Source: a virus
Taxonomy: Duplodnaviria > Caudoviricetes
Length of the DNA: 64,000 bases
IMG/VR virus record: IMGVR_UViG_3300009128_000006
Coordinates: 26,157-90,156 of that record
Reading direction: 5' to 3' (one strand)
Shown here: piece after piece, positions 1 through 64,000 of the stretch
Layout: each line of letters begins with the position of its first letter
Numbering within the stretch: the first letter of the stretch is position 1
The notes under the pieces: model-generated
Databases searched by the model: none
Told to the model about the DNA's origin: nothing
What the model saw: only the letters and a program-made list of their open reading frames with translations
Position numbers and translations under genes: made by a program

Positions 1-43
1 ACGAGGTGCTGACGCAGCGAAGCGGGACGCGGACAGCTTCCTC

Positions 44-922
44 GTGCCGGGAGTTCGCGAGCAGCTGGTCAAGAGCGCAGAGTACGTCTACGAGCTCTAT
101 GAGAAGGTAGGAGCCCCCACACCTGAGAAGGCCCGACTTCTGAAGGAACGGCGAGAGGCGGCAGCGGCGAAGGCCCACAGGCAGGTGCAGAAGTACGAGG
201 CGAAGTCTACGGCCCGACGCGCGGGCGGCGTAGATGCTGCCACCGCAGAGAAGATGGATCGTGCACAAGCGCGATTGCGCGGCCGTGCGGAGTTTGTGAG
301 TGGAGTGGGCAAAGAGCAACAAGCCCCGGCCAATATCCCCGAGCAATACCGTGAACAGGCCAAGAAGGACATCGCCAAGCAAACAAGACAGGGGTACAGG
401 GGTCTGCTCGGGCGTGGCAAGGATTCCCCTCTGGTACGTCGCCATATCCCCGAAAACCCGGCCGCAGTCAAAGCTCGGAAGGCTGAGGAGCTTCGCGGGA
501 AGCTAAAGACTCACTTCGCAGATCAGCATGCTGCTGAAGCGAAGGCCCAGCAGGACTTCGTCGACAAGGCCAAAGCCCGTCAGGTTGGTGGTACCCAATC
601 CGCAGCTTCTGCGTCGAAGCCTCCTACGGTATCGGCCCCTACGCCGAAGCCTGAGACTCCCACGCCGAAGCCCGACGCTTCCACCACTTCTGGAGGGGGT
701 AGCTCTACTTCGACTCCAGATGCTGCCAAGCCCAAGCCTCCTCCGAAGACCCCGTCGAAGGGCCTGCTCGGAGGTATGAAGCCCGGGACGAAGCGCGGTC
801 TTCTGATTGGAGGCGGCGTGGCGACAGGTCTGGCAGGTCTGGCGGCCATCCGTTCTGCCACAGCACCAAAGACTCCGCCGCCTCCGAAGATGGCAGGTTT
901 GGCGGCACTGATCTGGAAGTAG
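44..922 (+). CDS. Putative head-internal virion protein (basic, Pro-rich linker, C-terminal Gly/Ala hydrophobic helix); may be 5'-partial
   Basis: ORF with PTPKP-rich linker, GLLIGGGVATGLAGLAAI segment and terminal KMA motif; abuts next gene. Confidence 0.55.
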   Translation: MPGVREQLVKSAEYVYELYEKVGAPTPEKARLLKERREAAAAKAHRQVQKYEAKSTARRAGGVDAATAEKMDRAQARLRGRAEFVSGVGKEQQAPANIPEQYREQAKKDIAKQTRQGYRGLLGRGKDSPLVRRHIPENPAAVKARKAEELRGKLKTHFADQHAAEAKAQQDFVDKAKARQVGGTQSAASASKPPTVSAPTPKPETPTPKPDASTTSGGGSSTSTPDAAKPKPPPKTPSKGLLGGMKPGTKRGLLIGGGVATGLAGLAAIRSATAPKTPPPPKMAGLAALIWK

Positions 923-925
923 GCC

Positions 926-2209
926 ATGCGTCGTCGGTTCCCGCCTCATCGTGGTCGAGGACGAGGCGGCTACGCGGACGTCCGCATCCTTGCTGCGCGC
1001 ATCCTCGCAGTGAACCCGATGCTCTGGACGTGCCACCTCCGTACAGAGATCGGCGAACGGGACTTCCCTGACGTTCCTCTGGGCTCTCCCTACCTCCATC
1101 CTGCAGATGGGGAAGGCTTCCTCATCATGCCGGAGCCCGGAGCTGCGGTGTGGATGGCAGAGCCCTCGGAAGGCAACACCAGGCCATTCATCGTGGCCTT
1201 CCGTTCCTACTTCAGCAAAGAGCCTGGTTCCGAGTCGAACCCGACACAGCTCAATGCCCGGATGAACCGTCCCAGGTTCAATCTTGGTGACATGGGCATC
1301 ATTGGAAGGAACCGTAACGGCATCAAGGTTCGACGCGGCGGCGTCACGGAGGTTCTGGCCTCTCCTCTCTCTCGAAGGATCTACTCAGCCCGTGGCCACA
1401 TCATCCACGACATCTGTCAGAACTGGAAGCTGGACACTCTCGGCGGCTCCATACGATGGCTCGTGGCCCGAGAGGAGAAGGATCCTGAAGGGAAGCAGGG
1501 CACCCTCTTTGACCTGAAGGCCAAGGAGTACGCGAACCATAAGGGCCATGTCGTCCGTGCACGTCTTGGCGGACAGATCGTTGTCGGCTCCGAAGGTGAT
1601 GCTGACGGAGGTGCCGGAGAGGCGGGTCCGGCTCCGGCTTCTTCAGAGCTCGTAGACACCCCTGTTCTCTACCTCCAGTTCTACGAGGACGGTGACAAGG
1701 CTGAGGATGATCTCTCACCGTCTGGTGCAGTGCTGGCAGACAAGGACGGGAACATTGAGCTGGCCTTCAAGGGGAAAGTCCGCATCGAGGTTCGCGGTGC
1801 GACAAATGCCACGCTTGAGCTCTCTCCCGGAGCTGTGAAGGTCGAGGCAGATGCGCAGGTCGACGTTGAGGCCCCGACCATCAACTCGACTGCGACCGTC
1901 AAGGCGACAACGACTGCACCGGTCATTGAGGCCACAGCAGCTACGTCTGCCACTATCGCTGCTCCCACGGTTTCTCTTGTTGCTGGATCCTCTGCTATGA
2001 CAGTGACAGAGGCCGGAGTGGCTGTCGGAGAGGGAAACGGCGGAGGGGCTCTGGTGGACAATGGCTATAGCCAGATGCTCTCCGCAGCTCTGGGAGAGAT
2101 CGTCTTGATCGGCACGGCTGCAGGGCAGTCCACTACCGCCATCCAGGCTCTGATCTCTGCTGTGAATGCGGGGACGTTCACGAGCTCGAAGTTCAAGACA
2201 GATATGTGA
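926..2209 (+). CDS. Baseplate spike/assembly protein (gpV/Gp5 OB-fold-like)
   Basis: N-terminal OB-fold-like pattern (GFLIMPEPGAAVW), Ala/Thr/Val beta-repeat region, short C-terminal tip. Confidence 0.6.
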   Translation: MRRRFPPHRGRGRGGYADVRILAARILAVNPMLWTCHLRTEIGERDFPDVPLGSPYLHPADGEGFLIMPEPGAAVWMAEPSEGNTRPFIVAFRSYFSKEPGSESNPTQLNARMNRPRFNLGDMGIIGRNRNGIKVRRGGVTEVLASPLSRRIYSARGHIIHDICQNWKLDTLGGSIRWLVAREEKDPEGKQGTLFDLKAKEYANHKGHVVRARLGGQIVVGSEGDADGGAGEAGPAPASSELVDTPVLYLQFYEDGDKAEDDLSPSGAVLADKDGNIELAFKGKVRIEVRGATNATLELSPGAVKVEADAQVDVEAPTINSTATVKATTTAPVIEATAATSATIAAPTVSLVAGSSAMTVTEAGVAVGEGNGGGALVDNGYSQMLSAALGEIVLIGTAAGQSTTAIQALISAVNAGTFTSSKFKTDM

Positions 2210-2277
2210 CCATGGCCCGCGGGAGCGGGCAGCAACGGGTGTTATTCTTAGCGATGCACCCAACAGGAGCAGCCGGG

Positions 2278-2898
2278 ATGTCCATCGCCACGCATGAGCC
2301 TCTCTTCCTCCGCGAGTACACCGTCCATGACCTGTTCGAAGGGGAGAAGCGGGCCTCACTCGTCAAGATGCCCGACGACGAGAAGAAGTGGCCGCCGTTC
2401 ATCCTCTCCTCCCTTCAGCGGGAGTTCCCCTTCCTCGCTGAGTACGACCTCGAGATCGTCCTCGACCGTGTGGAGCCAGAGGCAGGGGCTGCTCTCGGCT
2501 ACGTCCAGGTTCGGAACCGCACCCGTGCGCGGCCGCAGGACGTGGGAGCTTTCGGCAACATCATCCGTATCCCCATCATCATCCAGGACCGGCGGCTTCA
2601 GAAGTTTCTGGTCTTCGAGACGGGAGGCCAGACCTACCCCATGACTGAGGAGCGGGTGAAGCAGGCAATGATCGATCCAGGCATCTTCGACACCACCGTC
2701 GGCAAGACCCCAGGCTCCCCAAGCATCGTCGACCAGCTCTTCCCGCCGTACCAGCAGCGGCAGGGCTTCGGCCGGGTGGTGGAGCCTGCAGCAGGAGGGA
2801 TCTCGAAGGTCTCCGCGGCGCCTCTGGAGGACGGCGGCCACACGACGAAGACGGCCTCCTCCTCGATTCGTGCGCGTTTGCGGCTGGTCGCTCGTTGA
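2278..2898 (+). CDS. Head-associated protein (KxA motifs)
   Basis: AGGAG RBS before ATG 2278; KRAS, KVSA, KTAS motifs. Confidence 0.55.
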   Translation: MSIATHEPLFLREYTVHDLFEGEKRASLVKMPDDEKKWPPFILSSLQREFPFLAEYDLEIVLDRVEPEAGAALGYVQVRNRTRARPQDVGAFGNIIRIPIIIQDRRLQKFLVFETGGQTYPMTEERVKQAMIDPGIFDTTVGKTPGSPSIVDQLFPPYQQRQGFGRVVEPAAGGISKVSAAPLEDGGHTTKTASSSIRARLRLVAR

Positions 2899-3785
2899 TG
2901 GACCTTCTTGTCCTACAGGCATTCACCAAGGCGGCTGCAGAGAGCGAGCGAAGACGTCGCATAGCTCGTAGTACAGCCATAGGAGCCGCAACAGGTGCAA
3001 GCGTCGGAATGGCGTGGCCCTTTGCGGCTATGTACTTGTCGCGAGGGCTTGGTGTACCGAGCTTCCGTCAAGTTCCTGCAACGACGCTTGCGGGTGCTGG
3101 CATTGGCCGTCTGGCGGCGACTCTAAGGAAAGAAGCGAAGCGTGACTTCCATCCCGTAAAGGTGGAGGCTCCGAAGAAGAAGAGGAAGAAGTTCCCCTTC
3201 CAAGGCTTCGTTGACTTCCAAGGTTTGAAGATCGACATCGAGAACAAGAAGGGCTCTTACAGAGAAGGCAAGTCACCCGAAGGGAAGAAGTGGCGAACCT
3301 ACATGCACTGTGCGTACGGAGAGATTCGAGGCACAGAGGGCTCGGATGGCGACAAGCTCGATGTCTATGTGGGTGATAACCACGACTCTCCGCTCGTAGT
3401 CGTCATCCACCAGCAGGATCCGAAGACCAAGAAGTACGATGAAGACAAGGTCATGATCGGCTTTGACACTGTCGCTACGGCTATCAAAGCCTACAAGCGT
3501 CAGTACGATCGTCCAGGGTTCTACCAGTCACACACTACGATGCAGATGGGCCGCTTCTGGCGATGGGTCCATGACCGTTCGAAGCACGGTAAGAAGGTGG
3601 CGAGTCGTGAGCGTAGGGGACGGATGAGTCGCGAGCTGCGCGATCCCCGTCTGTATTCAAACCTTCGAGGGGCGATGGCTCTGGAGTCTGCCAAGAAGAG
3701 GGTTGCTGCGCACAAGGGACTGGCCAAAGGTGATGGAACTATTCGCTCAGCAGTCAGGAAGGGTCTTCTACGAGAACGACGCTAA
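2898..3785 (+). CDS. Putative virion cargo protein with inorganic pyrophosphatase-like (InPase) domain
   Basis: FQGLKIDIENKKGSYREG...YGEIRGTEGSDGDKLDVYVG...YDEDKVMIGF resembles the phage polyvalent-protein InPase domain; N-terminal Gly-zipper. Confidence 0.75.
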   Translation: MDLLVLQAFTKAAAESERRRRIARSTAIGAATGASVGMAWPFAAMYLSRGLGVPSFRQVPATTLAGAGIGRLAATLRKEAKRDFHPVKVEAPKKKRKKFPFQGFVDFQGLKIDIENKKGSYREGKSPEGKKWRTYMHCAYGEIRGTEGSDGDKLDVYVGDNHDSPLVVVIHQQDPKTKKYDEDKVMIGFDTVATAIKAYKRQYDRPGFYQSHTTMQMGRFWRWVHDRSKHGKKVASRERRGRMSRELRDPRLYSNLRGAMALESAKKRVAAHKGLAKGDGTIRSAVRKGLLRERR

Positions 3786-3927
3786 GGAATAGCAAGAAAA
3801 GCTATGGTTCTTGCTCTGGCCACTGGCTCTGAAGCGTGTAGATGAGGTACGCTTAGGGCAGTGGAGTCGTCTATGGTACGCGGTGTGTAGCTGAGAAGCG
3901 TTATACTCGGGCCAGGAGAACCTTCAA

Positions 3928-5682
3928 ATGCCTTCCCTTCATCAGTCTGGTCCCTCGAAAGAGGCTCGTTGGCGGAACACGCCCATGTCGCTTCAGGAGC
4001 GGGATGCCTGGGAGAGGCAGCTCAAGGCGGCCCAGGAGAAGAAGCACGAGGCGAAGAAGCTCAAAGGCACTCGCCTCGCCCACGGAATGAGGGCCATGCA
4101 GAACAGCTTTCAATCGCAGACCCCGAAGGCCCGGCTGACTCGTCGGCTTGGCCTGGGTGTGGTGAAGAAGGGCTCTCTCTGTGAGGCCATCGCCGGGACC
4201 ATCAATCGCTCGGACTTCGCCCGCATCGACGTGGTCTACGAGGAGAGTCCTGCAGTTCAGCAGCTCCTGCCGAAGTCGGCGGGGGTGATGACTGCGTTGC
4301 GGGGCCTGACCTCGCAGCCTGTGACGACTGGCGAAGAGGTGCTCGAGCGGTCGCTGAAGCTCGCCTCCCGTCCGCAGTTCGATGTCATCCAGCTTCGCGT
4401 GGACGGCTACGGCTACATCCTGAAGCACTCGGCAGCTCCGAAGGGTGTGAAGCCTCAGGAGCGGAAGGTGTCCAAGGAGGCGGCGCAGAAGGCCCTCCCC
4501 CAGGAGATGGTCAACACTGCAGATCAGCAGGGTGTGGCAACCGTCACGGAGGTTCAGGCTGCTCCCGACCCGATGCAGGAGCAGCCCCAGGCTGTGACGC
4601 AGTTCGGCATGTACAAGGTGACGGAGGCCACAGGCGGGCAGCTCGTCGGCTTCGTCATCCCGCAGCTCTTCGATCCGGTGCAAGGTGTTCCGGTACAGCA
4701 AGGCCTCTTCTTCACGGGCGGCCAGTACGCTCTCGCTCCGCAGTTCCAGGGCGTCCTCACGGGCGTGAGCCACAATCTTCCGGAGAGCGGAGAGCCTCGA
4801 GGTCTCGGCATCTTCTACCACACCGACGGCAAGGGTCTCCTGGCCACGGTGCCCTACACCATCATCTCCAAGGTGACGGCAGAGGGTGTGCCGTACTACG
4901 CGGCGCAGACGCAGACGGGTGATGAGGTTCAGGTCAAGATCTCTCAGGAGATCGTGCGGCCGCTTGCGGCGACTCCGGGTGAGATCATCATCCCGGCCAA
5001 CTTCAAGTGGCTCGCCCTCGACAACGAGGTGCAGCTCATCGGGCCGGAGGCGGACCCGATGGCGGCACAGAAGGCGGCGTCGGTCGGCACCCTGTGTGAG
5101 ATCCGTGCCTGGAGGCACGAGCTGGGGGCGGGTGGCGGTGTGGACCTGCAGGGACCGGTGTTCTCGAAGCTCGGTTCCGGGACGCACACCTGGGCGGATG
5201 GCCTGTTCTACCTGGCTGCAGCCGGGATGCCACAGAACCTGGCCCTGGCCTGCATCGACAAGGCGGCTTCGTCGGGACAGGTCGTGAAGATGTACGGCCT
5301 GGCCCCACTGACAGATCACGACGACATGCTGAAGGATGCGGCCGCAGAAGCAGTGGCAGACTTCAAGCGTCTCGATCTGCCAGAGCGGCCACTTCTGCTG
5401 AAGGAGGCCCTCGCCATCGAGAGCACCAAGGAGGCTCGTGCTCTGGTCGGTACCAATGCTGTAGACCATCTCCTGGCCCTGAACTTCATCAACCCGGAGA
5501 ACGTGGAGACCTTCGTCGAGTACCTGCCTGAGCTTGAGGACACTGCGTCCAAGCTGGCCCAGCTCACTTTCGCCGTGCAGCTCGGTCTCCAGAGTGTACC
5601 GAAGACGGCAGCCATCCATGCCATGCGGTCGCTCGATGCTGTCATCGCTTCGCTGAAGGCTCTGCGTCAGTACAAGGTGTGA
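3928..5682 (+). CDS. Head-associated protein, 584 aa (KxA motifs)
   Basis: Long ORF with strong GC3 bias, AGGAG RBS, upstream TATACT, multiple KxA(S/A). Confidence 0.6.
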   Translation: MPSLHQSGPSKEARWRNTPMSLQERDAWERQLKAAQEKKHEAKKLKGTRLAHGMRAMQNSFQSQTPKARLTRRLGLGVVKKGSLCEAIAGTINRSDFARIDVVYEESPAVQQLLPKSAGVMTALRGLTSQPVTTGEEVLERSLKLASRPQFDVIQLRVDGYGYILKHSAAPKGVKPQERKVSKEAAQKALPQEMVNTADQQGVATVTEVQAAPDPMQEQPQAVTQFGMYKVTEATGGQLVGFVIPQLFDPVQGVPVQQGLFFTGGQYALAPQFQGVLTGVSHNLPESGEPRGLGIFYHTDGKGLLATVPYTIISKVTAEGVPYYAAQTQTGDEVQVKISQEIVRPLAATPGEIIIPANFKWLALDNEVQLIGPEADPMAAQKAASVGTLCEIRAWRHELGAGGGVDLQGPVFSKLGSGTHTWADGLFYLAAAGMPQNLALACIDKAASSGQVVKMYGLAPLTDHDDMLKDAAAEAVADFKRLDLPERPLLLKEALAIESTKEARALVGTNAVDHLLALNFINPENVETFVEYLPELEDTASKLAQLTFAVQLGLQSVPKTAAIHAMRSLDAVIASLKALRQYKV

Positions 5683-6542
5683 TGCGGCACCCCGCGCAGT
5701 TCTTCGTTCACTTCCTCTGGCTCTCCCTCGTAGAGCCTTCTTTGAAGGAAGTGAACAAGGTCCTTGACCGGTTCGGCCTTGCGGGTCTGACAGAGGGCCA
5801 GTACGGCCACATCCTCGAAGACCTGCCGACTACTCCTGACGACTTTCAGCCTGTGAACTCACGGCACCGGCCCACGATGGCATGGCTAAAGAAGGTCGGC
5901 ATCCGTTCGTTGGTTCGAGCAGACAAGGTCGCGCAAGAGATGAAGGTGGCTATCCTCGGCCATCCTCCTACGCGGGAGAAGGTCGAGCAGCTCCTCATCG
6001 GCAATGTCTCTCCTCGGGAGGTCTCGTACCGTCTGCAACGGATCGGGACGCACGTCTCAGATGCCGCTGTAGCGGAGTTCCGTCACTACTTCTGGGACAC
6101 GCGAGAGATGGGCATCGCCGATTGGGCCGCGTACTTTGCTGAGGACCGGCAAGGGCGTACCCACATCTTGATGAGCCCCTACATGGCAGCACTTCGGGGA
6201 GGGCCTGACCTGGCCCTGTATCGGGCAGGAATCAAGACCAAGCTCGACACGAAGAAGATCATGGAGGGGGTCATGCGAGAGCTATGGCACACCTTCCAGG
6301 AGACCTGTACGCTTCCGCTCTCGCAGCGGAAGGTCGAGATGCTGGGAACCCTCTCTCGGAACATTGCTCGTGCGGACGAGCGGTTGAAGGCCAGTGATAC
6401 GGCACTGCAGGAGATCCTGCAGCAGTTCGAGAAGTTCAAGGTCATCGCGGACGATGAAGAGATCGTCACTCTTGCCGAGCTTGCTCCTACAGGTACGGTG
6501 AGTGATAAGAGTAGGGAACAGATCGTCTCGCGTCAGGGGTGA
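5682..6542 (+). CDS. Hypothetical protein (helical, possible HTH; terminase small subunit candidate)
   Basis: Start overlaps upstream stop; helical C-terminus; function inferred from context only. Confidence 0.4.
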   Translation: MRHPAQFFVHFLWLSLVEPSLKEVNKVLDRFGLAGLTEGQYGHILEDLPTTPDDFQPVNSRHRPTMAWLKKVGIRSLVRADKVAQEMKVAILGHPPTREKVEQLLIGNVSPREVSYRLQRIGTHVSDAAVAEFRHYFWDTREMGIADWAAYFAEDRQGRTHILMSPYMAALRGGPDLALYRAGIKTKLDTKKIMEGVMRELWHTFQETCTLPLSQRKVEMLGTLSRNIARADERLKASDTALQEILQQFEKFKVIADDEEIVTLAELAPTGTVSDKSREQIVSRQG

Positions 6543-6545
6543 GGA

Positions 6546-6998
6546 ATGGTACCGCAGGGCATGATTCGTACGAGCGACGGAGTGCTCACCCAGGCTCCGG
6601 CATGGGCGATGGAGTTTCACCGCAAGGACTACCTGCGGGAGGCCTACGATGCGCAGTCGCAGCTCGCCACAGAGCCGCCGCCGCAGCGTCTGGAGTTCCG
6701 TGGCGACAACATCCAGGCCGATGTCGTGCTCAAGGGCGAGCACGATGTCATCTTCCAGATCTACATCGGCACCAAGGATGCGCCTGCGCCTCTCCTTCCC
6801 GATGTCGAGGTGGTGATGTTCCGCGTGATCCTGGATCACTTCGGTACTACGGATCGCTTCGAGGGTGATGAGGTGTCGGAGCTTCGAAGCTACGCCGTGA
6901 AGGCGAAGGGCCTGCGAGGTATTCCCACCTACAGGGAGGAGTTCCACGTCGCCGGATTCCTCCACCTCCTCGATGCCACCATCGGCGAGTTGGAGTAG
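6546..6998 (+). CDS. Hypothetical protein
   Basis: GAGG RBS, tight packing, codon bias. Confidence 0.6.
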   Translation: MVPQGMIRTSDGVLTQAPAWAMEFHRKDYLREAYDAQSQLATEPPPQRLEFRGDNIQADVVLKGEHDVIFQIYIGTKDAPAPLLPDVEVVMFRVILDHFGTTDRFEGDEVSELRSYAVKAKGLRGIPTYREEFHVAGFLHLLDATIGELE

Positions 6999-7001
6999 AC
7001 C

Positions 7002-7397
7002 ATGGCTATGATCGTCAAGTCCTTTGCCACGGTGAAGGAGGTCAAGGACTTTATGGCCGAGAACAATCTCGGCAAGGAAGACATCCTCTCCTTCGACACC
7101 AACGCCTCAGGGTTCATCGACATCCTTTTCGATGATGGGTCCATCTCGGACTACGCCTCTGGCACCAACGAGACGCATACCGTCGGCGACGGGTACCGTG
7201 TTCGCCATCTCCAGTTGTGGGCGAGTGGTGGTGCAGGCTCTGCCACCATCTTTGGCGGAGACACCATCACCATCCCTGACGGCGCGCGGATTCCGCTCGA
7301 CTTCCACGGAGCACTGATCGGTGATGGAACGGCCGCGTCGAACATTGTGGTAGGCGCGAACACCTACTACTACATCGACTGGTACGATCGCTCATAG
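7002..7397 (+). CDS. Hypothetical small beta-rich protein, possibly virion
   Basis: GGAG RBS, Gly/Thr-rich composition. Confidence 0.55.
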   Translation: MAMIVKSFATVKEVKDFMAENNLGKEDILSFDTNASGFIDILFDDGSISDYASGTNETHTVGDGYRVRHLQLWASGGAGSATIFGGDTITIPDGARIPLDFHGALIGDGTAASNIVVGANTYYYIDWYDRS

Positions 7398-8048
7398 TCA
7401 CCGCCTGAAGGCCCTACGCCCTCGACCTCCGGTCTTCGCGTCGTCTCTGCGAAGGACAGTCCGGCAAGCCTTCTGCCGGTGGAACTCGCAAGCACCGTAC
7501 TCGGCAATGGCTGCACGATGCTCCTTCGTGCCGTAGCCCATGTTTCGGTCCCAGCCGTATTGGCCCCACCGCTTGTGAGCACGGAGCATGACTTCGTCCC
7601 TTCGTAGCTTTGCGAGGATGCTGGCGGCCGCTACAAGCCAGTACTTGCTGTCTGCTCTGGGGATTGCCACTTCTGGACCCAGTCCTCCGACCTTGGTCTT
7701 CCCATCTGTGATCAGGAGCATGTCTGGTTGTAGGGACTCTACAGCCGCAAGGACTGCCCTTTTTTGTGCTTCGTGTAGCGCTCTTCCATGTCCCAGCTCA
7801 TTGATGTCACGAACGGAGGCAAGGCCAAATCCGACCTCTCCTTCATTCTCCACCAAATAGGAGATCAGAGATGGTTCCAGTCGCTCTCTCTCCGGCCGAG
7901 TGGTCTTCTTTGAGTCCCTCACTTCCGCAATAGGCCAGAAGGTTGTCAACTGGTTGAACGGAATCTCCAGAGTCATCGCGACGGCCGTGACGCAGAATGG
8001 CCCTGCGAGGGCCCCGGTGCCGACCTCGTCCAGCCCAACGTAAATCAC
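7398..8048 (-). CDS. rnhB: Ribonuclease HII
   Basis: GLDEVGTGALAGP, DSKK, TDG, VAAASILAK, GYGT...H motifs. Confidence 0.93.
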   Translation of the reverse strand: MIYVGLDEVGTGALAGPFCVTAVAMTLEIPFNQLTTFWPIAEVRDSKKTTRPERERLEPSLISYLVENEGEVGFGLASVRDINELGHGRALHEAQKRAVLAAVESLQPDMLLITDGKTKVGGLGPEVAIPRADSKYWLVAAASILAKLRRDEVMLRAHKRWGQYGWDRNMGYGTKEHRAAIAEYGACEFHRQKACRTVLRRDDAKTGGRGRRAFRR

Positions 8049-8394
8049 CTGTCACCTCATAAGGATTGATGTCTTTTCTGGGTCCCAAACCCTTCAAGAG
8101 GATGAGAGCCTTAAAAGAAGTGCCCTTCCATTCACTTCTCTGGTACTTGCAGTCGTTGATGCTCGCCCACTCCTTGAGCTGAGCCCTCAACGATCGCACT
8201 TCCTCCTTTAGCCAGGGGCGGAGGAGCGTGATTGTGAAGACCCACTGTAGCGGGTCATCACGCTCCCCCAGCCTGTAGCTGTAGATGTCGTGGTCGAGTG
8301 CCCAGTTCACGGTCTGAATGAACTGAGCGACCCAGACCAGGCTCTCAGGTTCGGGCTTCTCGCTGTGTCCGTCCACTCTGCTCGACCGGGTCAA
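7843..8394 (-). CDS. Hypothetical protein (3' end overlaps rnhB by about 200 nt)
   Basis: Protein-like N-terminal ~110 aa fills the gap between neighbours. Confidence 0.45.
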   Translation of the reverse strand: MTRSSRVDGHSEKPEPESLVWVAQFIQTVNWALDHDIYSYRLGERDDPLQWVFTITLLRPWLKEEVRSLRAQLKEWASINDCKYQRSEWKGTSFKALILLKGLGPRKDINPYEVTGDLRWAGRGRHRGPRRAILRHGRRDDSGDSVQPVDNLLAYCGSEGLKEDHSAGERATGTISDLLFGGE

Positions 8395-9112
8395 GGAGGG
8401 CGAAGGGTCGCCGCTTCTTCTTTTGTAGGGTGTAGCCCGCAGAGCTTCCCAGGGGGAATGCAGAGAAGAGGTCAGCGACGGTGTTCACCATCTTGGGGAG
8501 AGCGATGGAGAACTCCCGCTTCCGGATCAGGATGTCATCGTGCCTCGGCGGGTAGACGAATGCCTTGACCGCCTCGTATGCTATCTTGCCGCCCTTCTTG
8601 ACAGGCAACCGGATGATGATGTGTGGCATCATCCACACGTCACCCTCTCGGCCGAAGTCGAGACCGACGCCCCATCCCACTACGCGACACCGGGCCTTGT
8701 CCACGGTGATGGGCGGACGCCGCGGGGCCGGAACGAGCGGGGAGCTCCACACTCCGTCATAGGGCAGGACCTGGCCCCGCTCCATGACCTGCGGCTTCGC
8801 CGGGTCCGGATCGTAGATGTTGAGCTCGGACCCGTTGATCGGGACGCGCTCGAGGATTTCCTGGATGCGAGCGAGATCATCTTCATCGGACCCGGGAGCC
8901 CACGACTCGCCCACGATGGACGAGTAGAAGTTGATGTCGTTGCCCAGGAAGTCCATCCGGAGGAGGCGGTGTTCTGGGATGGTGACCTCTTCGCCTCCTT
9001 TGGTGGTGGTGAGTTCTTCGGGCTGGTAGAGGACTTCCAGCCCGATGCCTGCGACGAGCGAAAGTCGTCGGCGGGGAGTTTGCATGTTGGGTGTCTCCAG
9101 ACCCGGCACCAT
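8345..9112 (-). CDS. Hypothetical protein
   Basis: Long ORF with codon bias; CATAAG promoter motif upstream at 9140-9145. Confidence 0.6.
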   Translation of the reverse strand: MVPGLETPNMQTPRRRLSLVAGIGLEVLYQPEELTTTKGGEEVTIPEHRLLRMDFLGNDINFYSSIVGESWAPGSDEDDLARIQEILERVPINGSELNIYDPDPAKPQVMERGQVLPYDGVWSSPLVPAPRRPPITVDKARCRVVGWGVGLDFGREGDVWMMPHIIIRLPVKKGGKIAYEAVKAFVYPPRHDDILIRKREFSIALPKMVNTVADLFSAFPLGSSAGYTLQKKKRRPFALLDPVEQSGRTQREART

Positions 9113-9156
9113 GGATTAGGTGTTTACCGGGCTATTCTCCTTATGGCAGGGAAAGG

Positions 9157-12100
9157 ATGGGCATTTACGACGAGGATCCTGACGTTCTGGAGTACTCCAT
9201 TGAAGGGTGGAACTCCCTTGAGTACCGGGAGCCGTGGGATCACGAACCACCGATTCCTGCCGTAGAGGATTGGGAGGTAGAGCGACACTTGCGGGAGCAG
9301 AGGCTCCGCTACGCCCTCACCCCGTCGCAGTTCACGGAAGAGACTGTGCTCATGCCCAACGCGAAGACGCGGGCATTGGAGGCGTTTTCCTTCGCAGATC
9401 GTCCTTACCTGAGGAAGGTCTACAATACGCAGTCCAATCGTGTCCTTCTCATGGCCGGACGGCAGGTGGAGAAGTGTGTTCATGAAGATGAAGTAGTAGT
9501 CGACTCTTTCGGCAAGCCGACCCCTATCAAAGACCTGTTGGTCGGCGATATACTTGTGTGCTTGGCTACCGAGGAAACGTCCCCGAATGTTGAGCGAGGG
9601 TCGGGATCTCGGATGACCACGTCAAAGATTACGTGGAAGTCTCGCAAGCGTAAGAAGCCTTGCCGCGAGATCCGGACGAGACAGGGCCATCGCTCTCGTA
9701 TGGCTACGACACATCCTGTTCGGGTGTGGAACGGGTGGAAGGCTGCTGGAGATCTCGAAATAGGAGATCGAATCGCAGTGGTTCGTAGGGCAGGGGTGTT
9801 CAGCAGCTGCGATTACGACGTGTCTTCCTCTCGGGTACGGCTCACCGCCTACATGATTGGAGATGGCGGGTGCAACCCCAAAGACGTGACCTTCACGAAC
9901 GAGACCTTTGAGGTCCTTGACGATTTCGACGATGCTCTTGTTGATGAAGGGATGTCGTACACCTTCTCACCCAAGAAGGATTCAAACACGACCTGCTTCC
10001 GTCTCCCTCGCTATCGAGCAGAGAAGCTCCGTGGATGGCTGGAAGAGGATGGTCTTTTGGGGACGGACTCCTACTCGAAGTTCCTTCCTGATTGGGTATT
10101 TCGTCTTTCGCGAGAGCAGACGTCTCTGTTCCTGAACAGGCTTTGGTCTACAGACGGGCACGTCAAGTGCAACACCGACACGAAGTGGTCCATCGAGTAC
10201 TGCTCTATGTCGGAGAGGCTGGTCAGGCAGGTTCAGGCATTGCTGTGGAAGCTTGGCATCCCTTCCAGGATCAGAGAGAACTGGCCTTCGATCTATAAGA
10301 AGCGCGGTGAGAAGGTTCTTGCTTATATCCTCCGTATCGAGACTCAAGAAGGTGTACGTTCGTTCGTTCGTGACATCGGTGCGCTTGGAAAGATCGAGCG
10401 GCAAGAGCTTGACCCCTGGGAGACCAACAACAATCGAGACACGTTGCCGTTGGAGGTGAACGAGTTCATACGGGAGATCTACGATGAGGTCTCACCGAAG
10501 AAGGGAGACCGAACCCTTCAGTCCGCAGGACTTCGCCGTAGCCCTAAGTACTGCCTGACCCGGAAGAAGCTGCTCGCGTATGTCGAGTTTTTCGAAGGAG
10601 ACCCTCGATACTCACCCTCGAAAGTTCGGCTCCTGAAGGAGCACGTGAGTTCTGACATTTACTGGGACGAGGTGGAGTCTATCAACGAGATGGGGGAGCA
10701 GTGGTGCTACGACCTGACGGTTGATCGTCATCACAACTTCGTCGCAGGCGGGATTGTCACGCACAACAGCACCTCTCTCGGTAATCGGATGCTGGCTCTA
10801 TGCTGCCTCATCCCGCATTTCCGTGCACTGTACGTCTCCCCGTCTTCAACACAGACCAAGGAGTTCTCGAACCGGCGGTTGCGTGAAGTCTTGATGACCT
10901 CGCCGCGACTGAGGACGTGGTTCCCGCAGCATCTCACGGACAATGTCTTTGAGAAGCGAGCCATCAACCGGAGTGGAATCACACTCCGGTATGCGTTCCT
11001 CAACGCAGATCGCTGCCGGGGACTCTCTGCAGATAGTGTCATCCTCGACGAGTTCCAGGATCTCCTTCTCGACACTATTCCGGTCATCGAGGAGGCTGCG
11101 TCCCACTCCGCCTTCAAGTACTTCATCTACGCAGGAACTCCGAAGTCGCTCGACAACCCGATCGAGCACTACTGGTCCACCTTCTCGACTCGCAACGAAT
11201 GGGCAGTCCCCTGTGAGCGGCACGGCACTCCTAAGGTTCCGGGCTCCTGGCACTGGAACATCCTGGGTGAGAGGAACATCTCCAAGGCCGGACCGGTCTG
11301 TGACCGCTGCGGCGGTCCCATCTTCCCCAACCATCCGAAAGCACAATGGGTCCGTACCGGTAACCCCGACCCCAACCTCACGGTCTTTGAGGGTTTCCGC
11401 ATCCCGCAGCTCATGGTCCCCTGGATCAGCTGGAAGGAGCTGTGGACCAAGTACACGGACTACCCACGTGCACAGTTCTTTAACGAGTGCCTGGGCCAGT
11501 CCTTCGATTCAGGACAGCGCCCTCTCACTCAGGACGACATCAGGCAAAACTGTGATTCCTCAATCACCCTCACTCCCGAAGGGGTGGCCGACATCCGTCG
11601 ACGGATGGCGGGGGTTCAGCTCTATGGCGGCATCGACTGGGGCCAGGGCTCGACGAACTCGTACACGGTGTTCTTCGTAGGCGGGTACCTCAACAACAAG
11701 TTCACCATCTTCTTCTGCCATCGCTTCGTTGGAGCGGAATCCGAACCGCGCACCCAGCTCAAGAAGATCTGCAGGATCATCGAGACCTTCAACCTTGCCC
11801 GCGTCTGTGTTGACCATGGTGGAGGCTTCTGGCCAAACGGTGAGCTTCTTCGTCGCTATGGCTCCAATCGCATCGTACGGGTGCAGTACCTCACGCCGAA
11901 TGTCTTCATGCGTTGGGATGAGGCTCTTGGGCGGTACATCATCCACCGCTCCGAAGTCATGTCGGCGATGTTCAATGCCATCAAGCGTGGCACCGTAGTC
12001 CGCTTCCCCGCATGGAAGTACTTCAAGACTCCATTCGCCAAAGACTTCCTGTCCATCTTCTCTGAGTACAGCGAGAAGATGCACATGACGCAGTACAAGA

Positions 12101-12240
12101 AGTCGGCCAACAACACCGACGACTCCTTCCATGCGTTCCTCTACTGCTTCCTCTCCTCGATGATTGACATTCCACGTCCTGATGTCTTCATCCCCTCGCA
12201 GGCTGTAGACCGTATGCTTGAGGCTCGTGAAGAATACTGA
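9157..12240 (+). CDS. terL: Terminase large subunit (lambda gpA-like) with intein
   Basis: Walker A GRQVEK|ST split by intein, Walker B VILDEFQD, coupling motif AGTPK, nuclease GIDWG and DDSFHA. Confidence 0.9.
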   Translation: MGIYDEDPDVLEYSIEGWNSLEYREPWDHEPPIPAVEDWEVERHLREQRLRYALTPSQFTEETVLMPNAKTRALEAFSFADRPYLRKVYNTQSNRVLLMAGRQVEKCVHEDEVVVDSFGKPTPIKDLLVGDILVCLATEETSPNVERGSGSRMTTSKITWKSRKRKKPCREIRTRQGHRSRMATTHPVRVWNGWKAAGDLEIGDRIAVVRRAGVFSSCDYDVSSSRVRLTAYMIGDGGCNPKDVTFTNETFEVLDDFDDALVDEGMSYTFSPKKDSNTTCFRLPRYRAEKLRGWLEEDGLLGTDSYSKFLPDWVFRLSREQTSLFLNRLWSTDGHVKCNTDTKWSIEYCSMSERLVRQVQALLWKLGIPSRIRENWPSIYKKRGEKVLAYILRIETQEGVRSFVRDIGALGKIERQELDPWETNNNRDTLPLEVNEFIREIYDEVSPKKGDRTLQSAGLRRSPKYCLTRKKLLAYVEFFEGDPRYSPSKVRLLKEHVSSDIYWDEVESINEMGEQWCYDLTVDRHHNFVAGGIVTHNSTSLGNRMLALCCLIPHFRALYVSPSSTQTKEFSNRRLREVLMTSPRLRTWFPQHLTDNVFEKRAINRSGITLRYAFLNADRCRGLSADSVILDEFQDLLLDTIPVIEEAASHSAFKYFIYAGTPKSLDNPIEHYWSTFSTRNEWAVPCERHGTPKVPGSWHWNILGERNISKAGPVCDRCGGPIFPNHPKAQWVRTGNPDPNLTVFEGFRIPQLMVPWISWKELWTKYTDYPRAQFFNECLGQSFDSGQRPLTQDDIRQNCDSSITLTPEGVADIRRRMAGVQLYGGIDWGQGSTNSYTVFFVGGYLNNKFTIFFCHRFVGAESEPRTQLKKICRIIETFNLARVCVDHGGGFWPNGELLRRYGSNRIVRVQYLTPNVFMRWDEALGRYIIHRSEVMSAMFNAIKRGTVVRFPAWKYFKTPFAKDFLSIFSEYSEKMHMTQYKKSANNTDDSFHAFLYCFLSSMIDIPRPDVFIPSQAVDRMLEAREEY
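9475..10767 (+). mobile_element. Intein with LAGLIDADG homing endonuclease (431 aa) in TerL Walker A
   Basis: Starts CVHEDE, block B TTHP, LAGLIDADG-like AYMIGDG and LWSTDG, ends YDLTV...HNFVAGGIVTHN followed by Ser. Confidence 0.95.
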
Positions 12241-12287
12241 GGGCTAAGAAGGATCGTAGGTAAAGAGGCTAAAACTTTGAACCAGAG

Positions 12288-12319
12288 AAGCGCGGGACCC
12301 CCTGAGAGGTCCCGCGCTT
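12288..12319. terminator. Hairpin terminator between convergent genes
   Basis: AAGCGCGGGACC-ccctgaga-GGTCCCGCGCTT 12-bp inverted repeat. Confidence 0.75.
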
Positions 12320-12341
12320 GTTGAGGGGAAGAGGCGAGCAG

Positions 12342-12821
12342 CTACGCCGCCAGAATCTTCCGCATGGCCTCGGCCATCTCGGGGTCCTCGGCGGCGGTCA
12401 GGAGCAGCTCCTTCATGCGCTCTTTCTTCTTGGCTTCCGCCTTGGCCTTCGCCTTCGCCTCCGCCTCCTGCGCCCGCGTCTCGGCCTTCGCCGCCTTCCG
12501 GTTCTCCCTCACCAAGTCCTTGGCGAAGTCCCTGCCGAGGACGACGGGCTGCTGACGGATGGCCTCGTGGGTCACGAGCTGCTCGACCGTTTCCTTGTCG
12601 GAGAGGGCCACGCAGCCGCCAAGGGCGGCGAGCCCGCCAGCACCACCAGCGAGGGCGGCGATGGGCCGGCTGATGCCGGCGTCGAAGGCGAGGGTGGCGA
12701 TCTCGTTGATGCCAAGGCCAAGGCCCATGCCCAGGGTCGTGGCCTCGAGGGTGGTCTGAATGGGGCTTTCGTGGAGCCGCGCGGTGACGCGGTCGGGGAG
12801 AGTGGCACGACCCATGGTCAT
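12342..12821 (-). CDS. Hypothetical membrane-associated coiled-coil protein
   Basis: GGAGG RBS; hydrophobic Gly/Ala segments then AKAKA coiled coil. Confidence 0.65.
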   Translation of the reverse strand: MTMGRATLPDRVTARLHESPIQTTLEATTLGMGLGLGINEIATLAFDAGISRPIAALAGGAGGLAALGGCVALSDKETVEQLVTHEAIRQQPVVLGRDFAKDLVRENRKAAKAETRAQEAEAKAKAKAEAKKKERMKELLLTAAEDPEMAEAMRKILAA

Positions 12822-12892
12822 ACCTCCGATTGATGGTTGGGTTGTTGGGGGGCGCTCAGGGCCAAACAGCTGGCATTCCTGGACGCAAAAGT

Positions 12893-12922
12893 CTTATGCC
12901 CGAAAGGACCGGCTCTTTTAGC
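12893..12922 (-). promoter_or_regulatory. Recurrent phage promoter motif (TAAA-like upstream box, then CATAAG)
   Basis: Minus strand GCTAAAAG...GGCATAAG; similar boxes at 9140, 13455, 47646, 53030, 56504, 59058. Confidence 0.55.
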
Positions 12923-12953
12923 CTCAGTCCTTCCCTTCCATGGGCAGACCCAC

Positions 12954-13412
12954 TCAGTCCGTCCCGGACTCGTCCGTTTCGAAGACGAAGGCTCCGAAGG
13001 CTTCTGCCAAGGCCCTCAGAGCTGGGGCGGCCGTGGCCATCGCGACCTCGAGCGCCTCCAGCCTCTCGTCCTGCGCCTCCATCCGATCCACTTGAAGGCC
13101 GATGACCTCCGCCATCTCGGCCTTCAGAGCCTCCACAGCCTTCGCCATCTCAGCCCGAGAAGGTGACGTCTCCGGTCCCCGCGCCACGAGGGTTTCGAGG
13201 TTGGTGAGCCGCGCTTCGATGCGGCTATAGACTGTACCCTGCGCCTTTGCAGGCCTCTCGGACCTCTGCGGAGCGCGTGTTGCCTCTCGGGCAGAGGGCT
13301 GCGTCCGAGAGGCGGGGGCGGGGGCGGAAGCGGGAGGCTTCGCCGGCCGCCGCAGGGACAGCTGGTGAAGGCGCGAAGTGAGCGCCTCCGCAACTGAGGT
13401 CTGGTGATTCAT
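12954..13412 (-). CDS. Hypothetical protein
   Basis: AGGAG RBS, upstream TCATAAG motif. Confidence 0.6.
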   Translation of the reverse strand: MNHQTSVAEALTSRLHQLSLRRPAKPPASAPAPASRTQPSAREATRAPQRSERPAKAQGTVYSRIEARLTNLETLVARGPETSPSRAEMAKAVEALKAEMAEVIGLQVDRMEAQDERLEALEVAMATAAPALRALAEAFGAFVFETDESGTD

Positions 13413-13478
13413 AGTGCTCCTTTGGACAGCAACATCGGTTTGCCGACCAAAGCACTTATGACTGGAATCCCTACGATT

Positions 13479-14192
13479 TCATGCAGTCCTCTGGAACCTT
13501 CCCATCATCCCCGTCAGCTCGTCATGAATGGAACGAGGCGTGTTTGTGGGAGGTTGCAGGTGAGGGTCCCGAATCACACCGTACATCTCGGTGTAGCAGA
13601 GGGCTGACACTCGGAGTCGGCGTCGTCCTTCCACAAGAGTGCGGTGAACCTTCTGCACTCGAAGCGAGGTTTCGTAGTCCTCTCTTGTTGCCACATGCGC
13701 CACTTGAGCGATGCACAACTTCATGAGGAGTACCCAGGCCCGTCCATCTTCCACGGCCTCGGCCATGATGTGGAAGCTCTCTTCCGTCAGGCTCATGAAG
13801 ATCTCAGCCCATGCTTCAAGCTCTTCAAGGCTGAAGCTCGTCCTACCAAGAGTCTGAGCAGCACTCTCATGTAGCTGTCGTGCGGTCGTAGCTGTGAGGT
13901 TCAGCGGTGTGACTCGGGCGTCCAGGATGCGAAGCACCACCTCCATCTCTGCCTGGAGCTTCCGTACCTGAGCTCGGAGTTCCAGGATCTCCTTCCGGCT
14001 CCCCCGTGTACGAGGCGTGTGAGATGTCCTGTCGCGTCGAAGCTCCTCCACCTCCAGCGGGCGGTACATGATCCGTCGCCCGTACTTCACCTTCGTCAAT
14101 AGGCCGTCGCTGGCATAGCGGGCGACGGTGCGAGCGCAGCACTGTAGGTGTCGTGCGGCCTCTTGGGCAGTCATGAGGTTGTCTACGCTCAA
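13479..14192 (-). CDS. Excisionase/MerR-like HTH DNA-binding protein
   Basis: LMTAQEAARHLQCCARTVARY...GRRIMYRPLEVEEL winged-HTH pattern followed by coiled coil. Confidence 0.75.
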   Translation of the reverse strand: MSVDNLMTAQEAARHLQCCARTVARYASDGLLTKVKYGRRIMYRPLEVEELRRDRTSHTPRTRGSRKEILELRAQVRKLQAEMEVVLRILDARVTPLNLTATTARQLHESAAQTLGRTSFSLEELEAWAEIFMSLTEESFHIMAEAVEDGRAWVLLMKLCIAQVAHVATREDYETSLRVQKVHRTLVEGRRRLRVSALCYTEMYGVIRDPHLQPPTNTPRSIHDELTGMMGRFQRTA

Positions 14193-14237
14193 TGTGCCTC
14201 CTGGCTGTTAGAGGTATAGTCCTATGGAGAGGACACC

Positions 14238-15122
14238 ATGGTCTCCGATAGCGATCTCCGAAGCCTGGCTCGTGGAGCGACTACCCGATTCCTTGACGGA
14301 GGCGGGGACTTCACGACGTGTGTGGCGAAGGTCGCATCGGCCTCTTCTCACACTCTAACCGCGGAGCATATCCGTCGGGTGTGTGAGATGGCGTACCATG
14401 ATGCCTTCGAGCGGGAGTGGCAGAAGCAGGCAGGCGGGAGCCGGCTGGTGTCCTTCGACCCGCCCTGTGCGAAGGAAGCTGCCCGGCTGTGCAATGCAGA
14501 GAAGGTTGCGGCCGCGCGAGTCCGGGCCACGACCGTGACTGGGCATCCGACCATGGACAAGATCGCGATGGCAGAGATCCCGCACGTCCCTCTTCCGCCG
14601 CCCATCACGAACGCCTTCACCTCTGCCATGCGCTCCTCGCCTGTAGATCGGGAGCTCGGAGTCCGGGAGGCTCTTCACACCCTGAAGACTGCGGCCCAGG
14701 ATCTCAATGAGGCGATCTCGCAGGTCGAGATCGAGATCGGCTCCGCCAAGTCGGCGGAGCTCTACGCCCACACTGCTCTGGGTCGTCAGGCTCGTCAGGC
14801 ATGCCTGGACGGAGCGACTCCAGGCCAGGCCCTCGCGGTATGTGAGCACTTCCTGAAGGAGGCGGAAGGTGTTCCCGCTGACATCGCTGTGGATGTGCTG
14901 GCACACCTGGCAAGGGACATGATGACGGGCAACGTCTTCCCGGAGCCTGTGAAGCTCGCGGCCCCTCCGAACCCTCGTCACCCTCTGAACCGTCTGGTCG
15001 TGAAGGCGGCCCACATCCGTTTCGGACGACTGCAGCGGGAGATCGCTCTTGGTGATCTCCGTGCGGATCGTCAACGGCTGGAGAAGGAGCTGGGCAGTGA
15101 GCTCTACCAGCTCGGAGCGTGA
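14238..15122 (+). CDS. Head-associated protein (KxA motifs)
   Basis: TATAGT and GGAG upstream; KVAS, KQAG, KVAA, KIAM, KTAA, KLAA. Confidence 0.6.
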   Translation: MVSDSDLRSLARGATTRFLDGGGDFTTCVAKVASASSHTLTAEHIRRVCEMAYHDAFEREWQKQAGGSRLVSFDPPCAKEAARLCNAEKVAAARVRATTVTGHPTMDKIAMAEIPHVPLPPPITNAFTSAMRSSPVDRELGVREALHTLKTAAQDLNEAISQVEIEIGSAKSAELYAHTALGRQARQACLDGATPGQALAVCEHFLKEAEGVPADIAVDVLAHLARDMMTGNVFPEPVKLAAPPNPRHPLNRLVVKAAHIRFGRLQREIALGDLRADRQRLEKELGSELYQLGA

Positions 15123-15126
15123 GCGC

Positions 15127-15399
15127 ATGCAGCGGTTCCGGAAGCTCGCGCTTCTGGGAGCGGCCAAGGCTGTAGCCAAAGGAACGGCCAATGTGGCCGC
15201 GAAGGCTACAGGTGTTGGAGCGCGGACGACTTGGCGCACTGCCCAGAGAGTGTCCTCCGGCGAGAACCTCATGCCCAAATCCCGGGCCATAGGTCTCGTA
15301 GGTCTTGGCGGGGTTACTACCGTAGGCGGTGTGCGGACAGTTCGTGAAAACGCAAGAGCAGCTCGAGCAAGCTCAGAAGCTCCGTGGAAGGCACAATGA
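15127..15399 (+). CDS. Small Gly/Ala-rich virion protein
   Basis: GGAG RBS; MQRFRKLA start; Gly-zipper. Confidence 0.5.
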   Translation: MQRFRKLALLGAAKAVAKGTANVAAKATGVGARTTWRTAQRVSSGENLMPKSRAIGLVGLGGVTTVGGVRTVRENARAARASSEAPWKAQ

Positions 15400-16526
15400 C
15401 CATCTCCATCTACACCGACTCTGACCTCTCTGCCGAGGATGTCCTGGAGCTGGAGGACTTCGACGGAATGCTCCACGAGGGATCGAAGCGTGCGTCCTTC
15501 GGACGAGTCGGAAGGATGGCTCGCAATGCGACGGAGAACACGGCTGCCCAACTCATTGCCGGCACTCTCGGAACTGCTACCGTGGTCGGCGGTAAGGCCA
15601 TGTACGACAAGGCCACATATGGGCGTGACCTGCGGGCCATCACCGATGTCTACCCGCACTTGAAGAAGTACCCCGAGAAGGAGCTTCGCCTCGCTTACAG
15701 CTCGCTGCGGAACCTGAACCCGCAGTTCGCCAAGGATCCTCTGGTAGGAGGTACCCTCCTTGGGCAGCTCCTCCGGCAGCGGGATCCGCTCAACCCCAAG
15801 GCACTCCGTCTCGACCCGGGGATGGCTTCCGACCTGGTCCGCAATCGTCGTGACACCCGGGGTGGAATCGACGAGATGGTCCCTGCGGCCTTCCAAGCAG
15901 GGATGCAGGGTGCGATGGATTACGAGGGCGTCCTCGGTGACCGTGCCTTCAAGCGGGAGATGGCCGCGGCGGATCGGTCCTTCAAGCGTGAGACGCAGAC
16001 CGGCGATCACCGCTTCAAGCGGGAACTGCAGACCGGAGACCAGACCTTCCGTCATGATGAGGCCCTGAAGGATCGCACGCTTCGGACCTCACAGTCTGCG
16101 GCTGATCGAGCTCAGCGTGGGAAGCATCACACCGAGCAGATCGAAGCACGACGTGGTGAAGAGCGGCGGCGGACCTCTCGAGAGCGGTCGAAGGGTGTTC
16201 GTGAGCGGATCGAACGGCTCACGGCCGAAGCCACACGTCGCAAGCACGACAAGGCGCTACAGCAGCAGAAGGACGATGCTGCGATGGGGCGTGAGCAGTA
16301 CAAGGTCCTGAACAATCCGCTGTCACGCAAGAGTCGGAGGGCGCAGCGCAGGCGGGGGCTTCTGGCAGCGTACTCGGCCGAGCCTTCGCAGTCATCTACA
16401 GCGGATTACTCGGTGCGTGGTCTGGCTCGTGGTGTGGGTTCTCGGATTGACTCCTCGACCGGTTCGGGCCCTGATTCGGACCCGAGCACTCGTCGCGGAT
16501 ACCATCACCCAGGATCTCGGAAGTAG
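15396..16526 (+). CDS. Virion protein with hydrophobic helix and 11-aa repeats
   Basis: Acidic leader ending KRAS; repeats DRAFKRE/DRSFKRE/DHRFKRE. Confidence 0.55.
   Translation: MTISIYTDSDLSAEDVLELEDFDGMLHEGSKRASFGRVGRMARNATENTAAQLIAGTLGTATVVGGKAMYDKATYGRDLRAITDVYPHLKKYPEKELRLAYSSLRNLNPQFAKDPLVGGTLLGQLLRQRDPLNPKALRLDPGMASDLVRNRRDTRGGIDEMVPAAFQAGMQGAMDYEGVLGDRAFKREMAAADRSFKRETQTGDHRFKRELQTGDQTFRHDEALKDRTLRTSQSAADRAQRGKHHTEQIEARRGEERRRTSRERSKGVRERIERLTAEATRRKHDKALQQQKDDAAMGREQYKVLNNPLSRKSRRAQRRRGLLAAYSAEPSQSSTADYSVRGLARGVGSRIDSSTGSGPDSDPSTRRGYHHPGSRK
15939..16060 (+). repeat. Degenerate 33-bp (11-aa) coding tandem repeat, about 4 copies
   Basis: TTCAAGCG recurs at 33-nt spacing. Confidence 0.65.
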
Positions 16527-16532
16527 GTCTGT

Positions 16533-19500
16533 ATGGAGAAGCGGTTCGATCTTTCGGGCACAGGACCGGGTGGATTTCCTCTCATCCATTTGGTGGAGCC
16601 GGGATCCGCCTATGGCTTGAACCAGACGTCAGGCCTTACGAAGACTGCTTCTGGCGAACATCTCTCTCCTGTCATCGAACTTCTTGAGGCCATCCAGCCG
16701 CAGCCGGATCGTCTCTACCTGGTGAACTCTGCCCTCGGTGCAGGGGAGTATGTCGGCTTCAATCTCCGAGGTGACTGGTTCACCGAGGCAGGACTGAAGC
16801 ACACGCCTCCGGGATGGGACTCCATCCCTGTGTGGGACATCGATGCGCGTCGTCGCGCGGCCATCGTGCCGGAAGATGTGCCCGGCTACGGCCCAATGTG
16901 CTGGGGCTACCCCACGTTCTACAACGCACATCGGTTCCGGCACCATCGCAACAATGATCCGAACCGGGCCTACGGCTACATCCTCGGAGCGTTCTACGAC
17001 GACCGGATGCACCGGGTTGTACTGGTCTCGGAGCTCATCAAGGACCTTTGCGTCAAGCACGGTGCGCTCAACATCTATGAGCGCATCGCCCGTGGTGACT
17101 TTGTCGATACCAGCATGGGCTGCTTCCCTGCGGGAGCGATGGTCAGTCTCTACTCAGGAGAGCGAAAGGCCATCGAGACCGTGGAGGTGGGTGAGTATGT
17201 CCTGACCCATACAGGGAGCAGAGGGCGAGTCAGGGCTCTTGATAGTCATGTGCATGAGGGGCTGTACACGATCAAGGTTTCTGGTGTTGGTTCCATGGAG
17301 GTGACGGAGGAGCATCCGTTCTTCGTGATTCCGGTCGAGCAGATCAGGTGTGAAGTTCCAAAGACGCACAACTACGGCCGACAGCAGAGGGCGTGTGTCT
17401 CCTCCCTGAAAGACTTGAAGAAGGGCTGCCAGGGTTGTCCGGTGGAGCCAGCGTACGATCCTGTCTGGAAGAAGGCACAGGACCTGGACGTCGGCGATTT
17501 CGCACTCTCTCCGGCTCCTTCAGAGGTTGTGGAGAGGTTGACGGCGAAGCAGGCCAGGATCCTCGGATACTACGCCTCCGAGGGGAACATCTGCTGGTAC
17601 TACCCGAAGAAGGGCGGGAAGCGTCAGCTCGACCGGAAGTACCCGGGTGGAGTGTGCTTCACGATCAACCACGATGAGGTTGATCTTCTGGAAGACATCG
17701 AGGAGCTCTGCTGCGCCTTGGACCTTCCTGAGCCGTCGGTGGCGTGGAGGGAGGGGACGTCCACGTTCAGTATTGCTGTCTACCAACGGAAGTTCGCAGA
17801 GTTTTGCCTCGCGATGTGCGGGAAGTACTCTTTGGCGAAGCGGCTGGCTCCGGAGCTGATGCTCGCTCCGCCTGACGTCCAGAAGGAGTTCTTGGGGGCG
17901 TATCTGAACGGCGATGGCGGTTGTCTTCGAGGGCAGGCATACATCTCGACAGGTAATGAGCAGCTCGCGTACCAGTTGCAGATGATGATGATCCGGTGTG
18001 GTATCGCTACCAGCCTCAATGTCATCAATCACAAAGGAACGACCAGCTCTCTGACAGACAAGGATACCGTCGAGTACCAGATTTGGCTTGGTGTGCTTGG
18101 AGGATACCGGCTTCAAGATTACTCTTCGCATCCTCTGAGGAAGCCGAAGAAGGTTCTTAGCCAGAGGTGGACGTGGGTCGGTCCTGATGGGACGCCCTAT
18201 GTGGCAAGTCCCGTTGTAGAGGCGTCGTACGACCCGGAGTGGGTGGGAGAGGTTTACAACTTCTCTGTGGACGACGACGAGAGCTACTGCATTTCAGGTG
18301 TGGCGGTTCATAACTCGAGAGTCCCCGACGATGAGTGCTCCATCTGTGGCCACCTGGCTCGGACGCCTGCCCAGTACTGCCGTCATGTTCAACGAGGAGC
18401 GGTGGCCCCGTACGGGATGGGGAAGCTCCTTGCAGATGGCCGAAGGTGTGGGGTCTACAACCACCATCCCTTGTTCTTCGATGATTCCTTCGTGTTCATT
18501 GGCGCGGAACGGTCCGCGAAGGTGATGGACAACGTCACCCCACTCCTCCGTGGAACGAGAACGTACACCTCTCAGGTCTACATCCCTCCTCGTCGTATGC
18601 GTCGCCGCCGTGTTGCTTCGGCAGACTCCAAAGCAGCTTCACTACTCGGACAAGAGACGGGAGATGAGCAGCGGGAGAAGGATGTCGAGCTCGGTCAGGC
18701 TCTGGTCCGTGCGGCGAACCCTCCTGCGATGGGAGCGCACACAGGTTCCCTTGGCGACAAGATCTCGAAGCTCCTGTCTGTCATCCCGACCCTGAACGAG
18801 AAGCAGGACATGGCCCTGCAGCATGTGACGGAACGCATGCGTAGACAGGAAGCGATTCGTGAAGGATCCATGGAGAAGTCAGAGCTCCAGTTCTGGGAGC
18901 AGCGACAACTACATCAGCTCCGCCAGAAGGGAGTCTCGAAGGAAGACGTCTCTCAGATGCAGGCTGTGGTTCAGCGACAGATGCGCTTCGCCTTTGGTGG
19001 TCCGCGTCGGGGTGCACTCAAGAAGGCGTCCTTGATGCACGCGAAGTGGGCAGAGCATCTGAAGCGCATCCCTGTGCCTTCCCAGTCCCAGCTCGCACTC
19101 GTGGCTGAGCATGCGGCTCGACTTCCCCAGCTCCCGCCGAGTCTCCTCGACTTCATCTCCGAGGACTTGAAGCCTCGTTGCTCTGTTCTGGCAGAGATGG
19201 GTGTAGTTCTTCAACCTGAAGAGTTCGCATACGCTGCGGCACCTTCAATGCTTGAAGGCTTGACGACAACCCGTCGAGCCGCGTTTCTCAATACGCCGTT
19301 GCCGCCTGCGCCGATCTGCCCATCGTACACTCCGATGCCTCGGCCCGGGATAGCCGGTATTTGCCGCAGAACTCGGCGAAGGATCCTCTCCAAGGATCTT
19401 TTGGGCCTGCGCTCGCTGGCCCCGCGGCATGTAGGGCTCCGTCTCGTGATGGCTCGCCCACGACGACAGATCCGCTCGGATGTGTTGCCTCCTGAGGATG

Positions 19501-19673
19501 TGACCTTGAAGCGGGCATCCTTGCTCTACAATGATTATCGTCTTGGCCTTCTGGCACAGCCTCCGGCATGGAGCTATGGCTTTGATCGTCCGGGGGAGAA
19601 AGTCTCGTCAGTAGAAGAGCTCTCATCCCTACTTCTTCGACTTGCACACTGGCCCTCCTTCCCAATAGGATAG
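16533..19673 (+). CDS. Prohead (capsid maturation) protease with intein
   Basis: FRHH(R)N His motif, TSMG Ser motif, CSICG...YCRH Zn motif; upstream of MCP module. Confidence 0.7.
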   Translation: MEKRFDLSGTGPGGFPLIHLVEPGSAYGLNQTSGLTKTASGEHLSPVIELLEAIQPQPDRLYLVNSALGAGEYVGFNLRGDWFTEAGLKHTPPGWDSIPVWDIDARRRAAIVPEDVPGYGPMCWGYPTFYNAHRFRHHRNNDPNRAYGYILGAFYDDRMHRVVLVSELIKDLCVKHGALNIYERIARGDFVDTSMGCFPAGAMVSLYSGERKAIETVEVGEYVLTHTGSRGRVRALDSHVHEGLYTIKVSGVGSMEVTEEHPFFVIPVEQIRCEVPKTHNYGRQQRACVSSLKDLKKGCQGCPVEPAYDPVWKKAQDLDVGDFALSPAPSEVVERLTAKQARILGYYASEGNICWYYPKKGGKRQLDRKYPGGVCFTINHDEVDLLEDIEELCCALDLPEPSVAWREGTSTFSIAVYQRKFAEFCLAMCGKYSLAKRLAPELMLAPPDVQKEFLGAYLNGDGGCLRGQAYISTGNEQLAYQLQMMMIRCGIATSLNVINHKGTTSSLTDKDTVEYQIWLGVLGGYRLQDYSSHPLRKPKKVLSQRWTWVGPDGTPYVASPVVEASYDPEWVGEVYNFSVDDDESYCISGVAVHNSRVPDDECSICGHLARTPAQYCRHVQRGAVAPYGMGKLLADGRRCGVYNHHPLFFDDSFVFIGAERSAKVMDNVTPLLRGTRTYTSQVYIPPRRMRRRRVASADSKAASLLGQETGDEQREKDVELGQALVRAANPPAMGAHTGSLGDKISKLLSVIPTLNEKQDMALQHVTERMRRQEAIREGSMEKSELQFWEQRQLHQLRQKGVSKEDVSQMQAVVQRQMRFAFGGPRRGALKKASLMHAKWAEHLKRIPVPSQSQLALVAEHAARLPQLPPSLLDFISEDLKPRCSVLAEMGVVLQPEEFAYAAAPSMLEGLTTTRRAAFLNTPLPPAPICPSYTPMPRPGIAGICRRTRRRILSKDLLGLRSLAPRHVGLRLVMARPRRQIRSDVLPPEDVTLKRASLLYNDYRLGLLAQPPAWSYGFDRPGEKVSSVEELSSLLLRLAHWPSFPIG
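17121..18314 (+). mobile_element. Intein with LAGLIDADG endonuclease (398 aa) in protease
   Basis: Starts CFPAGA, block B VTEEHPF, ILGYYASEG and FLGAYLNGDG, ends VYNFSV...VAVHN followed by Ser. Confidence 0.95.
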
Positions 19674-19734
19674 GATCCGTCAGAGCCCCTTGAACTTGGG
19701 CTCCCCACAGAGTCCTGCCGTCTCCGGAGACCTC

Positions 19735-20766
19735 ATGTCCGCTCTGCTCGCCCAGCTCGCCTCCCAGGGCATCACCGCCGAGGACCTCAACAAGGCCGCC
19801 AGCGTTCGCCTCTTCGAGAAGGTGGCTGCGGCCGAGGGCATCGACCTCAACTCCATGACCGAGCAGGCGCAGGACGCCATGTTCGCGCAGTTCGAGAATG
19901 ACATCCTCCCGGAGATGGTCGGCGACAAGACCGCGTCTGCCCCGACCCAGGGCGGTATGCCCAGCATGGATGACATCGACCCTGCGAAGCTCGCGTCCGC
20001 CATCGGCGCGCTGTCCGACGACGACAAGTTCGGCCTCTTCGAGCAGCAGGCTGCCTACGAGGGCCTGGACCTCGAGCAGCTGGACGACACCAAGCTCGCG
20101 AGTGCTTACGGCACCTTCATCGAGGACTACCTCCCGCTGGTCGTGGTCAACGACGGCAACCCCATCGATATGGGCAAGGTCGCGGAGCAGGAGGAGGCGG
20201 CCGCGAAGCTGGCCGAGGCCGACATCTTGGGCCGCCAGATGGCGCGCTCCTTCCACGACGAGAGCCTGAAGCTGGCCGGCGGCAAGAAGAAGCGGGTGAA
20301 GCGGGTGACGCAGGCCGATCGCCCCAACATGGCGATGTCCGACAAGCAGATCGAGCGCGCCCAGGCGCGCGTCTCCTCGGGGTCGGGTGGTGGCCGGACC
20401 CTGCGGCAGGGCTCCGGCGACTCGGTACGCGGGATCAACCTGCCGGCGACCCGGGCGCACGGACGGCAGGGCCGCCGTATGCGGCTCGGCTTGCAGGCGC
20501 GTGGAGCGCTCGGTGCGGCCCAGAACCTGGCGCGGCAGCACGGCAAGAAGGGCCTGGTCGGGGCTGGAGTGTTCACGGCCGGTGTGGCCGGCAAGAAGGG
20601 CTACGACCACGTCAAGACCAACTCCGCCCCAGCCCTCGATGCTCTGGCACTCGAGCGGGCCAACGAGATGCTCAAGGATGCCGGGCTCGGTGAGCCGACC
20701 ATCGACGACGCCGTCGAGGCTCGTGCCGTCGAGATCCTCGAGGAGAACGGCTACATCGTCTCGTAG
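19735..20766 (+). CDS. Scaffold-like/head-internal protein
   Basis: Very high GC3; acidic helical N-terminus with eight KxA motifs, basic segment and Gly-zipper. Confidence 0.55.
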   Translation: MSALLAQLASQGITAEDLNKAASVRLFEKVAAAEGIDLNSMTEQAQDAMFAQFENDILPEMVGDKTASAPTQGGMPSMDDIDPAKLASAIGALSDDDKFGLFEQQAAYEGLDLEQLDDTKLASAYGTFIEDYLPLVVVNDGNPIDMGKVAEQEEAAAKLAEADILGRQMARSFHDESLKLAGGKKKRVKRVTQADRPNMAMSDKQIERAQARVSSGSGGGRTLRQGSGDSVRGINLPATRAHGRQGRRMRLGLQARGALGAAQNLARQHGKKGLVGAGVFTAGVAGKKGYDHVKTNSAPALDALALERANEMLKDAGLGEPTIDDAVEARAVEILEENGYIVS

Positions 20767-20791
20767 GGCTGCTACCTGAGAGAGGTGACGA

Positions 20792-21544
20792 GTGGCACTA
20801 CCGGGAACCTTGATCGGTGCCGGTGTTGGCGCAGGAGTCGGGGCCGTCGGAGGTGCTGCTACTGCTCATCCGGGTAGTCGACTCAAAGGTGGTCTTGCGG
20901 GCGCTGCTGGTGGTGCCGTCATTGGTGGCGGAGTCCATTCCGGGCTCCGCTATCAGCGTATGTCGAAGAACCTTTCCCCGACCGGGAAGTTGAAGACGCA
21001 CGTTGATACTACGCGACAGATGGCCCAGCGGAATCCGGATCTTACACCGGAAGCGAAGGCTGAGAAGGTCAAGCAGATCAATGAGCGCGCCCCCAAGCTC
21101 GAGCGACTGAAGCAGAGTGTCCTTGGCTCGCATAAAGCCGATGATACGGTCGCTGCGCTTCGCAAGGACAACCCGTTTCAAGGGACAACCCCGGACGAGG
21201 CCAAGAAGCTGCACAGGAAAGGCTCTTTGGAGCAACATCCTGACAGGGGTGGAGACCGGAACAAGTTCAAGGCCCTTCAGGATCAGTTCGAGGAGAGAAA
21301 GTCTCTCTTTGGGGACGTCAAGAAGACCAAGCCCGTCCCCTCAAAAGAAGCAGCAGTTTTCTTCGCCTTCTCTTCGCACCTCAAAGAAGCCATGTTTCCT
21401 GCGAAGGCAGGCCTGAAAGCGCTCGCTGGGGTCTCGAAGCCTGTCACTTCGCGCATTGGCGGGCTATCGAAGGGGAAAGGTGCCGCTACGGGTCCGAATC
21501 TTCTACGCGGACAAAGCGGAACTTCTGCTAACCCTACGCCGTAG
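20792..21544 (+). CDS. Gly-zipper protein with J-domain (HPD motif)
   Basis: GAGVGAGVGAVGG zipper; EAKKLHRKGSLEQHPDRGGDRNKFKALQDQFE. Confidence 0.7.
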   Translation: MALPGTLIGAGVGAGVGAVGGAATAHPGSRLKGGLAGAAGGAVIGGGVHSGLRYQRMSKNLSPTGKLKTHVDTTRQMAQRNPDLTPEAKAEKVKQINERAPKLERLKQSVLGSHKADDTVAALRKDNPFQGTTPDEAKKLHRKGSLEQHPDRGGDRNKFKALQDQFEERKSLFGDVKKTKPVPSKEAAVFFAFSSHLKEAMFPAKAGLKALAGVSKPVTSRIGGLSKGKGAATGPNLLRGQSGTSANPTP

Positions 21545-21570
21545 CCGTAGCGTATGATAGGGGAACCATC

Positions 21571-22470
21571 ATGAGCAAGCACACCTCCCTCATCGATCAG
21601 GCTCTGGCGCGGGCACGCGGTCAGGTCCTCCGTAGCGGTATCTCCAAGACAGCCGCAGCCCCTGCCGATGGCACCGTGGCCGGACTCGTCAAGGAGGCAC
21701 ACGACGTCGCCTCTGCGATGGAGTTCGTTGCCCTGGACCAGGCCAACGACGGCACGGCCAAGGCCGCGCACCAGGTGGACATGATCCGCCGGTTCCTCAA
21801 GACCGGGGCGGGTCAGCCGGCCATGCTTCCGACTGAGGGCGGTGGGACGCAGAACGTCGCTCCGGCCTCCGGCAAGACCACGCTTCTGCCCGAAGGCGGC
21901 GGGAACGGTGGGCAGCCCCAGGAGCACGAGGCGGCCGCAGGCGGTCTGTCACGTAGCGCGATGGAGCAGCCGGCTCCGGCGACGGCCCCGACCCACACGG
22001 CTCCGGCCTCGGGCGCGGGTGCTTCGAAGAAGGCCAGTCTCTTCGACATGATGACAGCTCGCTTCGACCAGCCGGTGGGTGGACAGCCCAAGACGGCGGC
22101 CCATGGCGGTCCCATCGATCTTGAGGCCGAGGATGGCAAGCTGCCTCCGAAGCGCAAGAACGAGAACAGCAACATTGGCCTCCTTGAGAGCAACACCGCC
22201 CCGGTGAGTGCGACTCGTCGGCAGGCCAAGGCCCCGACCCGTGCCCGGCTGAAGAAGCTCTTCGCTGGTGCCAGCGACACGACCGGCGACCAGACCGCGA
22301 AGGCCATCTTCCCGCAGGCGTACGGTAAGGGCGGCCTCAAGGTCGCATCGTCCGGTGGCCAGACCAAGGAAGGCTCCGCCCGCGACTGGTCAGGGGTTTT
22401 CCTCGCTGCGAAGGACGGCAGCCTCGGGGAAGAGGCCCAGGCTTTCGCCAACTACATCGAGCAGATGTGA
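21571..22470 (+). CDS. Head-associated low-complexity protein (KxA motifs)
   Basis: TATGAT upstream; KTAA, KEAH, KKAS, KVAS. Confidence 0.6.
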   Translation: MSKHTSLIDQALARARGQVLRSGISKTAAAPADGTVAGLVKEAHDVASAMEFVALDQANDGTAKAAHQVDMIRRFLKTGAGQPAMLPTEGGGTQNVAPASGKTTLLPEGGGNGGQPQEHEAAAGGLSRSAMEQPAPATAPTHTAPASGAGASKKASLFDMMTARFDQPVGGQPKTAAHGGPIDLEAEDGKLPPKRKNENSNIGLLESNTAPVSATRRQAKAPTRARLKKLFAGASDTTGDQTAKAIFPQAYGKGGLKVASSGGQTKEGSARDWSGVFLAAKDGSLGEEAQAFANYIEQM

Positions 22471-22485
22471 TCTGAGGTCTGACTA

Positions 22486-22779
22486 TTGAGCCTTCTTCAC
22501 GCCTTGAACTCGCACCCCGGACGACGCATGTCGTCTCGTGGGCGTGCGCTTCAGAGCTTGAAGAAGGTTGGATCTTCAGGGCTTGAAGTGGCCGAGTCGA
22601 TGGCCTTGGCGATGTTCGAAGGCTATGCTACGTCAAAGAGGGCTGAGGCAGACGACTCTACCCACGAATCCGAAGACGACGCACGTCGCCGGAGGATCGG
22701 GGAGCTTCTGAGACGTCGCGCCCCGTCAGGCCTGTCCACAGGCTCTGCAGAGCCCACACCTCCTCGGAGCAACTCATGA
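22486..22779 (+). CDS. Hypothetical small protein
   Basis: Fills gap; start uncertain. Confidence 0.35.
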   Translation: MSLLHALNSHPGRRMSSRGRALQSLKKVGSSGLEVAESMALAMFEGYATSKRAEADDSTHESEDDARRRRIGELLRRRAPSGLSTGSAEPTPPRSNS

Positions 22780-23147
22780 ACGCACACGCCTCGGCAGTCG
22801 CCGCTCGAAGCGCGGTCACGATGCGGAAGCTCGCCTCTGCCCTCGAGCAGAAGGAGGCGGAGTGCGCCCAGCTCCAGGCGAAGGTCGCCGCCTACGAGCG
22901 GCGTGACCGGATCCACGATCTCGCCCGGCAGATGGATGAACGGGGTGTGAGCCCCGAGATGTCTTTCGACCAGAAGGTCGCGAGCATCAACCACCACTGC
23001 AAGACGGCAGGCGCGTTCGACACCCTCGAGACCGCCATCAAGCTCGCCGGCACAGGCCGTGTCGAGTTGGCCACGGTCGACGACGAGACTCCGGTTCACG
23101 GAGCCAACCCCACCACCGATTTCCACAGCTTCCTCGTGAACGGTTAG
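22776..23147 (+). CDS. Small scaffold-like coiled-coil protein
   Basis: KLAS, KVAA, KVAS, KTAG, KLAG in 123 aa; just upstream of decoration/MCP genes. Confidence 0.55.
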   Translation: MNAHASAVAARSAVTMRKLASALEQKEAECAQLQAKVAAYERRDRIHDLARQMDERGVSPEMSFDQKVASINHHCKTAGAFDTLETAIKLAGTGRVELATVDDETPVHGANPTTDFHSFLVNG

Positions 23148-23233
23148 TACTGCTCTGCAGTCCTTGACCGTCTCCCTCCAGTAGGGCAGGATCACAAGCA
23201 GGCCTTCACTCGTCTCCTCGGCAGAGGTTCCCG

Positions 23234-23773
23234 ATGCCCAAGTCCATGAACGTCTCCAACCCCGCGTACTCGCTGTGCTACGTCGAGGACCGGCCGTACA
23301 CCGACGGAACGGGTGAGAGCTCGCTGAACCCGCTGAACCCGAGCTCCGATCGTCCGCTGGTGATGGGTGAGTGGCTGCAGCCTGCCGACATCTCGAACCG
23401 CCCACGCTGGCAGCGTGGCGGCGGCAACGGCGACGGCACCGGCTCTCCCACCGCGGCGGGGACGCTGGAGAACGAGGGTACGATCCCCGCCTTCCCGTAC
23501 TTCATGGAGAAGGGTCGGTACGACGCGCAGGCCAGTAAGCTGGTCCACTGCATCGTCGGTCCCTCCGGCTACTTCCTCCGCACCCAGCTCATCGACACCT
23601 CCAGCCTGTCCGTCGGCGATCAGCTGTCGGTGTGGGACTGGGACGGCCCGACCGGCAAGAAGTACGGCGTCATCCGGCGCGTGCTGGGCCCCATCTCCTC
23701 GGGCTACTGCGTCGGCCGCGTGCACCGCATCCACGGCGACAACGACGTGACCGTCCAGGTCGGCGTCCAGTAG
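23234..23773 (+). CDS. Probable capsid decoration protein
   Basis: Beta-rich 179 aa immediately upstream of MCP; high GC3. Confidence 0.5.
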   Translation: MPKSMNVSNPAYSLCYVEDRPYTDGTGESSLNPLNPSSDRPLVMGEWLQPADISNRPRWQRGGGNGDGTGSPTAAGTLENEGTIPAFPYFMEKGRYDAQASKLVHCIVGPSGYFLRTQLIDTSSLSVGDQLSVWDWDGPTGKKYGVIRRVLGPISSGYCVGRVHRIHGDNDVTVQVGVQ

Positions 23774-23849
23774 AGCAACCTCTACACCTTTTCCACTTCT
23801 CGAACCGTCTGGTTCCTGCACCATCTGAGTCCCTTCGAACGAGGAACCC

Positions 23850-25019
23850 ATGAACTGGCTCGACACCGACACCTACAGCAGCAGCGAGATCAACAGCGGT
23901 TTCGTCGAGCAGCTGGAGACCCAGGGCACGCACAAGACCGCCGCCGAGGGGCTGAACTTCATCCGTGACCGGATCCGCGAGGCTTCGTTCACGGACCTGG
24001 TCATCCCCAACAAGCGGGTGGTCCGCGGTGACCTGGAGCGCAGCGACAAGCACGACACCCTCGTGAAGATCGTCGACATCGAGCCGGGCAGCCGGGCGAT
24101 GCCGCTGACCTTCCGGGGCCAGCCGAAGTCCGAGTACATCTCGGGCAAGCGCTACGCCATCTCCTTCTACACCATCAGCTCCCTCCGCTTCGAGATCGTC
24201 GAGCAGGAGCTCATGGCGTACGAGATGCCGGTCACGCGGCTCATCGAGCGCAACTCCCTCCGCGACATGGTCGAGGTCAAGGACCGCGAGTTCGTCCTCC
24301 ACATCGAGTCTGCGGTGCAGGCGATGCAGGAAGAGGCCAACGGCGGCGCGGTGGCCTTCACCGCGGCCAACGTCGAGGCCGAGACGGTCCTCGAGGTGAG
24401 CAAGGTCAAGGGCGTCTTGGCCATGCAGGAGGACAGCTCCAACTTCACCGTGAAGGCCATCCAGCGGAAGGACATCGTCAAGATCCGCAAGCTGCTGAAG
24501 CGGATGATCCAGGACAGCAGCGGCAACGTGGTCCGGGCCGGTCGCCTGCGCCCCGCGTGCATGCTCGCCACCGAGAGCGACATCGACGAGCTGGACTCCT
24601 GGACCCACGAGGACATGGGCGACAAGAACCAGTCCGAGACGGCCATCAACGGCTGGGCCTACAACAAGGCCCTCGGCCTGAAGATGATCAAGACGATCAA
24701 GAACGACATCCTCCGCGAAGGCAACATCTACGTCTTCACCACGGCGGACTACCTCGGTCGCAACTACACGCTCAACGACGTCAAGTTCTACATCGACAAG
24801 CAGGCCAACCGCATCTACTGGCAGGCCTGGATGGACATCGGGATGGGCATCGGGAACATCGCGTCCATCGTGAAGCTCGAGCTCTACTCCGGCTCCGTCA
24901 CCGACAGCGCGACGACCTCCGGCTACACCGCGGCCATCCCGGTCGACGTCGAGGACATGGGCCAGCGGAATCATAAGGTCGACGAAGGATTGACCTACCC
25001 CGCTCTTCAGCTCCATTAG
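23850..25019 (+). CDS. Major capsid protein
   Basis: Extreme codon bias, 389 aa, position after protease/scaffold/decoration, KTAA near N-terminus. Confidence 0.75.
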   Translation: MNWLDTDTYSSSEINSGFVEQLETQGTHKTAAEGLNFIRDRIREASFTDLVIPNKRVVRGDLERSDKHDTLVKIVDIEPGSRAMPLTFRGQPKSEYISGKRYAISFYTISSLRFEIVEQELMAYEMPVTRLIERNSLRDMVEVKDREFVLHIESAVQAMQEEANGGAVAFTAANVEAETVLEVSKVKGVLAMQEDSSNFTVKAIQRKDIVKIRKLLKRMIQDSSGNVVRAGRLRPACMLATESDIDELDSWTHEDMGDKNQSETAINGWAYNKALGLKMIKTIKNDILREGNIYVFTTADYLGRNYTLNDVKFYIDKQANRIYWQAWMDIGMGIGNIASIVKLELYSGSVTDSATTSGYTAAIPVDVEDMGQRNHKVDEGLTYPALQLH

Positions 25020-25125
25020 CAGAAGGCAGGTTCTACGCCTATTATGGGGTAGGGCTCGCCGGGTTAGCACCGAGAAGGTTCGCTGCAAAGCGAGCCTTCC
25101 GTGTTTGTGGTGTTATGGATAGGTC

Positions 25126-26064
25126 ATGCCCTACGCAGACCCTGATACCGCACGCAAGAAGGCCCGAGAGTACACGAAGAGGCATCGGGCCAAGAAGAAG
25201 GCCGTCCCTGGCGCGTGCTCTACAGGTTGCGGTAAGCCTGCCGAGTCCGGCTTCAAGCGGTGTTCCGCCTGTCGAGAGTACATGCGGAACTACAAGAAGG
25301 GTGTCCGGAAAGGGCGGCCTACGAAGAGGAACTGTCGCGTTTGTGGGGAGCCTACGGGGAGTACGCGTACGAAGTGCGATTCCTGTCGGGTTCCTCAAGG
25401 GAAGAACCACCCGAACTACGAACAACGTCGTGCTCGAGAGAGGGAGCGGCGTGCTATTGCTTGGACGACCGTTCTTGAGCACTACGGCCCGGAATGTGTC
25501 TGTTGTGGGGAAACAGGGCGAGGCTTCCTCACGCTCGACCACATCGACGGGGAACGGCATGGTGCCGGAAAAGCAAACGGGCATCAGCTCCATGGGTGGC
25601 TCATACGCAACGACTTCCCGCCCGGCTTCCGCATCCTCTGCTACAACTGCAACAGCTCCCTCGGCTTTCGAGGCTACTGCCCTCATGGATCTCTCACGCA
25701 GGTCAAGAGGGTCGGTCGACCCTCGCAGGGGAAGATGTCACCGGAAGCGTTGAAGGCTGTGCGTAGACGCCGTGCCGTACACAAGATGGCAGCCTTCGAA
25801 GCCTACGGCGGTGCCCGGTGTGCCTGCTGCGGGGAGGAGCAGATAGAGTTCCTCACCCTCGATCATACGAATGATGACGGAGCAGCGCAGCGTAAGGCTC
25901 TCACTGGGAAGAACTTAGGAGGTACCGCAGCCTTCTATGCCTGGCTCAAGAAGAACGATTACCCCCAGGACCTGGGCCTTGCCGTAGCTTGTATGAACTG
26001 TAATGCTGGCCGCGATCGGGCAGGAGGCGTCTGCCCTCACCAGCGCCCGACTCCTTCGGCTTGA
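25126..26064 (+). CDS. HNH endonuclease with two tandem HNH domains
   Basis: Two copies of YG..C.CCGE...FLTLDH...G...C.NCN; N-terminal CxxC pairs. Confidence 0.85.
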   Translation: MPYADPDTARKKAREYTKRHRAKKKAVPGACSTGCGKPAESGFKRCSACREYMRNYKKGVRKGRPTKRNCRVCGEPTGSTRTKCDSCRVPQGKNHPNYEQRRARERERRAIAWTTVLEHYGPECVCCGETGRGFLTLDHIDGERHGAGKANGHQLHGWLIRNDFPPGFRILCYNCNSSLGFRGYCPHGSLTQVKRVGRPSQGKMSPEALKAVRRRRAVHKMAAFEAYGGARCACCGEEQIEFLTLDHTNDDGAAQRKALTGKNLGGTAAFYAWLKKNDYPQDLGLAVACMNCNAGRDRAGGVCPHQRPTPSA

Positions 26065-26082
26065 TGGGATATAGTGGACAGC

Positions 26083-26772
26083 ATGGCGTACGTTCTCATC
26101 AATGCCGCTCGCGACCGGACTCTGGAGAAGCGCAGGAAGCGTCATCCGGGTCGGTTGTGTCGGCGGCCCTTGATCGACGGAGAGAAGCTCGTCGGCAATC
26201 GCAGGTACACGAAGCAGGAGATCTCTCCGCGATGTGCGCTGGAGATCGACCGACACGTGCGCTGGGGCAACGTCCGCTTCCGTCAGGCCTTCGGCATGTG
26301 CAACGACGTCGACATCCGCAAGCTCTTCCCGGAGGCGTTTACCGTCCCCGAGCCCGGTCCTTCCCTCGGTGAGGCAGTGCTCAAGACGGTGAAGGAGCAG
26401 TTGGTCTCTGAGCCCGCCCCGGTAGTGTCAGTCACCCGGTGCGATCCCGAGGACAACCTGCCCCTCGACACAGGTGCCCTGGAAGATGGGGTCACAATCC
26501 TTGGGCCTGATGATGAGGATGGCTTGAAAGAGGCTGCATCCTTGTTCGAGCCTGAGATGGAGGAAGAGCCTTCCGATCCTGTGGAGGAAGAGTTCCTCAT
26601 GTCTCTCCGCAACGAGGATCTTCGAGGCGTGTTGTCCATCCTCGGCGGCAAGGGCAAGGGGAAGAGCAAGGCCACCCTCGTCTCTGACATTCGAACGGCC
26701 TATGCTTCGTCTGAGCTCGATCCTGTGCAACGGCGCCGGGCCGAGGAACGCCTGGTCGAACTGGAGAACTGA
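26083..26772 (+). CDS. Hypothetical protein with C-terminal Rho-N/SAP-like helical motif
   Basis: LRNEDLRGVLSILGGKGKGKSKATLVSDI; TATAGT 7 nt before ATG. Confidence 0.5.
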   Translation: MAYVLINAARDRTLEKRRKRHPGRLCRRPLIDGEKLVGNRRYTKQEISPRCALEIDRHVRWGNVRFRQAFGMCNDVDIRKLFPEAFTVPEPGPSLGEAVLKTVKEQLVSEPAPVVSVTRCDPEDNLPLDTGALEDGVTILGPDDEDGLKEAASLFEPEMEEEPSDPVEEEFLMSLRNEDLRGVLSILGGKGKGKSKATLVSDIRTAYASSELDPVQRRRAEERLVELEN

Positions 26773-27251
26773 TGATTCAGGTCCACAACATCTCCGACCG
26801 CTCCAACACGGACTGCCGTCCTGCGGCCATCCTCATCGGCGGTCGGAAGCTCCGGCCTGGCAAGTCGGCACAGGTCGACCGCTCGGCCATCAAGCAGAAG
26901 CATCTGCGGCTTCATGGTACGCAGCTCTGGTTCGGAGCACTGCCGTCGTACTTCAAGGCCACTTCGCAGCGAGCTCTCAAGGCCATCGCTCGCAACACGG
27001 CGCAGCTCGCCGAGCCGGTGGATGTGTCCACCCTCGAAGGCCTCCGCGAGCATCTCAATGGCCTGAAGCTCTCTGAGCTCTCCCAGATGGGTCAGGAGAT
27101 GGGCATCGGCATCGGCCGTCAGCTCTCGAAGCCGGCCCTCATCGCACGAATCTCCCGCCTCGTCATCAAGAAGCAGAAGGAGGCTGCGGCACGTGCTGCT
27201 GCTGAAGCCGCTGCGTCGGAGGCTCCCGAGGCCGCTCCCGCTTCCGAGTAG
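26772..27251 (+). CDS. Virion-associated protein with Rho-N-like motif
   Basis: LKLSELSQMGQEMGIGIGRQLSKPALIARI. Confidence 0.5.
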   Translation: MIQVHNISDRSNTDCRPAAILIGGRKLRPGKSAQVDRSAIKQKHLRLHGTQLWFGALPSYFKATSQRALKAIARNTAQLAEPVDVSTLEGLREHLNGLKLSELSQMGQEMGIGIGRQLSKPALIARISRLVIKKQKEAAARAAAEAAASEAPEAAPASE

Positions 27252-27258
27252 GTGACGT

Positions 27259-27774
27259 ATGTCCATCGCAGACGACAGCATCTGGTCTGCCACTCCGATT
27301 CCTTCGGCCACAGCCAGGATGAACGAGATGGTGGCCTACGTGCGGATGTACCTTCGGGACTTCGTACAGCTGAATCGTCTCATTCAAGGCTATGAGAGTT
27401 CGCCTCGCCAGATCGCATGGGCTCTCATCGATGCCCTTGACGACTGGAACTCTACGCCGCCCTTCCTGGGCACGACCACGATCATGAACTTCCCTTCCCG
27501 ACATCTCCTGTGTCGGGGTGCGACCATTACGTTGTTGGAGGGGATCGCTCTCCTTCAAATGCGGAACCAGCTCTCATTCTCCGACAACGGAGTGACTGTG
27601 TCGGTGTCGGATAAGGCTCCGATGATCATGCAGTGGCTCTCGATGGCGAAGGCGAGCTATGAACAGAAGAAGGCCGCCTTCAAGTCGTCGCAGAACATCG
27701 AGATGGCGATGGACGGAGGCGGAGCGTTCTCGGAGTACTTCACGATCTCCGGCCTGTACCTGACCGAGCTCTGA
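27259..27774 (+). CDS. Head-tail adaptor/neck protein
   Basis: Helical 171 aa downstream of MCP; SFSDNGVTVSVS hairpin. Confidence 0.6.
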   Translation: MSIADDSIWSATPIPSATARMNEMVAYVRMYLRDFVQLNRLIQGYESSPRQIAWALIDALDDWNSTPPFLGTTTIMNFPSRHLLCRGATITLLEGIALLQMRNQLSFSDNGVTVSVSDKAPMIMQWLSMAKASYEQKKAAFKSSQNIEMAMDGGGAFSEYFTISGLYLTEL

Positions 27775-27781
27775 GGTTTCG

Positions 27782-29371
27782 ATGGACTGGCAAGCCCCAA
27801 CCACCTTCGAGCGTCAGGCTGCGGCTGCAGAGCTGTGGATGGAGCTCACAGGCCGTAGCAAGCTCGCCAACACTCTTGTCGCCGATGAGGCGATGGAGAA
27901 GTGGGCCAACGTCATGCGAGTTGGCCAAGAGTTGGCGGAAGGTGGTGTCAAGGCATTGACAGGAAGTGCCAAGAAGGTACCTGCGATCCGTTCGATGCCT
28001 GCTGCGAATCGCTCACCTGTAGGGCCGTCTGGGAAGCCGCGACGACCTCCTGGGCGTCGAGGCCGTGGAGCGAGGGCCACTGTGCCGGCGCATCCAGCGG
28101 TACCACCACAGCCAGGGATCAGGGGTGCTCCGCCGCCGAAGGGTCCTGTCGGACAAACGCCTTTGCAGCAGGCCGCTGGTGGTAGTGCGCGGTCTGCTCC
28201 CACACTTCGGCCTGCCCCAGCGGCTCCTGCTCCTGCTCCGGCCCCAAGAGAGGCACCAGCCCTGACTCCCCACACGATCTCAACCCATCGCAATGTAGAC
28301 CGAGTCGCAGCACGAGTGAGGGCACGAGTCGCGGCGAAGCAGCCGGCTGCCGCTCCCAAGCCGCAACGACGTACGTTGCATGATGTCAAGAAGCAGGGTC
28401 CGTCGCAGAATGCTGTAGCTCGTGCAAAGGCGGAGGGCGCTTCGGCAGAGAGGAGTCGGGCTGCCACGGCTCGGTTGAAGCAGCGTGTACAGGCCGTCCA
28501 GTCTCGTAAGGCCGCTCCGAGTACGGATGCGGTGGTCCCTTCCATGGCGCGGCCAACAACCCCTGCAGGGGCTCCGCCTCCGGCTGCGAAGTCTACGAGG
28601 TCTCCGACGATTCAAGAGACGATCCGACAGAAGCCTGCTACTCCGACGCAACAGTCGGCACAGAAGACTCCTGAGACTACGACTCCGGCCGAAGGTGCTA
28701 CGCCGAAGACCGAAGGTGCTACGCCGAAGACCGAAGGTGCTACGCCGAAGACCGAAGGTGCTACGCCGAAGGGTGAGGCTGAGCCTTCTATGGGAGATCG
28801 TGCCAACCAGGCAGACTCCTGGCTGGGGCGTCGTGTGGATGATCTCGTAGGAGACAACCGCGGCATGGAGGAGCTCCGTGCAAAGCTCCAGACTGCAAAG
28901 ACTCCCAAAGCGAAGGCCGAGATCCAGCAGCAGATCGAGGCGGCGAACCGTGCACGCGGCCTGACTCGTGGCGTAGCCGGCACGGCGGCCGTAGGCGGAG
29001 TCGGCTCCTTCCTTCTCTCGGACAAGCAGGGGTCGGCCAAGCTCAAGGGAGGCCTGACAGGTGCGGCCCTCCTCGGAACCGGCATGGGCCTCTCGTCCTA
29101 CCGCAACTTCCGTCCAGGCCGTACCGGGAGGTCTCGGGCGCAGCTTGAGCGGGAGCATCAGCTCGCACAGATCGATGAGTTCATGAGTGATCCGTCGACC
29201 CAGAGCCTTCCTGCCGTGCATCAGATGCGGGAGAAGTACCATCGGCTCATGGCCGACATGGAACGCGAAGGGGCCAAGTCCCCGGCCTCGATGGCCGCCG
29301 CCCGCTCTGTGCCCGGCCTCCTGACAGGGGCATACCTCGGTGCGAAGTTCGGCCCGAAGCTCTTGAAGTGA
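27782..29371 (+). CDS. Head-internal low-complexity protein with Gly-zippers
   Basis: KLA/KWA leader, Pro/Ala-rich linker, C-terminal hydrophobic Gly segments. Confidence 0.55.
   Translation: MDWQAPTTFERQAAAAELWMELTGRSKLANTLVADEAMEKWANVMRVGQELAEGGVKALTGSAKKVPAIRSMPAANRSPVGPSGKPRRPPGRRGRGARATVPAHPAVPPQPGIRGAPPPKGPVGQTPLQQAAGGSARSAPTLRPAPAAPAPAPAPREAPALTPHTISTHRNVDRVAARVRARVAAKQPAAAPKPQRRTLHDVKKQGPSQNAVARAKAEGASAERSRAATARLKQRVQAVQSRKAAPSTDAVVPSMARPTTPAGAPPPAAKSTRSPTIQETIRQKPATPTQQSAQKTPETTTPAEGATPKTEGATPKTEGATPKTEGATPKGEAEPSMGDRANQADSWLGRRVDDLVGDNRGMEELRAKLQTAKTPKAKAEIQQQIEAANRARGLTRGVAGTAAVGGVGSFLLSDKQGSAKLKGGLTGAALLGTGMGLSSYRNFRPGRTGRSRAQLEREHQLAQIDEFMSDPSTQSLPAVHQMREKYHRLMADMEREGAKSPASMAAARSVPGLLTGAYLGAKFGPKLLK
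28689..28771 (+). repeat. 21-bp tandem repeat x4 (EGATPKT)
   Basis: CCGAAGGTGCTACGCCGAAG(A) repeated head to tail. Confidence 0.95.
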
Positions 29372-29375
29372 CCCC

Positions 29376-30263
29376 ATGATCACCCTTCGCAACGTGAGGG
29401 TGACCGGCTTCAGCAGGTCGTACTACGACGTGTACTGGGAGGTCGCCCCAACGACCTCCGACCTGCAAGAGTACGAGTTCTACGTCGAACGGTCTGAGGC
29501 AGAGGCCGGACCTTTCCAGGAGATTGCCGGACCGCTCATCGACCGGTTCCATCTCCGGGACAACGACGTTCCACTCATCTCCAGCATGCGGACGCTCTTC
29601 TACCGCATCAAGGTCCGGCACCCTATGTCGGGCAAGGTGGAGTACTCCGAGACCGTAGATAGGTGGGGCCAGGCACCGCTCATCGCGCAGGAGATCATCC
29701 GCCTCGAGACTCTCCTCTTCCAGGAGTTCAATGGCCGTACCTGTTGGACATTTCCCAGGCGAACCTTTGGGCAGCGATGCCCTCAGTGCTGGGATCACGT
29801 CATGCAGAAGTGTCGTGATGACCAGTGTCCTACATGCTTCAAGACAGGGTTCTCCGGCGGGTACCACTACCCGGTACAGTTCTTTGGACAGATCGATGAG
29901 GCAGAGCTCCAATCAGAGATCACGCTCCATGATCACCATGCGCAGAAGCACTTCCGTCTTCGGTGTCCAGCTTCTCCGGAACTGAAGCCCGATGACCTTC
30001 TTATCGACTACAAGAACCGACGTATGAAGGCTGTCAAGATCGGAGGCACCTCTCATCTTGGGGTCCGTGTACGGCAGGAAATCACCCTTGTGCTTCTACA
30101 GCCAGGCAGTATCGAGGATGCAGTGCCTTTGAAGGTCGATGCGGAGACGCTACAGACTGTAGGGTGGCGGAACTACATCAATCCCCACAACGTGGAAGCA
30201 ATCACGCAAGGACCGTTCGACGACGGTATGGATTTCCTCCTCGGAAGGTTCGGACACCGATGA
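29376..30263 (+). CDS. Neck/head-closure protein with Ig-like N-terminus and Zn ribbon
   Basis: CPQCWD...CPTCFKTGFSGGY; context. Confidence 0.55.
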   Translation: MITLRNVRVTGFSRSYYDVYWEVAPTTSDLQEYEFYVERSEAEAGPFQEIAGPLIDRFHLRDNDVPLISSMRTLFYRIKVRHPMSGKVEYSETVDRWGQAPLIAQEIIRLETLLFQEFNGRTCWTFPRRTFGQRCPQCWDHVMQKCRDDQCPTCFKTGFSGGYHYPVQFFGQIDEAELQSEITLHDHHAQKHFRLRCPASPELKPDDLLIDYKNRRMKAVKIGGTSHLGVRVRQEITLVLLQPGSIEDAVPLKVDAETLQTVGWRNYINPHNVEAITQGPFDDGMDFLLGRFGHR

Positions 30264-30646
30264 CCCAGCGACAGGAAACCAGAGACCTCAGTACGGTTCC
30301 GTGGAAGACTCTGGCCGGGAACATCCTGGGTGTGACCGGTGCTCACGCTCTTGGGTACGCATCGGCAGGAGCCCTCGCCAATGTCTATGCCCGCTCCCGC
30401 TTCGGCCGTAAGTTCAGGCAGCTCCCGCCTGCCCGTCAGCAGCGAATCATGCAGTCCTTCGTCAGCCTGGCAGGCACCGGAGCGACGATGGCAGGAACCC
30501 TTGCCTCGTATGCGGGGAAGATGCGGACTGCCGAAGAGCAGGCACGTCTTCAAGAGCTGAAGCGTCTTCAAGGCTTGAAGGAGCAGGGAAGCCCGAAGGT
30601 GGCGAGTGTCGCGGAGGCGTACATCTATGCGCTGAAGCGCTTGTAG
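30260..30646 (+). CDS. Small hydrophobic virion protein
   Basis: ATGA overlap; two Gly/Ala helices; KVAS near C-terminus. Confidence 0.5.
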   Translation: MTQRQETRDLSTVPWKTLAGNILGVTGAHALGYASAGALANVYARSRFGRKFRQLPPARQQRIMQSFVSLAGTGATMAGTLASYAGKMRTAEEQARLQELKRLQGLKEQGSPKVASVAEAYIYALKRL

Positions 30647-30655
30647 GAGGCGTCC

Positions 30656-31450
30656 ATGAGTGAGGTGAAGGTACGCCGCCGTCAGATCTCCGTTGAGCGG
30701 GAAGACAACCCGATCATCTATGCCCAGCGGCTCTACGTTCAGTTCCTGCAAGGGCTTTTCAACTTCAACGCTACAGGCTGCCTTCATTGGGAGCCGGATC
30801 TCGACGCTACGGAGATCGTCATCAGGGCTGAAGCTCCTCTTGACATGAAGGTCGTAGGGAAGCGTCCGGCCATCACTGTCGTGATGGGCCCTTACCAGTT
30901 CGCGAACCTGGGCATCGACAACATGATGTACCTGCAGCCGCTCACAGAGCGACAGGTACGGTCAGACCTCATCAATGGTCATCTGGTCGTGTACTGCCTG
31001 GCCGAGAACGATCAGGTCGCGCAGTGGATTGCTCACATGGTGATCCACGGAACACGGGTCAACCAGCGGCTCCTGGAAGGTCGTGGCGGCTTCCACCAGA
31101 TTGCACGCCCCGCGCCTTCGGCAAACTCACCAAGCCCTCCAGGAGCGCTGGTACCCGGTGACCATCATGGACTGGTCATGGTCCAGGTGAACATCCCTTA
31201 CAGCTTCCAATGGACATGGTCCACCGAGCCGAAATCTCCCTCCTCGGCTATGGACTTGGAGATGGTCACCAAGGAACGTCGTGCATCGGACTATGAGTAT
31301 CCTTCTCCGCAGACCTTGAAGAGGGTACACTTGTCCATGTCGACTACCGACGTTCTGGTGCGCCGAGTGGGCACTACGGTGACTTCTACAGTCGCTGAGG
31401 GTGTGGAGGGGCTTCAAGCCGTGATAGCTTCAAAGAGCACGAGCGAATAG
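30656..31450 (+). CDS. Tail terminator/completion protein
   Basis: KRPAITVVMGP pattern; immediately before sheath. Confidence 0.5.
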   Translation: MSEVKVRRRQISVEREDNPIIYAQRLYVQFLQGLFNFNATGCLHWEPDLDATEIVIRAEAPLDMKVVGKRPAITVVMGPYQFANLGIDNMMYLQPLTERQVRSDLINGHLVVYCLAENDQVAQWIAHMVIHGTRVNQRLLEGRGGFHQIARPAPSANSPSPPGALVPGDHHGLVMVQVNIPYSFQWTWSTEPKSPSSAMDLEMVTKERRASDYEYPSPQTLKRVHLSMSTTDVLVRRVGTTVTSTVAEGVEGLQAVIASKSTSE

Positions 31451-31459
31451 GAGTCCAGT

Positions 31460-34400
31460 ATGGCTTCGGAGAACAGGCCAGGCGTCGAGGTCGAGCAGAA
31501 GATCGCGTCGACTTCCACCGTAGTCGCGGCTCCCGATCTGGTGCCGCTGGTGGTTGGCGTTTGCCATCAGATCATCGAGGCCCTGGACAGCGACGGTGCT
31601 CTGAACTCCGACGCGAAGTACTCTGCCGAGCAGTACAACCAGGCGTCTCTCGCGATCCCGCAGGCAGACCTGCCGGACCCACGCGACAACATCGACGAGC
31701 TTGAAGTCGATGAGGGCGAGGTCAACGGGTACCTCTACTTCGGCGGTACTCTGACGAAGCTCGATCGCGGGAGCAACGGCACAACGGGCTCTGCATTCCT
31801 CAAGCTCGCCAATCTCTCGACGCGTGCGGCCATCCGAAGTACGCTCGACATCTCGGCCGGGCTCACCTTCTCCTCTACGGGTGATGCCTTCAACTTCTAC
31901 CTCGACGTGGTGAACACGAGTTCGTCCACCGCAGTGCCTGTCGAGGTGGAGCTCTCAGGCTCGATGACCGCGGACGCGATCGTGGACGCGATCAACACCG
32001 CTGCCGGTGCCGACGTCGCAGAGCTCATCGACGATACCTACCTCCAGATCTCCTCGCAGACCTACGGGGCAGTGTCCTCGGTCACCCTCCAGGCCAACAA
32101 CGCTGGAACTCTCATCCTCTTCCAGACGGCAACCTTCACCAACACGGTGGAGTACCGTGTCGAGGGCTCAGGCTTCGTCGGCCAGGACGACGAGGACGGG
32201 GACACCTACACTCCTTGGATCGAGTTCTTCCGCGGCGGCTACTTCGAGGACGGTGCCGACACGACCTTCCCGGTCACAGGAACTACGACGCCCAGCACCA
32301 CTGATGAGGTGTGGGGTGGTCTCATCGACCAGGATGACACGTTCTCCCCGGCCAAGGCAGCTGCCTTGGTCTACACCGGAACGAGTGCGGATGTGCCGCT
32401 GCAGGCCGCCACGACTTCTGTGCCGGGCGACCAGCTCTGGGCCAGTGGTGTCCAGGTCGGTGATGGAGAGATCATCAAGGTCGAGCAGTCCCGCTTCAAG
32501 ATCGGGAAGCTCTCCACGACCAACTCCACCTTCGATGATGATGGTGTGCCGACGGTGCGTGTCTACGACACCATCGAGGTGGCGACCTTGCTACACGGTA
32601 CTCCGTGGGCTCCGAAGTACGCCTACTTCGTAGCGGATGGTCTGGTCTTCGGAGAGATCACTCCCGAAGGTGAGGCCGCATCGGTCACAGGCTCGGAGAC
32701 GGGTCTGGACGAGCGGAGCGCTTATGTGGTGTCGGGTTCCGACATCTCCTTCCCCCTTTCTGCCGGAGGCCTCACGCTCGAGTTTGCCGTGACGGAGGAT
32801 GGAGAGGCTGGCGATACCGTCACCTACACGTTCACCTCTACGTTCACTGACATCGGGGAGCTGGTTTCAGAGCTGGGCGATGCGGACGAGTTCGACCAGT
32901 TCACGGTGTCGGCTCACGGCGACTTCCGCCTGGTTCTTCAGACCACGAAGACCGGTGCCGATCAGGCCATCTCCATCAAGAGCACAGGTTCTGCCAACGG
33001 TGTCCTGGGCTTCTCGACAACGGCTGCAACGGAAGATGATGGCACGGATGTCGAGTTCGCCACACAGGCGACGGTGACGGGTGCTCGCATCTCCCTTCCG
33101 CTCGAGAGCGAGGGCAGCTCGGCTCTGGACATGGTGGTCACGGACTCGAAGGGGACTCATACCCTGAGCGCGACGGGCGTGGACCTCACCGCAGGTACGC
33201 TCGGAGCCCTCATCGCATCCATCTCGGGTGCCTTGGGCGGAGACGGTACGAGCACCGTTACCGACAACGGCATCCCAGTAGGCACGCTGTCTACTTCCGG
33301 AGATGGCGATGCGTCGGGGACCATCACCTTCACCACCACCGAGGGTGGTGCCAACGTGAGCGTCGAGATTCAGGCCATCGACGGCGATGATGGCTTCCGC
33401 CACTGCGGCTTCTTCGATGATGGCGGTGGCGAGTGGGCCCAGGTGGATGGCTCGGCCCAGGTCTTCCCTCTCGACCTCACAGGGGGCGGGGGCGGGACCG
33501 CTCTGGACTTCGAGTATCACTACGACATCGGAGGTGCGGGAAGCACGTCTCTGGGTGGGACTGTCAACTTCACGGCCGTGGATGTCGACGATCTGGCGGA
33601 GAAGCTCAACGCAGAGGCGGCCATCACCGACTACTCCGGTGAGCGGGTTGTGTGGTTCGTGGCCAACGCGGATGACTCCATCTCGATCCGTACGGTTGAA
33701 GGCGGGACCAACATCCGCATCGAGATCAATACCGGTACTCCGGTTGGTCTCACGAACGGTGCCACGGACGATGGTACGGCGGCTGACAACGCGGACGCGG
33801 ACGGCGCGGACGGCATCAAGGGAACGACTCTCGGGTTCACCCTCGATGACAATCCCTACGTCTACGAGATCATCTTCTCCAGCAACTCGCTGGCCGATGC
33901 CATCGACGACATCAACGAGCTGGTGGACGGCTCCGGCGATGTGGCCTCCGAGACCTCCAGCGCACTCACTCTGACCTCCCTGCTCGAGGGTGCGGCTTCG
34001 GCCATCACCATCGAAGAGGTCGATGGAAGCGACACGCTCGGTCTCGAAGATGCTTCGGACACCGGTGCTGGACGTCCGAACCCGGACTTCTACCAGGACG
34101 ACTCGGGTGTGGCGTACTTCGGCCCGAACATCCTGCGAAGCACGAGTACAGGGATCCCGTACTCCCTGGAGTCTGCTCTCGCCGACATCTACATCGCGTA
34201 CGAGGCTCTCCGTCTGGATGTGACTCCGTCGGCGAGCTCCCCGGCTGCTCTCGAGTTCGACAACACCTCGGACATCGAAGCCGCCATCGGTCCCATCTCG
34301 ATCAAGAACCCCCTCGCACTGGGCATGTTCTTGGCGAAGGCCAACACTCCCTCCAACTCGGTCACTGGTTTCGGTGTCGACGAGGCGACGGCTGCGGCTC

Positions 34401-35587
34401 CGATGGGTACCCTTGATGGTTGGGCACGGGCTCTGGAGTTCGCGGAGAGTCGCGAGGTCTTCTGTCTGGCTTCGCTCACGGATGACTCGTACATCCAGAG
34501 CTTGATCGGTACACACATCGGTTCGATGTCGAAGGCGACGAACCGTGGTGAGCGGATCGCGTTCATCTGGTCGGGGATTCCGACCCGCGACGTGGACACC
34601 GTGGTAGCGTCTGGCACCGATGGCGAGACCAACGGCACTGACGACAGCTTCAACCTGGATGTGAACCCGGCCTCGGATCTCATCGCCAACGGCCTGGACC
34701 CGACGGACCTGTCCTACGACGATCAGGTCTTCCTTCAGATCGTGGTGACCGATGCAGGCGCGTCGGAGCTTCGCCGGTACAGCGTCTCCATCGCCAACGG
34801 CGTGGTCCTGACCCTGCGGACTTCCTTCGATGACGACGAGAACGAGGACGGCTTCTTCACGACGGCCACCCTCGACGAGTCTCTCGAGAACGTGGATTGG
34901 ACTCTCTACATCCGCGGTGAAGAGCTCCTGATCGCCGGGAGCTCGGTGAAGGACCTCAACGCCATCGCCCAGGCCGTCGGAGATGCCGCAGAGCCCTACG
35001 GCTCTCGCCGCATCTACTACATCGCCTGCGATGATGTCGAGACCAGCATCGACGGTACGACCTTCAAGATCCCTGGCTACTACCTGTCCGCCGCGTATGC
35101 GGGCATGGCTGCAGAGCAGCTTCCGCAGCAGCCCTTCACGCACATGCCTCTGGCCGGCATCGGTCGGGTGTATGGCACCGATGACACCTTCTCTGAGGAT
35201 CAGATGGACACCATGGCCGATGGCGGCCGGTGGGTCATGGTGAACCTCGGGGGTGTGGCGGTGTCTCGGCATCAGCGGTCTACGGACAACACCTCCGTAG
35301 AGACGATGGAGTTCTCCATCACCCGTGCCCTCGACTGGCTCTCCAAGGGCCTGCGGAAGACCAACCGGGTGTTCATCGGTCGGTCGGTCATCACTCCTGG
35401 TTTCCTGGACCAGCTCACGATGTCCAACGAGGGCTTCCTCGACTATGCGGAGCAGTTGGGCGCGGTTCAGAAGGCCGATCTCACCGAGCTGCTGCAGTCT
35501 GAGGAGCGGCCGGATACGGTCTTGGCAGAGGTCGAGACCCAGCCTTCGTACCCCTGCAACAAGATCTCGATTACCGTCGTCTCCTGA
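31460..35587 (+). CDS. Contractile tail sheath protein with large insertions (1375 aa)
   Basis: N-terminal RPGVEVEQ, C-terminal EFSITRALD...YPCNKISITVV sheath signatures. Confidence 0.85.
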   Translation: MASENRPGVEVEQKIASTSTVVAAPDLVPLVVGVCHQIIEALDSDGALNSDAKYSAEQYNQASLAIPQADLPDPRDNIDELEVDEGEVNGYLYFGGTLTKLDRGSNGTTGSAFLKLANLSTRAAIRSTLDISAGLTFSSTGDAFNFYLDVVNTSSSTAVPVEVELSGSMTADAIVDAINTAAGADVAELIDDTYLQISSQTYGAVSSVTLQANNAGTLILFQTATFTNTVEYRVEGSGFVGQDDEDGDTYTPWIEFFRGGYFEDGADTTFPVTGTTTPSTTDEVWGGLIDQDDTFSPAKAAALVYTGTSADVPLQAATTSVPGDQLWASGVQVGDGEIIKVEQSRFKIGKLSTTNSTFDDDGVPTVRVYDTIEVATLLHGTPWAPKYAYFVADGLVFGEITPEGEAASVTGSETGLDERSAYVVSGSDISFPLSAGGLTLEFAVTEDGEAGDTVTYTFTSTFTDIGELVSELGDADEFDQFTVSAHGDFRLVLQTTKTGADQAISIKSTGSANGVLGFSTTAATEDDGTDVEFATQATVTGARISLPLESEGSSALDMVVTDSKGTHTLSATGVDLTAGTLGALIASISGALGGDGTSTVTDNGIPVGTLSTSGDGDASGTITFTTTEGGANVSVEIQAIDGDDGFRHCGFFDDGGGEWAQVDGSAQVFPLDLTGGGGGTALDFEYHYDIGGAGSTSLGGTVNFTAVDVDDLAEKLNAEAAITDYSGERVVWFVANADDSISIRTVEGGTNIRIEINTGTPVGLTNGATDDGTAADNADADGADGIKGTTLGFTLDDNPYVYEIIFSSNSLADAIDDINELVDGSGDVASETSSALTLTSLLEGAASAITIEEVDGSDTLGLEDASDTGAGRPNPDFYQDDSGVAYFGPNILRSTSTGIPYSLESALADIYIAYEALRLDVTPSASSPAALEFDNTSDIEAAIGPISIKNPLALGMFLAKANTPSNSVTGFGVDEATAAAPMGTLDGWARALEFAESREVFCLASLTDDSYIQSLIGTHIGSMSKATNRGERIAFIWSGIPTRDVDTVVASGTDGETNGTDDSFNLDVNPASDLIANGLDPTDLSYDDQVFLQIVVTDAGASELRRYSVSIANGVVLTLRTSFDDDENEDGFFTTATLDESLENVDWTLYIRGEELLIAGSSVKDLNAIAQAVGDAAEPYGSRRIYYIACDDVETSIDGTTFKIPGYYLSAAYAGMAAEQLPQQPFTHMPLAGIGRVYGTDDTFSEDQMDTMADGGRWVMVNLGGVAVSRHQRSTDNTSVETMEFSITRALDWLSKGLRKTNRVFIGRSVITPGFLDQLTMSNEGFLDYAEQLGAVQKADLTELLQSEERPDTVLAEVETQPSYPCNKISITVVS

Positions 35588-35605
35588 CGCTCCTGAGGAG
35601 TACTC

Positions 35606-36364
35606 ATGTCCAACTACGCCAAGGCCCTCCAGAACGTCACGGGGTTCGTGCGCCGGTGGAAGAACAACCTCGCCACCCGCATCAACCGACGTCAGGACGA
35701 CCTCATCAACTCGCTGGGTGAGGCCCTGAAGCTACTGGAGGCCCGCTCCGACAGCAACTACCCAGCGGTCACGTCCATCGATCTCAACCTGGACGATCTC
35801 TCGCTGGGTGGGACGGCGACGACGGGTCTCGTCATCACCGGTACCAACTTCGTCGGCGACGCGGACACAGCCTCAGGCTCCACCTCGGACTCTGCCGGTC
35901 AGCTTGACTTCGTGGCGAACTACCCGGGCGAGCAGACCATCACGGTCACCATCGACCTCTCGGACAATGGCGTGAGTGCCGATGTCGATGCCGGCACCGT
36001 CACGATCTCAATCGCAGGGACTGAGGATGCGGATGCGGTCATCGCTGAGATCGCCGCGCATGCCATGGCCAAGTACATGATCACGGCGACGTCTCCGGAC
36101 GGTGCGGCCCTCATCGACACGGCCGAGACGGTCTCGGTGACCAACACCACTGGTGTGGCTGACCCGGGTACGACCCCGGTCATGTACATCGGTTCTCAGA
36201 GCTTCTCCGGCTCCACTGCGGGCTTCGGTGTCACCTCTTGGTCGGACACGCAGATCGTCTTCGACATGGACCAGACGGCTCTGGGCACGGATGCGTGTCA
36301 CCACCTTCGCCTGTGGATCGACGACGTCCTGATCCTCGAGCACCTGGTCCAGTTCTCCGCCTGA
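35606..36364 (+). CDS. Virion protein (Ig/IPT-like)
   Basis: LVITGTNF and VTSWSDTQI motifs; acidic Thr-rich. Confidence 0.55.
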   Translation: MSNYAKALQNVTGFVRRWKNNLATRINRRQDDLINSLGEALKLLEARSDSNYPAVTSIDLNLDDLSLGGTATTGLVITGTNFVGDADTASGSTSDSAGQLDFVANYPGEQTITVTIDLSDNGVSADVDAGTVTISIAGTEDADAVIAEIAAHAMAKYMITATSPDGAALIDTAETVSVTNTTGVADPGTTPVMYIGSQSFSGSTAGFGVTSWSDTQIVFDMDQTALGTDACHHLRLWIDDVLILEHLVQFSA

Positions 36365-36414
36365 TGCAGGAGGCTACTGCTCCCGCCCCATCCCTCTGAC
36401 CTGAGGACCTCCAG

Positions 36415-37116
36415 ATGAGTACTCTGTCTACCTGGAGCCCGTACACCAGCCACGTCCAGGGAGGCATGGTCGACGGCCGCTACATGAACGCGGCCTACAC
36501 CCTGCTCGCTGCTGGTCCTCCGCGTCTGGCGAACGTCGGTGGTCCTTCGTTCCTGGCGGCCGCTCTGGCCGCGGGATCCTCCGCGTCGGACCAGATCGCG
36601 TACCCGTTGGGGGTCTTGCAGAACATCGCTCTCGGCCAGAGCATGAACCTCTCCCGCGTGTGGGAGATCGGTTCAGAGCGGAGCTACTGGATTCCGGGCC
36701 GTGTCATGGGACAGCTCTCGCTGTCTCGCATCATGTACCACGGACCCAGCCTACTCCGTGTCCTGTGGGCGTACTACCAGGACCTGGTCCCACCGACCGT
36801 CGTCGCTTCGGTGTTCCCAAACCTGGGTGCAGCGACCGTCGCGAACCCGCACGATGTCATCATCCCGCCGGGCTACGAGAACGTCTTCCTCAACCTGGCC
36901 TCGGACCTGTTCAAGCAGCCGGTCGGTCTGATGATGATGCTCAAGGACAACAACAAGGACACCCTCGGAGCCAACTACTTCGAGGCGGCCATGGTGCCGA
37001 ACCACAACCTCGCGACGGACGCGATGGGTGCGGTCCTTCAGGAATCCGTCGGTGTCCAGTTCGAGCGGATGATCCCTGTCGCTACCAAGGTCGTGGGCCT
37101 GGTCTCCGGGCTCTGA
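36415..37116 (+). CDS. Tail tube protein
   Basis: Downstream of sheath; WEIGSERSYWIPG and LQESVGVQFER tube-like motifs. Confidence 0.7.
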   Translation: MSTLSTWSPYTSHVQGGMVDGRYMNAAYTLLAAGPPRLANVGGPSFLAAALAAGSSASDQIAYPLGVLQNIALGQSMNLSRVWEIGSERSYWIPGRVMGQLSLSRIMYHGPSLLRVLWAYYQDLVPPTVVASVFPNLGAATVANPHDVIIPPGYENVFLNLASDLFKQPVGLMMMLKDNNKDTLGANYFEAAMVPNHNLATDAMGAVLQESVGVQFERMIPVATKVVGLVSGL

Positions 37117-37152
37117 TCGGTAGGCTGAGTCTTCTCGGGATAGGGAGGAGGT

Positions 37153-37752
37153 ATGACCTCTCTGCCTGAGTTCCAGAGCTTCGCAGAGCACGTGAAGCAG
37201 GGCATCTTCCCGTCCGTTGCTACGCCTATGGCTCCCCAAGCCATCAAGACCCTGCGGAAGGTTCACAACCCTCTGACGCAGGCTCAGGGCCGTGCAACAC
37301 AGGGTCAGGTAGCCACTGGCCTGCGTACTTCTGCAGACCAAGGGTTCGCTCGTAGAAGCATGCAGGGAACTGCACAGGCCAATGTGCGTGGCTCAGTAGC
37401 GAGTCCCACAGGAAGAGGCGGGACTTCCGCATTCGTCGCCCGCCCTTCGGCCAAGCCCATCGCCCCGCAACAGCCGAAGATCCCTGCGCCGAAGACTGCC
37501 TCGGCAGACCCTGAACTTCTCGAGGAGCTATTGAAGGTGGCGAGGATGTCGGAGCGGGACCGTCGGCATCGATACTACATGCAGAACCGTCAGCGGATCC
37601 TGCAGCAGAACCGCCAGTACCGTCAGAAGAACAAGGCATCCATCTCTCGGAAGCAGAAGAGGTACCGCAAACAGGTGACCTCTGGCATGCGGAAGCAGAA
37701 GCGGCGCATCAACACTGGAGGCCACAGCTACCAGTACGGAGGTTGGAAGTGA
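37153..37752 (+). CDS. Basic virion protein (KxA motifs)
   Basis: GGAGG RBS; KTAS, KVAR; very Arg/Lys-rich C-terminus. Confidence 0.55.
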   Translation: MTSLPEFQSFAEHVKQGIFPSVATPMAPQAIKTLRKVHNPLTQAQGRATQGQVATGLRTSADQGFARRSMQGTAQANVRGSVASPTGRGGTSAFVARPSAKPIAPQQPKIPAPKTASADPELLEELLKVARMSERDRRHRYYMQNRQRILQQNRQYRQKNKASISRKQKRYRKQVTSGMRKQKRRINTGGHSYQYGGWK

Positions 37753-38336
37753 TCCCCTTCAACGCCTCCTTTGTGCACGAGCTCTCGAAGCTCGCCTCCT
37801 CGGACCCAGGCAAAGGGTGGGAGTTCTACGGTGATGGTCGTGAGCTCATCGCCTACCAGAAGGGGAAGGCGGTCGAGGACATCGACATGACGGCCGTACG
37901 CGAAAGTGGAGGTCGCGTTCGGGTCATCATCCCGACCTCGGGCGGAGAGACACGTCTGGAGCCTCGGAAGAAACTCTTGGGGATCTTCAAGCGTTCCCCC
38001 AAGCGGGTACACGTCCCCTACGACAACTTCCGCCAGTTCGATGTCACCCCCGGTATGGATCCGGCACTGAAGTCGGAGATGTTCAAGCTCTTGTGGAAGC
38101 GACCACGTGCGGCAGGGGTATGGGCTCCGGAAGGCTCCATGGATGCCTTCGCAGAGCAAGAGCTAAAGAAGAGAGGCACTGCACTGCCTTCTTCCGTGGC
38201 CCCTGGCCTCATGAAGAACGTACGCGGAGTGAAGGTCAAAGGCCTCCCGTCCCTCCGAGGTCCTGGCCTCCCGAAGGTGGCTCCGGCTGAAGGAACCAAT
38301 CCCTTCAAGGCCAACCGACTCAAGATGAGTCAGTAG
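37749..38336 (+). CDS. Virion protein (FVHELSKLAS leader)
   Basis: GTGA overlap with upstream stop; KxA motif. Confidence 0.5.
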   Translation: MIPFNASFVHELSKLASSDPGKGWEFYGDGRELIAYQKGKAVEDIDMTAVRESGGRVRVIIPTSGGETRLEPRKKLLGIFKRSPKRVHVPYDNFRQFDVTPGMDPALKSEMFKLLWKRPRAAGVWAPEGSMDAFAEQELKKRGTALPSSVAPGLMKNVRGVKVKGLPSLRGPGLPKVAPAEGTNPFKANRLKMSQ

Positions 38337-38585
38337 GCTTCTCGCCGAAGGCCTCCTTCAAGTCTTGAAGCCGCAGCTTCGTCGTCCGCTCCGCGCTCTC
38401 TTGCAGTACGACCTCTCTCCTCTCCATACTGAGAGGTTCTCCACTCTCCACGTCGTAGACCGCCTCATCCTTGATGGCCAAGTCTACGAGCATGTGGAGC
38501 ACGTCCTGGTCCGAGATCTTCCTACCTCTGGAGGATAGCCGTCGTGCCGTCCTCCGGAGGTAGCGTGCGTGACGGTCCAGGAGCT

Positions 38586-38945
38586 TCAGTTGATGGGCCC
38601 CTGGGAGACGGCCTGCATCTGCCGCCGCCGCCGCATCGCCTGGTTCACCATCTCGATCTTGGACTGCTCCACCATCTCCTTCAGTGCGGCTGAGGCGGCC
38701 TGGAGGTTGAGGCCAGAGTGCTGCGAGAGGGTAGTGACAAAGGCACTAAGGCCTTGCCCGATCATCTCCACACAGATCCGCGCCCGAGAGAGACCTTTCG
38801 GCTCCTCTGTAGTGACGAGGTTGACGGCGAAGCTCAAGGCATCGCCCTCTTCCATGATGTAGATGAGGGTGTAGGTCTCCAGCCCATACCGCTCGCGGAG
38901 CTCCTGCCATTCCGCGTTGAATGCGGCCTGATCTGTAGGTTTCAT
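38586..38945 (-). CDS. Hypothetical protein
   Basis: ATGA overlap with vWA gene. Confidence 0.55.
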   Translation of the reverse strand: MKPTDQAAFNAEWQELRERYGLETYTLIYIMEEGDALSFAVNLVTTEEPKGLSRARICVEMIGQGLSAFVTTLSQHSGLNLQAASAALKEMVEQSKIEMVNQAMRRRRQMQAVSQGPIN

Positions 38946-40816
38946 GTGCGTCTCTTGTTCAGATGACCCTCGGCCAGGATCCGTACCGCATTGGGTAGTG
39001 CGACTACGAGCTCATCCAGTGTGCCGAGGATTGAGTAGTTGAGTTGATGGAAGGCCCTGTCGAATAGCTCTCGGGCCGTCTCTGGTTCCATGCTTCGCTG
39101 CCGGATGGCCAGTACCGCCAGAGGGATCTTGTCCTTCTGGACCCCGAGGATCTCTTCCTGTAGATCCTGGAGAGCGTCTCCTGTACTGTTCCGAACCCGG
39201 CAAGAGGTCGGCAGACCATCCGTCATCAAGATGATGGCCCTACGGCTGGGAGCCTCCTTGCCCCACGCATGCGCGACCTCCAGGGCCTGTACCATGGACG
39301 TACCGCCATGGGTGAGCCCCGAAGCTCCTACGGGAGAGCCCAGCTCCTCGAAGGCGAAGATGCAGTCCGAGAAGGCCCACATTGTGGCCTTGCTCTTGAT
39401 GGCCCGGACAGCGTAGACCGCATCGGCCAGTGCCTGCTCCACGAGCTGAAGCTCGTAGCCGATCATGCTTCCGCTCACGTCGAAGAGGAACAGAAGCTCG
39501 AACTGCGCCACACGGAGCTCCTCTTCGTAGAATGGTCGACCCAGGTCTCCTGCACCGATCGCATCCAGTAGGGCTCCGGCATCAAGGTCCCCTTCGAAGG
39601 ACATCCTCGATTTCTTCTTCATTCGGAGCTGGGACAGGTGCCTGCGACATGCCTCTCCTGCGGCAGTGGTCTCCGGCAACGGCTTCACAGGCTGGACGAA
39701 GACCGTAGGGATCCCGCTGAGCTGTGCAGAGCCCATGAGCAGGTTCTTCTGCTCTTGTTCTGGCGCATCCTTGTTGAGAAGTGCAGCCTGCTGAGCCTGT
39801 TCGATCCGCTGGGCCATCGCTTTGCGACCTGCCTCGAGGATCTGCTCAAAAGGTGATGGTCCTCCGGCCTCCGGCTTATCCTTGGAAGCCTTCATCACCT
39901 TCTTCACACTCCCCAGGCCGTGCTTCGACTTCGGCCGTTGCCCTTCAGGAAGTGTGACATCCTTCTTCCCGATGGGCGACTGAGGAGCTGAGTCCTTGTG
40001 TGGACCTCTACGAGGGACGGCATCGCACAAGGATTGCATCTTTTTCTTGGCTTCCTCCTCCCGTTTCTTCTTCGCCTGTTGTCGTTTCTGCTTTGCACCT
40101 TGAGGCTTCCTTCCGGAAGAGGGAGGCTTCGGAGGCGGAGGCATGAACTTTATGAGCTCATCAGCGATGTCGTCGATGAGCTGGCCAGTGATTGCCAGGC
40201 CAGCCACAGCATCCACCAGCTCTATGAGTCCAAGAGCCGTCTGCAGGGGCTGTACACATGCCTGGAAGTTGGCCGGAGCTTCAGGGACAGGGACACCGTT
40301 GGCCTCACTGCAAAGGAAGTCGAGGATGTTGGCGACCTTCGCCCTGGGATTCGCCTCGTACTTGCAGATGTCGTGACTCAGCTGCATCAGAAGGTCGGCA
40401 CCTCCAGGGTAGAGCTCACCCCATAGACTGCACACCCTGTGGTCTTCGAGCATGTTCCACAGGTCAAAGCAGATCTTCTTGAGATGCGTCTCGAAGGGGT
40501 TGACTGTACCAGGCTTCACCCCTGCCCGGTTCATGAGGCGACTCACGAACGTGTCGATGAACACGTTCGTCAGATGTACATCCGTCTCGAAGAGCCAGTG
40601 CGAGAGCTCGTGCTCCGTGATGACGTATGACTCTTCCGAGTCCTCGTTGACCCAAATGGCCGTCGTGCAGTCGGTGTAGCCACCCTGCTCTGTGTTCTTC
40701 AGCTCTATGACCTTGCCGAGCATACCCTCGAAGGCCTTTACCAGAGCCTTCATACGGGCCAGGCGGTACTCCTTGGGACCCCCCATGGGTCCCAAATCCA
40801 GCGGCGGCCTGGTCAC
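38942..40816 (-). CDS. vWA-domain protein (CobT/NorD-like) with HExxH motif
   Basis: MIDAS DVSGS, GGT, LMTDG; N-terminal HELSH and LEDHRV; GTGA overlap with AAA gene. Confidence 0.85.
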   Translation of the reverse strand: MTRPPLDLGPMGGPKEYRLARMKALVKAFEGMLGKVIELKNTEQGGYTDCTTAIWVNEDSEESYVITEHELSHWLFETDVHLTNVFIDTFVSRLMNRAGVKPGTVNPFETHLKKICFDLWNMLEDHRVCSLWGELYPGGADLLMQLSHDICKYEANPRAKVANILDFLCSEANGVPVPEAPANFQACVQPLQTALGLIELVDAVAGLAITGQLIDDIADELIKFMPPPPKPPSSGRKPQGAKQKRQQAKKKREEEAKKKMQSLCDAVPRRGPHKDSAPQSPIGKKDVTLPEGQRPKSKHGLGSVKKVMKASKDKPEAGGPSPFEQILEAGRKAMAQRIEQAQQAALLNKDAPEQEQKNLLMGSAQLSGIPTVFVQPVKPLPETTAAGEACRRHLSQLRMKKKSRMSFEGDLDAGALLDAIGAGDLGRPFYEEELRVAQFELLFLFDVSGSMIGYELQLVEQALADAVYAVRAIKSKATMWAFSDCIFAFEELGSPVGASGLTHGGTSMVQALEVAHAWGKEAPSRRAIILMTDGLPTSCRVRNSTGDALQDLQEEILGVQKDKIPLAVLAIRQRSMEPETARELFDRAFHQLNYSILGTLDELVVALPNAVRILAEGHLNKRRT

Positions 40817-41871
40817 AGGAGCTTCACCTTGGTGAGGTCGATGGCCGGGCGGAATCCGCTCCGCACGCGTGCTCGGAAGTCGGCCACGTAGCGGCCATCG
40901 AACTTCCCTTCCAGCAGCTTCAGAGCCTGTGCACGGTCTCCCAGACGACAGAAGGAGTCCGCACACTGGATCAGGTCCCGAGTGCTCAGGGCGTAGCCGT
41001 ACTTCCCGCCCCGTGTCTCCTTCGAGAGGGCCTGCAGACCCCGAACGAACTGCTTCGACTCCGCCGACTGGTCAGGCATGTGATCGAGGAGGATGGCCCG
41101 CTCGTCTGCCTCCGGCATGAAGTCCATCTGCACGAACTGGAACCGGCTCCGGAAGTCCTCGTTCAAGCTGTACGTTCCGCCGTAGTCAGGGTTCATCGTT
41201 CCCACGACCCACAGGCTACATGCGAAGGCGATTACCACACCCTCACGCACAGTGTCTCCCTCCTGCAAACCCTTCGAGAGGTTGCGAGTCGGGACCTCAC
41301 GGACCCACACCTCATTGCCGATGCCGATGGCCACCTCCGTGGTGTACTCGTCCGATGGTTCCAGGCTGACGATCTCACCGTTGCCAGGGCACAGCACCTC
41401 GCCGTTGAGTCGATACACGCGGCCGATGTGGTGGATGTCCACCTCTTGGCGGAAGTCCGCCAGAGAGTTCAGGACCTTCTGTGCCTCCTCATCCAGTGCG
41501 TTGATCTCCTCCAGCACCAGTACACACGCACCCGCCTCGTTCGCCACGTCGATGGCCTGAGAGAGGACTCCCAGCACGAAGTATGACTCCTCGAGGCTCT
41601 TGAACACGAAGCCGCCCGTCAGGTGGCGGTCGGACGTCTTCCCAGTGCAGCTCTTCCGCAGGAACGGCAGACCCCGGCCGAAGGCCCACTGCTCCACGCC
41701 CATTGTCTTCCCCGCTCCTTTGGGCCCTTTCAGGATGAGCGGATGCCCGAACGACAGCTTCTCCAGAAGCTGAATCGTCCCGACGTCCCGGTACTCCGGG
41801 AACTCCCTCGCCTTGAGCTTGGACGTCTCCGTACGCCGGATATCCGTCCCGCCCAGTGTAGTTTTCTTCAT
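40813..41871 (-). CDS. MoxR/CbbQ/NorQ-family AAA+ ATPase
   Basis: Walker A GPKGAGKT, LVLEEIN, GTMNPDYGG...LNEDFRSRF, LSTRDL. Confidence 0.9.
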   Translation of the reverse strand: MKKTTLGGTDIRRTETSKLKAREFPEYRDVGTIQLLEKLSFGHPLILKGPKGAGKTMGVEQWAFGRGLPFLRKSCTGKTSDRHLTGGFVFKSLEESYFVLGVLSQAIDVANEAGACVLVLEEINALDEEAQKVLNSLADFRQEVDIHHIGRVYRLNGEVLCPGNGEIVSLEPSDEYTTEVAIGIGNEVWVREVPTRNLSKGLQEGDTVREGVVIAFACSLWVVGTMNPDYGGTYSLNEDFRSRFQFVQMDFMPEADERAILLDHMPDQSAESKQFVRGLQALSKETRGGKYGYALSTRDLIQCADSFCRLGDRAQALKLLEGKFDGRYVADFRARVRSGFRPAIDLTKVKLL

Positions 41872-41956
41872 GGGTAACTCCATAGCTAACCATGCTTCTT
41901 GTGCCGCATCTGCACAGGGGTTTGCGTTTGTACTCACACCCTGGTATGACTGGATC

Positions 41957-42226
41957 ATGGCAGAAGGATCACAGGAAATACCCCCAATCCTTCCTCCGGC
42001 ACAGATGTCTGCCGAGGAGGCTCATCGGTACATGGGTGAGGTGATGGCGACGTCCCTGAAGAGATCGGGGGCGTTTGTTGTGCTTCGTAGACGGACCGGG
42101 GAGATTACCATCCTGGACCCCAAGATCCTGGATCATATCGACGATGTGGTGATGGCGGAATGCCTTCTGGCTTCTTGGACAGAGGATGAGGTGAAAAGGT
42201 ACCTATCCTTGCGGGGTATGGGATGA
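41957..42226 (+). CDS. Hypothetical protein
   Basis: Divergent from AAA gene; protein-like ORF. Confidence 0.5.
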   Translation: MAEGSQEIPPILPPAQMSAEEAHRYMGEVMATSLKRSGAFVVLRRRTGEITILDPKILDHIDDVVMAECLLASWTEDEVKRYLSLRGMG

Positions 42227-42531
42227 GCGGTCAGGTGATTTCGGTAGCGCATCGATTTGCACCACGTGCTGGTCGTGTGTTTACTGCTTCCTACATCGAC
42301 ATCGACTATCTGCGAGAGCGCTGTCAGCGGGCGCTCGACGAGTACAACGTGGAGTGGAGGTTCCTCATCGCCTTTGACGTACCGGTAGGTACTCGTGTGG
42401 AGGAGGTGTTGAAGAAGCACATCCCGGCTCTCTCGTCGGTAGATGTAGAGCTTCAGGGCAAGAAGCACGTGGTGGCGTTCTCGACTAAGTCGCCCGAAGG
42501 TGTGAAGTACGGCTACTGCTTCACTCTCTGA
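42223..42531 (+). CDS. Hypothetical protein
   Basis: ATGA overlap. Confidence 0.55.
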   Translation: MSGQVISVAHRFAPRAGRVFTASYIDIDYLRERCQRALDEYNVEWRFLIAFDVPVGTRVEEVLKKHIPALSSVDVELQGKKHVVAFSTKSPEGVKYGYCFTL

Positions 42532-42576
42532 GATTTTCCGTCACAAGGCTGATGGACGGGCACCAGGAGTTAGCCC

Positions 42577-43413
42577 ATGCCGATCGTAAAGTGGCCCGGC
42601 GGAAAAGCGCGGGCCTTGAAGTACCTCCTTCCCGTGATCCGCGAAGGCACGGCGGGAGGGTTCGACACCTACCATGAGCCTTTCGTAGGAGGAGGGGCTG
42701 TCTTCTTTGCTCTCCAAGAGCAGGGAGCCATCACACATGCCGTGCTCTCGGATGGCAATGCCAAGCTCATCCGGATGTACCGAGGCGTTCGGGACAACGT
42801 CGATGAGGTCACGAAGGTCCTGACAGGGCTGGCCTCGTCAGACAGTGCCCGGCAGTTCCGGGTCATGCGGGCACGGTTCAACCAGATGCCGATGGCCTGG
42901 TCGGACACCGAGTTCGCTGCAGTGTTCATCTACCTGAACCGTGCAGGGTACAACGGCCTCTACCGAGAGAACTCCCGTGGGGATTTCAACACACCCTTCG
43001 CGGGCCCACCCCATCGAGAGCTGGGGGCGGGAATCATCTATGTGGAGGAGCTACGGAAGTGTGCGGAGGCCCTGCAGTGTGCAGAGCTCCGCCATAGCTC
43101 CTTCGAAGACAGCCTTGTTCTCGTAGAAGACGGGGACTTGGTCTATGCCGATCCTCCGTACTACGGGACTTCGTCTCAGATGTACTCGGCAGGGTCGTTC
43201 GGAGAGGAAGAGCAACGGTTCCTGGCTACTGGCTTGGGAGCAGTTGCTGATGACGAAGCCCTGGTAGTGGCTTCGAACTCCGACACTGAGTTCACGCGTG
43301 AGATCTATGGTGAGCAAGGCTTCGCCATGCGGGAGAGTCGCCGCGTGAACTCCATCAACAGAAACTCAGATGACAGGTCTCCGAAGGCGGACCTCATCTT
43401 CACATCTTTCTGA
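42577..43413 (+). CDS. dam: DNA adenine methyltransferase (Dam/D12 class)
   Basis: KWPGGK, EPFVGGGAVF, YLNRAGYNGLYREN, YADPPY. Confidence 0.93.
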   Translation: MPIVKWPGGKARALKYLLPVIREGTAGGFDTYHEPFVGGGAVFFALQEQGAITHAVLSDGNAKLIRMYRGVRDNVDEVTKVLTGLASSDSARQFRVMRARFNQMPMAWSDTEFAAVFIYLNRAGYNGLYRENSRGDFNTPFAGPPHRELGAGIIYVEELRKCAEALQCAELRHSSFEDSLVLVEDGDLVYADPPYYGTSSQMYSAGSFGEEEQRFLATGLGAVADDEALVVASNSDTEFTREIYGEQGFAMRESRRVNSINRNSDDRSPKADLIFTSF

Positions 43414-43423
43414 GAGGCTCTAC

Positions 43424-44296
43424 ATGAGCGCATACGAGGAAGGGACCGTCCAGGTCCTCCCCATCGACCAGATCAAGGTCGGTGTTAACATCACCAACAT
43501 TCGGACGGTCTACAGCGATGAGGCCATCCGTGAACTTGCCGAGTCCATCTACAACCAGGGACTCCTCGTTCCCGTCATCGTCATGGAGGCCGAAGACGCC
43601 AAGGGCGATGAGATCTGGGAGCTGGTCTGCGGCTCTCGTCGTCTGCGGGCCATCGCCTACATCCAGACGAACATCGACCAGGACTGGAACAACGGCGAGA
43701 TCGATGTCCGAGTGTTCGAGGGCTCCCTCGAGGAGGCAGAGCTCGTCAACGGTGTGGAGAACATCGAGCGGGCTGAGGTCGATGCCGTCGACACCGCGGC
43801 ATGGCTCTACCGGCTCGTAGAGACCGGCTACACCCAGGACGACCTGGCCAAGAAGATCCACAAGTCGCCGGCGTGGGTGTCGGCACGGATCTCCTTCCAC
43901 CGGAAGGCTTCCGATGGCCTCAAGAAGGCCTACCGTGAGGGGCTGATGTCCTTCACCACGGCCTGTGAGCTGGCCAAGAACCTCAATGAAGAGGACCAGC
44001 TCAAGCGCATCCGCAAGGCTCGCCTGAACAACGAGAAGCTCATCAAGTTCGAGGATGCCAAGCATGCTGGCGATCCCGACCGAGTCTCTCGGCCCTCTGC
44101 CAAGGCCAGGGCTGACATGCAGGCGTACGCCGAGTCGCTGGCTGGTGACCCCAAGTACGGCAACGCGCATGGCGTCGCTATGGCCCTTCGCTGGGTCGAT
44201 GGTACACTGTCTCAGGAAGAGATCAAGACGGATGTGATCGAATGGATTCGAACCGAGAAGAAGGACAAGGACAGCTCCGAGGACGAGACGGAGTGA
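43424..44296 (+). CDS. ParB/RepB/Spo0J-family protein
   Basis: ELAESIYNQGLLVPVIV, LVCGSRRLRA, ENIER, HTH YTQDDLAKKIHKSPAWVS. Confidence 0.88.
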   Translation: MSAYEEGTVQVLPIDQIKVGVNITNIRTVYSDEAIRELAESIYNQGLLVPVIVMEAEDAKGDEIWELVCGSRRLRAIAYIQTNIDQDWNNGEIDVRVFEGSLEEAELVNGVENIERAEVDAVDTAAWLYRLVETGYTQDDLAKKIHKSPAWVSARISFHRKASDGLKKAYREGLMSFTTACELAKNLNEEDQLKRIRKARLNNEKLIKFEDAKHAGDPDRVSRPSAKARADMQAYAESLAGDPKYGNAHGVAMALRWVDGTLSQEEIKTDVIEWIRTEKKDKDSSEDETE

Positions 44297-44459
44297 TCCC
44301 GGGGGTCAGGCTTATCGGCTGGGCAAAGGAGCGGGCTGTCCTGCTCCTTGCGACCCTCACCGCATCCGGCCACGTGGAGTACCGCGTAGTCGGGAGCTTC
44401 TCGATGGGGCAGCCCGCCGAGGCGTAGAGATAGAGGCAGCCCACGGCGGGGCTGTTCTC

Positions 44460-44726
44460 TTAGCCCTTGATCTTCCCCTTCACGATGTGAAGCTCGACAG
44501 GACCAATCCCCTTCATCCGCTCTTCGATGTAGGGCACGATGGTGATGAGCTGGGCCTTGCACAGACTCATGTTGTCTGTTCCGAGGGTAAGCAACACAGT
44601 GTCCGTGTTCGAGCTGAACCCAACACTCACGAAGATGATGGATTCATAGGCGAGTAGAACATCTTCGAGCTCCGCTCGTAGAGCGAGCTTCGCATCGTCG
44701 AGGTGCGGAACTGTCTCACGGGGCAT
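44460..44726 (-). CDS. Hypothetical protein
   Basis: Short ORF overlapping upstream gene end. Confidence 0.5.
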   Translation of the reverse strand: MPRETVPHLDDAKLALRAELEDVLLAYESIIFVSVGFSSNTDTVLLTLGTDNMSLCKAQLITIVPYIEERMKGIGPVELHIVKGKIKG

Positions 44727-45024
44727 GCTTCTTTACCTCTGCCATAGCTCCAGCGACCTTCTCTGTGATCTTCGTCACTGAAGACCCGTACTTGTCGAGA
44801 GCCCATACTCCAAGAAGGTAGCCTGTGGCGAGCCAGCCCTCGAGGACGATGAGGGATAGGGCAAGCGGCCGCTGGTCCGCCTCGATGGTCTTATTCAACA
44901 GGTAGGCCAAGACCAGGAAGACCACCATGAAGGACGTCCACTTCTTGGACATCCATGGCGGCTTGTCGTTCTTGTCCAGCTCGTCGATAGGAGCCCGCTG
45001 AGCCGCCTCAGGCGTCCACATCAT
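44716..45024 (-). CDS. Two-TM membrane protein (holin-like)
   Basis: PWMSKKW then two hydrophobic segments; GAGGGG RBS. Confidence 0.45.
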   Translation of the reverse strand: MMWTPEAAQRAPIDELDKNDKPPWMSKKWTSFMVVFLVLAYLLNKTIEADQRPLALSLIVLEGWLATGYLLGVWALDKYGSSVTKITEKVAGAMAEVKKHAP

Positions 45025-45091
45025 CCCCTCGGTACTCTCCAGAGGCTCGCTGCGGAGATCATCGAAGGAAGGGTGAGGTGCGCTCGGAGCG

Positions 45092-46738
45092 CTACTCGGT
45101 GTGGACGATGAGGGCATTCAGGCTGGCCGCGTTGTCGGTGTGCGCGGTACCCCAGTCGGCAGAGACCTTGACGACCATGGCAGCCGTGGTGTCAACCCCT
45201 GCGAGGCTCTTGTACTCCGCACCCATGGTCGCTCCGGGACCTCCCAGATCACCACGGTCTCCCAAGCAGCTGCTCCCAGAGACGATGGCCGTCCGGCTGC
45301 TGTCCGTGCCAGCTCCGTATATGAGACAGCGGAGCTCGAAGATGCCCACTGCCAGGTCGTTGGAGATCGTCTCGGAGCGGGTCGTGAGGAGGTGGCCGTT
45401 CAGATACACCTTCAACTCGAGGGTGTCGCCGCCGTCCTTCACCAGGATGTCGCCTACAGCTGCATGGATCCGAAGTGCGCGTCCCGGCTTCAAGGTGTTC
45501 GCCGGGACAGTGTACTGCTGATCGAAGTCGGTCTCAGCGGCTTCGTCCGTGACTGTGTTCGACTCCGCCACGTTGGAGAACGCACGGCCACCGATCTTCA
45601 GGTCGGTCCCGCCAATGATGCCGTCCTTCGTCGTCGCAGAACCAGTGATCTCCACATCGCCCAGGCACTTGGCCTTCTTGTGGATGTTGACCTCTTCGGC
45701 CCCGTTGGTCGAAGTCGTGCTGACGTACTTGTTCAGACCCTGACGGATGACGAAGAAGTCGACCGTGTTGTCCGGCCCTGTGAAAACGATGGCTCCGGTG
45801 CTGTCCACCGCGATGCCGGCCGTACCCGCATCGATGTCGATGCCGCCATCAGCATGTGAAGCATAGAGCCGTACGGCGGCCGCATCGGCCACTGCAGAGT
45901 CCACGATGAACTGAGAACAGGTGACCGAGAAGTCATCGGTCGGAGCGTTGTAGGCGAACCCACCGCCCACCTGCGAGTATGAGCCTCCATCCGTGACGGA
46001 GAGCACACCGTCGACATCCACTGAGCCGGAGAAGGTTGTCGCACCACTCCCAAGGAAGTTGAAGGCAGGGTTGGTGGTGGTGTTGCCGAAGGAGACGACC
46101 TCGGACGTGTTGACCGTAGAGACCGCGAAGTAGGCGTTGGCACCTTCGGCGACCTTCCAGGCAGCGACCTTGTTGTCGGCGATGGTCCACAGGCCATTGT
46201 CCGAGGACAGCAGACTCAAATCTCCGGTAGAGGTGTCCGCCACCACGGCTGAGGTCGCGACCTTGCCGACTGTGACCGTACGATCTCCACCAGTACCGAT
46301 GCCGATGTCCTGGTCGACGTTGTCATTGCCGAGCAGGATCTCCGCCGAGGAGTTGATCTCGACGTTGCCCACCGCGTCGATGTGGTGCACCCCGGTCGTC
46401 ACCGACCTGGTGCCACCAGTACCGCTGTACAGCTCCAGACGGAGCGCGGTGACGGTGGCGGAGCCCACCTGCATGAGCTCCGAACCGTTCGAGGTCGTGA
46501 AGACCAGGTAGTCGTTCGTCCCCTCACGAACACGCCACGCATCGGCGTCGTCGTCGTCGAGGAGCTTGTCGCTCTGGGGCACGCCTTCCAGCTGGAAGGC
46601 GTACTCCGTTCCAGTCTCGTCGAGGAAGTACGGAAGACGGTCCGTCTTCGTGTACCAGTACGCCTGACCAGCAGGCGGGGTAGCAGGAGCAGAGCCCAGC
46701 CGTTGGGCGAGCTGATCAACGCGGATGACGCCGGGCAT
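45092..46738 (-). CDS. Tail fibre-like structural protein
   Basis: APATPPAGQAYWYTK N-terminal motif; repeated beta-strand units. Confidence 0.6.
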   Translation of the reverse strand: MPGVIRVDQLAQRLGSAPATPPAGQAYWYTKTDRLPYFLDETGTEYAFQLEGVPQSDKLLDDDDADAWRVREGTNDYLVFTTSNGSELMQVGSATVTALRLELYSGTGGTRSVTTGVHHIDAVGNVEINSSAEILLGNDNVDQDIGIGTGGDRTVTVGKVATSAVVADTSTGDLSLLSSDNGLWTIADNKVAAWKVAEGANAYFAVSTVNTSEVVSFGNTTTNPAFNFLGSGATTFSGSVDVDGVLSVTDGGSYSQVGGGFAYNAPTDDFSVTCSQFIVDSAVADAAAVRLYASHADGGIDIDAGTAGIAVDSTGAIVFTGPDNTVDFFVIRQGLNKYVSTTSTNGAEEVNIHKKAKCLGDVEITGSATTKDGIIGGTDLKIGGRAFSNVAESNTVTDEAAETDFDQQYTVPANTLKPGRALRIHAAVGDILVKDGGDTLELKVYLNGHLLTTRSETISNDLAVGIFELRCLIYGAGTDSSRTAIVSGSSCLGDRGDLGGPGATMGAEYKSLAGVDTTAAMVVKVSADWGTAHTDNAASLNALIVHTE

Positions 46739-46871
46739 CGGGACCTCTCAAAGGCAGGGACTCCAGAGCAGTTTAACGCATACCGCCTCCATATCCCCTC
46801 GCCCTTGTGGACGGTCCTCCTTCAAGCTATGAAGCGTGTACTCACAAACTGAACTGCTGCCCCTGGAGTGA

Positions 46872-47207
46872 GTGATGAAGCATCAGCTTCCCTGGACCGC
46901 CGTGAAGGCGAAGGATGGATTCTTCCACGTCGCTGATGCCCATGGCGAACGTGTTGTCACCGTCGGCAACGAGGCCGAGGATGGACAGACGGCTGAGATG
47001 ATCGCCGCCTGTGTGAACATGAGCGGCATCACCTGGATGATCTTCCGGCATGCTGTTCAGGTTCCGCATCTGATGATGCAGTTGCACGGAGAGATGGCGA
47101 AGCACGTCACGAGCCAGGCCGATGATGTCAAGGCCGTGCTCGACGACTGCCTGGAGGATGAGCTGGAGCCCGACGAGGATGTCGACGATGAGCCGTCCGA
47201 CACCTGA
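46872..47207 (+). CDS. Hypothetical protein
   Basis: GGAG RBS; acidic C-terminus. Confidence 0.55.
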   Translation: MMKHQLPWTAVKAKDGFFHVADAHGERVVTVGNEAEDGQTAEMIAACVNMSGITWMIFRHAVQVPHLMMQLHGEMAKHVTSQADDVKAVLDDCLEDELEPDEDVDDEPSDT

Positions 47208-47477
47208 GTCCGGTCTGGTCTCGGTTGGAGACCAGGTTGAGTTCGACTACAAGGGTGCGTCTATCGTAGGGACTTTGGTCTACCTGGGACGGCAACACTC
47301 AGCTACACGCCGTGTAGATGTGAACCGTTTGGTCTACTGGACCTCTGGCGTAGAACGCAATCGCTTTGTGGCTCTGAGGAAGAGCGGAGCCCGCGACAAG
47401 TTCATCAAGTACAGGTCGCCTTCTTCGAAGGGCTTCATCGTCCGGGTGGGAGACTGCTACTACTCCCCGGAAGTGGT

Positions 47478-47834
47478 CTACCTTTCTACTTGAAGATCGC
47501 GTGCATGATGACGGCGAGCTCTTCGGAGGTCCCTGGCGCACCACCTTTTACGGAAGCAGTACTGCCCTCCTTTTGGCACCATGAATCCGAAGGGGATGTG
47601 TGCTTCCATAGGAGAGCCTTGCCCTTCAACACATATTGTCAGGGTCTTATGTCTCTGACCCGATCCGGTTTCGATGTCGATGTAGACGACTGCGGGGTTG
47701 TTCCGCTGGGATCTCAGATGGGCCTGCCCTTGGACAAACAGCGTGCCCTTTGAGCCGTTTGTCTGCCACACATCCCAGCCGAAGCTCTTTTCCTGGTCAT
47801 CCAGCTGTGTACAGACCGACCATTTGTGTGACAT
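47478..47834 (-). CDS. Hypothetical protein
   Basis: ORF after terminator; contains a CATAAG box, boundaries uncertain. Confidence 0.3.
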   Translation of the reverse strand: MSHKWSVCTQLDDQEKSFGWDVWQTNGSKGTLFVQGQAHLRSQRNNPAVVYIDIETGSGQRHKTLTICVEGQGSPMEAHIPFGFMVPKGGQYCFRKRWCARDLRRARRHHARDLQVER

Positions 47835-47853
47835 GGGCTTTCCATAACGAAGA

Positions 47854-47879
47854 AGGGGTGGGCCTCTCGACCCACCCCT
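47854..47879 (-). terminator. Intrinsic terminator after 47904-49712 gene
   Basis: AGGGGTGGG/CCCACCCCT inverted repeat followed by TCTTC on minus strand. Confidence 0.65.
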
Positions 47880-47903
47880 ACCATACCTCGCCGGGTAGTC
47901 GGC

Positions 47904-49712
47904 TTAGTACACCGACCAGATGTCCGAGCCCTTGTGGATGAACGTCGCCGACTCGCGGGCCGCGAGGTCATAGGCGATGTCCTCGCCCAACCCGTCGATG
48001 TTCCCACCGGAGCCCGGCTTCACCTGCACGTCGAAGGCCGCATCGGTGTCGTGCTTCACCGTGAGGATGCGCCCGGTCGCCGGAGCCGCCTCGAACTGGC
48101 AGTCACGGGCCGCCGTCAGGGTGGCCGTGAAGTGGACGTTGCGGTCCGTCGCCAACACGGTGTAGTTCGCATCCGTACCGTGGTTCGTGAAGGTCCGGAC
48201 CTCGGCACCAGTGGCCTTGAAGATGCCATCGAAGTCGACGTCGGTCCCGAAGTAGTTCCAGCGGTTGCCACCCACCGCGCCATGGGCCTCGGTGTCGCTC
48301 GTCGGAACGGTGCTGTGGACGTGGTCCGCACGAGCCAGATGTGCCGAGACACCCGTCACTGCGACTGCGGCATCCGGAGACGGCGCGGTGTCCGCGAGGA
48401 TGTCGTGGCTGTGATCGGAGCGGGCGAACGTGTCCGCCGTACCCTGCCCGTCGGCCGTGGTGGCGCTCAGAGAGGTGTCGGGCGTGCCCCAGGTGATGCC
48501 CAGGACGCCGTTGGTGTTGGTCAGGCCGGCCGCCGGAGTACCGTAGAGGATGTCGCCCAGCGAGGAGGTGATCGCCGCCGCTGTGGAACCCTTGCCGGCC
48601 TGCCAGAAGCCATCCGTGGCCACCTGCATGACTGCCACCTCGACCTTCGTGATCGTGCCAGCCGCGCCAGCCGACGTGGTGAAGGTGTCGCGGCAGAAGA
48701 GGTGGGCCGGAGAGCCTGCGCCCGCTGCCGGGGCAGAGGCGAGGTACACCTTCTCCGGAGTGGAGCCGGTGTCGGTGCTGGCGACCTCACAGAGGCCATC
48801 GTTCGCGCCGTTGGTGCCGTCGAGGGCGACGATGTCACCGACCGAGAAGACCGAGGCGTCGGTCACGGTCACGTAACCGTCGACTTCACCGAGACCGGTG
48901 AAGATACCGTCGGCATGGACGTTCTGCTGCACGGTAGTCGGGTCGAACCGGACTGTGAGGCCACCCGTGACGGCCGCGTCCGAGGTGTAGCCGTTGTTGA
49001 GGTCGATGTAGTTGTCTTCGACCAGGACCGTCTCGGTGTCGATGTTGGTCAGGCCCTGCGCGAAGATCTGACCCACGATGGTGAGGTCGCCGCCGATCCG
49101 TGCGTTGCCGTTCTGGACGTCCAGCTGGGTCGAGCCCGCCACGCCGCCGAGGGCCAGGGTGTCGAAGGTCACCGACGCGGTGGTGTTGATGTCCTGCGGG
49201 GTACTCAGCACCGGGTTCCCGGTCGTGCCGTCACCGTTGGTCACGGAGACCTGGTTCGCGGTACCCGTCAGGGTCCGGCGAGCGAAGGCACCCGCGCCGG
49301 TCTTGACCAGGTAGCCAGCCGTCGCGTCCAGCGCGGCCAGTGCATCCAGGTCTGCGTCCCAGGCCTGGACTCCGTCTGCCCCGGCGTCGCCGCGGTCGGA
49401 AGCCATCAGCACGTTGCTGCCCTCGACGGACACCCGACCCGCGCTGACGCGGGCGATGGTCGTGTCGGTCGCGTGACCGAGCTCGATGCCCGTGAACTGC
49501 GGGCTGTCCTCGGTACCGACGCCGATCTCGGAGGCCGCAGCCGCCGCGTTGGCGAGGTCGAAGAGGGTGTCGCGAGCGTACGCGCTGAGGGAATGGTACC
49601 CTGCCATCCCGCTCGCATCGAGGGCGATCAGCTCGATCGCGCTGTTGCCAGCACCGAGCTTCTTCAGCGCACGAAGGGCCCCTTGGCCCTTGGGAAATGA
49701 ACCGTATGCCAC
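47904..49712 (-). CDS. Fibre/whisker-like structural protein (602 aa)
   Basis: VQAWDADLDALAAL, RTLTGTANQVSVTNGDG, ARSDHSH/ARADHVH fibre-type motifs; high GC3. Confidence 0.7.
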   Translation of the reverse strand: MAYGSFPKGQGALRALKKLGAGNSAIELIALDASGMAGYHSLSAYARDTLFDLANAAAAASEIGVGTEDSPQFTGIELGHATDTTIARVSAGRVSVEGSNVLMASDRGDAGADGVQAWDADLDALAALDATAGYLVKTGAGAFARRTLTGTANQVSVTNGDGTTGNPVLSTPQDINTTASVTFDTLALGGVAGSTQLDVQNGNARIGGDLTIVGQIFAQGLTNIDTETVLVEDNYIDLNNGYTSDAAVTGGLTVRFDPTTVQQNVHADGIFTGLGEVDGYVTVTDASVFSVGDIVALDGTNGANDGLCEVASTDTGSTPEKVYLASAPAAGAGSPAHLFCRDTFTTSAGAAGTITKVEVAVMQVATDGFWQAGKGSTAAAITSSLGDILYGTPAAGLTNTNGVLGITWGTPDTSLSATTADGQGTADTFARSDHSHDILADTAPSPDAAVAVTGVSAHLARADHVHSTVPTSDTEAHGAVGGNRWNYFGTDVDFDGIFKATGAEVRTFTNHGTDANYTVLATDRNVHFTATLTAARDCQFEAAPATGRILTVKHDTDAAFDVQVKPGSGGNIDGLGEDIAYDLAARESATFIHKGSDIWSVY

Positions 49713-49786
49713 AGTGGAACTCCTGCGATTGCGCAGTTGAGGTCACGAGGGCAGCACCGAAAGTATAACCGCGAGAGCGGTGCAAG

Positions 49787-50053
49787 TCATCCGGCAGGCT
49801 CTTTTGCCTCTTCCATGACCGTCTCAGCCGCGAAGATGTGGATCCCTCGGCGGCGGCCAATACCCAGCTCCAGCCGATCTACACGCACCCTGCCGACAGA
49901 GATACTTCCGTCGAGATGGTGCATCATCCTGGAACAGGAGATGGTCACCTTGATGTTCATCCGGTCTAAGGCCTTGTTGCCGATGGCCAGAGCCATCGCC
50001 ACAGCACCCTCGTTCTCGATATCGTCTGCGTTGAAGACGAAGTCCTTTTGCAT
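49787..50053 (-). CDS. Hypothetical protein
   Basis: Short protein-like ORF. Confidence 0.45.
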   Translation of the reverse strand: MQKDFVFNADDIENEGAVAMALAIGNKALDRMNIKVTISCSRMMHHLDGSISVGRVRVDRLELGIGRRRGIHIFAAETVMEEAKEPAG

Positions 50054-50157
50054 GCCACACCCCCCCATAAAGAGGAACGGCCCCCACCCTCGAAAAGGTG
50101 AGAGCCTCGGGGCCTCGCCGTGGTGACGAGGTGCTGCCCCCGTTCATGGGCATTAAC

Positions 50158-50472
50158 CTACGATGCGGCGTAGCTGACGATCCGTTTCGTGAACCGTACG
50201 GACTCGTCGTTCCCGATCTCGTAGTCGGCTTCACCGTCCACGCTCGAACCCGGGAACTCTGCTGTCACCACGTTGCTGCCGGCAGGTCCGCGACCCTTCA
50301 CTTCGTGCTCTGAACCACGCTTCGCTGTGGCCGAGAACCTGATCGTGATGGCCCCGGTAGAGAGGTCACATACGATTTGAGCATCGCGCGCCTTCACGTC
50401 GTAGGGCGACATCGATGCTGTGACCTCCTTTACGAGAGGAGGTCCCTGGCGCTTAAGGAGGTTCAACGCCAT
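50158..50472 (-). CDS. Small beta-rich virion protein
   Basis: Resembles C-terminal domain of the 47904-49712 product. Confidence 0.5.
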   Translation of the reverse strand: MALNLLKRQGPPLVKEVTASMSPYDVKARDAQIVCDLSTGAITIRFSATAKRGSEHEVKGRGPAGSNVVTAEFPGSSVDGEADYEIGNDESVRFTKRIVSYAAS

Positions 50473-51647
50473 ACCAGCTCCTCGTAGTCCAGGTACGCAC
50501 CGTAGACCTTGAAGGTGGTCAGAGCCTGAACATCAGCATCGACCCGGATCCGCATCCCTTCCTTCGAAGACATGACCGGAGGAGAGATGAGCGTGTGCTT
50601 CACAGCGTGACTCTCGATGGCCCCACGCTCTGCCGCCGTGTCGTGCGCAGCTGCGAAGGTCTGCCCTGAGCTCAGGCTCGTAGCCAGTGGGATCGCGGCA
50701 CTGCCTGTCGTGTCACTACCTGTAGGCTTCACGCGCAGGAGAGTGCCAGTCACATCGTTCGCGACAGCATCCTCGACGGCGTACATCACCGTGAAGGAGA
50801 GCGGCCGCACACCGATTGTGGTGTTCCCCGCCTCGAGAGGCAGGTCTACGACACTCAAGCCAACACCGGCTTCACCAGATGCGCGCTCCAAGATGTCCAG
50901 GTTCGCCACATCGTCGTAGAACTCGAACCAGGTGTCACCGTCCACTGCTCGGAACTGTGCAGCCCCTACTAAGACCGTCTTCGGCTCCGCTACGACACCC
51001 GACTCTCCCGTGATGATGAGGTCACCACGGACATCCATGTCGCCTTCAACATCCAGCATGTTGAAGATGATGAGCTGCTCGTTGGGACCAATGGAGGCAT
51101 TCTCACCTTCGTAGATCTTGGTCCGCTGGCTCCATGCCTTCCGCCAGTAGCCCTCAGGCGGGAGTGTCCGTACAGCACCGAGGACGTCGAGCACCCCATC
51201 AACGACGTCCAGCTCCTCGATGATGAGCTCTTCGTCCGAGGCGATGGTCTGCGTTGAGCCGTCGTCGAGCACTCTCTCCTGAGAGAAGCGTGCACGGTAG
51301 CCCAGCGCGGCAGCAGCAGCCTCTGCTGCCGTGAGGTGGTACCTCTCGGAGGCTGTGCCGCCTTGGAGGTTGTTCAGGGCTTGATGATCGCTGACCCCTC
51401 CACCAGCCCCACCTCCTGCGACGACCTTCCAAGCCCCAACACCGCCCGTAGGCAGGACCAGATCCGGAAGGTTCTCGGGATCCGTGGAGGCATGGTCGTA
51501 CCAGTACAAGGACTCTTGGCCCTGTACGAGGATGACGGCCCCATGCTCTGCATCTCCCGCAGGGACAAGCCGAAGCTCGGCGATGTCCGCGACAGGATTC
51601 TGGAGGTATTCCCCAGGATGCCGATGATGGATGAGCCTCTGGGTCAC
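50463..51647 (-). CDS. Virion/fibre-associated protein
   Basis: DHQALNNLQGG...YHLT motif; internal duplication (ASDEELII / GPNEQLII). Confidence 0.55.
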   Translation of the reverse strand: MTQRLIHHRHPGEYLQNPVADIAELRLVPAGDAEHGAVILVQGQESLYWYDHASTDPENLPDLVLPTGGVGAWKVVAGGGAGGGVSDHQALNNLQGGTASERYHLTAAEAAAAALGYRARFSQERVLDDGSTQTIASDEELIIEELDVVDGVLDVLGAVRTLPPEGYWRKAWSQRTKIYEGENASIGPNEQLIIFNMLDVEGDMDVRGDLIITGESGVVAEPKTVLVGAAQFRAVDGDTWFEFYDDVANLDILERASGEAGVGLSVVDLPLEAGNTTIGVRPLSFTVMYAVEDAVANDVTGTLLRVKPTGSDTTGSAAIPLATSLSSGQTFAAAHDTAAERGAIESHAVKHTLISPPVMSSKEGMRIRVDADVQALTTFKVYGAYLDYEELVWR

Positions 51648-52015
51648 ACCGGCCTCACGAGGGCGATCCAGGCATCCAGCTTGGGATTCACGCCCGAAGG
51701 TGTGGCCTCGACCTGCAGGAAGATGCGGTCCATGCCCTGAAGCTCAAGCGTGACCAGGTCACTGGTCTGGACAACGACCTGGCGGCCCTTGTGCCACTTC
51801 CCGCTGATGATGCTGTAGAGCCAGTAGCGAATGCGGAAGACGGGGTTCGTCCCGCTCACGTTGAACAGGAGATGAGCAAGCTCGTTCTGCTCGATCTGGT
51901 AGCCCTGGCCCTTGAGGGTCGGAGAGCTCGTAGTGTCAGAGACGTCAGACAGTACTCGCCGTCCGGCAGGCGTGTTGCCGATCTTCGCGGAGGTGGTTTT
52001 GACCCTGCGTGGCAT
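51644..52015 (-). CDS. Hypothetical protein
   Basis: GGAG RBS; ATGA overlap. Confidence 0.55.
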   Translation of the reverse strand: MPRRVKTTSAKIGNTPAGRRVLSDVSDTTSSPTLKGQGYQIEQNELAHLLFNVSGTNPVFRIRYWLYSIISGKWHKGRQVVVQTSDLVTLELQGMDRIFLQVEATPSGVNPKLDAWIALVRPV

Positions 52016-52081
52016 GTCTGCTCCGTGTTCCTATTCTACCGTCTTCCAGTACTGAGGGCTAAGAGGAAGGCCCCTCCGGGC

Positions 52082-52513
52082 TCACTCCCCCGCCAGCTCC
52101 CGCTCTCGCTGACGTACCATGATGGCCGCCTCGACCAGATCGAGGATCTGTGCCATCGCCAACGGGTCTGCCGTATGTTCGAGTGTGCGGCCACCGATTT
52201 GGTGCAGCAATGCCAGCATGGAGTCGTCCTTCGGCAGCTGCTCGTACTCCATCAAGTTCACAGGCACTGCACGAGCGGTGCCCTTGTTGAACCGCGACAC
52301 GTCACGAGGACCGTGGATCACGACCTCGGTGCTCTCGGGCTCTGGAGAGGGTCGTGCCCAGCACAGCTCCCCCTGGAAGATCACTGCCCTTCCCTGAGGC
52401 GGGAGGTCTGCGAGAAGCGCTTCCTCCTCGCACTCCAACAGGGCCAGGTGGCCCTCGTAGTAGTGAAGCCCTTTTCGCCGTGTACCGGCGTAGTAGTCGG
52501 GCGTTTCTTTCAT
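52082..52513 (-). CDS. Hypothetical protein
   Basis: ATGA overlap, GGAG RBS. Confidence 0.55.
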   Translation of the reverse strand: MKETPDYYAGTRRKGLHYYEGHLALLECEEEALLADLPPQGRAVIFQGELCWARPSPEPESTEVVIHGPRDVSRFNKGTARAVPVNLMEYEQLPKDDSMLALLHQIGGRTLEHTADPLAMAQILDLVEAAIMVRQRERELAGE

Positions 52514-52989
52514 CTCTTGCTCCGTATGTTGTTCAGAAGGGAGAGGATGTCTGGAGCCTCTCCCGAATCAGGTACTGCTTCTACTGGCTCTGCTGATGCC
52601 AGACGATGATTGAATCTTGGTCGGAGATGCGTCCTTACCCGGTACGCCTCCGAAGCACTGCTCTCCGAGAAGTACACCTCGAAGATCAGATCTGTGGGCG
52701 AGATCCCTGCCTTTCGGATTGCCGCTGCCTTGGGCATCCGAATCCCAGCTCCGCCGCTGTAAAGAACAGCGATAAAACACCGAATCCTCTTCTCGGCGTC
52801 TCCTGTCCACCCCACGAGGAGGCACTCCGTGCGTGTGTTCACGGTGTACACCGCAGATCGCTTCCCGAGGAGCGCAAGTTCCCCGTCTCGTACCATCCCG
52901 ATGTGAGACCAGGGGAGAGTAAGATCAGGATTCTTCCCCAGCAGACGCACAACATCGTTAGGAGTAGGAGATACTACTTGCTCGGACAT
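52510..52989 (-). CDS. Hypothetical protein
   Basis: GGAG RBS before ATG 52989; GAATAAG box upstream. Confidence 0.5.
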   Translation of the reverse strand: MSEQVVSPTPNDVVRLLGKNPDLTLPWSHIGMVRDGELALLGKRSAVYTVNTRTECLLVGWTGDAEKRIRCFIAVLYSGGAGIRMPKAAAIRKAGISPTDLIFEVYFSESSASEAYRVRTHLRPRFNHRLASAEPVEAVPDSGEAPDILSLLNNIRSKR

Positions 52990-53139
52990 AGACTCCAACT
53001 CTGCGTCGAAAGTGTGTCGGTTTTGAGAGCTTATTCTCTGTAGCACGATACGCTGTCTTGACACTGCAAAGTCCGCCGACCACGCTTTTCCAGAACCTGA
53101 CCCCCTCCAAACTCTGGCCTATTCTCTGACGAGGTTCCC

Positions 53140-53466
53140 GTGAACTCCTTGACGAAGCAACAGCTCCTTGTCATCGCCGGCCTCATCGCGGTGGCAGTTT
53201 TGGCCATTACAGCCTGGTTCCTCATGAGTGGGGACACGGAATCGGCGGCAGGTGTTGGGGTTGGCGGTGGTGTGGCTGCTGCCGAGGTCGTACGGCGTGC
53301 TTCCCGTCGTCGTCAGGAACGGGATGAGGCTCTGGCAAGGGCCGATGTTGAGGTTCAAGACCAGGAGGATCGGCTCGAGCGGCTTCCGGACTCTGAGGCC
53401 GTCACGGAGGACATCGCAGCTCTCACTCCGGACGAGAAGGCCAACCTCGGTAACGACCTTCTGTAA
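53140..53466 (+). CDS. Membrane protein with coiled coil (lysis accessory/spanin-like)
   Basis: N-terminal TM helix, charged helical tail. Confidence 0.45.
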   Translation: MNSLTKQQLLVIAGLIAVAVLAITAWFLMSGDTESAAGVGVGGGVAAAEVVRRASRRRQERDEALARADVEVQDQEDRLERLPDSEAVTEDIAALTPDEKANLGNDLL

Positions 53467-53469
53467 GGA

Positions 53470-53979
53470 ATGGCCATGATCGCTACGTTCCTTCTTTCTG
53501 CCCTTCTTTCTGTCGGTCATGCCCAAGAACCGGTAGAAAAGCGACCCATCCTTCCGATGCCTGTGGATGCGCGCATCACCATCGCCTCGAAGGGCTACCG
53601 CCTCGAGGGCCAGTACTACCTCCTCCCGGAGGAGAGGTTCGACACTGCCTTGAAGAACGCTCAGCTCTTGAAGCCCTCCCCCGAAGGGGAGGCAGCTGGC
53701 TTCAAGACCTCACTCGATGAGGCCAAGGCTCTGGTGGTTGATGCTCATCGCACCGTGGCTGATCTGAAAGCAAACGCCTCAGAGGATGCTGCGCTGATCG
53801 ATGATCAGGTCGCGGAGCTGCTGACAGCCGGCAACACCATCGAGCGGCTCAGCATCGAGAACAAGTACCTCAGGAAGGACGTGCGGAAGACCACTATGAT
53901 CCTGATAGCGGCGGGTGTTGGGTCCGCTGTAGTCATTGGGGTGGAGTCATACCTTCTGGTCCGGCTCACGCTGCTGTAG
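53470..53979 (+). CDS. Exported coiled-coil protein with C-terminal TM (spanin-like)
   Basis: Signal peptide (GHA|Q), coiled coil, C-terminal hydrophobic helix. Confidence 0.45.
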   Translation: MAMIATFLLSALLSVGHAQEPVEKRPILPMPVDARITIASKGYRLEGQYYLLPEERFDTALKNAQLLKPSPEGEAAGFKTSLDEAKALVVDAHRTVADLKANASEDAALIDDQVAELLTAGNTIERLSIENKYLRKDVRKTTMILIAAGVGSAVVIGVESYLLVRLTLL

Positions 53980-54064
53980 ATCTCCTACGGATCGACACGT
54001 CCGTAGAGTGGGTATTCGTAGGCGTGGCTTTCCTCGTCCTATGGGCTCTGATGGACTTCGAGTT

Positions 54065-55879
54065 TTAGACTATGCCCTCGATGTAGGGCAGCTTCATGTC
54101 CGAGTCCTTCCCCATCAAGTCATGGAACAGGGCTGCCGTGGTGAGTTCCTGCCCTGCAGGGATCTCCACCCGCAGCAGCCTCCGGTCTCGACTCATGGTC
54201 GTCTCGTAGAGGAGCTTCGCGGGCATCTCTCCCAGACCCTTGAAGCGGCTGATCTCTACCTTGCCTGTAGAGGATTCGACGATTGCGTCTCGCTCTGTGT
54301 CATCGAGGGCCCAGAAGTCTTTCTTTCCTGCCCGGATGCGGTACAGCGGCGGCTGGGCCACGTATACCCTTCCTGCGTCGATGAGCGGGAGCATGAACCT
54401 GTAGAAGAACGCGAGCATGAGAGTGGTGATGTGATGCCCATCCACATCCGCGTCCATCAACAAGATGACCTTCCCGTATCTCAGTGTGTTCAGGTTCAGT
54501 CTCTCACCCATTCCACATCCGAGAGCCTCGACCACGGCCTTCAGCTCCTTGTTGGTCCCTGCCTTCTTGGGGTTCACGATGACGTTCAACACCTTCCCCC
54601 GAAGTGGGAGGATGGCCTGAGTTCTGCGGTCACGCCCCTGCTTCGCGGAGCCTCCCGCACTGTCTCCTTCGACGATGAAGAGCTCCGTCTCTCCCAGGTT
54701 CGTAGAGGAGCAGTCTGCGAGCTTCCCGGGCAGAGCTGACTTCCGAACTACAGACTTCCGCCGTACCGTCGCTACAGCCTCTCTCGAAGCCGTCCGAGCC
54801 TTCGCAGCACTCACAGCGCGGTGGACGATAATCTCTGCCTGGGAAGAGTTTGTCCTCAACCAGTTCTGGAACCGCGTCCTTAGTCCCATTACCAAGGTCT
54901 TCCCCTCCTCCGAGTTGAGCCTCCCCTTCGTTTGTCCCTGGAACTGCACCCTCTCGAGAAGGACGTGCACTGCACCCATGACGCCTTCGCGGTAATCGTC
55001 AGGGACGAGCTTGGGCCTTCTCGGCAAGAGCTTGTTCGCCTTCGCGTGCTTCGCCACCTCCGTTGCAATGAGCTGCTTCAAGGCTGTGAAGTGCGTCCCT
55101 CCTTCCCGGGTTGGGATGGTGTTGGCGAAGCTCTTCCCCAGGACATCCATACCTGTAGGCGACGACGTCCATGACACAGCCACTTGCACAGCCTCATCCC
55201 GGATGTACCAGGTCGAGGAAATGGCTTGTTCTGTGTTCACCAGGTCGACCAGACCACCAGGGAACTGCATCTCCTCACCGTTGAAGCGGAATCGTGCACC
55301 TACCAGATGTGCCTTCAGCCATACACGGTTTCGGAGGGTCTCCATGTTGAAGGGACGCTTCCCGAAGATCATCACGTCCGGACGGAACCGGATGGCTGTG
55401 CCTCGTAGCTTCCTTCCACACCGCTTCACATCGGGCTCGGAAGGCTCTCCTCGCACGAAGGATTGGCAGTAATGTGTGCCATCCTTCCACACGTTGACTT
55501 CAAGCTCTGAAGACAGGGCGTTGACTACGGCACTTCCGACTCCATGCAGTCCGCCCGATGTGGTGTAGGCTCCGTCTCCGAACTTCCCTCCGGCATGGAG
55601 TTCCGTGAGGACCACTTCGACTGCGGCACGGCCGTCCTCCATCGCGTCGATGGGGATGCCTCGGCCGTTGTCCTTGATGGTGATCTCCCGGTCGGAGGCC
55701 TCGACATCGATGAGGGTGGCGTAGCCGGCCAGCACCTCATCGACTGCGTTATCGAGTACTTCCCACACCAGGTGGTGTAGCCCTTCTTCCTCGGTGTCCG
55801 GGATGAACATTCCCGGCACCTGTCTCACTGCCTCGAGTCCCTCCAGCTTCCTGATGCTGGAGGCGTCGTACTTGCTCAT
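54065..55879 (-). CDS. Type IIA DNA topoisomerase subunit B (GyrB/ParE-like)
   Basis: EVLDNAVDE, DNGRGIP, GGLHGVG, EGDSA, PLRGK, DADVDG, RFKGLGEM. Confidence 0.95.
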   Translation of the reverse strand: MSKYDASSIRKLEGLEAVRQVPGMFIPDTEEEGLHHLVWEVLDNAVDEVLAGYATLIDVEASDREITIKDNGRGIPIDAMEDGRAAVEVVLTELHAGGKFGDGAYTTSGGLHGVGSAVVNALSSELEVNVWKDGTHYCQSFVRGEPSEPDVKRCGRKLRGTAIRFRPDVMIFGKRPFNMETLRNRVWLKAHLVGARFRFNGEEMQFPGGLVDLVNTEQAISSTWYIRDEAVQVAVSWTSSPTGMDVLGKSFANTIPTREGGTHFTALKQLIATEVAKHAKANKLLPRRPKLVPDDYREGVMGAVHVLLERVQFQGQTKGRLNSEEGKTLVMGLRTRFQNWLRTNSSQAEIIVHRAVSAAKARTASREAVATVRRKSVVRKSALPGKLADCSSTNLGETELFIVEGDSAGGSAKQGRDRRTQAILPLRGKVLNVIVNPKKAGTNKELKAVVEALGCGMGERLNLNTLRYGKVILLMDADVDGHHITTLMLAFFYRFMLPLIDAGRVYVAQPPLYRIRAGKKDFWALDDTERDAIVESSTGKVEISRFKGLGEMPAKLLYETTMSRDRRLLRVEIPAGQELTTAALFHDLMGKDSDMKLPYIEGIV

Positions 55880-56394
55880 CGAGCCTCATGGGTAGTGACG
55901 TTGAGTTCCGTGACTGCCTTGTACTTCTTGAGTGCCTCATCGAGGAGATCTGCGGCCCAGTCGTCGAAGTCTCGGTCTGGGGTAAGAACCCCGCTGGGGT
56001 AGGTGCCGTGCTCTGCGTGGTGATCACGTGCATGGATGACGGTCTCCATCGCAGTCTTCAGTCCGCCTGTCCCCGCCAGGAACTGACGGAGAGTGGGCGG
56101 CTTGAGCTTCGGCTCGTCCACGGCCGGCTTTGCAGGCCGGAGGACTCCGTCGAGGATGAGGGTCTCGATGGCATAAGCGCCCTCTTCCATTGGACCCCTG
56201 CGGAGCTTGTCCCACAGCTTCCCGAAGAAACCCTTGGGACGGGCGACGATGGCGATGTGGGTAGCGAGATCTCCTGCCTGCTCCTCTGTGATCCAGCCCA
56301 ACCTCACAAGAGCCTTCAAGGTGCACTCCTTCCCTTCGTTGTACACCTCTGTGAGCTCACTCAGAGTCAGGGAGACGGTCAGGATCCGGGCCAT
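55876..56394 (-). CDS. Hypothetical protein
   Basis: GGAG RBS; overlaps topoisomerase start. Confidence 0.55.
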   Translation of the reverse strand: MARILTVSLTLSELTEVYNEGKECTLKALVRLGWITEEQAGDLATHIAIVARPKGFFGKLWDKLRRGPMEEGAYAIETLILDGVLRPAKPAVDEPKLKPPTLRQFLAGTGGLKTAMETVIHARDHHAEHGTYPSGVLTPDRDFDDWAADLLDEALKKYKAVTELNVTTHEAR

Positions 56395-56526
56395 CTATTC
56401 TCCCCCTCGCCATACTCCTTGAGGCCGGCAGTGATTCGTTCGAGCTCAGCTTTGAGCTCCTCGTATCGGTTCATTCGGTAACTCCTTGTTGGGTTCCTCA
56501 GCCCTTATGACGAGGAACCTGCGGAG

Positions 56527-57036
56527 TTACCAAAGGCACTGGAAGAAGCCGAGGAGCACAACACGGCGGCCTGTGTGCGGAGTCACAGAGTGTTTTACGG
56601 GCCCATAGCCTTCAGGATTCGAAGGGCTGCTCCCGTACACTACGGCAGAGCGGTAGTGGCGAATCGGAGAGGTATCCAGCCTGGATTCGCCATGTGTCCT
56701 GAAGATTCCGCCCTCGAAGTCATCCGGATGAGAGAGAAGTACACTCACAGACATTCCGCACCACGGCATGTGATGCGTTCCGTCTTCCTTGTACCCATCA
56801 TAGTGTGGCTCGTGCCCTCGAGGTTGGAGCTCAAAGCGCGCGTATGACGGAGCCTCCCACTGCACTTCGCAAGGCCAACCGGATCCTATGAGGATCCGGT
56901 TGAAGACTGTACGGACCAGAGGAGAACAAGCCGCAGGGGGCTGCGAAATCTCCTGTCTGAGATGGTTTCCCTCTTCCGCCTCATGGAGAAGTGCCTGAGC
57001 CTCCTCCGCAGAGACGACGTTTGGGACTACCACCAC
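56527..57036 (-). CDS. 2OG-Fe(II) oxygenase
   Basis: HYD, FEGG, HSVTP...R motifs. Confidence 0.8.
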   Translation of the reverse strand: MVVVPNVVSAEEAQALLHEAEEGNHLRQEISQPPAACSPLVRTVFNRILIGSGWPCEVQWEAPSYARFELQPRGHEPHYDGYKEDGTHHMPWCGMSVSVLLSHPDDFEGGIFRTHGESRLDTSPIRHYRSAVVYGSSPSNPEGYGPVKHSVTPHTGRRVVLLGFFQCLW

Positions 57037-57824
57037 TTGATGTAGCCGAGGAGGCTGCTCGCGTTGCGGTACGAGGCCTTCACGCGGTCACTCTCGTTCC
57101 CGCCGATGCACAGGTGCTTCCCACCTTCGGTGTTCACCACGAGACCCACATGCCGTGCTGTGGAGGCGGAGCTCTTGTCACTGCCGCTCCCTCCACGACC
57201 CATGATGAAGATCGCACCCGGAGGGCACGCCTGACCTGCAGGGATCCAGCGACCGGTCTTCTTCGCCCACAGCTCCATCTGGTAGCCGGAGCCCTGGAAC
57301 TTGCCGTCGAAGGGCAGTGACGAAGCTCCCCACTCCAGTCCCTTGCTTTGCCGGACGGCCTGCGCCGCGAGCATGGCACACCAGGGGTAGTACGCGGCCG
57401 GGACGATGCCCCAGTACTGCGCGTAGCCGTCCACGATGTGTGCGATTTCCGGACCGCAGTTGTTCCCGGACTCCTTCGCGCCGAGCTGCTTCGCAGCCCA
57501 TATGAGCGCGAGCTTCGGCCACTCCTCGCAGATCACCGGGATCTCGTCGAGGAGCCATGAAACCTGCGCGCTCTGCTCTTCGTGCTTCGAAGGCGAGATG
57601 CTCTTCGTGGCGGAGTCCGGCTCTTCGATCGCCTTCCAGGTGTTCGTCCCGACGATGCCGTCAGGAGTGAGGCCTTCGGCCGCCTGAAGGGTGATGACAG
57701 CGTCCTCGGTGCCTGCTCCGAAGATGCCGTCCGCGTCGATGTTGAAGCCGCGCAGGTTGATGAGCTCCTGCAAGAGCGTGACGGAGTTGCCACGGGAACC
57801 ACGACGAAGAAGGGGATGGGACAT
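57027..57824 (-). CDS. Endolysin: peptidoglycan-binding domain plus CHAP domain
   Basis: LRRGSRG...DGIFG...DGIVGTNTW; PWCA, HVGLV, GGNES. Confidence 0.88.
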   Translation of the reverse strand: MSHPLLRRGSRGNSVTLLQELINLRGFNIDADGIFGAGTEDAVITLQAAEGLTPDGIVGTNTWKAIEEPDSATKSISPSKHEEQSAQVSWLLDEIPVICEEWPKLALIWAAKQLGAKESGNNCGPEIAHIVDGYAQYWGIVPAAYYPWCAMLAAQAVRQSKGLEWGASSLPFDGKFQGSGYQMELWAKKTGRWIPAGQACPPGAIFIMGRGGSGSDKSSASTARHVGLVVNTEGGKHLCIGGNESDRVKASYRNASSLLGYIKWW

Positions 57825-57870
57825 AGGGGTGCTCCAGGGAAGGGGCTCATCCTATCCCAGCGGAGCTGCT

Positions 57871-58005
57871 GTGAAGAGTACGAAGGTCTGGAGGTATCGG
57901 AACTGTCCTGCCCCCGTGGAGAGGCTCAACTACGTCGTGAGTGCTCTTTTTGTGGGTATCTTCGTCTTTATGCTTGTCATCTCTACAGCGGCGTGGTTAG
58001 TGTAG
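57871..58005 (+). CDS. Small single-TM protein
   Basis: GGAG RBS, hydrophobic C-terminus. Confidence 0.35.
   Translation: MKSTKVWRYRNCPAPVERLNYVVSALFVGIFVFMLVISTAAWLV
57974..58003 (+). promoter_or_regulatory. Sigma70-like promoter for Ser/Tyr leader
   Basis: TTGTCA-N18-TAGTGT, 6 nt before ATG 58010. Confidence 0.6.
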
Positions 58006-58009
58006 GGAC

Positions 58010-58078
58010 ATGACTCGCAAGTGTGCCATCTCCTCTTCAAGTAGCTCGTATTTTACGGGCCCGGAGGGGTGTGCCTGA
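58010..58078 (+). CDS. Ser/Tyr attenuator leader peptide MTRKCAISSSSSSYFTGPEGCA
   Basis: TCC TCT TCA AGT AGC TCG TAT at 58031-58051. Confidence 0.8.
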   Translation: MTRKCAISSSSSSYFTGPEGCA

Positions 58079-58105
58079 TGCGTTAGAACCATCATCGGTC
58101 CACGA

Positions 58106-58150
58106 AAGAACCCCTCCCCGGCCCATTGTCGCGGAGGGGTTCTTGCATTC
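58106..58150 (+). terminator. Attenuator terminator hairpin before tRNA-Tyr/Ser block
   Basis: AAGAACCCCTCC / GGAGGGGTTCTT; 5' arm also complementary to GGAGGGGT at 58063-58070. Confidence 0.8.
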
Positions 58151-58236
58151 GGGGATCGAGTACAGTAGCTCGGGACTACTGGCGGGCCTGTAAAGTCCGT
58201 GCCTTAGGGATAGTGGTTCGAATCCACCGATCCCCA
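58151..58236 (+). tRNA. tRNA-Tyr(GTA)
   Basis: Acceptor GGGGATC/GATCCCC, anticodon loop CTGTAAA, GGTTCGAATCC. Confidence 0.9.
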
Positions 58237-58257
58237 CCTATTTCTTTGTCTTCTATT

Positions 58258-58340
58258 GGAGAGGTAACTCTGCGAGGCAGGGCTACGCTTGGAAAGCGTA
58301 TGGCGGTTTCGGCCGCGCGGGGCGGTACCGCACTTCTCCT
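58258..58340 (+). tRNA. tRNA-Ser(GGA), non-canonical T loop
   Basis: TACGC-TTGGAAA-GCGTA, long variable arm, acceptor GGAGAGG/CTTCTCC. Confidence 0.75.
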
Positions 58341-58351
58341 CTTCTTCACAT

Positions 58352-58427
58352 GGTCGTGTAGCTCAGTCTGGTAGAGCAGAGGGGTCGCCCCCAGAGACGC
58401 AGGTTCAAATCCTCGCTCGTTCCACCA
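58352..58427 (+). pseudogene. Degenerate tRNA (anticodon unresolvable)
   Basis: TAGCTCAGTCTGGTAGAGC D arm, GGTTCAAATCC T arm, CCA end; damaged anticodon and acceptor stems. Confidence 0.6.
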
Positions 58428-58433
58428 CATCTT

Positions 58434-58516
58434 GGAGAATGAACCGTCTGAGTGGACGGCCTCGTTTCGAAAACGAGCGGTGCGGCAAGCATTCGGGGCG
58501 GGACCGACGTTCTCCT
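58434..58516 (+). tRNA. tRNA-Ser(CGA), non-canonical T loop
   Basis: CTCGT-TTCGAAA-ACGAG, long variable arm, acceptor GGAGAAT/GTTCTCC. Confidence 0.75.
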
Positions 58517-58525
58517 CTACTTCTT

Positions 58526-58616
58526 GGAGAGTGAAATAGGTGCGGTTTCCCTTAGCGCGGTTGCTACCTGCGTCGGGTCATGTGGCCCGCTGGTTCGACT
58601 CCAGCACTCTCCTCCA
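58526..58616 (+). tRNA. tRNA-Ser(GCT)
   Basis: CGCGG-TTGCTAC-CTGCG, long variable arm, GGTTCGACTCC, CCA. Confidence 0.85.
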
Positions 58617-58629
58617 TCTCTACCACTTA

Positions 58630-58716
58630 GGAGAGGCCCGCGCAGAGGGGCGCATCCGGCTTTGAATACCGGCGGCAGGGTCACACCTGAGGTTTCGAGT
58701 ACCTGTCTCTCCTCCA
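58630..58716 (+). tRNA. tRNA-Ser(TGA)
   Basis: Anticodon loop TTTGAAT in CCGG stem, long variable arm, CCA. Confidence 0.75.
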
Positions 58717-58977
58717 CTTGTCCCAGATGCTCGCCGTGAGCTTCGAGGCATGGAACCTGTACCAGCCCTTCTTCCGGCCCTGAACCACAACCAGCAGACG
58801 ATACTTCGTGCTCCTCTTCCGATACCCAGGCTGCCGCATCACTGCGGCAGTAAGGAATCCCCGTTTTAGGGCCCATTCATGAAGGTTTAGCACCACGTAC
58901 CAGCTCTTTTTGCATGGGTACTCAACCCGCCCCTTCCGAGGGAAGTGGGCGATGGCGCGTAGCAGATCGGCTTCCAT
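58681..58977 (-). CDS. Hypothetical basic protein antisense within tRNA array
   Basis: Lower-GC ORF with TCATAAG box at 59058 upstream. Confidence 0.4.
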   Translation of the reverse strand: MEADLLRAIAHFPRKGRVEYPCKKSWYVVLNLHEWALKRGFLTAAVMRQPGYRKRSTKYRLLVVVQGRKKGWYRFHASKLTASIWDKWRRDRYSKPQV

Positions 58978-59062
58978 TCCAGCTGTGAGCATGAGAGCCC
59001 CTATGAAAAGCAACAGCATGAAGTCTTCGTAGCGATCATCACTACGCAGACGATTTTCTTAT

Positions 59063-59135
59063 GACGACAATCACAGGAGTGGACCTGCTGGGTCTGCAAA
59101 ACCCGGGGAGTGGAGTTCAAGTCTCCCTGTCGTCT
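59063..59135 (+). tRNA. tRNA-Cys(GCA)
   Basis: Acceptor GACGACA/TGTCGTC, loop CTGCAAA, U73. Confidence 0.8.
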
Positions 59136-59154
59136 TCTCTGTTACACTGTGAAT

Positions 59155-59364
59155 GTGAGTACTCAGCTGATCATGACGGCGATCCTACTGGTCCTGGCCA
59201 GTTTCGGCTTCGCCGTGTCCGGGTACTCCCTCGATGACAGCGCCTTGTCCCAGAAAGGCTTCGCTGTCATCGCGACTGATCGCCGGCCCGGCGATCAGGT
59301 GACCGCCAACGAGCGGAATGCGACTGCGCCACAGACTCGTCCCCTGCAGGAAGGCTTCCCGTAG
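59155..59364 (+). CDS. Leader-like peptide with N-terminal signal/TM segment
   Basis: TG-T-TACACT extended -10, 6 nt, GTG; ends QEGFP before hairpin. Confidence 0.5.
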   Translation: MSTQLIMTAILLVLASFGFAVSGYSLDDSALSQKGFAVIATDRRPGDQVTANERNATAPQTRPLQEGFP

Positions 59365-59387
59365 GGGACTTCTCAGTTCTGGGAACC

Positions 59388-59428
59388 CGAGAGGCCTCCG
59401 TCACCAAAGCGGGAGGCCTCTCGCGTTT
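59388..59428 (+). terminator. Terminator hairpin of attenuator-like architecture
   Basis: CGAGAGGCCTCC / GGAGGCCTCTCG followed by CGTTT. Confidence 0.75.
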
Positions 59429-59513
59429 GAGCTCTCGTTATGCTTCACACATGGGCGGTATTCGGCGAGACCCAGGACAGGAGCGCCCCGATGGTCCGGC
59501 GTATACTCCTCGT

Positions 59514-59813
59514 ATGGCCCCGAAGCGCCTACTACTGCACGCCGTGTTCATCCTCATCCAGGATGACGACGTTCGGAGGACCACTGCGGCCATCTTCTTC
59601 TTCTACCTGGGCCTGATGGTGATCTTCCTGGCCCTTGTCCCCATACCAGAAGAGAGCGCGAAGACCATTCATCTCATCATCGGCGGCCTGGTCGGCGGAG
59701 GCATCGGCCCTGCGATTAGAGCCCTACTGGACAAGGGAGACGGACAGAAGCCGAGCCTGGAAGCTCACTTCTCTGGCGAAGGGAACGGGAGCACAGCACC
59801 TCGAGGCCCTTGA
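59514..59813 (+). CDS. Two-TM membrane protein (holin-like)
   Basis: TATACT 6 nt before ATG; two hydrophobic helices around PIPEE. Confidence 0.5.
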   Translation: MAPKRLLLHAVFILIQDDDVRRTTAAIFFFYLGLMVIFLALVPIPEESAKTIHLIIGGLVGGGIGPAIRALLDKGDGQKPSLEAHFSGEGNGSTAPRGP

Positions 59814-59968
59814 ACTCCGAGACTCCTTCGAAGCTCTCGCACTTCCTTGTCTGTACGCGGCCAAAACGAGCCGTCCGGCATGAGCTTGTACTTGCGATGG
59901 AAGGCCCTCCACCGAGGCAGTAGGTTGAAGAACGGGAACACGTTCGAGAGTGGGATCACCTTGCTCAT
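59765..59968 (-). CDS. Hypothetical small protein
   Basis: GGAG RBS. Confidence 0.4.
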   Translation of the reverse strand: MSKVIPLSNVFPFFNLLPRWRAFHRKYKLMPDGSFWPRTDKEVRELRRSLGVQGPRGAVLPFPSPEK

Positions 59969-59972
59969 ATGC

Positions 59973-60001
59973 TTGACTCCCTCTCCACAGGGTACTACAC
60001 C
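59973..60001 (+). promoter_or_regulatory. Sigma70-like promoter for Leu leader
   Basis: TTGACT-N17-TACACC, 6 nt before ATG 60008. Confidence 0.65.
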
Positions 60002-60007
60002 TAAGAC

Positions 60008-60073
60008 ATGACCTTCGTGATGCGCGCGCTATCCTCCTTGCTTCTTCTGAAGCCCGGGGAGGGGTGCGTGTAG
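60008..60073 (+). CDS. Leu attenuator leader peptide MTFVMRALSSLLLLKPGEGCV
   Basis: CTA, then TTG CTT CTT CTG at 60038-60049. Confidence 0.8.
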   Translation: MTFVMRALSSLLLLKPGEGCV

Positions 60074-60096
60074 GGTCATCAACCTACGACACCGTC

Positions 60097-60137
60097 GGAA
60101 GCCTCCCCAGCGAAAGCTCGGGAGGTTTCTTGCGTTT
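60097..60137 (+). terminator. Attenuator terminator hairpin before tRNA-Leu block
   Basis: GGAAGCCTCCC..AGC-GAAA-GCT..GGGAGGTTTCT then TGCGTTT; CCTCCCC also pairs with GGGGAGG at 60056-60062. Confidence 0.8.
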
Positions 60138-60139
60138 AT

Positions 60140-60224
60140 GGGGAGGTAGCCGAAATGGATAGGCACCAGGTTCAGGCCCTGGGGGGCTCAGTCTCCGATG
60201 CGGGTTCGAGTCCCGTTCTCCCTA
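60140..60224 (+). tRNA. tRNA-Leu(CAG)
   Basis: CCAGG-TTCAGGC-CCTGG, long variable arm, GGTTCGAGTCC. Confidence 0.88.
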
Positions 60225-60232
60225 CTCTTTTT

Positions 60233-60316
60233 GCGGAAGTGGCGAAACAGGCAGCCGCGCGGGCTTGAGGGGCTCGTGGTCTTCGGACCGTGGGGGTTCA
60301 AATCCCCCCTTCCGTA
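60233..60316 (+). tRNA. tRNA-Leu(GAG)
   Basis: CGGGC-TTGAGGG-GCTCG, variable arm with TTCG loop, A73. Confidence 0.92.
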
Positions 60317-60323
60317 CTACTTT

Positions 60324-60451
60324 GAGGAGATGGGCAAACGGTAAAGCCACCAGTCGGTATGGGCTGGGGACATCCCGAAACCGCCGTCGTCCGTCCGGAA
60401 GGGAGGCGGAGCACGGTGGACGGATTGGAGGTTCGACTCCTCCTCTCCTCA
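60324..60451 (+). ncRNA. tRNA-like RNA with oversized variable region and aberrant anticodon loop
   Basis: Perfect acceptor GAGGAGA/TCTCCTC, D arm, GGAGG-TTCGACT-CCTCC T arm; 128 nt. Confidence 0.6.
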
Positions 60452-60458
60452 TTATTCT

Positions 60459-60533
60459 GCCCCGGTACGCCAGTTGGTAGTAGCGACCGCACTTAAAATG
60501 CGGTGGATGGAGGTTCGAATCCTCTTCGGGGTA
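60459..60533 (+). tRNA. tRNA-Leu(TAA) with short variable loop
   Basis: CCGCA-CTTAAAA-TGCGG, GGTTCGAATCC. Confidence 0.8.
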
Positions 60534-60537
60534 TCGC

Positions 60538-60566
60538 TTGACCTTCACGTGTTGAAGGACTACTAC
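60538..60566 (+). promoter_or_regulatory. Sigma70-like promoter for Gly/Thr leader
   Basis: TTGACC-N17-TACTAC, 6 nt before ATG 60573. Confidence 0.55.
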
Positions 60567-60572
60567 TTCTAC

Positions 60573-60683
60573 ATGCGTTCCTTCCTGGCCATCACCGGTA
60601 CAACCGGTACCACCGTCCTCCCGCCTGCGTTCGGCGGTCGAGGACTCATGCCAGGACGAACGCAGCTCATCAGCACAGTCTGA
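60573..60683 (+). CDS. Gly/Thr-rich leader peptide MRSFLAITGTTGTTVLPPAFGGRGLMPGRTQLISTV
   Basis: Same promoter geometry as other leaders; precedes tRNA-Gly genes. Confidence 0.6.
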   Translation: MRSFLAITGTTGTTVLPPAFGGRGLMPGRTQLISTV

Positions 60684-60719
60684 TCTGTTCGTAGCCCGCT
60701 TGTCCTGGCTCATACCTAA

Positions 60720-60774
60720 GCGGTAGTAGCTCAGGCACTTAGAGCGTCGGCTTGCCAAGTCGAAGGCCCCGGGT
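60720..60774 (+). pseudogene. 5' part of split tRNA-Gly(GCC)
   Basis: GCGGTAG acceptor strand, loop TTGCCAA, stops after T-stem CCGGGT. Confidence 0.85.
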
Positions 60775-60779
60775 GTTTT

Positions 60780-60851
60780 GCGTACATAGCTCAACGGTAG
60801 AGCATTTGTCTGCCAGGCAAAGGGCTGCGGGTTCGAATCCCGCTGTGCGCT
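60780..60851 (+). tRNA. tRNA-Gly(GCC)
   Basis: TTTGT-CTGCCAG-GCAAA, GGGTTCGAATCCC, U73. Confidence 0.88.
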
Positions 60852-60893
60852 TCACCTCTTGTGCGGTAGGGGATACTTGGTTATCTACCGCAT

Positions 60894-61415
60894 ATGGAAG
60901 AACAGAGAATATGCAGGTCGTGCGGAGATACAAAGCCCGTCTCAGAGATGATTCCCATCAAAAGACGAGGAAAGGTTTACTATAGGAGGCAGTGCCGTTC
61001 GTGTGAGAGCAAACGATGCGCTGTACACCACGCGACGCCAAAATCTAAGGCGGCTTACAAGGCCCGTTCCGACATGCTCAAGGTAGAGCGCGCTGCTGGT
61101 CTGAATGTCGAGCGTTGGATTTACGAAGATGCTCGACGTTCAGACCGAAAGCGCGATCTGGAGAACGACCTGACGAAGGCATTTATCCGAGAGCAGATCG
61201 AGAAAGGGTGTAGCTATTGTGGAGAGGAGAGTATCCGTATGACTCTTGACCGGATCGATAACAGCATCGGGCACTTACAATCAAACTGCGTGCCTGCCTG
61301 TATTCGCTGCAACTGTACCAGAAGGCACATGCCTTACGAGGCATGGCTGATTGTGGCCCCGGCCATGCGGGAGGCGCGGTTGGCAGGTCTCTTTGGGGAT
61401 TGGACTGGAAGATAG
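60894..61415 (+). CDS. HNH-family endonuclease
   Basis: CSYCG...TLDRIDNSIGHLQSNCVPACIRCN. Confidence 0.85.
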   Translation: MEEQRICRSCGDTKPVSEMIPIKRRGKVYYRRQCRSCESKRCAVHHATPKSKAAYKARSDMLKVERAAGLNVERWIYEDARRSDRKRDLENDLTKAFIREQIEKGCSYCGEESIRMTLDRIDNSIGHLQSNCVPACIRCNCTRRHMPYEAWLIVAPAMREARLAGLFGDWTGR

Positions 61416-61432
61416 TCCCGGCTACCGCACCA
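61414..61432 (+). pseudogene. 3' part of split tRNA-Gly
   Basis: AGT-CCCGG-CTACCGC-ACCA complements T stem and acceptor of 60720-60774. Confidence 0.85.
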
Positions 61433-61436
61433 TTTT

Positions 61437-61496
61437 GGCGTCATAGCTCAGTCCTGATAAGGCTGAGGTCGTTGGTTCAACTCCAACCGGTATCAC
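61437..61496 (+). pseudogene. Deleted/chimeric tRNA with Ile(GAT) 3' half
   Basis: TAGCTCAGT joined directly to CCTGATAAGG; acceptor strands do not pair. Confidence 0.6.
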
Positions 61497-61503
61497 TCTC
61501 TAC

Positions 61504-61578
61504 ACTGCCGTGGATCAATGGTAGATCGCCAGGCCCTCACCCTGGAGACCGCGGGTTCGAACCCCGTCGGCAGTACCA
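61504..61578 (+). tRNA. tRNA-Glu(CTC)
   Basis: CCAGG-CCCTCAC-CCTGG, acceptor ACTGCCG/CGGCAGT, ACCA. Confidence 0.8.
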
Positions 61579-61583
61579 CCTAC

Positions 61584-61671
61584 AACGCCGAATGCAAAGT
61601 GGATCGCGCGGCTGGGTTTTCATTCCAGTGCCCGTAAGGGGTAGGGGGTTCGAGTCCCCTCGGCGTTACCA
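61584..61671 (+). tRNA. tRNA-Glu(TTC) with long variable arm
   Basis: CTGGG-TTTTCAT-TCCAG, acceptor AACGCCG/CGGCGTT, ACCA. Confidence 0.65.
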
Positions 61672-61680
61672 ATCCTATAT

Positions 61681-61730
61681 GTTGGCCGTAGCTCAGTCCG
61701 GTAAGAGCGCCAGGTTGTGGCCCTGGAGGT
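61681..61730 (+). pseudogene. 5' part of split tRNA-His(GTG)
   Basis: CCAGG-TTGTGGC-CCTGG, no T arm follows. Confidence 0.8.
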
Positions 61731-61763
61731 TTAAGAGAAATCTCGACAAGCACCCGTGAATAT

Positions 61764-61835
61764 GGTACCTTTGGTGTAGCGGTAGCACGCCAGATTGTGG
61801 TTCTGGAGGCTCCGGTTCAAACCCGGGATGGTACC
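61764..61835 (+). tRNA. tRNA-His(GTG)
   Basis: CCAGA-TTGTGGT-TCTGG; G-1:C73. Confidence 0.85.
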
Positions 61836-61841
61836 CTTTTC

Positions 61842-62453
61842 ATGCCCCAGAAGAAGTCTGTTCCTAAGGTCTGTGAGGTGTGCGGAGACGTATTTCTTGT
61901 GCGGCCGGTGGACGCGAGACGGCATCCCTGCCGGTTCTGTAGTCGCTCCTGTAAAGGCAAGGCCCAGCCTCCTATAAGCAGAGGATTGACCGGAGAGGAT
62001 AATCCGAACTGGAAAGGGGGGCTGACCTTCAGCAAGTCTACAGGGTACTGGAGAGTCTTACAGCCCACACATCAGCGAGCAGACCATCTGGGGTACGTCA
62101 AGCGAGCGGACTTGGTACTGGAAGAGAAACTTGGGCGGCCTTTACTTCCCAATGAGATTGCGCACCACGTCAACGAAGATCGGGCAGATGACTCCCCAGA
62201 GAACCTGGAGTGCATGGACTATGGCGAGCACCGGCTGATGCACATCCAGCAGAGGGCAGAGCGTGCTCGGCAGTTAAACCCTCCGAAGCCGAAACAACCA
62301 GATCACCCCAGCAACCGCCGCTATACGTGGCCCTCGGATTCTGAGCTCCTCGAGATGAGGAAGACGATGAGCCTTCGACAGATTGCGGCCATAGTCGGCT
62401 GCGGCCATAAGACCGTAGATAGACGTCTCTCTCGTATTTCCTCCTCGAGATAA
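61842..62453 (+). CDS. HNH endonuclease with N-terminal Zn ribbon and C-terminal HTH
   Basis: CEVCG..FCSRSC, NPNWKGG, HHVNEDRADDSPENL. Confidence 0.88.
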   Translation: MPQKKSVPKVCEVCGDVFLVRPVDARRHPCRFCSRSCKGKAQPPISRGLTGEDNPNWKGGLTFSKSTGYWRVLQPTHQRADHLGYVKRADLVLEEKLGRPLLPNEIAHHVNEDRADDSPENLECMDYGEHRLMHIQQRAERARQLNPPKPKQPDHPSNRRYTWPSDSELLEMRKTMSLRQIAAIVGCGHKTVDRRLSRISSSR

Positions 62454-62477
62454 TCCCGTCGCTCACCTACCTTTCTC

Positions 62478-62515
62478 GGGAGAGTGGTGTAACTGGCAGC
62501 ACGTGAGGCTCTTCA
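62478..62515 (+). pseudogene. 5' half of split tRNA (identity uncertain)
   Basis: GGGAGAG-TG-GTGTAACTGGCAGCAC-G-TGAGG, ends in anticodon loop. Confidence 0.75.
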
Positions 62516-62516
62516 T

Positions 62517-62590
62517 GGACGGGTAGCTCAGCAGGCCAGAGCGTCCGGCTTTGGACCGGAAGGTGTGCGGTTCGAGTCCGCCCCCGTCTT
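62517..62590 (+). tRNA. tRNA-Gln(TTG)
   Basis: TCCGG-CTTTGGA-CCGGA, GGTTCGAGTCC. Confidence 0.85.
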
Positions 62591-62637
62591 CTCAAACCAT
62601 GCAGCCGTGTTATAGCCATACAAAAGGGTATGGTTCG

Positions 62638-63183
62638 ATGTCTGAGTCTCAAAGGAAGAGAGACGTAGTTCGCCGGCTAAGAACGGAAGGCAAGAGCTAC
62701 AAGGAGATTGCCGAAGCAACAGGGCTCACCAAGTCGACTATTGCATACCATGCAAGAAGATTGGGAATACCAGCCCAACCCCAGCGCCGTGATTACCCCT
62801 GGAATGAAATCCAGAAGATGTATGAGAGTGGGGCAACTTATCGGGAGTGCGCGCAGAAGTACGGGTTCTCCCGTACTGCATGGGACACGGCAAAACGTCG
62901 AGGGCTTATACACCCACGGGAGAAGAGGAGGCCTGTTGAACTCTACTTCTCTTGGAGGAAGAAGCTGTCGTCAACGGCAAAGAAGCGCCTGTTCGATGAG
63001 GGTATGTTGAAAAAGGAGTGCTCTATATGCGGACAAGGACCTGTATGGGCTGGGAAGCCTCTCGTTATACAGATTGATCACATCAATGGAAACCCCGCGG
63101 ACAATCGTCGTGAGAATCTACGGCCGGTGTGCCCGAACTGTCATTCTCAGACCCCGACGTTTTGCGGGCGAAACATCACCTAA
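62638..63183 (+). CDS. HTH-HNH endonuclease
   Basis: GKSYKEIAEATGLTKSTIAYH; CSICG...QIDHINGNPADNRRENLRPVCPNCHSQT. Confidence 0.9.
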   Translation: MSESQRKRDVVRRLRTEGKSYKEIAEATGLTKSTIAYHARRLGIPAQPQRRDYPWNEIQKMYESGATYRECAQKYGFSRTAWDTAKRRGLIHPREKRRPVELYFSWRKKLSSTAKKRLFDEGMLKKECSICGQGPVWAGKPLVIQIDHINGNPADNRRENLRPVCPNCHSQTPTFCGRNIT

Positions 63184-63212
63184 GGAGACTGGTTCGAACC
63201 CGGCCTCTCCTT
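63176..63212 (+). pseudogene. 3' half of split tRNA
   Basis: CCTAA..CTGGTTCGAACCCGG..CTCTCCT pairs with GGGAGAG at 62478. Confidence 0.75.
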
Positions 63213-63434
63213 CTACTTGAACGCAGCTGTGAGTTCGAGCACGACGGCACTGATGAACCAGTTGTCGCGCTGAAGACCGATCTTCCCGTCACTGCAGCGG
63301 ACCAGATGCCGCTTCCCCTCTTCGGAGAGGAAGTCCAGCTTCAAGCCGAGCTCCTTCTCTGCCTCTTCGACACTCACCGGCACCATCTTGTCGAAGGGCG
63401 GCTTCCGCTTCACTTCAGGAGCCTGTCCTGCCAT
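63213..63434 (-). CDS. Hypothetical protein
   Basis: Short ORF in minus-strand run. Confidence 0.45.
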   Translation of the reverse strand: MAGQAPEVKRKPPFDKMVPVSVEEAEKELGLKLDFLSEEGKRHLVRCSDGKIGLQRDNWFISAVVLELTAAFK

Positions 63435-63619
63435 CCCGGCTGAATCTCATCCTCGGGGTTCCTCGCCGCACGCTCCCTGAAGCGCTTCAGGTCTGAGTCC
63501 GTGAGATGGAAGGTCTCGAAGAGTCCATCAGGCATGACAACGAGGACAGAGTGGTACCGAGCAGGAGAGCCGAACGTGCGCTCCTTGTTCTCCGTCGTGA
63601 CCAGCTTTCCGAGCTTCAT
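63410..63619 (-). CDS. Hypothetical protein
   Basis: GAGG RBS, ATGA overlap. Confidence 0.5.
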   Translation of the reverse strand: MKLGKLVTTENKERTFGSPARYHSVLVVMPDGLFETFHLTDSDLKRFRERAARNPEDEIQPGWQDRLLK

Positions 63620-63990
63620 CGTTCCTCTGCCATGCCTCCCGTAGTGGTTCCGCCTGTTGATCCCGTGCCGGAGTCTTCTTGCAAGGACTCCAACGGCTCA
63701 GGCAGCTCAGTCACGACCACAGGGGGCTGGCTCCATCGCAAGTAGGCGGCGTAGACGGCAGCCCTGCAGACGTCGTTCTCGACGGCATCAGCGATGCTCT
63801 CGAGCGGCAGGTGTGATGGCCTGGTCGGGTCTGCCTCGTAGACGTCCATGGATGGCTGCTCCCAGTTGGGAGGCGCGTAGCCTTGATCTGCCAGGCGCAT
63901 GTCCCGTAGAACGGCTTTCACGGCCCCGAGGTCGTCCTTTACTTGGAGGACATCCTTGGCCACCTTCTCGGTGCGTACTTGGAACTGCAT
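63616..63990 (-). CDS. Hypothetical protein
   Basis: GAGGAGG RBS. Confidence 0.55.
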   Translation of the reverse strand: MQFQVRTEKVAKDVLQVKDDLGAVKAVLRDMRLADQGYAPPNWEQPSMDVYEADPTRPSHLPLESIADAVENDVCRAAVYAAYLRWSQPPVVVTELPEPLESLQEDSGTGSTGGTTTGGMAEER

Positions 63991-64000
63991 GGCCTCCTCG

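What the first reader, a model, noticed from the sequence alone, without database searches (positions are those of the whole stretch)
57974..60851. Phage tRNA cassettes apparently controlled by cognate-codon leader-peptide attenuators (tRNA-depletion sensors)
Seen: three tRNA blocks (Tyr+4xSer; 3xLeu; Gly) each begin with a sigma70-like promoter whose -10 box lies exactly 6 nt before an ATG, then a short ORF rich in the codons read by the downstream tRNAs. For Ser and Leu a GC hairpin follows, and its 5' arm can alternatively pair with the last codons of the leader (both end ...EGC-x-stop). Established: this is the layout of trp/his/leu/ilv ribosome-mediated attenuators, which normally control biosynthetic or synthetase genes. 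Host defences such as PrrC, PARIS AriB and retron PtuAB cut tRNAs, and phage tRNAs can rescue infection. Inference: the phage monitors each tRNA family's decoding capacity and transcribes replacement tRNAs on demand. I do not know of a described case of attenuation controlling phage tRNA genes.
Basis: partly seen in the sequence, partly recalled or inferred. Interest (0 to 1): 0.96.

Follow-up and report, generated by a model that had tools for sequence, protein, structure and literature searches.

The report
Codon-sensing leaders before phage tRNA genes
In an uncultured marine phage, two clusters of tRNA genes are each preceded by a tiny gene built from the codons those tRNAs read, followed by a switchable RNA hairpin, which looks like a switch that makes phage tRNAs only when decoding capacity runs short; similar tiny genes also precede tRNA clusters in well-known mycobacteriophages.

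Summary
L1 (ORF 58010-58078, MTRKCAISSSSSSYFTGPEGCA) contains all six Ser codons once each, then TAT. It precedes tRNA-like genes Tyr(GTA), Ser(GGA), Ser(CGA), Ser(GCT) and Ser(TGA). L2 (60008-60073, MTFVMRALSSLLLLKPGEGCV) contains TTG CTT CTT CTG and precedes Leu(CAG), Leu(GAG) and Leu(TAA). Each ORF starts 6 nt after a promoter-like -10 box. Each is followed by a GC hairpin whose tail abuts the first tRNA.

Folding gives the four-segment attenuator logic. A ribosome stalled on the control codons frees segment 2 to pair with the terminator's 5' arm. A ribosome at the stop codon does not.

A 66%-related metagenomic phage keeps the L1 leader (50/56 nt). Its only changes inside the Ser run are three wobble changes that again leave all six Ser codons.

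The Gly cassette (L3) has no terminator and no significant codon enrichment.

A small survey found two analogous leaders in cluster C mycobacteriophages: MFARLSLSSSLRLS before Ser/Leu tRNAs, and MRTSSQQNRQQ before Gln/Asn tRNAs.

No expression data exist. The promoters and U-tracts are weak, and several of the tRNAs are non-canonical. The link to host defence is untested. My ten literature searches found no earlier description.

The parts
57974..58003 (+). L1 promoter-like site: -35 TTGTCA (57974-57979), 18-nt spacer, -10 TAGTGT (57998-58003). It lies 6 nt before the ATG.
   Evidence: In relative L005, 29 of 36 nt are identical and the -10 block is unchanged. Not flagged by the generic scan.
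58010..58078 (+). L1 leader ORF, MTRKCAISSSSSSYFTGPEGCA-stop. Control codons at 58031-58051 are TCC TCT TCA AGT AGC TCG TAT.
   Evidence: L005 is identical at 50 of 56 nt.
58025..58036 (+). L1 segment 1. It overlaps the first Ser codons and pairs with segment 2 in the untranslated fold.
   Evidence: MFE.
58058..58074 (+). L1 segment 2, GGCCCGGAGGGGTGTG (last leader codons). It is the alternative partner of the terminator 5' arm.
58104..58150 (+). L1 terminator-like hairpin: 5' arm 58104-58123, 3' arm GGAGGGGTTC 58133-58142, tail TTGCATTC 58143-58150.
   Evidence: -29.0 kcal/mol, z -5.08..
58151..58716 (+). Block 1 tRNA-like genes: Tyr(GTA) 58151-58236, Ser(GGA) ~58258-58341, degenerate tRNA-like 58352-58423, Ser(CGA) ~58434-58518, Ser(GCT) 58526-58616, Ser(TGA) 58630-58716.
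   Evidence: Only Ser(GCT) is called by ARAGORN at default.
59973..60001 (+). L2 promoter-like site: TTGACT (59973-59978), 17 nt, TACACC (59996-60001). It lies 6 nt before the ATG.
   Evidence: Weak -10. Not flagged.
60008..60073 (+). L2 leader ORF, MTFVMRALSSLLLLKPGEGCV-stop. Leu codons are CTA (60029) and TTG CTT CTT CTG (60038-60049).
60021..60070 (+). L2 segments 1 (60021-60044) and 2 (60049-70, containing GGGGAGGGG). They form a strong hairpin when untranslated.
   Evidence: whole leader -66.9 kcal/mol, z -5.37..
60096..60139 (+). L2 terminator-like hairpin: 5' arm 60097-60108, 3' arm GGGAGGTTTC 60120-60129, tail TTGCGTTTAT 60130-60139.
   Evidence: -27.5 kcal/mol, z -6.02..
60140..60535 (+). 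Block 2: tRNA-Leu(CAG) 60140-60225, Leu(GAG) 60233-60317, a 122-nt tRNA-like element 60325-60446 of unclear identity, Leu(TAA) 60458-60535.
   Evidence: (three Leu above the Rfam cut-off).
60538..60851 (+). L3: TTGACC/TACTAC promoter-like site, 36-codon ORF 60573-60683, truncated Gly-like tRNA ~60717-60779, tRNA-Gly(GCC) 60780-60851. Not an attenuator of the L1/L2 type.

Best explanation
L1 and L2 are ribosome-mediated transcription attenuators that gate phage tRNA genes.

Proposed sequence of events:
1. Transcription starts at the A of the ATG, so the mRNA is leaderless.
2. A ribosome translates the 21-22-codon leader.
3. If every cognate tRNA is available, the ribosome runs to the stop codon and covers segment 2 (GGAGGGG). 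The terminator (segments 3:4) then forms, and transcription ends at the 5' edge of the first tRNA gene.
4. If the ribosome stalls on a control codon, it covers segment 1 and leaves segment 2 free. In L1 the control codons are one of each Ser codon plus TAT. In L2 they are TTG, CTT, CTT and CTG.
5. Free segment 2 pairs with segment 3, the terminator cannot form, and the tRNA block is transcribed.
6. Without any translation, segments 1:2 and 3:4 form and transcription is off.

The result is negative feedback: phage Ser/Tyr or Leu tRNAs are made when decoding of any of their codons is slow.

Shown here: the sequence anatomy, the alternative pairings, the codon statistics and the conservation. Inferred: the transcription start, translation of the leader, termination, and the response itself.
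For: Codon-anticodon match:
- Every tRNA in each block has a cognate codon in its leader, 5 of 5 for L1 and 3 of 3 for L2.
- Six consecutive Ser codons use all six synonyms (P=0.0085 given this phage's codon usage).
- The leaders use rare codons: TAT is 13.7% of Tyr codons, TCA and AGT are 8% each, TTG is 8% and CTA 2.9%. CTC, the commonest Leu codon at 40%, is absent from L2.
- Ser+Tyr make up 7 of 21 codons (p=0.0016). Leu makes up 5 of 20 (p=0.029).

Structure:
- I folded the transcript cut before the terminator's 3' arm. With a ribosome mask on the control codons, segment 2 pairs with segment 3 (-33.1 kcal/mol for L1, -28.7 for L2). With the mask at the stop codon, segment 3 stays free.
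- Leader versus terminator 5' arm duplex, L1: -28.9 kcal/mol against -15.7+-3.0 in shuffles, with 0 of 2000 shuffles as good.
- Same test, L2: -18.3 against -13.5+-2.5, with 75 of 2000 shuffles as good.
- GGAGGGG occurs 12 times on the + strand of the genome. Three of those are in the two leaders.
- Fold z-scores are -2.95 (L1), -5.37 (L2), and -5.1 and -6.0 for the two hairpins.
- The hairpin tails abut the first tRNA, so there is no room for a second promoter.

Relative L005 (lysin 66% identical):
- Leader identity is 50/56 nt, against 95/149 for the intergenic DNA.
- The three single-base differences in the Ser run are all third-codon positions and again give all six Ser codons.

L1 and L2 look like paralogues. 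They share the MT start and the (P)EGC-x-stop ending, with SSSSY replaced by LLLLK.

Precedent: leaderless leader peptides with hairpins control aaRS genes in Streptomyces and Deinococcus (passages of PMC8079986; PMC4007540).

Independent analogues in cluster C mycobacteriophages:
- MFARLSLSSSLRLS lies before Ser, Ser, Leu, Leu, Leu tRNAs.
- MRTSSQQNRQQ lies before Gln and Asn tRNAs.
- Bxz1 and Lukilu differ in the first leader by two in-frame codon indels and synonymous changes only.
Against: - There are no expression data of any kind.
- The generic scan flags neither promoters nor terminators here. The -10 boxes TACACC and TACTAC lack the conserved final T. The U tracts are weak (TTGCATTC, TTGCGTTTAT).
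- The full-length MFE always contains the terminator. The switch therefore depends on co-transcriptional kinetics, which I did not model.
- L2's antiterminator is only marginally better than shuffles (p=0.0375).
- A ribosome on the last Leu codon may partly cover segment 2.
- CU-rich Ser/Leu codon runs pair with G-rich segments, so they could be by-products of structure. For the actinobacterial LEU element, a Leu-codon run pairs with the SD box. Mutating the Leu codons there did not behave as classical attenuation (passages of PMC1262725).
- CTA in L2 has no cognate phage tRNA.
- Four of five block-1 tRNAs fail Rfam's tRNA model at E<=1, so they may not be functional.
- Only one relative was found. 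It covers only 56 nt of L1 and nothing of L2.
- The mycobacteriophage leaders lack a U-tract terminator and may work differently.
- L3 does not fit.
Confidence: 0.62

Rival explanations
1. Structured, untranslated 5' leaders. A promoter is followed by a hairpin that acts as a constitutive partial terminator, a processing site or a stabiliser of the tRNA precursor. The small ORFs and their Ser/Leu runs would be by-products of CU-rich strands that pair with GGAGGGG-type segments.
For: The CU-rich runs do pair with the G-rich segment. The LEU element gives a precedent in which a Leu-codon run is part of a stem and codon mutations did not act as in attenuation. The promoter and U tract are weak. 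L3 is a structured leader without attenuator features.
Against: - The L1 Ser run continues with AGT AGC, which are not CU-rich and are not needed for pairing.
- All six Ser codons are present and are restored after three wobble changes in L005.
- In mycobacteriophages, TCG is replaced by AGC and indels are whole codons.
- The ATG sits at fixed spacing from the -10 box in every case.
Confidence: 0.15
2. The leaders are translated and do sense cognate tRNA supply, but the output is not termination. Ribosome position would instead control folding, RNase P/E processing or stability of the first tRNA precursor.
For: In Bxz1 and Myrna, the Ser codons CATCCTCC pair with the 5' acceptor strand GGAGGGTG of the first tRNA, and no U tract follows the hairpin. 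In the window the hairpin tail directly abuts the tRNA 5' end, so the hairpin sits where RNase P must cut.
Against: In the window, the hairpins resemble the phage's other gene-end terminators: a GC stem followed by a TTCTTCGTT/GCGTTT-type tail. The four-segment logic matches termination control.
Confidence: 0.13
3. The small ORFs encode functional micropeptides unrelated to tRNA control.
For: The amino-acid sequence is conserved. Only synonymous changes separate Bxz1 from Lukilu. L005 has only one residue change in 18.
Against: Synonymous sites outside the Ser run are also frozen in L005. That points to RNA-level constraint. The composition tracks the downstream anticodons in four separate leaders. 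No family hit was sought because the peptides are too short.
Confidence: 0.04
4. These are remnants without function: duplicated promoter-terminator cassettes and decaying tRNA genes in a region churned by homing endonucleases.
For: Three HNH endonuclease genes and several truncated or degenerate tRNA-like pieces lie in the array. Several tRNAs are non-canonical.
Against: The leader is the best-conserved stretch between the window and L005. Acceptor and anticodon stems of the odd tRNAs are intact, with compensatory changes.
Confidence: 0.05

Closest known systems
Classical ribosome-mediated attenuators (trp, his, leu, thr, pheA and ilv operons; pheST) of enterobacteria. Recalled textbook knowledge, plus the description in PMC4007540 (passages).
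   Same: A short leader ORF with tandem control codons. Four segments that form 1:2, 2:3 and 3:4 pairings. A stop codon placed so that a terminating ribosome blocks the antiterminator. An intrinsic terminator before the regulated genes.
   Different: The regulated genes are tRNA genes, not biosynthetic or synthetase genes. The leader mRNA is leaderless. The control run displays each synonymous codon once instead of repeating one codon. The element is in a phage. The U tract is weak.
Leaderless leader-peptide attenuators of Actinobacteria and Deinococcus upstream of aminoacyl-tRNA synthetase genes. Examples: Streptomyces lividans LeuL2 MRAVRLLLSEPR before leuS, with trpS, alaS and thrS (PMC8079986, passages); D. 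deserti cysS (PMC4007540, passages).
   Same: The transcription start coincides with the leader's start codon. The peptide is short and has cognate codons. A hairpin follows. The regulated gene is a component of the translation apparatus for the same amino acid.
   Different: Those elements control the charging enzyme. This one would control the tRNA itself and reads out isoacceptor supply codon by codon.
LEU element / leuA leader of Actinobacteria (PMC1262725, passages). S. lividans LeuL1 is MRFGLLLLSCRGEGL.
   Same: A run of four Leu codons followed a few residues later by G-E-G close to the stop (L2: LLLLKPGEGCV). The CU-rich Leu run pairs with a G-rich segment.
   Different: The LEU element has a pseudoknot, pairs with the SD box of leuA and has no clear terminator. 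Its mechanism is reported as not classical attenuation. I tested no sequence homology to L2. The resemblance is at the peptide level only.
T-box riboswitches
   Same: They sense the supply of a specific tRNA and switch between a terminator and an antiterminator.
   Different: T-boxes bind the tRNA directly, without translation, and have Stem I and the conserved T-box sequence. Rfam found no such match in 56000-64000 at E<=1.
Leader ORFs before tRNA clusters of cluster C mycobacteriophages (Bxz1, Cali, Myrna, Lukilu, Tonenili). Not annotated in the records I saw.
   Same: An ATG lies 7 nt after an extended -10 (TGnTACAGT or TAGATT). The ORF has 10-14 codons made largely of codons read by the tRNAs immediately downstream (Ser/Leu; Gln/Asn). 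A hairpin lies between the ORF and the first tRNA. Every tRNA of the block is represented.
   Different: No detectable sequence relation to the window (tRNA identities 51-73%). There is no U-tract terminator. The control codons overlap the hairpin or pair with the tRNA 5' strand, so the mechanism may differ.

Membership tests
Ribosome-mediated (leader-peptide) transcription attenuator | Short ORF at the start of the transcript, with a usable start codon. | tested here: met
   ATG lies 6 nt after a -10-like hexamer at L1 and L2. The layout is conserved in L005. The transcription start itself was not measured.
Ribosome-mediated (leader-peptide) transcription attenuator | Control codons cognate to what is regulated, enriched or tandem in the leader. 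| tested here: met
   L1 has six Ser codons plus Tyr, 7 of 21 (p=0.0016). L2 has 5 Leu of 20 (p=0.029). Every downstream tRNA is represented.
Ribosome-mediated (leader-peptide) transcription attenuator | Intrinsic terminator (GC hairpin plus U tract) between the leader and the regulated genes. | tested here: inconclusive
   The hairpins are strong (-29.0 and -27.5 kcal/mol, z -5.1 and -6.0). The tails are only moderately U-rich, and the consensus scan does not call them.
Ribosome-mediated (leader-peptide) transcription attenuator | An antiterminator mutually exclusive with the terminator, formed when the ribosome stalls on the control codons and blocked when it reaches the stop codon. | tested here: met
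   Masked folds. Duplex versus shuffles: L1 0 of 2000 as good, L2 75 of 2000 as good.
Ribosome-mediated (leader-peptide) transcription attenuator | A 1:2 pairing that overlaps the control codons, giving the default off state. | tested here: met
   MFE. It is strong in L2 (60021-60070) and shorter in L1 (58025-58036 with 58063-58074).
Ribosome-mediated (leader-peptide) transcription attenuator | Read-through that depends on translation and on the supply of charged cognate tRNA. | not testable with these tools
   No RNA run was listed. This needs experiments.
Ribosome-mediated (leader-peptide) transcription attenuator | Regulated genes are amino-acid biosynthesis, transport or aaRS genes, as in all described members I know or read about. 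| tested here: not met
   The downstream genes are tRNA genes. This is the point of novelty. It is not a mechanistic requirement.
T-box riboswitch (RF00230) | A match to the T-box covariance model (Stem I specifier, T-box sequence). | tested here: not met
   No T-box match in 56000-64000 at E<=1.
tRNA (RF00005), for the block-1 genes | A match to the tRNA covariance model, or an ARAGORN call. | tested here: inconclusive
   - Ser(GCT): called by ARAGORN. With Rfam it matches only the tRNA-Sec model, at 31.8 bits (cut-off 47).
- Ser(TGA): called only at a lowered ARAGORN threshold.
- Tyr, Ser(GGA), Ser(CGA): no call.
- All five fold with a 7-bp acceptor stem and a canonical anticodon loop.
- Ser(GGA) and Ser(CGA) have an unusual T loop, GGCGG(T/G)A.

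The most novel reading that the evidence does not exclude
Phages of unrelated lineages carry a previously unrecognised class of regulatory element. These are leaderless mini-ORFs that display one codon for each isoacceptor of the tRNA genes just downstream. They use ribosome speed on those codons to switch the phage's own tRNA supply on. In effect this is a codon-resolved sensor of host tRNA depletion, including depletion caused by tRNA-cleaving defence or toxin systems. The unusual shapes of the gated tRNAs would then be adaptations that keep them out of reach of the same nucleases.
Probability: 0.4. Interest if true: 0.93.

Novelty: new variant of a known kind. Interest (0 to 1): 0.88.

Why it matters
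Why phages carry tRNA genes is still debated, between codon compensation and replacement of tRNAs lost to host shut-off or defence nucleases. An attenuator that reads each cognate codon and gates the matching tRNA genes would show that the phage treats tRNA supply as a variable to be sensed. It would be the first case known to me of leader-peptide attenuation controlling tRNA genes. It would also give a natural, compact, codon-specific sensor of decoding capacity.

Analogous leaders exist in cluster C mycobacteriophages, which grow on the laboratory strain Mycobacterium smegmatis mc2 155. The idea is therefore directly testable, although the marine phage itself is uncultured.

Tried and rejected
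Relatives:
- blastn of 57800-61000 against phage records gave one unrelated 85-nt tRNA match.
- Protein-seeded scans of viral contigs with the lysin, the GyrB-like protein, a lysin alignment and the terminase found nothing close.
- Lysin relatives of 32-40% identity (L004, L006-L011) have no tRNAs by ARAGORN or Rfam. L006 also has a different gene order.
- Pattern scans for the leader and for a tRNA-Ser piece gave 0 hits.
- Structural patterns for segments 2..3..4 gave 12 and 5 hits in viral contigs. All were iteron or REP-like repeats, and none lay beside a tRNA.

Sequencing runs:
- Six DNA runs from two studies hold the stretch.
- The four that I laid carry it with 0 other letters in the long pieces, so there was no population variation to use.
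- No RNA holder was listed.

Host: the nearest bacterial GyrB homologues are 47-50% identical, in Myxococcota/'Deltaproteobacteria' MAGs. That is too distant to name a host.

Other checks that led nowhere:
- The genome-wide hairpin scan was poorly tuned and missed L1. I use it only to illustrate the tails of other terminators.
- PHROGs gave no family for the four small ORFs within the array: 58681-59019(-), 59765-59968(-), 59110-59364 and 59427-59813.

Survey of other phages:
- No convincing leaders were found in phiCbK, T5, KVP40 or Streptomyces phage Wipeout. The weak hits were LHIMEKMKKK before T5 tRNA-Lys and an EEE run in KVP40.
- In one search, 6 of 26 listed homopolymer runs matched a downstream tRNA. 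That is about what chance gives, so only the mycobacteriophage and window hits stand out on inspection.
- tRNAs of the window and of Myrna are only 51-73% identical, so a shared origin is not shown.

Literature:
- Ten searches found no description of leader-peptide control of tRNA genes.
- PMC2836559 was irrelevant.
Table S9 of PMC4007540 (the 14 leader peptides) and Supplementary file 1b of PMC10264068 could bear on this, and I did not see them.

Full report
WHAT THE WINDOW IS

The window is bases 26157-90156 of a single 90,156-bp contig of about 60% G+C. The contig encodes a large terminase, HNH endonucleases, a PG-binding/CHAP-type lysin and a GyrB-like topoisomerase. It is therefore a phage. 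Its DNA is held in marine and seawater metagenome runs from two studies. It has no close relatives in the phage, viral-contig or genome collections I could search.

THE OBSERVATION

ARAGORN finds ten tRNAs in the window, all on the + strand between 58526 and 62591.

- Only Ser(GCT) is called at default settings. Ser(TGA) appears at a lowered threshold.
- Tyr(GTA), Ser(GGA) and Ser(CGA) are found neither by ARAGORN nor by Rfam's tRNA model at E<=1.
- All five nevertheless fold with a 7-bp acceptor stem and a canonical 7-nt anticodon loop with U33 and a purine at position 37.
- Ser(GGA) and Ser(CGA) share an unusual T loop, GGCGG(T/G)A, with a compensatory change in the T stem.

Block 2 holds Leu(CAG), Leu(GAG) and Leu(TAA), all above Rfam's cut-off. 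It also holds a 122-nt tRNA-like element of unclear identity.

Upstream of each block the sequence is as reported:
- L1: TTGTCA-18 nt-TAGTGT-6 nt-ATG at 58010.
- L2: TTGACT-17 nt-TACACC-6 nt-ATG at 60008.
- L3: TTGACC-17 nt-TACTAC-6 nt-ATG at 60573.

The L1 ORF reads ATG ACT CGC AAG TGT GCC ATC TCC TCT TCA AGT AGC TCG TAT TTT ACG GGC CCG GAG GGG TGT GCC TGA. That is all six Ser codons once each, followed by a Tyr codon.

The L2 ORF contains CTA TCC TCC TTG CTT CTT CTG and ends GGG GAG GGG TGC GTG TAG.

IS IT MORE THAN CHANCE?

- I took codon usage from 50 long ORFs. With it, six Ser codons include all six synonyms with probability 0.0085. The leaders prefer rare codons (TAT, TCA, AGT, TTG, CTA) and L2 avoids CTC, the commonest Leu codon.
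- In all six frames of the genome there are seven runs of six or more Ser and 23 runs of four or more Leu. Only L1 uses six different codons.
- The chance that such runs fall on the right strand within about 140 nt upstream of the matching tRNA blocks is roughly 0.005 for Ser and 0.017 for Leu. This is my arithmetic.
- Enrichment is significant for L1 (p=0.0016) and L2 (p=0.029), but not for Gly in L3 (p=0.086).

STRUCTURE

Both leaders carry a G-rich segment in their last codons (segment 2). In L1 it is GGCCCGGAGGGGTGTG at 58058-58073. In L2 it is at 60049-60070.

Each is followed by a strong hairpin (segments 3 and 4) with z-scores of -5.1 and -6.0. The tail of each hairpin abuts the first tRNA.

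The folds behave as follows:
- Untranslated: segment 2 pairs back with the control-codon region (segment 1) and the hairpin forms.
- Transcript cut before segment 4, ribosome mask on the control codons: segment 2 pairs with segment 3 (-33.1 kcal/mol for L1, -28.7 for L2).
- Same transcript, mask at the stop codon: segment 3 stays free.

The leader:segment-3 duplex is far better than shuffles for L1 (0 of 2000 as good). It is marginally better for L2 (75 of 2000). GGAGGGG occurs only 12 times on this strand of the genome, and three of those are in the two leaders.

This is the logic of the classical four-segment attenuator.

Weak points:
- The consensus scanner calls neither the promoters nor the terminators.
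- The U tracts are short.
- The full-length minimum-energy fold always contains the terminator. The switch would therefore have to be kinetic.

L3 differs. It has no terminator, and a long helix sequesters its AUG.

COMPARATIVE EVIDENCE

One metagenome contig, L005, encodes a lysin 66% identical to the window's. On the other strand it carries the first 56 nt of the same leader.

Identity by region:
- Lysin coding end: 50/65.
- Intergenic DNA: 95/149.
- Promoter: 29/36.
- Leader: 50/56.

The six leader differences are of two kinds. One codon changes (AAG to TCC, which adds a Ser). Three single bases change at third positions of the first three Ser codons, turning TCC TCT TCA into TCT TCA TCC. 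The run therefore again holds all six Ser codons. Changes confined to third positions in this frame, together with a preserved codon set, argue that the frame is read.

L1 and L2 look like paralogues in which SSSSY was exchanged for LLLLK between conserved ends.

A SECOND LINEAGE

To test generality I fetched the tRNA regions of Bxz1, Myrna, phiCbK, T5, KVP40 and Streptomyces phage Wipeout. I scanned short ORFs upstream of tRNAs. Most showed nothing convincing. Cluster C mycobacteriophages gave two hits.

(A) Before a cluster of Ser(GCT), a second Ser, Leu(CAG), Leu(GAG) and Leu(CAA):
- The ORF is MFARLSLSSSLRLS in Bxz1 and Cali, MFALLSLSSSLRLS in Myrna, MFAFRLSLSSSLLS in Lukilu and MIAFRLSLSSSLVS in Tonenili.
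- The ATG lies 7 nt after an extended -10, which is TGnTACAGT, or TAGATT in Tonenili.
- A hairpin sits between the stop codon and the tRNA. It has a different sequence in the Lukilu group.
- Bxz1 and Lukilu differ within the ORF by two whole-codon indels and five synonymous changes, including TCG to AGC. There are no amino-acid changes.
- Each of the five tRNAs has a cognate codon in the leader.

(B) Before Gln(CTG) and Asn(GTT):
- The ORF is MRTSSQQNRQQ in the Bxz1 type and MRTNRLNRQQ in Myrna.
- It again follows TGcTACAGT-7 nt-ATG.
- The 5' arm of its hairpin is the last Gln codons plus the stop codon.

TACAGT-N6-8-ATG occurs only four times on the forward strand of Bxz1 and twice in Myrna. 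Two sites in each genome are these leaders. The Ser/Leu region is present in 206-207 phage records.

These elements lack a U-tract terminator and may act differently. In the fold, the Ser codons pair with the tRNA's 5' strand. They still show that short translated leaders matched to downstream anticodons recur in an unrelated phage family (tRNA identities 51-73%).

COMPARISON WITH WHAT IS KNOWN

Leaderless leader peptides followed by hairpins are described upstream of aaRS and biosynthetic genes in Streptomyces lividans and Deinococcus deserti (passages read). These include LeuL2 before leuS and LeuL1 (MRFGLLLLSCRGEGL) before leuA. LeuL1 resembles L2's LLLLKPGEGCV.

The actinobacterial LEU element is a caution. 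There, a Leu-codon run is part of a stem, and codon mutations did not behave as classical attenuation (passages).

No T-box or other Rfam family matches the region.

Ten full-text searches found no report of leader-peptide control of tRNA genes. In the main text of the eLife paper on cluster C1 phage tRNAs, the words promoter and terminator do not occur.

VERDICT

L1 and L2 are most likely ribosome-mediated attenuators gating phage Ser/Tyr and Leu tRNA genes (confidence about 0.6). L3 is not. The mechanism is a known kind. The target (tRNA genes), the one-codon-per-synonym design and the phage setting are new. The proposed role as a sensor of defence-induced tRNA loss is plausible but untested.

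Noticed in passing
window 58151-58716: Non-canonical class II tRNA-like genes. Tyr(GTA) has a 6-bp D stem. Ser(GGA) and Ser(CGA) have the T loop GGCGG(T/G)A in place of TTCRANY and a 3-nt D loop. By my reading, all four Ser genes have T at the discriminator position. Only Ser(GCT) and Ser(TGA) encode CCA. Standard detectors miss most of them.
   Followed up: partly
window 60325-60446: A 122-nt element between Leu(GAG) and Leu(TAA). It has an acceptor-like stem, D and T arms (GGAGGTTCGACTCCTCC), a long extra arm and a non-canonical anticodon loop. Its identity is unknown.
   Followed up: partly
window 61584-61671: An 88-nt tRNA with a variable-arm hairpin (class II shape) but anticodon TTC (Glu), ending ACCA. 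ARAGORN calls it Glu. Rfam scores it only as weakly tRNA-Sec-like. A long-arm scaffold with a Glu anticodon could be charged with another amino acid.
   Followed up: no
window 58352-58423, 60717-60779, 61688-61747: Degenerate or truncated tRNA-like pieces. The last two have Gly(GCC)-like and His(GTG)-like anticodon arms and lie directly before intact tRNAs with the same anticodon. They may be scars of gene replacement in an array that also holds three HNH endonuclease genes (60894-61415, 61797-62453, 62551-63183).
   Followed up: partly
window 60859-60896: The HNH gene at 60894 also has TTGTGC-17 nt-TATCTA-6 nt-ATG. This is the same promoter-to-ATG spacing as the three leaders, which suggests that leaderless transcripts are used throughout this region.
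   Followed up: no
window 9091-12240: The large terminase ORF is 1049 aa. The PHROG terminase match covers only residues 560-1021, and a second family matches 127-562. It may carry an insertion or a fused domain.
   Followed up: no
window 54065-55879 (-): A full-length GyrB/ParE-like protein. Its nearest bacterial homologues are 47-50% identical, in Myxococcota/'Deltaproteobacteria' MAGs. This is only a weak hint about the host.
   Followed up: partly
L085 (Bxz1 32,739-33,400), L084 (Myrna 32,385-32,960), L076/L081 (Bxz1 ~127,194; Myrna ~122,472): Unannotated leaderless mini-ORFs rich in Ser/Leu or Gln/Asn codons. They lie directly before the matching tRNA clusters of cluster C mycobacteriophages and are conserved across five sequence types.
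   Followed up: yes
window 58681-59019 (-) and 59765-59968 (-): Two minus-strand ORFs inside the array have gene-like GC position bias but match no family. The first overlaps the 3' end of Ser(TGA). The L1 hairpin would also look like a terminator on the minus strand (tail TTCTTTCG).
   Followed up: partly

Follow-up and report, generated by a model that had tools for sequence, protein, structure and literature searches.

Why should a short open reading frame that uses each of the six Ser codons exactly once, followed by a Tyr codon, be placed in front of tRNA-Tyr and tRNA-Ser genes in the genome of an uncultured marine phage, and does this arrangement have anything to do with the expression of those tRNAs? 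To answer this, we analyzed the 64,000-nt stretch of DNA in which the frame was found (hereafter the window), which is a part of the 90-kb IMG/VR record IMGVR_UViG_3300009128_000006, and compared it with related phages. An earlier note had described the codon run, five downstream tRNAs and a pairing that could compete with a hairpin, and had proposed that a ribosome stalled on any of the Ser or Tyr codons would free this antiterminator, while a ribosome at the stop would mask it. The observation itself was confirmed. The features distinguished within the window are summarized in the table.

Features of the two leader-tRNA modules within the window (positions are those of the window; 3:4, pairing of hairpin arms; 2:3, competing pairing)
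Feature	Position	Strand	Description
Promoter-like site, module 1 (inferred only)	57974-58003	+	-35-like hexamer 57974-57979, 18-nt spacer, TANNNT-type hexamer 57998-58003; ends 6 nt before the ATG, which implies a leaderless transcript; same spacing in module 2, at 60538-60572, and in relatives
Leader frame L1	58010-58078	+	22 codons and a TGA stop; codons 8-14 are the six different Ser codons followed by a Tyr codon (58031-58051)
Region 2, module 1	58063-58070	+	Identical to the start of the hairpin's 3' arm, complementary to 58110-58117 in the 5' arm; 6-13 nt upstream of the stop codon; 2:3 about -20.8 kcal/mol
Terminator-like hairpin, module 1 (regions 3 and 4)	58106-58144	+	12-bp outer stem (58106-58117 with 58133-58144) plus an inner stem, T-rich 3' side; ends 6 nt before tRNA-Tyr; 3:4 about -28.6 kcal/mol
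tRNA-Tyr(GTA)	58151-58238	+	8/4 type, discriminator A; Rfam 13.9 bits only; not called by ARAGORN
tRNA-Ser(GGA)	58258-58340	+	8/4 type, 6-bp D stem, unusual T loop, discriminator T; not called by ARAGORN or Rfam
Degenerate tRNA-like element	58352-58423	+	4-nt anticodon loop and acceptor mismatches; 23.8 bits, below threshold; resembles cellular or T4-type tRNA-Pro
tRNA-Ser(CGA)	58434-58516	+	8/4 type, 6-bp D stem with a 4-nt loop, unusual T loop, discriminator T
tRNA-Ser(GCT)	58526-58616	+	8/4 type, discriminator T, encoded CCA; tRNA-Sec model, 31.8 bits
tRNA-Ser(TGA)	58630-58716	+	8/4 type, discriminator T, encoded CCA
tRNA-Cys(GCA)	59063-59135	+	Possibly the last tRNA of the same transcription unit (membership inferred); L1 holds two Cys codons
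Promoter-like site, module 2	59973-60001	+	Same distance from the ATG as in module 1
Leader frame L2	60008-60073	+	21 codons and a TAG stop; codons 8-14 are five Leu codons (four different) with two Ser codons between them
Region 2, module 2	60056-60066	+	9-mer shared with module 1 at the same distance from the stop (4 nt, then the stop); 2:3 about -19.3 kcal/mol
Terminator-like hairpin, module 2	60097-60130	+	T-rich tail; ends 9 nt before tRNA-Leu; 3:4 about -24.9 kcal/mol
tRNA-Leu genes	60140-60535	+	tRNA-Leu(CAG) 60140-60225, tRNA-Leu(GAG) 60233-60317, an odd tRNA-like element at about 60323-60451, and tRNA-Leu(TAA) 60458-60535

At first, the tRNA genes were verified. Of the five tRNAs following L1, only Ser(GCT) is called by ARAGORN at default settings, Ser(TGA) appears at a relaxed threshold, and Rfam gives only sub-threshold scores. 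A base-pair check showed that all five have an 8-bp acceptor stem and a 4-bp T stem, which is the reason why standard tRNA finders miss most of them. Four of them have a 5-bp anticodon stem and a 7-nt loop carrying GTA, GGA, CGA and GCT, whereas Ser(TGA) has a C-A mismatch in that stem. Such (8/4) tRNA-Ser, together with (8/4) tRNA-His, were already reported from uncultured phages, including tRNA clusters of phages from a marine surface habitat (Mukai et al. 2017, PMC5389517), and the Ser tRNAs of the window share with them the 8 + 4 split, the long variable arm and discriminator U, and in two cases a long D stem. An 8/4 tRNA with a Tyr anticodon was not found in the parts of that paper consulted, and the word 'leader' does not occur in its main text.

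In the next step, we asked whether the codon run could have arisen by chance. Six-frame translation of the 90-kb record holds 7 runs of six or more Ser, and only this one uses six different codons, while the others use 3 to 5. Under the phage's own codon usage, six Ser codons are all different with probability 0.0087. A run of 7 codons readable by the five downstream tRNAs occurred in 0 of 100,000 draws under coding usage and in 1 of 100,000 under trinucleotide frequencies, and among 927 real short frames of the record only the leader itself reaches 7. Contigs of four other marine runs cover 57946-58419 with no difference, and thus there is no variation from which constraints could be read.

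The competing segment GGAGGGGT and its partner ACCCCTCC in the 5' arm of the hairpin were both found where the earlier note had placed them. Folding of the nascent transcript with ribosome-sized masks gives the competing 2:3 pairing when the ribosome sits on the Ser or Tyr codons and abolishes it when the ribosome sits on the stop. At equilibrium, however, the terminator is more stable than the competing pairing in every masked state, so the switch has to be kinetic. The short distance between the hairpin and tRNA-Tyr leaves no room for a promoter. It should be stressed that the consensus scans call neither a promoter nor a terminator at modules 1 and 2, and that the hairpins of the window have long loops and only moderately T-rich tails. 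As an automatic pick of hairpin arms misassigned four of the six leaders examined, a simpler stem finder and direct folds were used for this purpose.

Interestingly, the window contains a paralogous module (59973-60130) with a Leu-rich frame in front of three tRNA-Leu genes. It keeps the promoter-like site and the ATG position, the frame (with ATG-to-region-2 distances of 53 and 50 nt), the three pairing segments and the position of the stop, although the stop is TGA in one module and TAG in the other. The codon run at codons 8-14 changes from Ser/Tyr to Leu, in step with the tRNAs behind it. For L1, the chance of the run of 7 readable codons is <1e-5 under coding usage and 1e-5 under trinucleotide frequencies, and for L2 the respective values for a run of 4 are 8.5e-4 and 5.7e-4. 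In cross-controls, L1 against the Leu set gives 0 of 21 readable codons and L2 against the Ser/Tyr set gives 2 of 20. It is worth mentioning that L2 also holds one Leu codon (CTA) with no cognate tRNA behind it, apart from the two Ser codons. A third promoter-plus-frame (60538-60683, 36 codons) precedes tRNA-Gly, but it does not fit the model, as it has no Glu or His codons although those tRNAs follow, and no region 2 or clear terminator.

Several searches for close relatives of the region gave nothing useful. Megablast and blastn against cultured phages revealed no match or only generic tRNA pieces. Among viral contigs, the endolysin found three loci sharing only the cell-wall-binding domain and the topoisomerase subunit found none, while a homologue search with the latter returned cell-like proteins at about 50% identity. 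The exact codon run gave 0 hits, as did a degenerate pattern of the module in viral contigs; a pattern from the unusual T arms gave 1 hit, in a coding region without tRNAs, and the module pattern in metagenome contigs gave 16 hits, 0 with a tRNA, all apparently coding or chance. Cultured phages with a related terminase were at best below 30% identical.

Related phages were found, however, through the terminase, and two of them (records G017 and G070) have the same layout, i.e., promoter-like site, short frame, a copy of the terminator's 3' arm at the stop codon, terminator and tRNA array. In G017 (terminase 63% identical; 42 tRNAs), a -35/-10-like site ends 6 nt before the ATG of a 25-codon frame, whose codons 6-19 are all readable by the 14 tRNAs that follow and together cover 14 of 14 anticodons. 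A 9-nt copy of the terminator's 3' arm overlaps the stop, and a canonical terminator stands 34 nt before the first tRNA. The chance of the run is <1e-5, and that of the coverage is 1e-5 under coding usage and 4e-5 under trinucleotide frequencies. Noteworthy, this first group holds not only class II tRNAs (Ser, Leu, Tyr), but also Phe, Ala, Cys and Trp. A second leader in G017 precedes the only other strong terminator in that 19.9-kb array; its 28 codons cover 21 of 24 anticodons of the remaining tRNAs (1.7e-3 / 3e-4), and only 3 of the 28 are readable by the first group, although the start of this leader, the third in-frame ATG, was chosen by us. In G070 (terminase 46% identical), a 51-codon frame holds all 20 amino acids, with region 2 starting 4 nt from the stop codon's first base, and is followed by a terminator and then 30 tRNAs. 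Its 50 codons cover 29 of 30 anticodons (1.2e-3 / 7e-4), which 0 of 567 length-matched real frames reach.

A DNA search with 57940-60540 in 43 related records gave 1 trivial 22-nt hit. The leaders share no DNA similarity across phages, so their codon content follows the tRNA set, not common descent. The statistic used differs between leaders (run length in some, anticodon coverage in others) and was picked after seeing the data. Three related arrays (G003, G004 and G005), as well as that of G027, show no such leader. In a further one, G043, a 16-codon frame with adjacent Tyr and Trp codons is followed by a terminator, an uncalled 8/4 tRNA-Tyr, and Trp and Leu tRNAs, but the competing pairing is not clean and the tRNA set is incomplete, and we do not count it.

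Taken together, apart from termination at the two hairpins of the window, which remains open, every testable part of the proposal held, and we consider it likely that these are ribosome-mediated transcription attenuators placed in front of phage tRNA operons, whose leader frames act as codon samplers. In the proposed sequence of events, transcription starts at or next to the ATG and a ribosome translates the short frame while the polymerase moves on. If every sampled codon is read quickly, the ribosome reaches the stop and covers region 2, regions 3 and 4 form the terminator, and the tRNA genes are not transcribed. If any sampled codon is read slowly because its tRNA is scarce, the ribosome lags, region 2 pairs with region 3, the terminator cannot form, and the phage tRNAs are made. 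The new tRNAs would then read the leader faster, which closes a negative feedback loop. The suggestion of the earlier note that one codon per isoacceptor serves to sense single tRNAs gains independent support from module 2 and from the leaders of the two relatives, whose codon sets follow their own downstream anticodon sets. This support is computational and comparative only, as there is no experimental or expression evidence of any kind; the transcription start, translation of the frame, termination at the hairpin and the direction of the switch are all inferred. None of the frames has a well-spaced ribosome-binding site, and the model therefore rests on leaderless initiation, which is unproven for the unknown host.

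Among the alternatives, each of which we regard as unlikely, the best surviving one is that the frames are translated and regulatory, but through another route or with the opposite sign, e.g., by Rho-dependent polarity, or by changed RNA stability or processing when ribosomes stall, so that stalling lowers tRNA output or only adjusts its timing. The lower stability of the competing pairing at equilibrium speaks for this, and in module 1 and in the first leader of G017 that pairing also forms with no ribosome at all, so the untranslated state would already be 'on'. On the other hand, the placement of regions 2, 3 and 4 relative to the stop is the classical arrangement for stall-induced read-through and recurs in five leaders, and G017 and G070 carry canonical intrinsic terminators.

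Only slightly weaker is the possibility of coincidence, in which the hairpins are ordinary terminators or processing and stability elements of the pre-tRNA leader, the short frames are not translated, and the tRNA genes are expressed constitutively by leaky read-through. It is in line with the negative consensus scans and with the related arrays lacking such leaders, and pyrimidine-rich tracts give Ser and Leu codons easily, as the six-frame translation of the record holds, besides the 7 Ser runs, 23 runs of four or more Leu. However, the two AGY Ser codons are not explained by a pyrimidine tract, and five leaders in three phages each match their own downstream anticodon set, with chance values between <1e-5 and about 2e-3, and fail against the other set. 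In every case a copy of the terminator's 3' arm lies within about 15 nt of the stop (region 2 lies within about -15 to +11 nt of the first base of the stop in all leaders examined), and frame and stop position are kept between the two paralogues.

It is even less probable that the frames encode functional small peptides placed before the tRNAs incidentally: small genes are common among phage tRNA genes, and phage T5 has many, but the peptides of the three phages share no sequence and differ in length (22, 21, 25, about 29 and 51 codons), and what is kept is the match of codons to tRNAs and the overlap of the stop with region 2. Direct sensing of tRNAs by codon-anticodon pairing without a ribosome, in the manner of a T-box, would also account for the match between displayed codons and downstream anticodons, but it is the least likely, as the matched codons are in one frame between a start and a stop, many codons are displayed rather than one specifier, and no T-box or other known RNA family matches the leader regions (no T-box match at E up to 1 in 56000-64000, nor at E up to 0.1 in the leader regions of the relatives).

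The closest known systems are the leader-peptide transcription attenuators of amino-acid biosynthesis operons of enterobacteria (trp, his, leu, thr, ilv and pheA leaders; for pheL see PMC3082878), which share the short leader frame with regulatory codons, the intrinsic terminator before the first structural gene (in the window only terminator-like hairpins, for which termination remains open), the segment near the stop competing for the terminator's 5' arm, and the read-out through the position of the ribosome, which is inferred here. In the leaders described here, the regulated genes are tRNA genes, not enzymes, the regulatory codons are a set of different codons, each matched to a downstream anticodon, rather than repeats for one amino acid, and the elements are phage-encoded and probably leaderless; no Rfam leader family matches them. 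The pheM leader of pheST and the T-box riboswitches appear to control genes of the translation apparatus by sensing tRNA supply or charging, but their targets are synthetases, and T-boxes bind the tRNA directly and need no ribosome. In another system with a leaderless short frame whose codon content sets expression of downstream genes, there is one amino acid and the targets are protein-coding, and its mechanism is apparently not a 2:3 / 3:4 terminator switch in front of tRNAs. In our literature searches, no description of such attenuation was found for tRNA genes.

Phage tRNA genes have been known for decades, and recent work presents phage tRNAs as a counter to tRNA-cleaving host defences (PMC10264068, PMC11555353, PMC11464382, PMC13056530), which gives a biological reason why a phage would need to replace particular tRNAs during infection; as far as we could see, these papers concern the tRNAs themselves, not a sensor that switches them on, and how their expression is set is hardly known. 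Tentatively, codon-sampler attenuators may be a general device of large phages, in which each tRNA operon would carry a translated test strip with about one codon per downstream isoacceptor. Loss of any single host tRNA, for instance through a host anticodon nuclease or phage-induced shut-off, would then switch on replacement tRNAs, here partly of the unusual 8/4 shape, and feedback from those tRNAs would switch the operon off again. If so, it would be the first known case of tRNA genes controlled by translation speed, and a natural sensor with single-isoacceptor resolution, which could serve as a compact biosensor for the supply of particular tRNAs. It gives, moreover, a sequence rule for predicting which tRNAs belong to one regulated unit in uncultured phages. 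Such a leader would extend classical attenuation from sensing one amino acid to sensing many individual isoacceptors, and from enzyme genes to tRNA genes, and it would show that a phage measures the decoding capacity of the cell, codon by codon, and tops it up on demand.

The window, i.e., the last 64 kb of a 90,156-base virus record rated by CheckV as about half complete, has 60.6% G+C. Near-identical DNA was found in marine and seawater metagenome runs from two studies, and contigs from four of these runs cover the leader, the hairpin and the first tRNAs without a single difference, so the sequence is not an assembly artefact. The marker genes, i.e., a terminase with an intein, a type II topoisomerase subunit and an endolysin, show a large tailed phage. 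No cultured phage has a terminase more than 30% identical. The large terminase subunit carries an intein with a homing-endonuclease domain, and relatives exist both with and without the intein. The positions of the features discussed here are summarized in the table.

Features of the window and of the compared phage loci.
Sequence	Coordinates	Strand	Feature
Window	9091-12240		Large terminase subunit with intein
Window	57027-57824	other strand relative to module 1	Endolysin gene
Window	57825-58009		Interval in which a promoter of module 1 is expected
Window	57974-57979		-35-like hexamer of module 1 (motif match)
Window	57998-58003		TANNNT-type hexamer of module 1 (motif match)
Window	58010; 58076-58078		ATG and TGA stop of leader frame L1
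Window	58031-58051		Run of six different Ser codons and one Tyr codon
Window	58063-58070		GGAGGGGT (region 2 of module 1)
Window	58110-58117		ACCCCTCC, part of the 5' arm of the hairpin
Window	58106-58117 with 58133-58144		Outer stem of the module 1 hairpin
Window	58352-58423		Degenerate tRNA-like element with a 4-nt anticodon loop, between tRNA-Ser(GGA) and tRNA-Ser(CGA)
Window	59973-60130		Module 2
Window	60008		ATG of leader frame L2
Window	60058-60066		9-mer in region 2 of module 2
Window	60097-60130		Hairpin of module 2
Window	60323-60451		Odd tRNA-like element between tRNA-Leu(GAG) and tRNA-Leu(TAA)
Window	60538-60779		Third promoter-like site, frame and truncated tRNA-Gly-like element
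Window	60573-60683		36-codon Thr/Gly-rich frame
Window	60720-60777		Truncated tRNA-Gly(GCC)-like element
Window	60894-61415, 61797-62453, 62551-63183		Three open frames resembling HNH-type homing endonucleases
Window	61421-61495		Ile(GAT)-like element with an odd D arm
Window	61688-61747		Truncated second His-like copy
Window	61765-61836		tRNA-His
L118 (relative G043)	326-545		16-codon frame, terminator and tRNAs
L111 (relative G004)	1630-1692	reverse	20-codon frame before tRNA-Arg
L139 (phage T5, NC_005859)	11618-11893	minus	Gene T5.072

The codon run described in the earlier note was confirmed. It occupies codons 8-14 of a 22-codon frame (L1, the leader frame of module 1), and the hairpin that follows this frame ends 6 nt before the first tRNA. 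Among the five tRNAs located downstream, only Ser(GCT) was called by ARAGORN at default settings, Ser(TGA) was added at a relaxed threshold, and Rfam gave only sub-threshold scores, the best of them from the tRNA-Sec model. A direct base-pair check explains this, as all five have an 8-bp acceptor stem and a 4-bp T stem. Four of them have a regular 5-bp anticodon stem and a 7-nt loop carrying GTA, GGA, CGA and GCT, while Ser(TGA) has one C-A mismatch in that stem. All have long variable regions, the Ser tRNAs have discriminator T, and two have encoded CCA ends; moreover, Ser(GGA) and Ser(CGA) have 6-bp D stems with tiny loops, and unusual T loops. This is the (8/4) tRNA-Ser type which Mukai and colleagues reported from uncultured phage tRNA clusters (PMC5389517). 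As claimed in the earlier note, the set can read all six Ser codons and the Tyr codon.

Further tRNA-like elements of degenerate or irregular structure were noticed in this part of the window, and tRNA-His also looks like the 8/4 type with one mismatch (its stems were read by eye). Three open frames among the tRNA genes look like HNH-type homing endonucleases, judged by eye from Cys/His motifs in their translations.

Six-frame translation of the record holds seven runs of six or more Ser, so such a run alone is not rare, but only the one in L1 uses six different codons. Under the phage's own codon usage, six Ser codons are all different with probability 0.0087. A stretch of seven codons readable by the five downstream tRNAs was reached in 0 of 100,000 draws with coding usage and in 1 of 100,000 with trinucleotide frequencies, and among 927 real short frames of the record only the leader itself reaches seven. 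It should be noted that the statistics used for this and the other leaders were chosen after inspection and differ between leaders.

As the endolysin gene located upstream is on the other strand, a promoter is expected between this gene and L1. Within this interval, a -35-like hexamer, an 18-nt spacer and a TANNNT-type hexamer end 6 nt before the ATG, which would make the transcript leaderless. However, this site was not called by the consensus scan, so it remains a motif match. Isolated helices scored about -14.1 kcal/mol (the codon run with region 2), -20.8 kcal/mol (region 2 with the 5' arm of the hairpin) and -28.6 kcal/mol (the hairpin). In the transcript as it exists before the 3' arm is made, region 2 pairs with the 5' arm when a ribosome-sized mask sits on the first or last Ser codon or on the Tyr codon, and this pairing is gone when the mask sits on the stop. 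In the full transcript the hairpin wins in all states, so any switch must be kinetic, as in the classical attenuators.

Interestingly, the same parts recur in the same order in a second module of the window. There, the promoter-like site at the same distance from an ATG is followed by a 21-codon frame ending in TAG (L2), by the same 9-mer in region 2 (the only two copies in the window) with the stop following after 4 nt, as in module 1, by a hairpin whose 5' arm can pair with region 2, and by a T-rich tail with the same 7-mer. Nine bases later begins tRNA-Leu(CAG), followed by Leu(GAG), an odd tRNA-like element and Leu(TAA). The odd element has an 8-bp acceptor-like stem, normal D and T arms, a 6-bp stem with a 6-nt loop where the anticodon arm should be, and an insert of about 50 nt in the variable region; it folds at -61 kcal/mol and is called by neither ARAGORN nor Rfam. 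The distance from the ATG to region 2 differs by exactly 3 nt between the modules, so the frame is kept. At codons 8-14, where module 1 has Ser and Tyr, module 2 has five Leu codons (four different) and two Ser codons. Four consecutive codons are readable by the three Leu tRNAs and cover all three (chance 8.5e-4 with coding usage and 5.7e-4 with trinucleotide frequencies), although one Leu codon of L2 (CTA) has no cognate tRNA behind it. In the reciprocal comparison, L1 has 0 of 21 codons readable by the Leu set and L2 has 2 of 20 readable by the Ser/Tyr set. A third promoter-like site with a 36-codon Thr/Gly-rich frame was also found; it is followed by a truncated tRNA-Gly(GCC)-like element that ends in a hairpin and a T run directly before the intact tRNA-Gly, and it does not fit the sampler model.

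Searches with the region itself found no relatives; the terminase did find a family. A homologue search gave proteins up to 72% identical, many of them from contigs of 160-200 kb, and an alignment of 17 of these found 142 related places in viral contigs, of which 80 were kept. Of these records, 62 were searched with the tRNA model (5 records with 3 positive, 20 with 8 positive and 37 with 2 positive). The tRNA-Sec model was used on 23 records (6 positive), some short records being searched only with this model. Five relatives, designated G003, G004, G005, G017 and G070, have arrays of eight or more tRNAs. None of 43 relatives shares DNA similarity with the 57940-60540 region of the window beyond one 22-nt hit.

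The relative G017 (terminase 63% identical) has 42 tRNA genes in 19.9 kb (locus L114, read on its reverse strand). That strand holds only two strong intrinsic terminators, and each of them stands just before a tRNA group, i.e., 34 nt before tRNA 1 and 18 nt before tRNA 15. Before the first terminator, a consensus -35 hexamer, 18 nt and a TANNNT hexamer end 6 nt before the ATG of a 25-codon frame, which is the same geometry as in the window. Codons 6-19 of that frame code for Ser (five times), Leu (three), Ala (two), Cys, Phe, Tyr and Trp, which are exactly the seven amino acids of the next 14 tRNAs. All 14 codons are readable by those tRNAs and together they cover 14 of 14 anticodons (chance of the run below 1e-5; chance of the coverage 1e-5 and 4e-5 with coding usage and trinucleotide frequencies, respectively). 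A 9-nt copy of the terminator's 3' arm overlaps the stop, and masked folds give the competing pairing with the ribosome on sampled codons and none with it on the stop. Before the second terminator, a frame ends with its stop directly beside a 7-nt copy of the 3' arm. Taken from its third in-frame ATG, a start which was our own choice, its 28 codons cover 21 of 24 anticodons of the remaining tRNAs (1.7e-3 and 3e-4), whereas only 3 of the 28 are readable by the first group.

In the relative G070 (terminase 46% identical), a promoter-like site, here only 4 nt from the ATG, precedes a 51-codon frame that holds all 20 amino acids. Region 2 starts 4 nt from the first base of the stop, a good terminator follows, and 30 ARAGORN-called tRNAs start about 10 nt later. 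The 50 codons cover 29 of 30 anticodons (1.2e-3 and 7e-4); none of 567 length-matched real frames reaches this, and 0.5% of them hold all 20 amino acids. Further tRNA-like elements missed by ARAGORN lie in that array, which may explain some of the 14 codons with no called tRNA.

A weaker case was observed in another relative, G043, where a 16-codon frame with adjacent Tyr and Trp codons is followed by a terminator, an uncalled 8/4-type tRNA with a Tyr anticodon, and then Trp and two Leu tRNAs; this may be a fourth case of the device. No such leader was found in G003, G004, G005 or in the truncated array of the relative G027. In G004, a 20-codon frame ends 3 nt before tRNA-Arg and holds several codons for the Asn, Ile, Ser and Leu tRNAs located downstream (codon match judged by eye), but there is no terminator. 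Counting the window's own record, three of the six records with arrays of eight or more tRNAs have the device and half lack it. It is also worth noting that in phage T5 gene T5.072 lies just upstream of the tRNA-Tyr, Glu, Trp and Phe genes and has, near its start, a dense cluster of Trp, Glu, Tyr and Phe codons. However, a promoter is annotated between it and the tRNAs, the layout differs from the one described here, and the cluster may be due to chance.

The recurring layout is that of ribosome-mediated attenuation, which is the most likely mode of action. A ribosome running through the frame quickly would reach the stop and cover region 2, the terminator would form, and the tRNA genes would stay silent. 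In turn, a ribosome delayed at any sampled codon would leave region 2 free to pair with the terminator's 5' arm, and the polymerase would then read on into the tRNA genes. As the sampled codons are those read by the tRNAs behind the terminator, the product would feed back on its own synthesis. In the long leaders of G017 and G070 the stall need not be close to region 2, and the device would work as a race between ribosome and polymerase. This model is built without expression data, it relies on inferred promoters and transcription starts and on assumed leaderless initiation, and the hairpins of the window are not textbook terminators.

In mechanism, these elements would belong with the leader-peptide attenuators, but they differ in what they control (tRNA genes), in how they sense (many different codons, about one per isoacceptor, instead of repeats for one amino acid) and in where they are found (phage, and probably leaderless). 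No Rfam family matched the leaders, and full-text searches for leader peptides or attenuation linked to tRNA genes, operons, arrays or clusters and phages gave nothing relevant, although older literature and the supplements of PMC5389517 were outside their scope.

The interpretation proposed in the earlier note, i.e., that a ribosome stalled on any Ser or Tyr codon frees the antiterminator while a ribosome at the stop masks it, is supported, and it extends to a small family of codon-sampling attenuators; we consider this mechanism probable, though not established. Noteworthy, in the window the run uses codons that are rare in the phage, namely the rare Tyr codon at 14% of Tyr codons, two Ser codons at 8% each and, in L2, a Leu codon at 2.8%, and rare codons would sharpen the response. 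A plausible biological setting, which is inferred only, is the loss of host tRNAs during infection, by shut-off or by tRNA-cutting defences.

What the first reader, a model, noticed from the sequence alone, without database searches (positions are those of the whole stretch)
59973..60533. Leucine leader attenuator in front of the tRNA-Leu block
Seen: TTGACT-N17-TACACC, ATG at 60008, Leu codons CTA/TTG/CTT/CTT/CTG, stop at 60071. GGGGAGG..GGTGCGTGTAGG (60056-60074) can pair with CCTACGACACC..CCTCCCC (60082-60108). That pairing competes with the GAAA-capped hairpin 60097-60130, which has a TGCGTTT tail. Leu(CAG), Leu(GAG) and Leu(TAA) follow. This is an independent second instance of the same design, resembling leu/ilv leaders.
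Basis: partly seen in the sequence, partly recalled or inferred. Interest (0 to 1): 0.88.

Follow-up and report, generated by a model that had tools for sequence, protein, structure and literature searches.

The report
Leader-peptide attenuator before phage tRNA-Leu genes
A marine phage seems to switch on its own leucine tRNA genes only when ribosomes stall on leucine codons in a tiny upstream reading frame, and the same trick turns up in well-known Caulobacter phages, where nobody appears to have described it.

Summary
At 59973-60139 (+) lie a -35/-10-like pair, then a 21-codon ORF starting 6 nt after the -10 (MTFVMRALSSLLLLKPGEGCV). Three mutually exclusive pairings follow: 1:2 at -39.0, 2:3 at -26.4 and 3:4 at -26.9 kcal/mol. 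The last is a hairpin with a U-rich tail that ends 1 nt before tRNA-Leu(CAG). The run TTG CTT CTT CTG is read by the three downstream tRNAs Leu(UAA), Leu(GAG) and Leu(CAG).

A paralogous module at 57974-58150 carries six Ser codons, all six synonyms once each, then a Tyr codon. It precedes a tRNA-Tyr and four tRNA-Ser whose anticodons cover all six codons. The one relative found keeps "each Ser codon once" with the order permuted.

The same architecture exists in Caulobacter/Brevundimonas jumbo phages (12 of 12 loci examined). There, leaders built only from the amino acids of the downstream tRNA block precede an annotated terminator.

Best reading (0.65): a ribosome-mediated transcription attenuator that senses decoding capacity and controls phage tRNA genes.

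Caveats:
- No RNA data.
- No homologue of the Leu leader itself.
- The 2:3 complementarity is not beyond composition (p about 0.1).
- The -10 is weak.

No description was found in ten literature searches.

The parts
59973..59978 (+). -35-like hexamer TTGACT (within conserved TATGCTTGAC)
   Evidence: It is shared with the Ser module and the third copy. The gap from the -35 end to the ATG is 29 nt, against 30 nt in 12 of 12 Dolichocephalovirinae leaders.
59996..60001 (+). -10-like hexamer TACACC (weak); a start 7 nt on would be the A of the ATG, giving a leaderless mRNA
   Evidence: It was not reported by the consensus scan. The transcription start is inferred, not shown.
60008..60073 (+). Leader ORF, 21 codons plus TAG: MTFVMRALSSLLLLKPGEGCV
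   Evidence: There is no Shine-Dalgarno sequence upstream.
60038..60049 (+). Regulatory run TTG CTT CTT CTG (plus CTA at 60029-60031)
   Evidence: The three codon types are cognate to Leu(UAA), Leu(GAG) and Leu(CAG) downstream. Four of the five Leu codons are minor ones, and CTC (43% usage) is absent.
60021..60048 (+). Segment 1 (contains the regulatory codons); pairs with segment 2
   Evidence: hairpin 60008-60079 at -39.0 kcal/mol.
60050..60079 (+). Segment 2 (GGGGAGGGGTG..GTAGGG); contains the stop codon; pairs with segment 1 or segment 3
   Evidence: It resembles segment 4 (GGGAGG).
60082..60108 (+). Segment 3 (CCTAC..CACC..CCTCCCC); forms the antiterminator with segment 2 or the terminator with segment 4
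   Evidence: 2:3 at -26.4 to -27.4 kcal/mol; 199 of 2000 shuffles are as good.
60093..60139 (+). Terminator-like hairpin (3:4, GAAA loop) with tail TTTCTTGCGTTTAT
   Evidence: -26.9 kcal/mol; 11 of 2000 shuffles are as good. The tails resemble those after long ORFs of this phage.
60140..60225 (+). tRNA-Leu(CAG)
60233..60317 (+). tRNA-Leu(GAG)
60323..60441 (+). About 119-nt tRNA-like element of unknown identity (acceptor and T arm present, oversized extra arm, odd anticodon loop)
   Evidence: It is called neither by ARAGORN nor by Rfam.
60458..60535 (+). tRNA-Leu(TAA)
57974..58150 (+). Paralogous Ser/Tyr module. It has a -35 TTGTCA, a -10-like TAGTGT and the ORF 58010-58078 (MTRKCAISSSSSSYFTGPEGCA). 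Its Ser codons are TCC TCT TCA AGT AGC TCG, followed by TAT. It ends with a terminator-like hairpin at about 58106-58144 and the tail TTCTTGCATTC.
   Evidence: Its orthologue in L035 is shown.

Best explanation
The element is a ribosome-mediated (leader-peptide) transcription attenuator that controls a block of phage tRNA-Leu genes.

**Proposed mechanism**
1. A promoter at 59973-60001 starts a leaderless mRNA at the ATG at 60008.
2. If no ribosome loads, or a ribosome runs through to the TAG inside segment 2, segments 3 and 4 form the terminator. Transcription then stops at the foot of tRNA-Leu(CAG).
3. If the ribosome stalls on the TTG CTT CTT CTG run because Leu-tRNA able to read these codons is scarce, segment 2 is free.
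4. Segment 2 then pairs with segment 3 as it emerges, the terminator cannot form, and RNA polymerase reads into Leu(CAG), Leu(GAG) and Leu(UAA).

**What it senses**
The product is tRNA, not an amino-acid pathway. The circuit is therefore read as a homeostat of decoding capacity. Phage tRNA is made when host or phage tRNA-Leu is limiting and shut off once it suffices.

**Shown versus inferred**
Shown: sequence anatomy, energies, codon-anticodon match, paralogy, and an analogous conserved system in other phages. Inferred: the transcription start, translation of the ORF, termination, and the stall response.
For: **1. Anatomy.** The ORF starts 6 nt after the -10-like hexamer. Energies are 1:2 -39.0, 2:3 -26.4 and 3:4 -26.9 kcal/mol. 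The stop codon lies inside segment 2, and the first Leu codon of the run lies 18 nt before it. The whole leader has z = -5.64. The terminator duplex is matched by 11 of 2000 shuffles. No room is left for another promoter, because the tail ends at 60139 and the tRNA starts at 60140.

**2. Codons.** The four-codon run uses exactly the codon types read by the 3 of 3 downstream tRNA-Leu. Four of the five Leu codons are minor (P = 0.011), and the major CTC is absent.

**3. Paralogue.** The Ser module shares the promoter, the segment 2 motif, CCTCCCC and the tail. Its six Ser codons are all different. That holds for 1 of 7 Ser runs of 6 or more in the genome, with P = 0.007 under phage usage. They are followed by TAT. 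Downstream lie a Tyr(GUA)-like tRNA and Ser tRNAs with anticodons GGA, CGA, GCU and UGA, which together read all six codons. The joint expectation of both runs is 9e-5.

**4. Relative.** In L035 (endolysin 66% identical) the Ser leader is kept. Three third-position changes permute TCC/TCT/TCA so that each Ser codon still occurs once in the run.

**5. Need for a promoter.** The upstream ORF 59765-59968 fits coding statistics better on the minus strand.

**6. Analogous class.** In 12 of 12 Dolichocephalovirinae loci, TTGAC[AG] is followed after exactly 30 nt by an ATG and a 31-32 codon ORF. Its 14-15 residue core uses only Y, R, Q, N, V, I and F. Then come a GGCCCGCC..GGCGGGCC terminator with a T-tract (annotated as a terminator in phiCbK and Colossus) and tRNAs for Tyr, Phe, Val, Ile, Gln, Asn and Arg. 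A second leader (phiCbK gp083, Kikimora, Bajun) has 34, 34 and 32 consecutive residues from P, T, K, L, H, A, S before a Pro/Thr/Lys/Leu/His/Ala/Ser block. P is about 1e-14 and 6e-8.

**7. Structure in that class.** The consensus fold gives 1:2 plus a terminator, and 7 of 30 pairs show compensatory change. The 2:3 helix is 97.7% paired.
Against: - No RNA evidence at all, and no RNA run holds the stretch.
- No homologue of the Leu leader was found anywhere. The only relative is cut before segment 2 of the Ser leader.
- The 2:3 and 1:2 complementarities are not beyond composition: 199 and 169 of 2000 shuffles for Leu, 216 and 169 for Ser.
- In full-length equilibrium folds the terminator persists at 22 of 22 simulated ribosome positions. 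Antitermination would therefore have to be kinetic.
- The -10 hexamers are poor, and the consensus scan reported neither the promoter nor the terminator. The U-tract is interrupted.
- The Ser -35/-10 lie inside a conserved 44-codon ORF, so that 'promoter' could be coding sequence.
- CTA has no cognate phage tRNA.
- Covering all three anticodon groups with four Leu codons has P = 0.23.
- The third paralogous promoter+ORF (60538-60683, Thr/Gly-rich) has no tRNA-Thr downstream and no clear terminator.
- In 10 of 12 Dolichocephalovirinae loci, one or two leader amino acids (Y, N or F) lack a tRNA called at ARAGORN -ps.
Confidence: 0.65

Rival explanations
1. Promoter plus a constitutive, leaky promoter-proximal terminator (or the end of a tiny separate gene). 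It damps a strong promoter before the tRNAs. The short ORF and its codons play no sensing role.
For: The alternative pairings are not beyond composition. The equilibrium fold always keeps the terminator. The third paralogous promoter+ORF does not match its tRNAs.
Against: Leu and Ser runs cognate to the following tRNAs have a joint expectation of 9e-5. All six Ser codons occur once each, and this is kept in L035. In the Caulobacter/Brevundimonas phages, leader composition is confined to the amino acids of the block.
Confidence: 0.12
2. The leader is translated and senses cognate codons, but the output is not termination. Ribosome position could instead control processing or stability of the precursor (RNase P/E access to the first tRNA), or the hairpin could be a processing signal.
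For: The U-tract is imperfect and the hairpin abuts the mature 5' end of the tRNA. The 5' strand of tRNA-Leu(CAG), GGGGAGG, could itself pair with CCTCCCC.
Against: Tails of the same kind follow long ORFs of this phage. The analogous elements carry canonical T-tract terminators predicted by their annotators. CCTCCCC..GGAGG..TTCTTGC hairpins end genes in other viral contigs.
Confidence: 0.13
3. The short ORFs encode functional micro-proteins, and their position before tRNAs is incidental.
For: Some copies are annotated as hypothetical proteins (phiCbK gp083, RBC57, Kabachok).
Against: Composition, not residue order, is conserved among phiCbK, Kikimora and Bajun leader A. In L035 the changes are synonymous permutations. 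The invariant nucleotides lie in the segment that mimics the terminator arm.
Confidence: 0.05
4. Nothing functional: chance ORF and chance hairpins in a GC-rich spacer.
For: Only computational evidence exists, and the promoter match is weak.
Against: z = -5.64. The element has a paralogue. There is nucleotide conservation in L035. See also the statistics.
Confidence: 0.05

Closest known systems
Leader-peptide attenuators of amino-acid operons (leu, trp, his, thr, ilv; Rfam leader families, names recalled)
   Same: It has a short ORF with tandem cognate codons, four segments with 1:2, 2:3 and 3:4 alternatives, a stop codon in segment 2 and a bias to minor Leu codons. In passages of PMC1183508 the leu leader is described as the paradigm of rare-codon choice.
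   Different: It regulates tRNA genes, not biosynthetic enzymes. It is carried by a phage and appears leaderless. There is no sequence or covariance-model similarity.
pheST attenuator with the pheM leader peptide (recalled, no call)
   Same: A leader peptide with cognate codons controls a component of the translation apparatus for the same amino acid.
   Different: The target there is the synthetase, so the signal is charging. Here the target is the tRNA itself.
Leaderless polycysteine short ORFs acting as attenuators in mycobacteria (10.1101/834739; search listing and start of abstract only)
   Same: A leaderless short ORF with a run of one amino acid controls downstream genes.
   Different: Those control cysteine-related operons in a bacterium. 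Their mechanism was not read here.
T-box riboswitches (recalled)
   Same: A cis-acting terminator/antiterminator switch that reads the state of one tRNA species.
   Different: A T-box binds the tRNA directly and needs no translation. No T-box hit was found.
Leaders before the tRNA blocks of phiCbK-like Caulobacter and Brevundimonas phages
   Same: The order is promoter, leaderless ORF 29-30 nt after the -35, regulatory codons cognate to the following tRNAs, a segment 2 that mimics the terminator's 3' arm, a terminator, and then the tRNA block.
   Different: There is no sequence homology to the window. Those leaders list 7 amino acids for mixed blocks, whereas the window's list one or two for near-pure blocks.

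Membership tests
Ribosome-mediated (leader-peptide) transcription attenuators | Short ORF in the 5' leader with a usable start | tested here: met
   ATG 60008, 21 codons. The start lies 6 nt after the -10-like hexamer and there is no SD, so translation would be leaderless. Translation itself is not testable here.
Ribosome-mediated (leader-peptide) transcription attenuators | Tandem regulatory codons cognate to the regulated function | tested here: met
   TTG CTT CTT CTG before Leu(UAA), Leu(GAG) and Leu(CAG). 0.017 such runs are expected.
Ribosome-mediated (leader-peptide) transcription attenuators | Intrinsic terminator between the ORF and the regulated genes | tested here: inconclusive
   The hairpin is strong (-26.9 kcal/mol; 11 of 2000 shuffles as good). 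The U-tract is interrupted and the hairpin was not flagged by the consensus scan. Similar tails follow long ORFs of the phage.
Ribosome-mediated (leader-peptide) transcription attenuators | Antiterminator that excludes the terminator and is itself excluded by 1:2 or by a ribosome at the stop codon | tested here: inconclusive
   The geometry and energies fit. The complementarity is no better than 10% of shuffles, and the equilibrium fold keeps the terminator.
Ribosome-mediated (leader-peptide) transcription attenuators | Read-through rises when the cognate charged tRNA is scarce | not testable with these tools
   No RNA data.
Rfam amino-acid leader families and T-box | Match to the curated covariance model | tested here: not met
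   No such family appears among the hits at E <= 1 or E <= 10.
Phage tRNA-block leaders of the phiCbK type (defined here) | -35, then 29-30 nt, then an ATG; leader residues cognate to the block; segment 2 mimics the 3' arm of the terminator; terminator directly before the block | tested here: met
   Window. Reference set. This is an analogy only, since blastn found no similarity.

The most novel reading that the evidence does not exclude
Phages of unrelated lineages place 'checklist' leader peptides in front of their tRNA blocks. Each leader spells the codons served by the tRNAs behind it. A shortfall of any one isoacceptor, from codon-usage mismatch, host shut-off or tRNA-cleaving defence systems, then stalls the ribosome and switches on exactly that block. 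This would be the first transcriptional control of tRNA genes by their own decoding capacity. It would also be an inducible arm of phage counter-defence against tRNA depletion.
Probability: 0.45. Interest if true: 0.92.

Novelty: new variant of a known kind. Interest (0 to 1): 0.86.

Why it matters
Bacterial tRNA genes are usually thought to be regulated globally, through growth rate and the stringent response, and phage tRNAs are treated as simple constitutive supplements. A leader-peptide switch in front of tRNA genes would mean that supply of individual tRNA families is measured by the ribosome and corrected gene block by gene block.

It bears on an open question: why phages carry tRNAs at all. 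The candidates are codon-usage matching, replacement of degraded host tRNAs, and escape from tRNA-cleaving defences. The abstract of PMC12409363 (listing) states that some viruses encode tRNAs to counter such systems.

The question becomes directly testable because the same design is present in phiCbK, a laboratory phage of Caulobacter crescentus.

It also gives annotators a rule for dozens of 'hypothetical proteins' of 30-45 codons in phage tRNA regions.

Tried and rejected
**Relatives of the window phage**
- blastn and tblastn against 50,697 phage records found only tRNA or domain-level hits.
- IMG/VR protein scans gave 3, 0 and 1 loci. None carried the leader, and the single IMG/VR record searched (G001, holding L094) had no tRNA match. 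The other three handles given were not held, so they were not searched.
- Four IMG/VR pattern scans were run. The first gave 31 loci, with no tRNA called downstream of any of the 31 matches. Two gave 0 loci. The fourth gave 11 loci, with no tRNA called downstream of any of the 12 matches; these are ordinary terminators.
- The genome-contig scan gave 50 loci, all matching only within the N-terminal part of the query (residues 1-133; the peptidoglycan-binding domain lies at 11-66), none beyond it.
- The metagenome scan gave 9 loci. Only L035 was informative.

**Sequencing runs**
- No RNA holder is listed.
- Of the pieces listed, all laid over the two leaders had no other letters or gaps, so no natural variants were seen; the few differing pieces lay over tRNA sequences.

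**Other steps**
- The exact look-up of ten small ORFs found only the 84/63-aa ORF at 59110-59364. ORFs with GTG or TTG starts may have been missed because of their first residue.
- A PPPP run before the tRNA-Pro genes of Kikimora was in the wrong frame and was dropped.

**Third copy rejected**
The third promoter+ORF (60538-60683) was rejected as a matching attenuator. There is no tRNA-Thr downstream, and the truncated Gly-like hairpin is not significant (z = 0.26).

**Literature**
Ten full-text searches found nothing on leader-peptide control of tRNA genes. Supplementary files were not seen.
Full report
**Setting**

The window is the last 64 kb of a 90,156-bp virus record with 60.3% G+C. All 10 ARAGORN tRNAs of the genome lie at window 58526-62591 on the + strand. 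HNH-type ORFs are interspersed among them. A large terminase is recognisable. No close cultured relative exists. The DNA occurs in marine and seawater metagenomes of two studies. The host is unknown.

**The observation**

- TTGACT at 59973, a 17-nt spacer, TACACC at 59996.
- ATG at 60008 and TAG at 60071.
- The peptide MTFVMRALSSLLLLKPGEGCV, with Leu codons CTA, TTG, CTT, CTT, CTG.

The leader RNA 60002-60139 folds at -67.4 kcal/mol, z = -5.64, with 0 of 200 shuffles as good. It forms two hairpins, 60008-60079 and 60093-60134.

GGGGAGG pairs with CCUCCCC, GGUG with CACC, and there is an inner stem. The terminator-like hairpin is -26.9 and the 1:2 hairpin -39.0 kcal/mol.

The tail TTTCTTGCGTTTAT ends at 60139. 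tRNA-Leu(CAG) starts at 60140, followed by Leu(GAG) and Leu(TAA). No space is left for a promoter between the hairpin and the tRNA.

**Geometry**

The stop codon lies inside segment 2, so a ribosome that finishes the peptide masks the antiterminator strand. The first codon of the Leu run is 18 nt upstream of segment 2, so a ribosome held there leaves it free. The 5' AUG itself is sequestered in the 1:2 helix once about 72 nt are made. This is the logic of the classical trp/leu attenuators (established knowledge).

The ATG lies 6 nt after the -10-like hexamer. A start at the usual distance would therefore give a leaderless mRNA, and there is no Shine-Dalgarno sequence.

**Paralogues in the same cluster**

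A genome-wide search for TTGNCN, 16-18 nt, T[AT]NNNN, 5-8 nt, ATG/GTG gave 22 matches. Three of them lie in the tRNA cluster and open short ORFs, at 57974, 59973 and 60538.

The module at 57974-58150 aligns with the Leu module. The shared parts are TATGCTTGNC, CCCGG..GAGGGGTG, CCTCCCC and TTCTTGC(A/G)TT. It folds with z = -3.37, and its energies are 1:2 -19, 2:3 -22 to -25 and 3:4 -27.8 kcal/mol.

Its peptide is MTRKCAISSSSSSYFTGPEGCA. The six Ser codons are TCC, TCT, TCA, AGT, AGC, TCG, that is every Ser codon once, followed by TAT. Of the 7 Ser runs of six or more in six frames of the genome, only this one has six different codons. P = 0.007 under the phage's own usage.

Behind this module lie:
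- A Tyr(GUA)-like tRNA at 58151-58236 (Rfam 13.9 bits; fold).
- Ser-type tRNAs with anticodon loops reading GGA (58260-58344) and CGA (58434-58518), both seen by folding only and both with an unusual T loop.
- Ser(GCT), called by ARAGORN.
- Ser(TGA), called by ARAGORN only at a relaxed threshold.

Together these anticodons read all six Ser codons.

In the Leu module, the run TTG CTT CTT CTG matches Leu(UAA), Leu(GAG) and Leu(CAG). CTA has no cognate phage tRNA. Four of the five Leu codons are minor ones (P = 0.011), and the major CTC (43%) is absent.

The expected numbers of such runs in the two leaders are 0.017 and 0.0055, a product of 9e-5.

**The only relative**

A metagenome contig, L035 (1.9 kb), has an endolysin 66% identical to the window's. 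It carries the Ser leader up to the contig end.
- The leader is almost invariant at the nucleotide level.
- Codon 4 changes from Lys to Ser.
- Three third-position changes turn TCC TCT TCA into TCT TCA TCC, so each of the six codons still occurs once in the run. This is 2 of 27 possible outcomes.

The same alignment shows that a 44-codon membrane-type ORF (57871-58005) is conserved at the protein level and ends 4 nt before the leader ATG. The Ser -35/-10 therefore lie in coding sequence, and that leader may also be reached from upstream.

For the Leu module, the upstream ORF 59765-59968 fits coding statistics better on the minus strand: GC1/GC2 of 0.59/0.47 against 0.40/0.55 for the plus-strand alternative. 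A promoter is therefore needed in the 39-nt gap.

**An analogous, conserved system elsewhere**

The tRNA-Leu similarity led to Brevundimonas phage Kikimora. I examined its tRNA region.

*Leader B.* Before the block Tyr, Phe, Val, Ile, Val, Gln, Asn, Arg, Arg lies TTGACA, then 30 nt, then an ATG. The ORF reads MMTYRQNVQNIRVVRFYRAGRSCMCDGLVGG. Its 15-residue core uses exactly the seven amino acids of the block. A canonical terminator follows.
- blastn finds this leader in 39 records of Caulobacter and Brevundimonas phages.
- In the 12 loci fetched, 12 of 12 have the 30-nt spacing, a 31-32 codon ORF (9 distinct peptides) and a 14-15 residue core confined to Y, R, Q, N, V, I, F.
- All 12 also have the GGCCCGCC..GGCGGGCC terminator with a T-tract. 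The depositors annotated this as a terminator in phiCbK and Colossus.
- The set of amino acids in the core equals the set of tRNAs called at ARAGORN -ps in 2 of 12 loci. In the other 10, Y, N and/or F lack a called tRNA.
- At -ps85, which I ran on three loci only, Tyr and Phe appear in Bambus and Tyr in Colossus, but not in phiCbK.

*Leader A.* This leader precedes the Pro/Thr/Lys/Leu/His/Ala/Ser block. It has 34 (Kikimora), 34 (phiCbK gp083, after one Asn) and 32 (Bajun) consecutive residues from P, T, K, L, H, A, S. The residue order is poorly conserved.

*Statistics.* With amino-acid frequencies from 16 annotated CDS of the Kikimora locus, the chances are about 1e-14 and 6e-8. These are the only such runs in six frames of that 16-kb locus. 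One of those CDS is cut at the locus edge, so its frame may be off and the frequencies are rough.

*Structure.* The consensus fold gives a 1:2 hairpin and the terminator, and 7 of 30 pairs show compensatory change. Segment 2 (GGCGGGCC, invariant inside the ORF) equals the 3' arm of the terminator. The 11-bp 2:3 helix is paired in 97.7% of cells and has two pairs with a change on both sides. Shuffles reach this in 28-41 of 500, which is mild support because most columns never vary.

*Bearing on the window.* There is no sequence homology to the window. The architecture is the same, however, including the 29-30 nt from the -35 to the ATG.

**Weaknesses**
- The consensus scans do not report the promoter or the hairpin.
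- 2:3 and 1:2 are no better than about 10% of dinucleotide shuffles. The signal lies in the G-rich/C-rich composition and its placement, not in fine complementarity.
- At equilibrium the terminator always wins, so the switch would have to be kinetic, as in known attenuators.
- No RNA holder is listed and no variant population was found.
- The third paralogous promoter+ORF (Thr/Gly-rich, 60573-60683) is structured (z = -3.82). It has no matching tRNA-Thr and no clear terminator.

**Comparison with what is known**

It works like the leu/trp/his leaders and like the pheST leader (recalled). It is not a member of any curated Rfam family.

Leaderless short-ORF attenuators are on record for mycobacteria (10.1101/834739; listing and start of abstract only). 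Codon choice in leaders is discussed in PMC1183508 (passages read).

Ten full-text searches found nothing on leader-peptide control of tRNA genes. The phiCbK genome paper has no occurrence of 'attenuat' or 'leader', and states that Rfam found no RNA elements other than tRNAs (PMC3556154, term search).

**Verdict**

It is a new variant of a known mechanism with an unprecedented target. It probably belongs to a wider, undescribed phage strategy.

Noticed in passing
window 57974-58150: Ser/Tyr leader module. It has six Ser codons, each synonym once, then TAT. It lies before a Tyr-like tRNA and four Ser tRNAs whose anticodons cover all six codons. It is conserved in metagenome contig L035 with the three TCN codons permuted.
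   Followed up: yes
L106:13144-13390 and L106:7040-7367; L107:1192-1443 and 2957-3160; L108-L117: Caulobacter and Brevundimonas jumbo phages (phiCbK, Colossus, Rogue, Kikimora, Bajun and others) carry leader ORFs whose residues are confined to the amino acids of the following tRNA block. A terminator follows each leader. Some of these ORFs are annotated as hypothetical proteins (for example phiCbK gp083).
   Followed up: yes
window 60538-60683: Third copy of the promoter geometry (TTGACC, 17 nt, TACTAC, 6 nt, ATG). It opens a 36-codon Thr/Gly-rich ORF (ITGTTGTT) and is strongly structured (z = -3.82). It precedes a truncated Gly(GCC)-like element and tRNA-Gly(GCC). No tRNA-Thr was found.
   Followed up: partly
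window 57871-58005: 44-codon ORF with a C-terminal hydrophobic segment. It is divergent from the endolysin gene, conserved at the protein level in L035, and ends 4 nt before the Ser leader ATG.
   Followed up: partly
window 60323-60441: About 119-nt tRNA-like element between Leu(GAG) and Leu(TAA). Acceptor and T arms are present, there is a 50-nt-plus extra arm, and the anticodon loop has 6 or 8 nt. No tool calls it.
   Followed up: partly
window 58260-58344 and 58434-58518: Two Ser-type tRNA-like genes (anticodon loops reading GGA and CGA) share an unusual T loop, GGCGGNA, in place of the usual T-loop motif. Neither ARAGORN nor Rfam calls them.
   Followed up: partly
window 58352-58423; 60720-60779; 61688-61747; 61421-61495: Degenerate tRNA-like sequences. 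One has a 4-nt anticodon loop. One is a truncated Gly(GCC)-like copy. One is a His(GUG)-like copy lacking its 3' part, just before the intact tRNA-His. One is a weak tRNA (28 bits) with a GAU anticodon loop.
   Followed up: partly
window 60894-61415, 61797-62453, 62551-63183: Three ORFs sit between tRNA genes. Two have HNH endonuclease matches with helix-turn-helix domains, so they are probably homing endonucleases.
   Followed up: partly
window 59388-59432: Strong hairpin with a GCGTTTGAGC tail after the small membrane-protein ORF 59110-59364. It is a likely terminator inside the tRNA cluster.
   Followed up: no
window 9091-12240: The large terminase ORF has 1049 codons. The terminase match covers only residues 560-1021, with a separate unknown-family match at 127-562. 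This suggests an insertion or fusion.
   Followed up: no
L106:7625-7697 and 7704-7790: Two unannotated tRNA-Thr-like genes in phage Kikimora. One has anticodon loop GGU and a clean cloverleaf. The other probably reads CGU. Both lie between tRNA-Pro and tRNA-Lys. The phiCbK genome paper states that no Thr or Tyr tRNAs are found in any of the phages it describes, but relaxed ARAGORN calls Thr(GGT) in phiCbK.
   Followed up: partly
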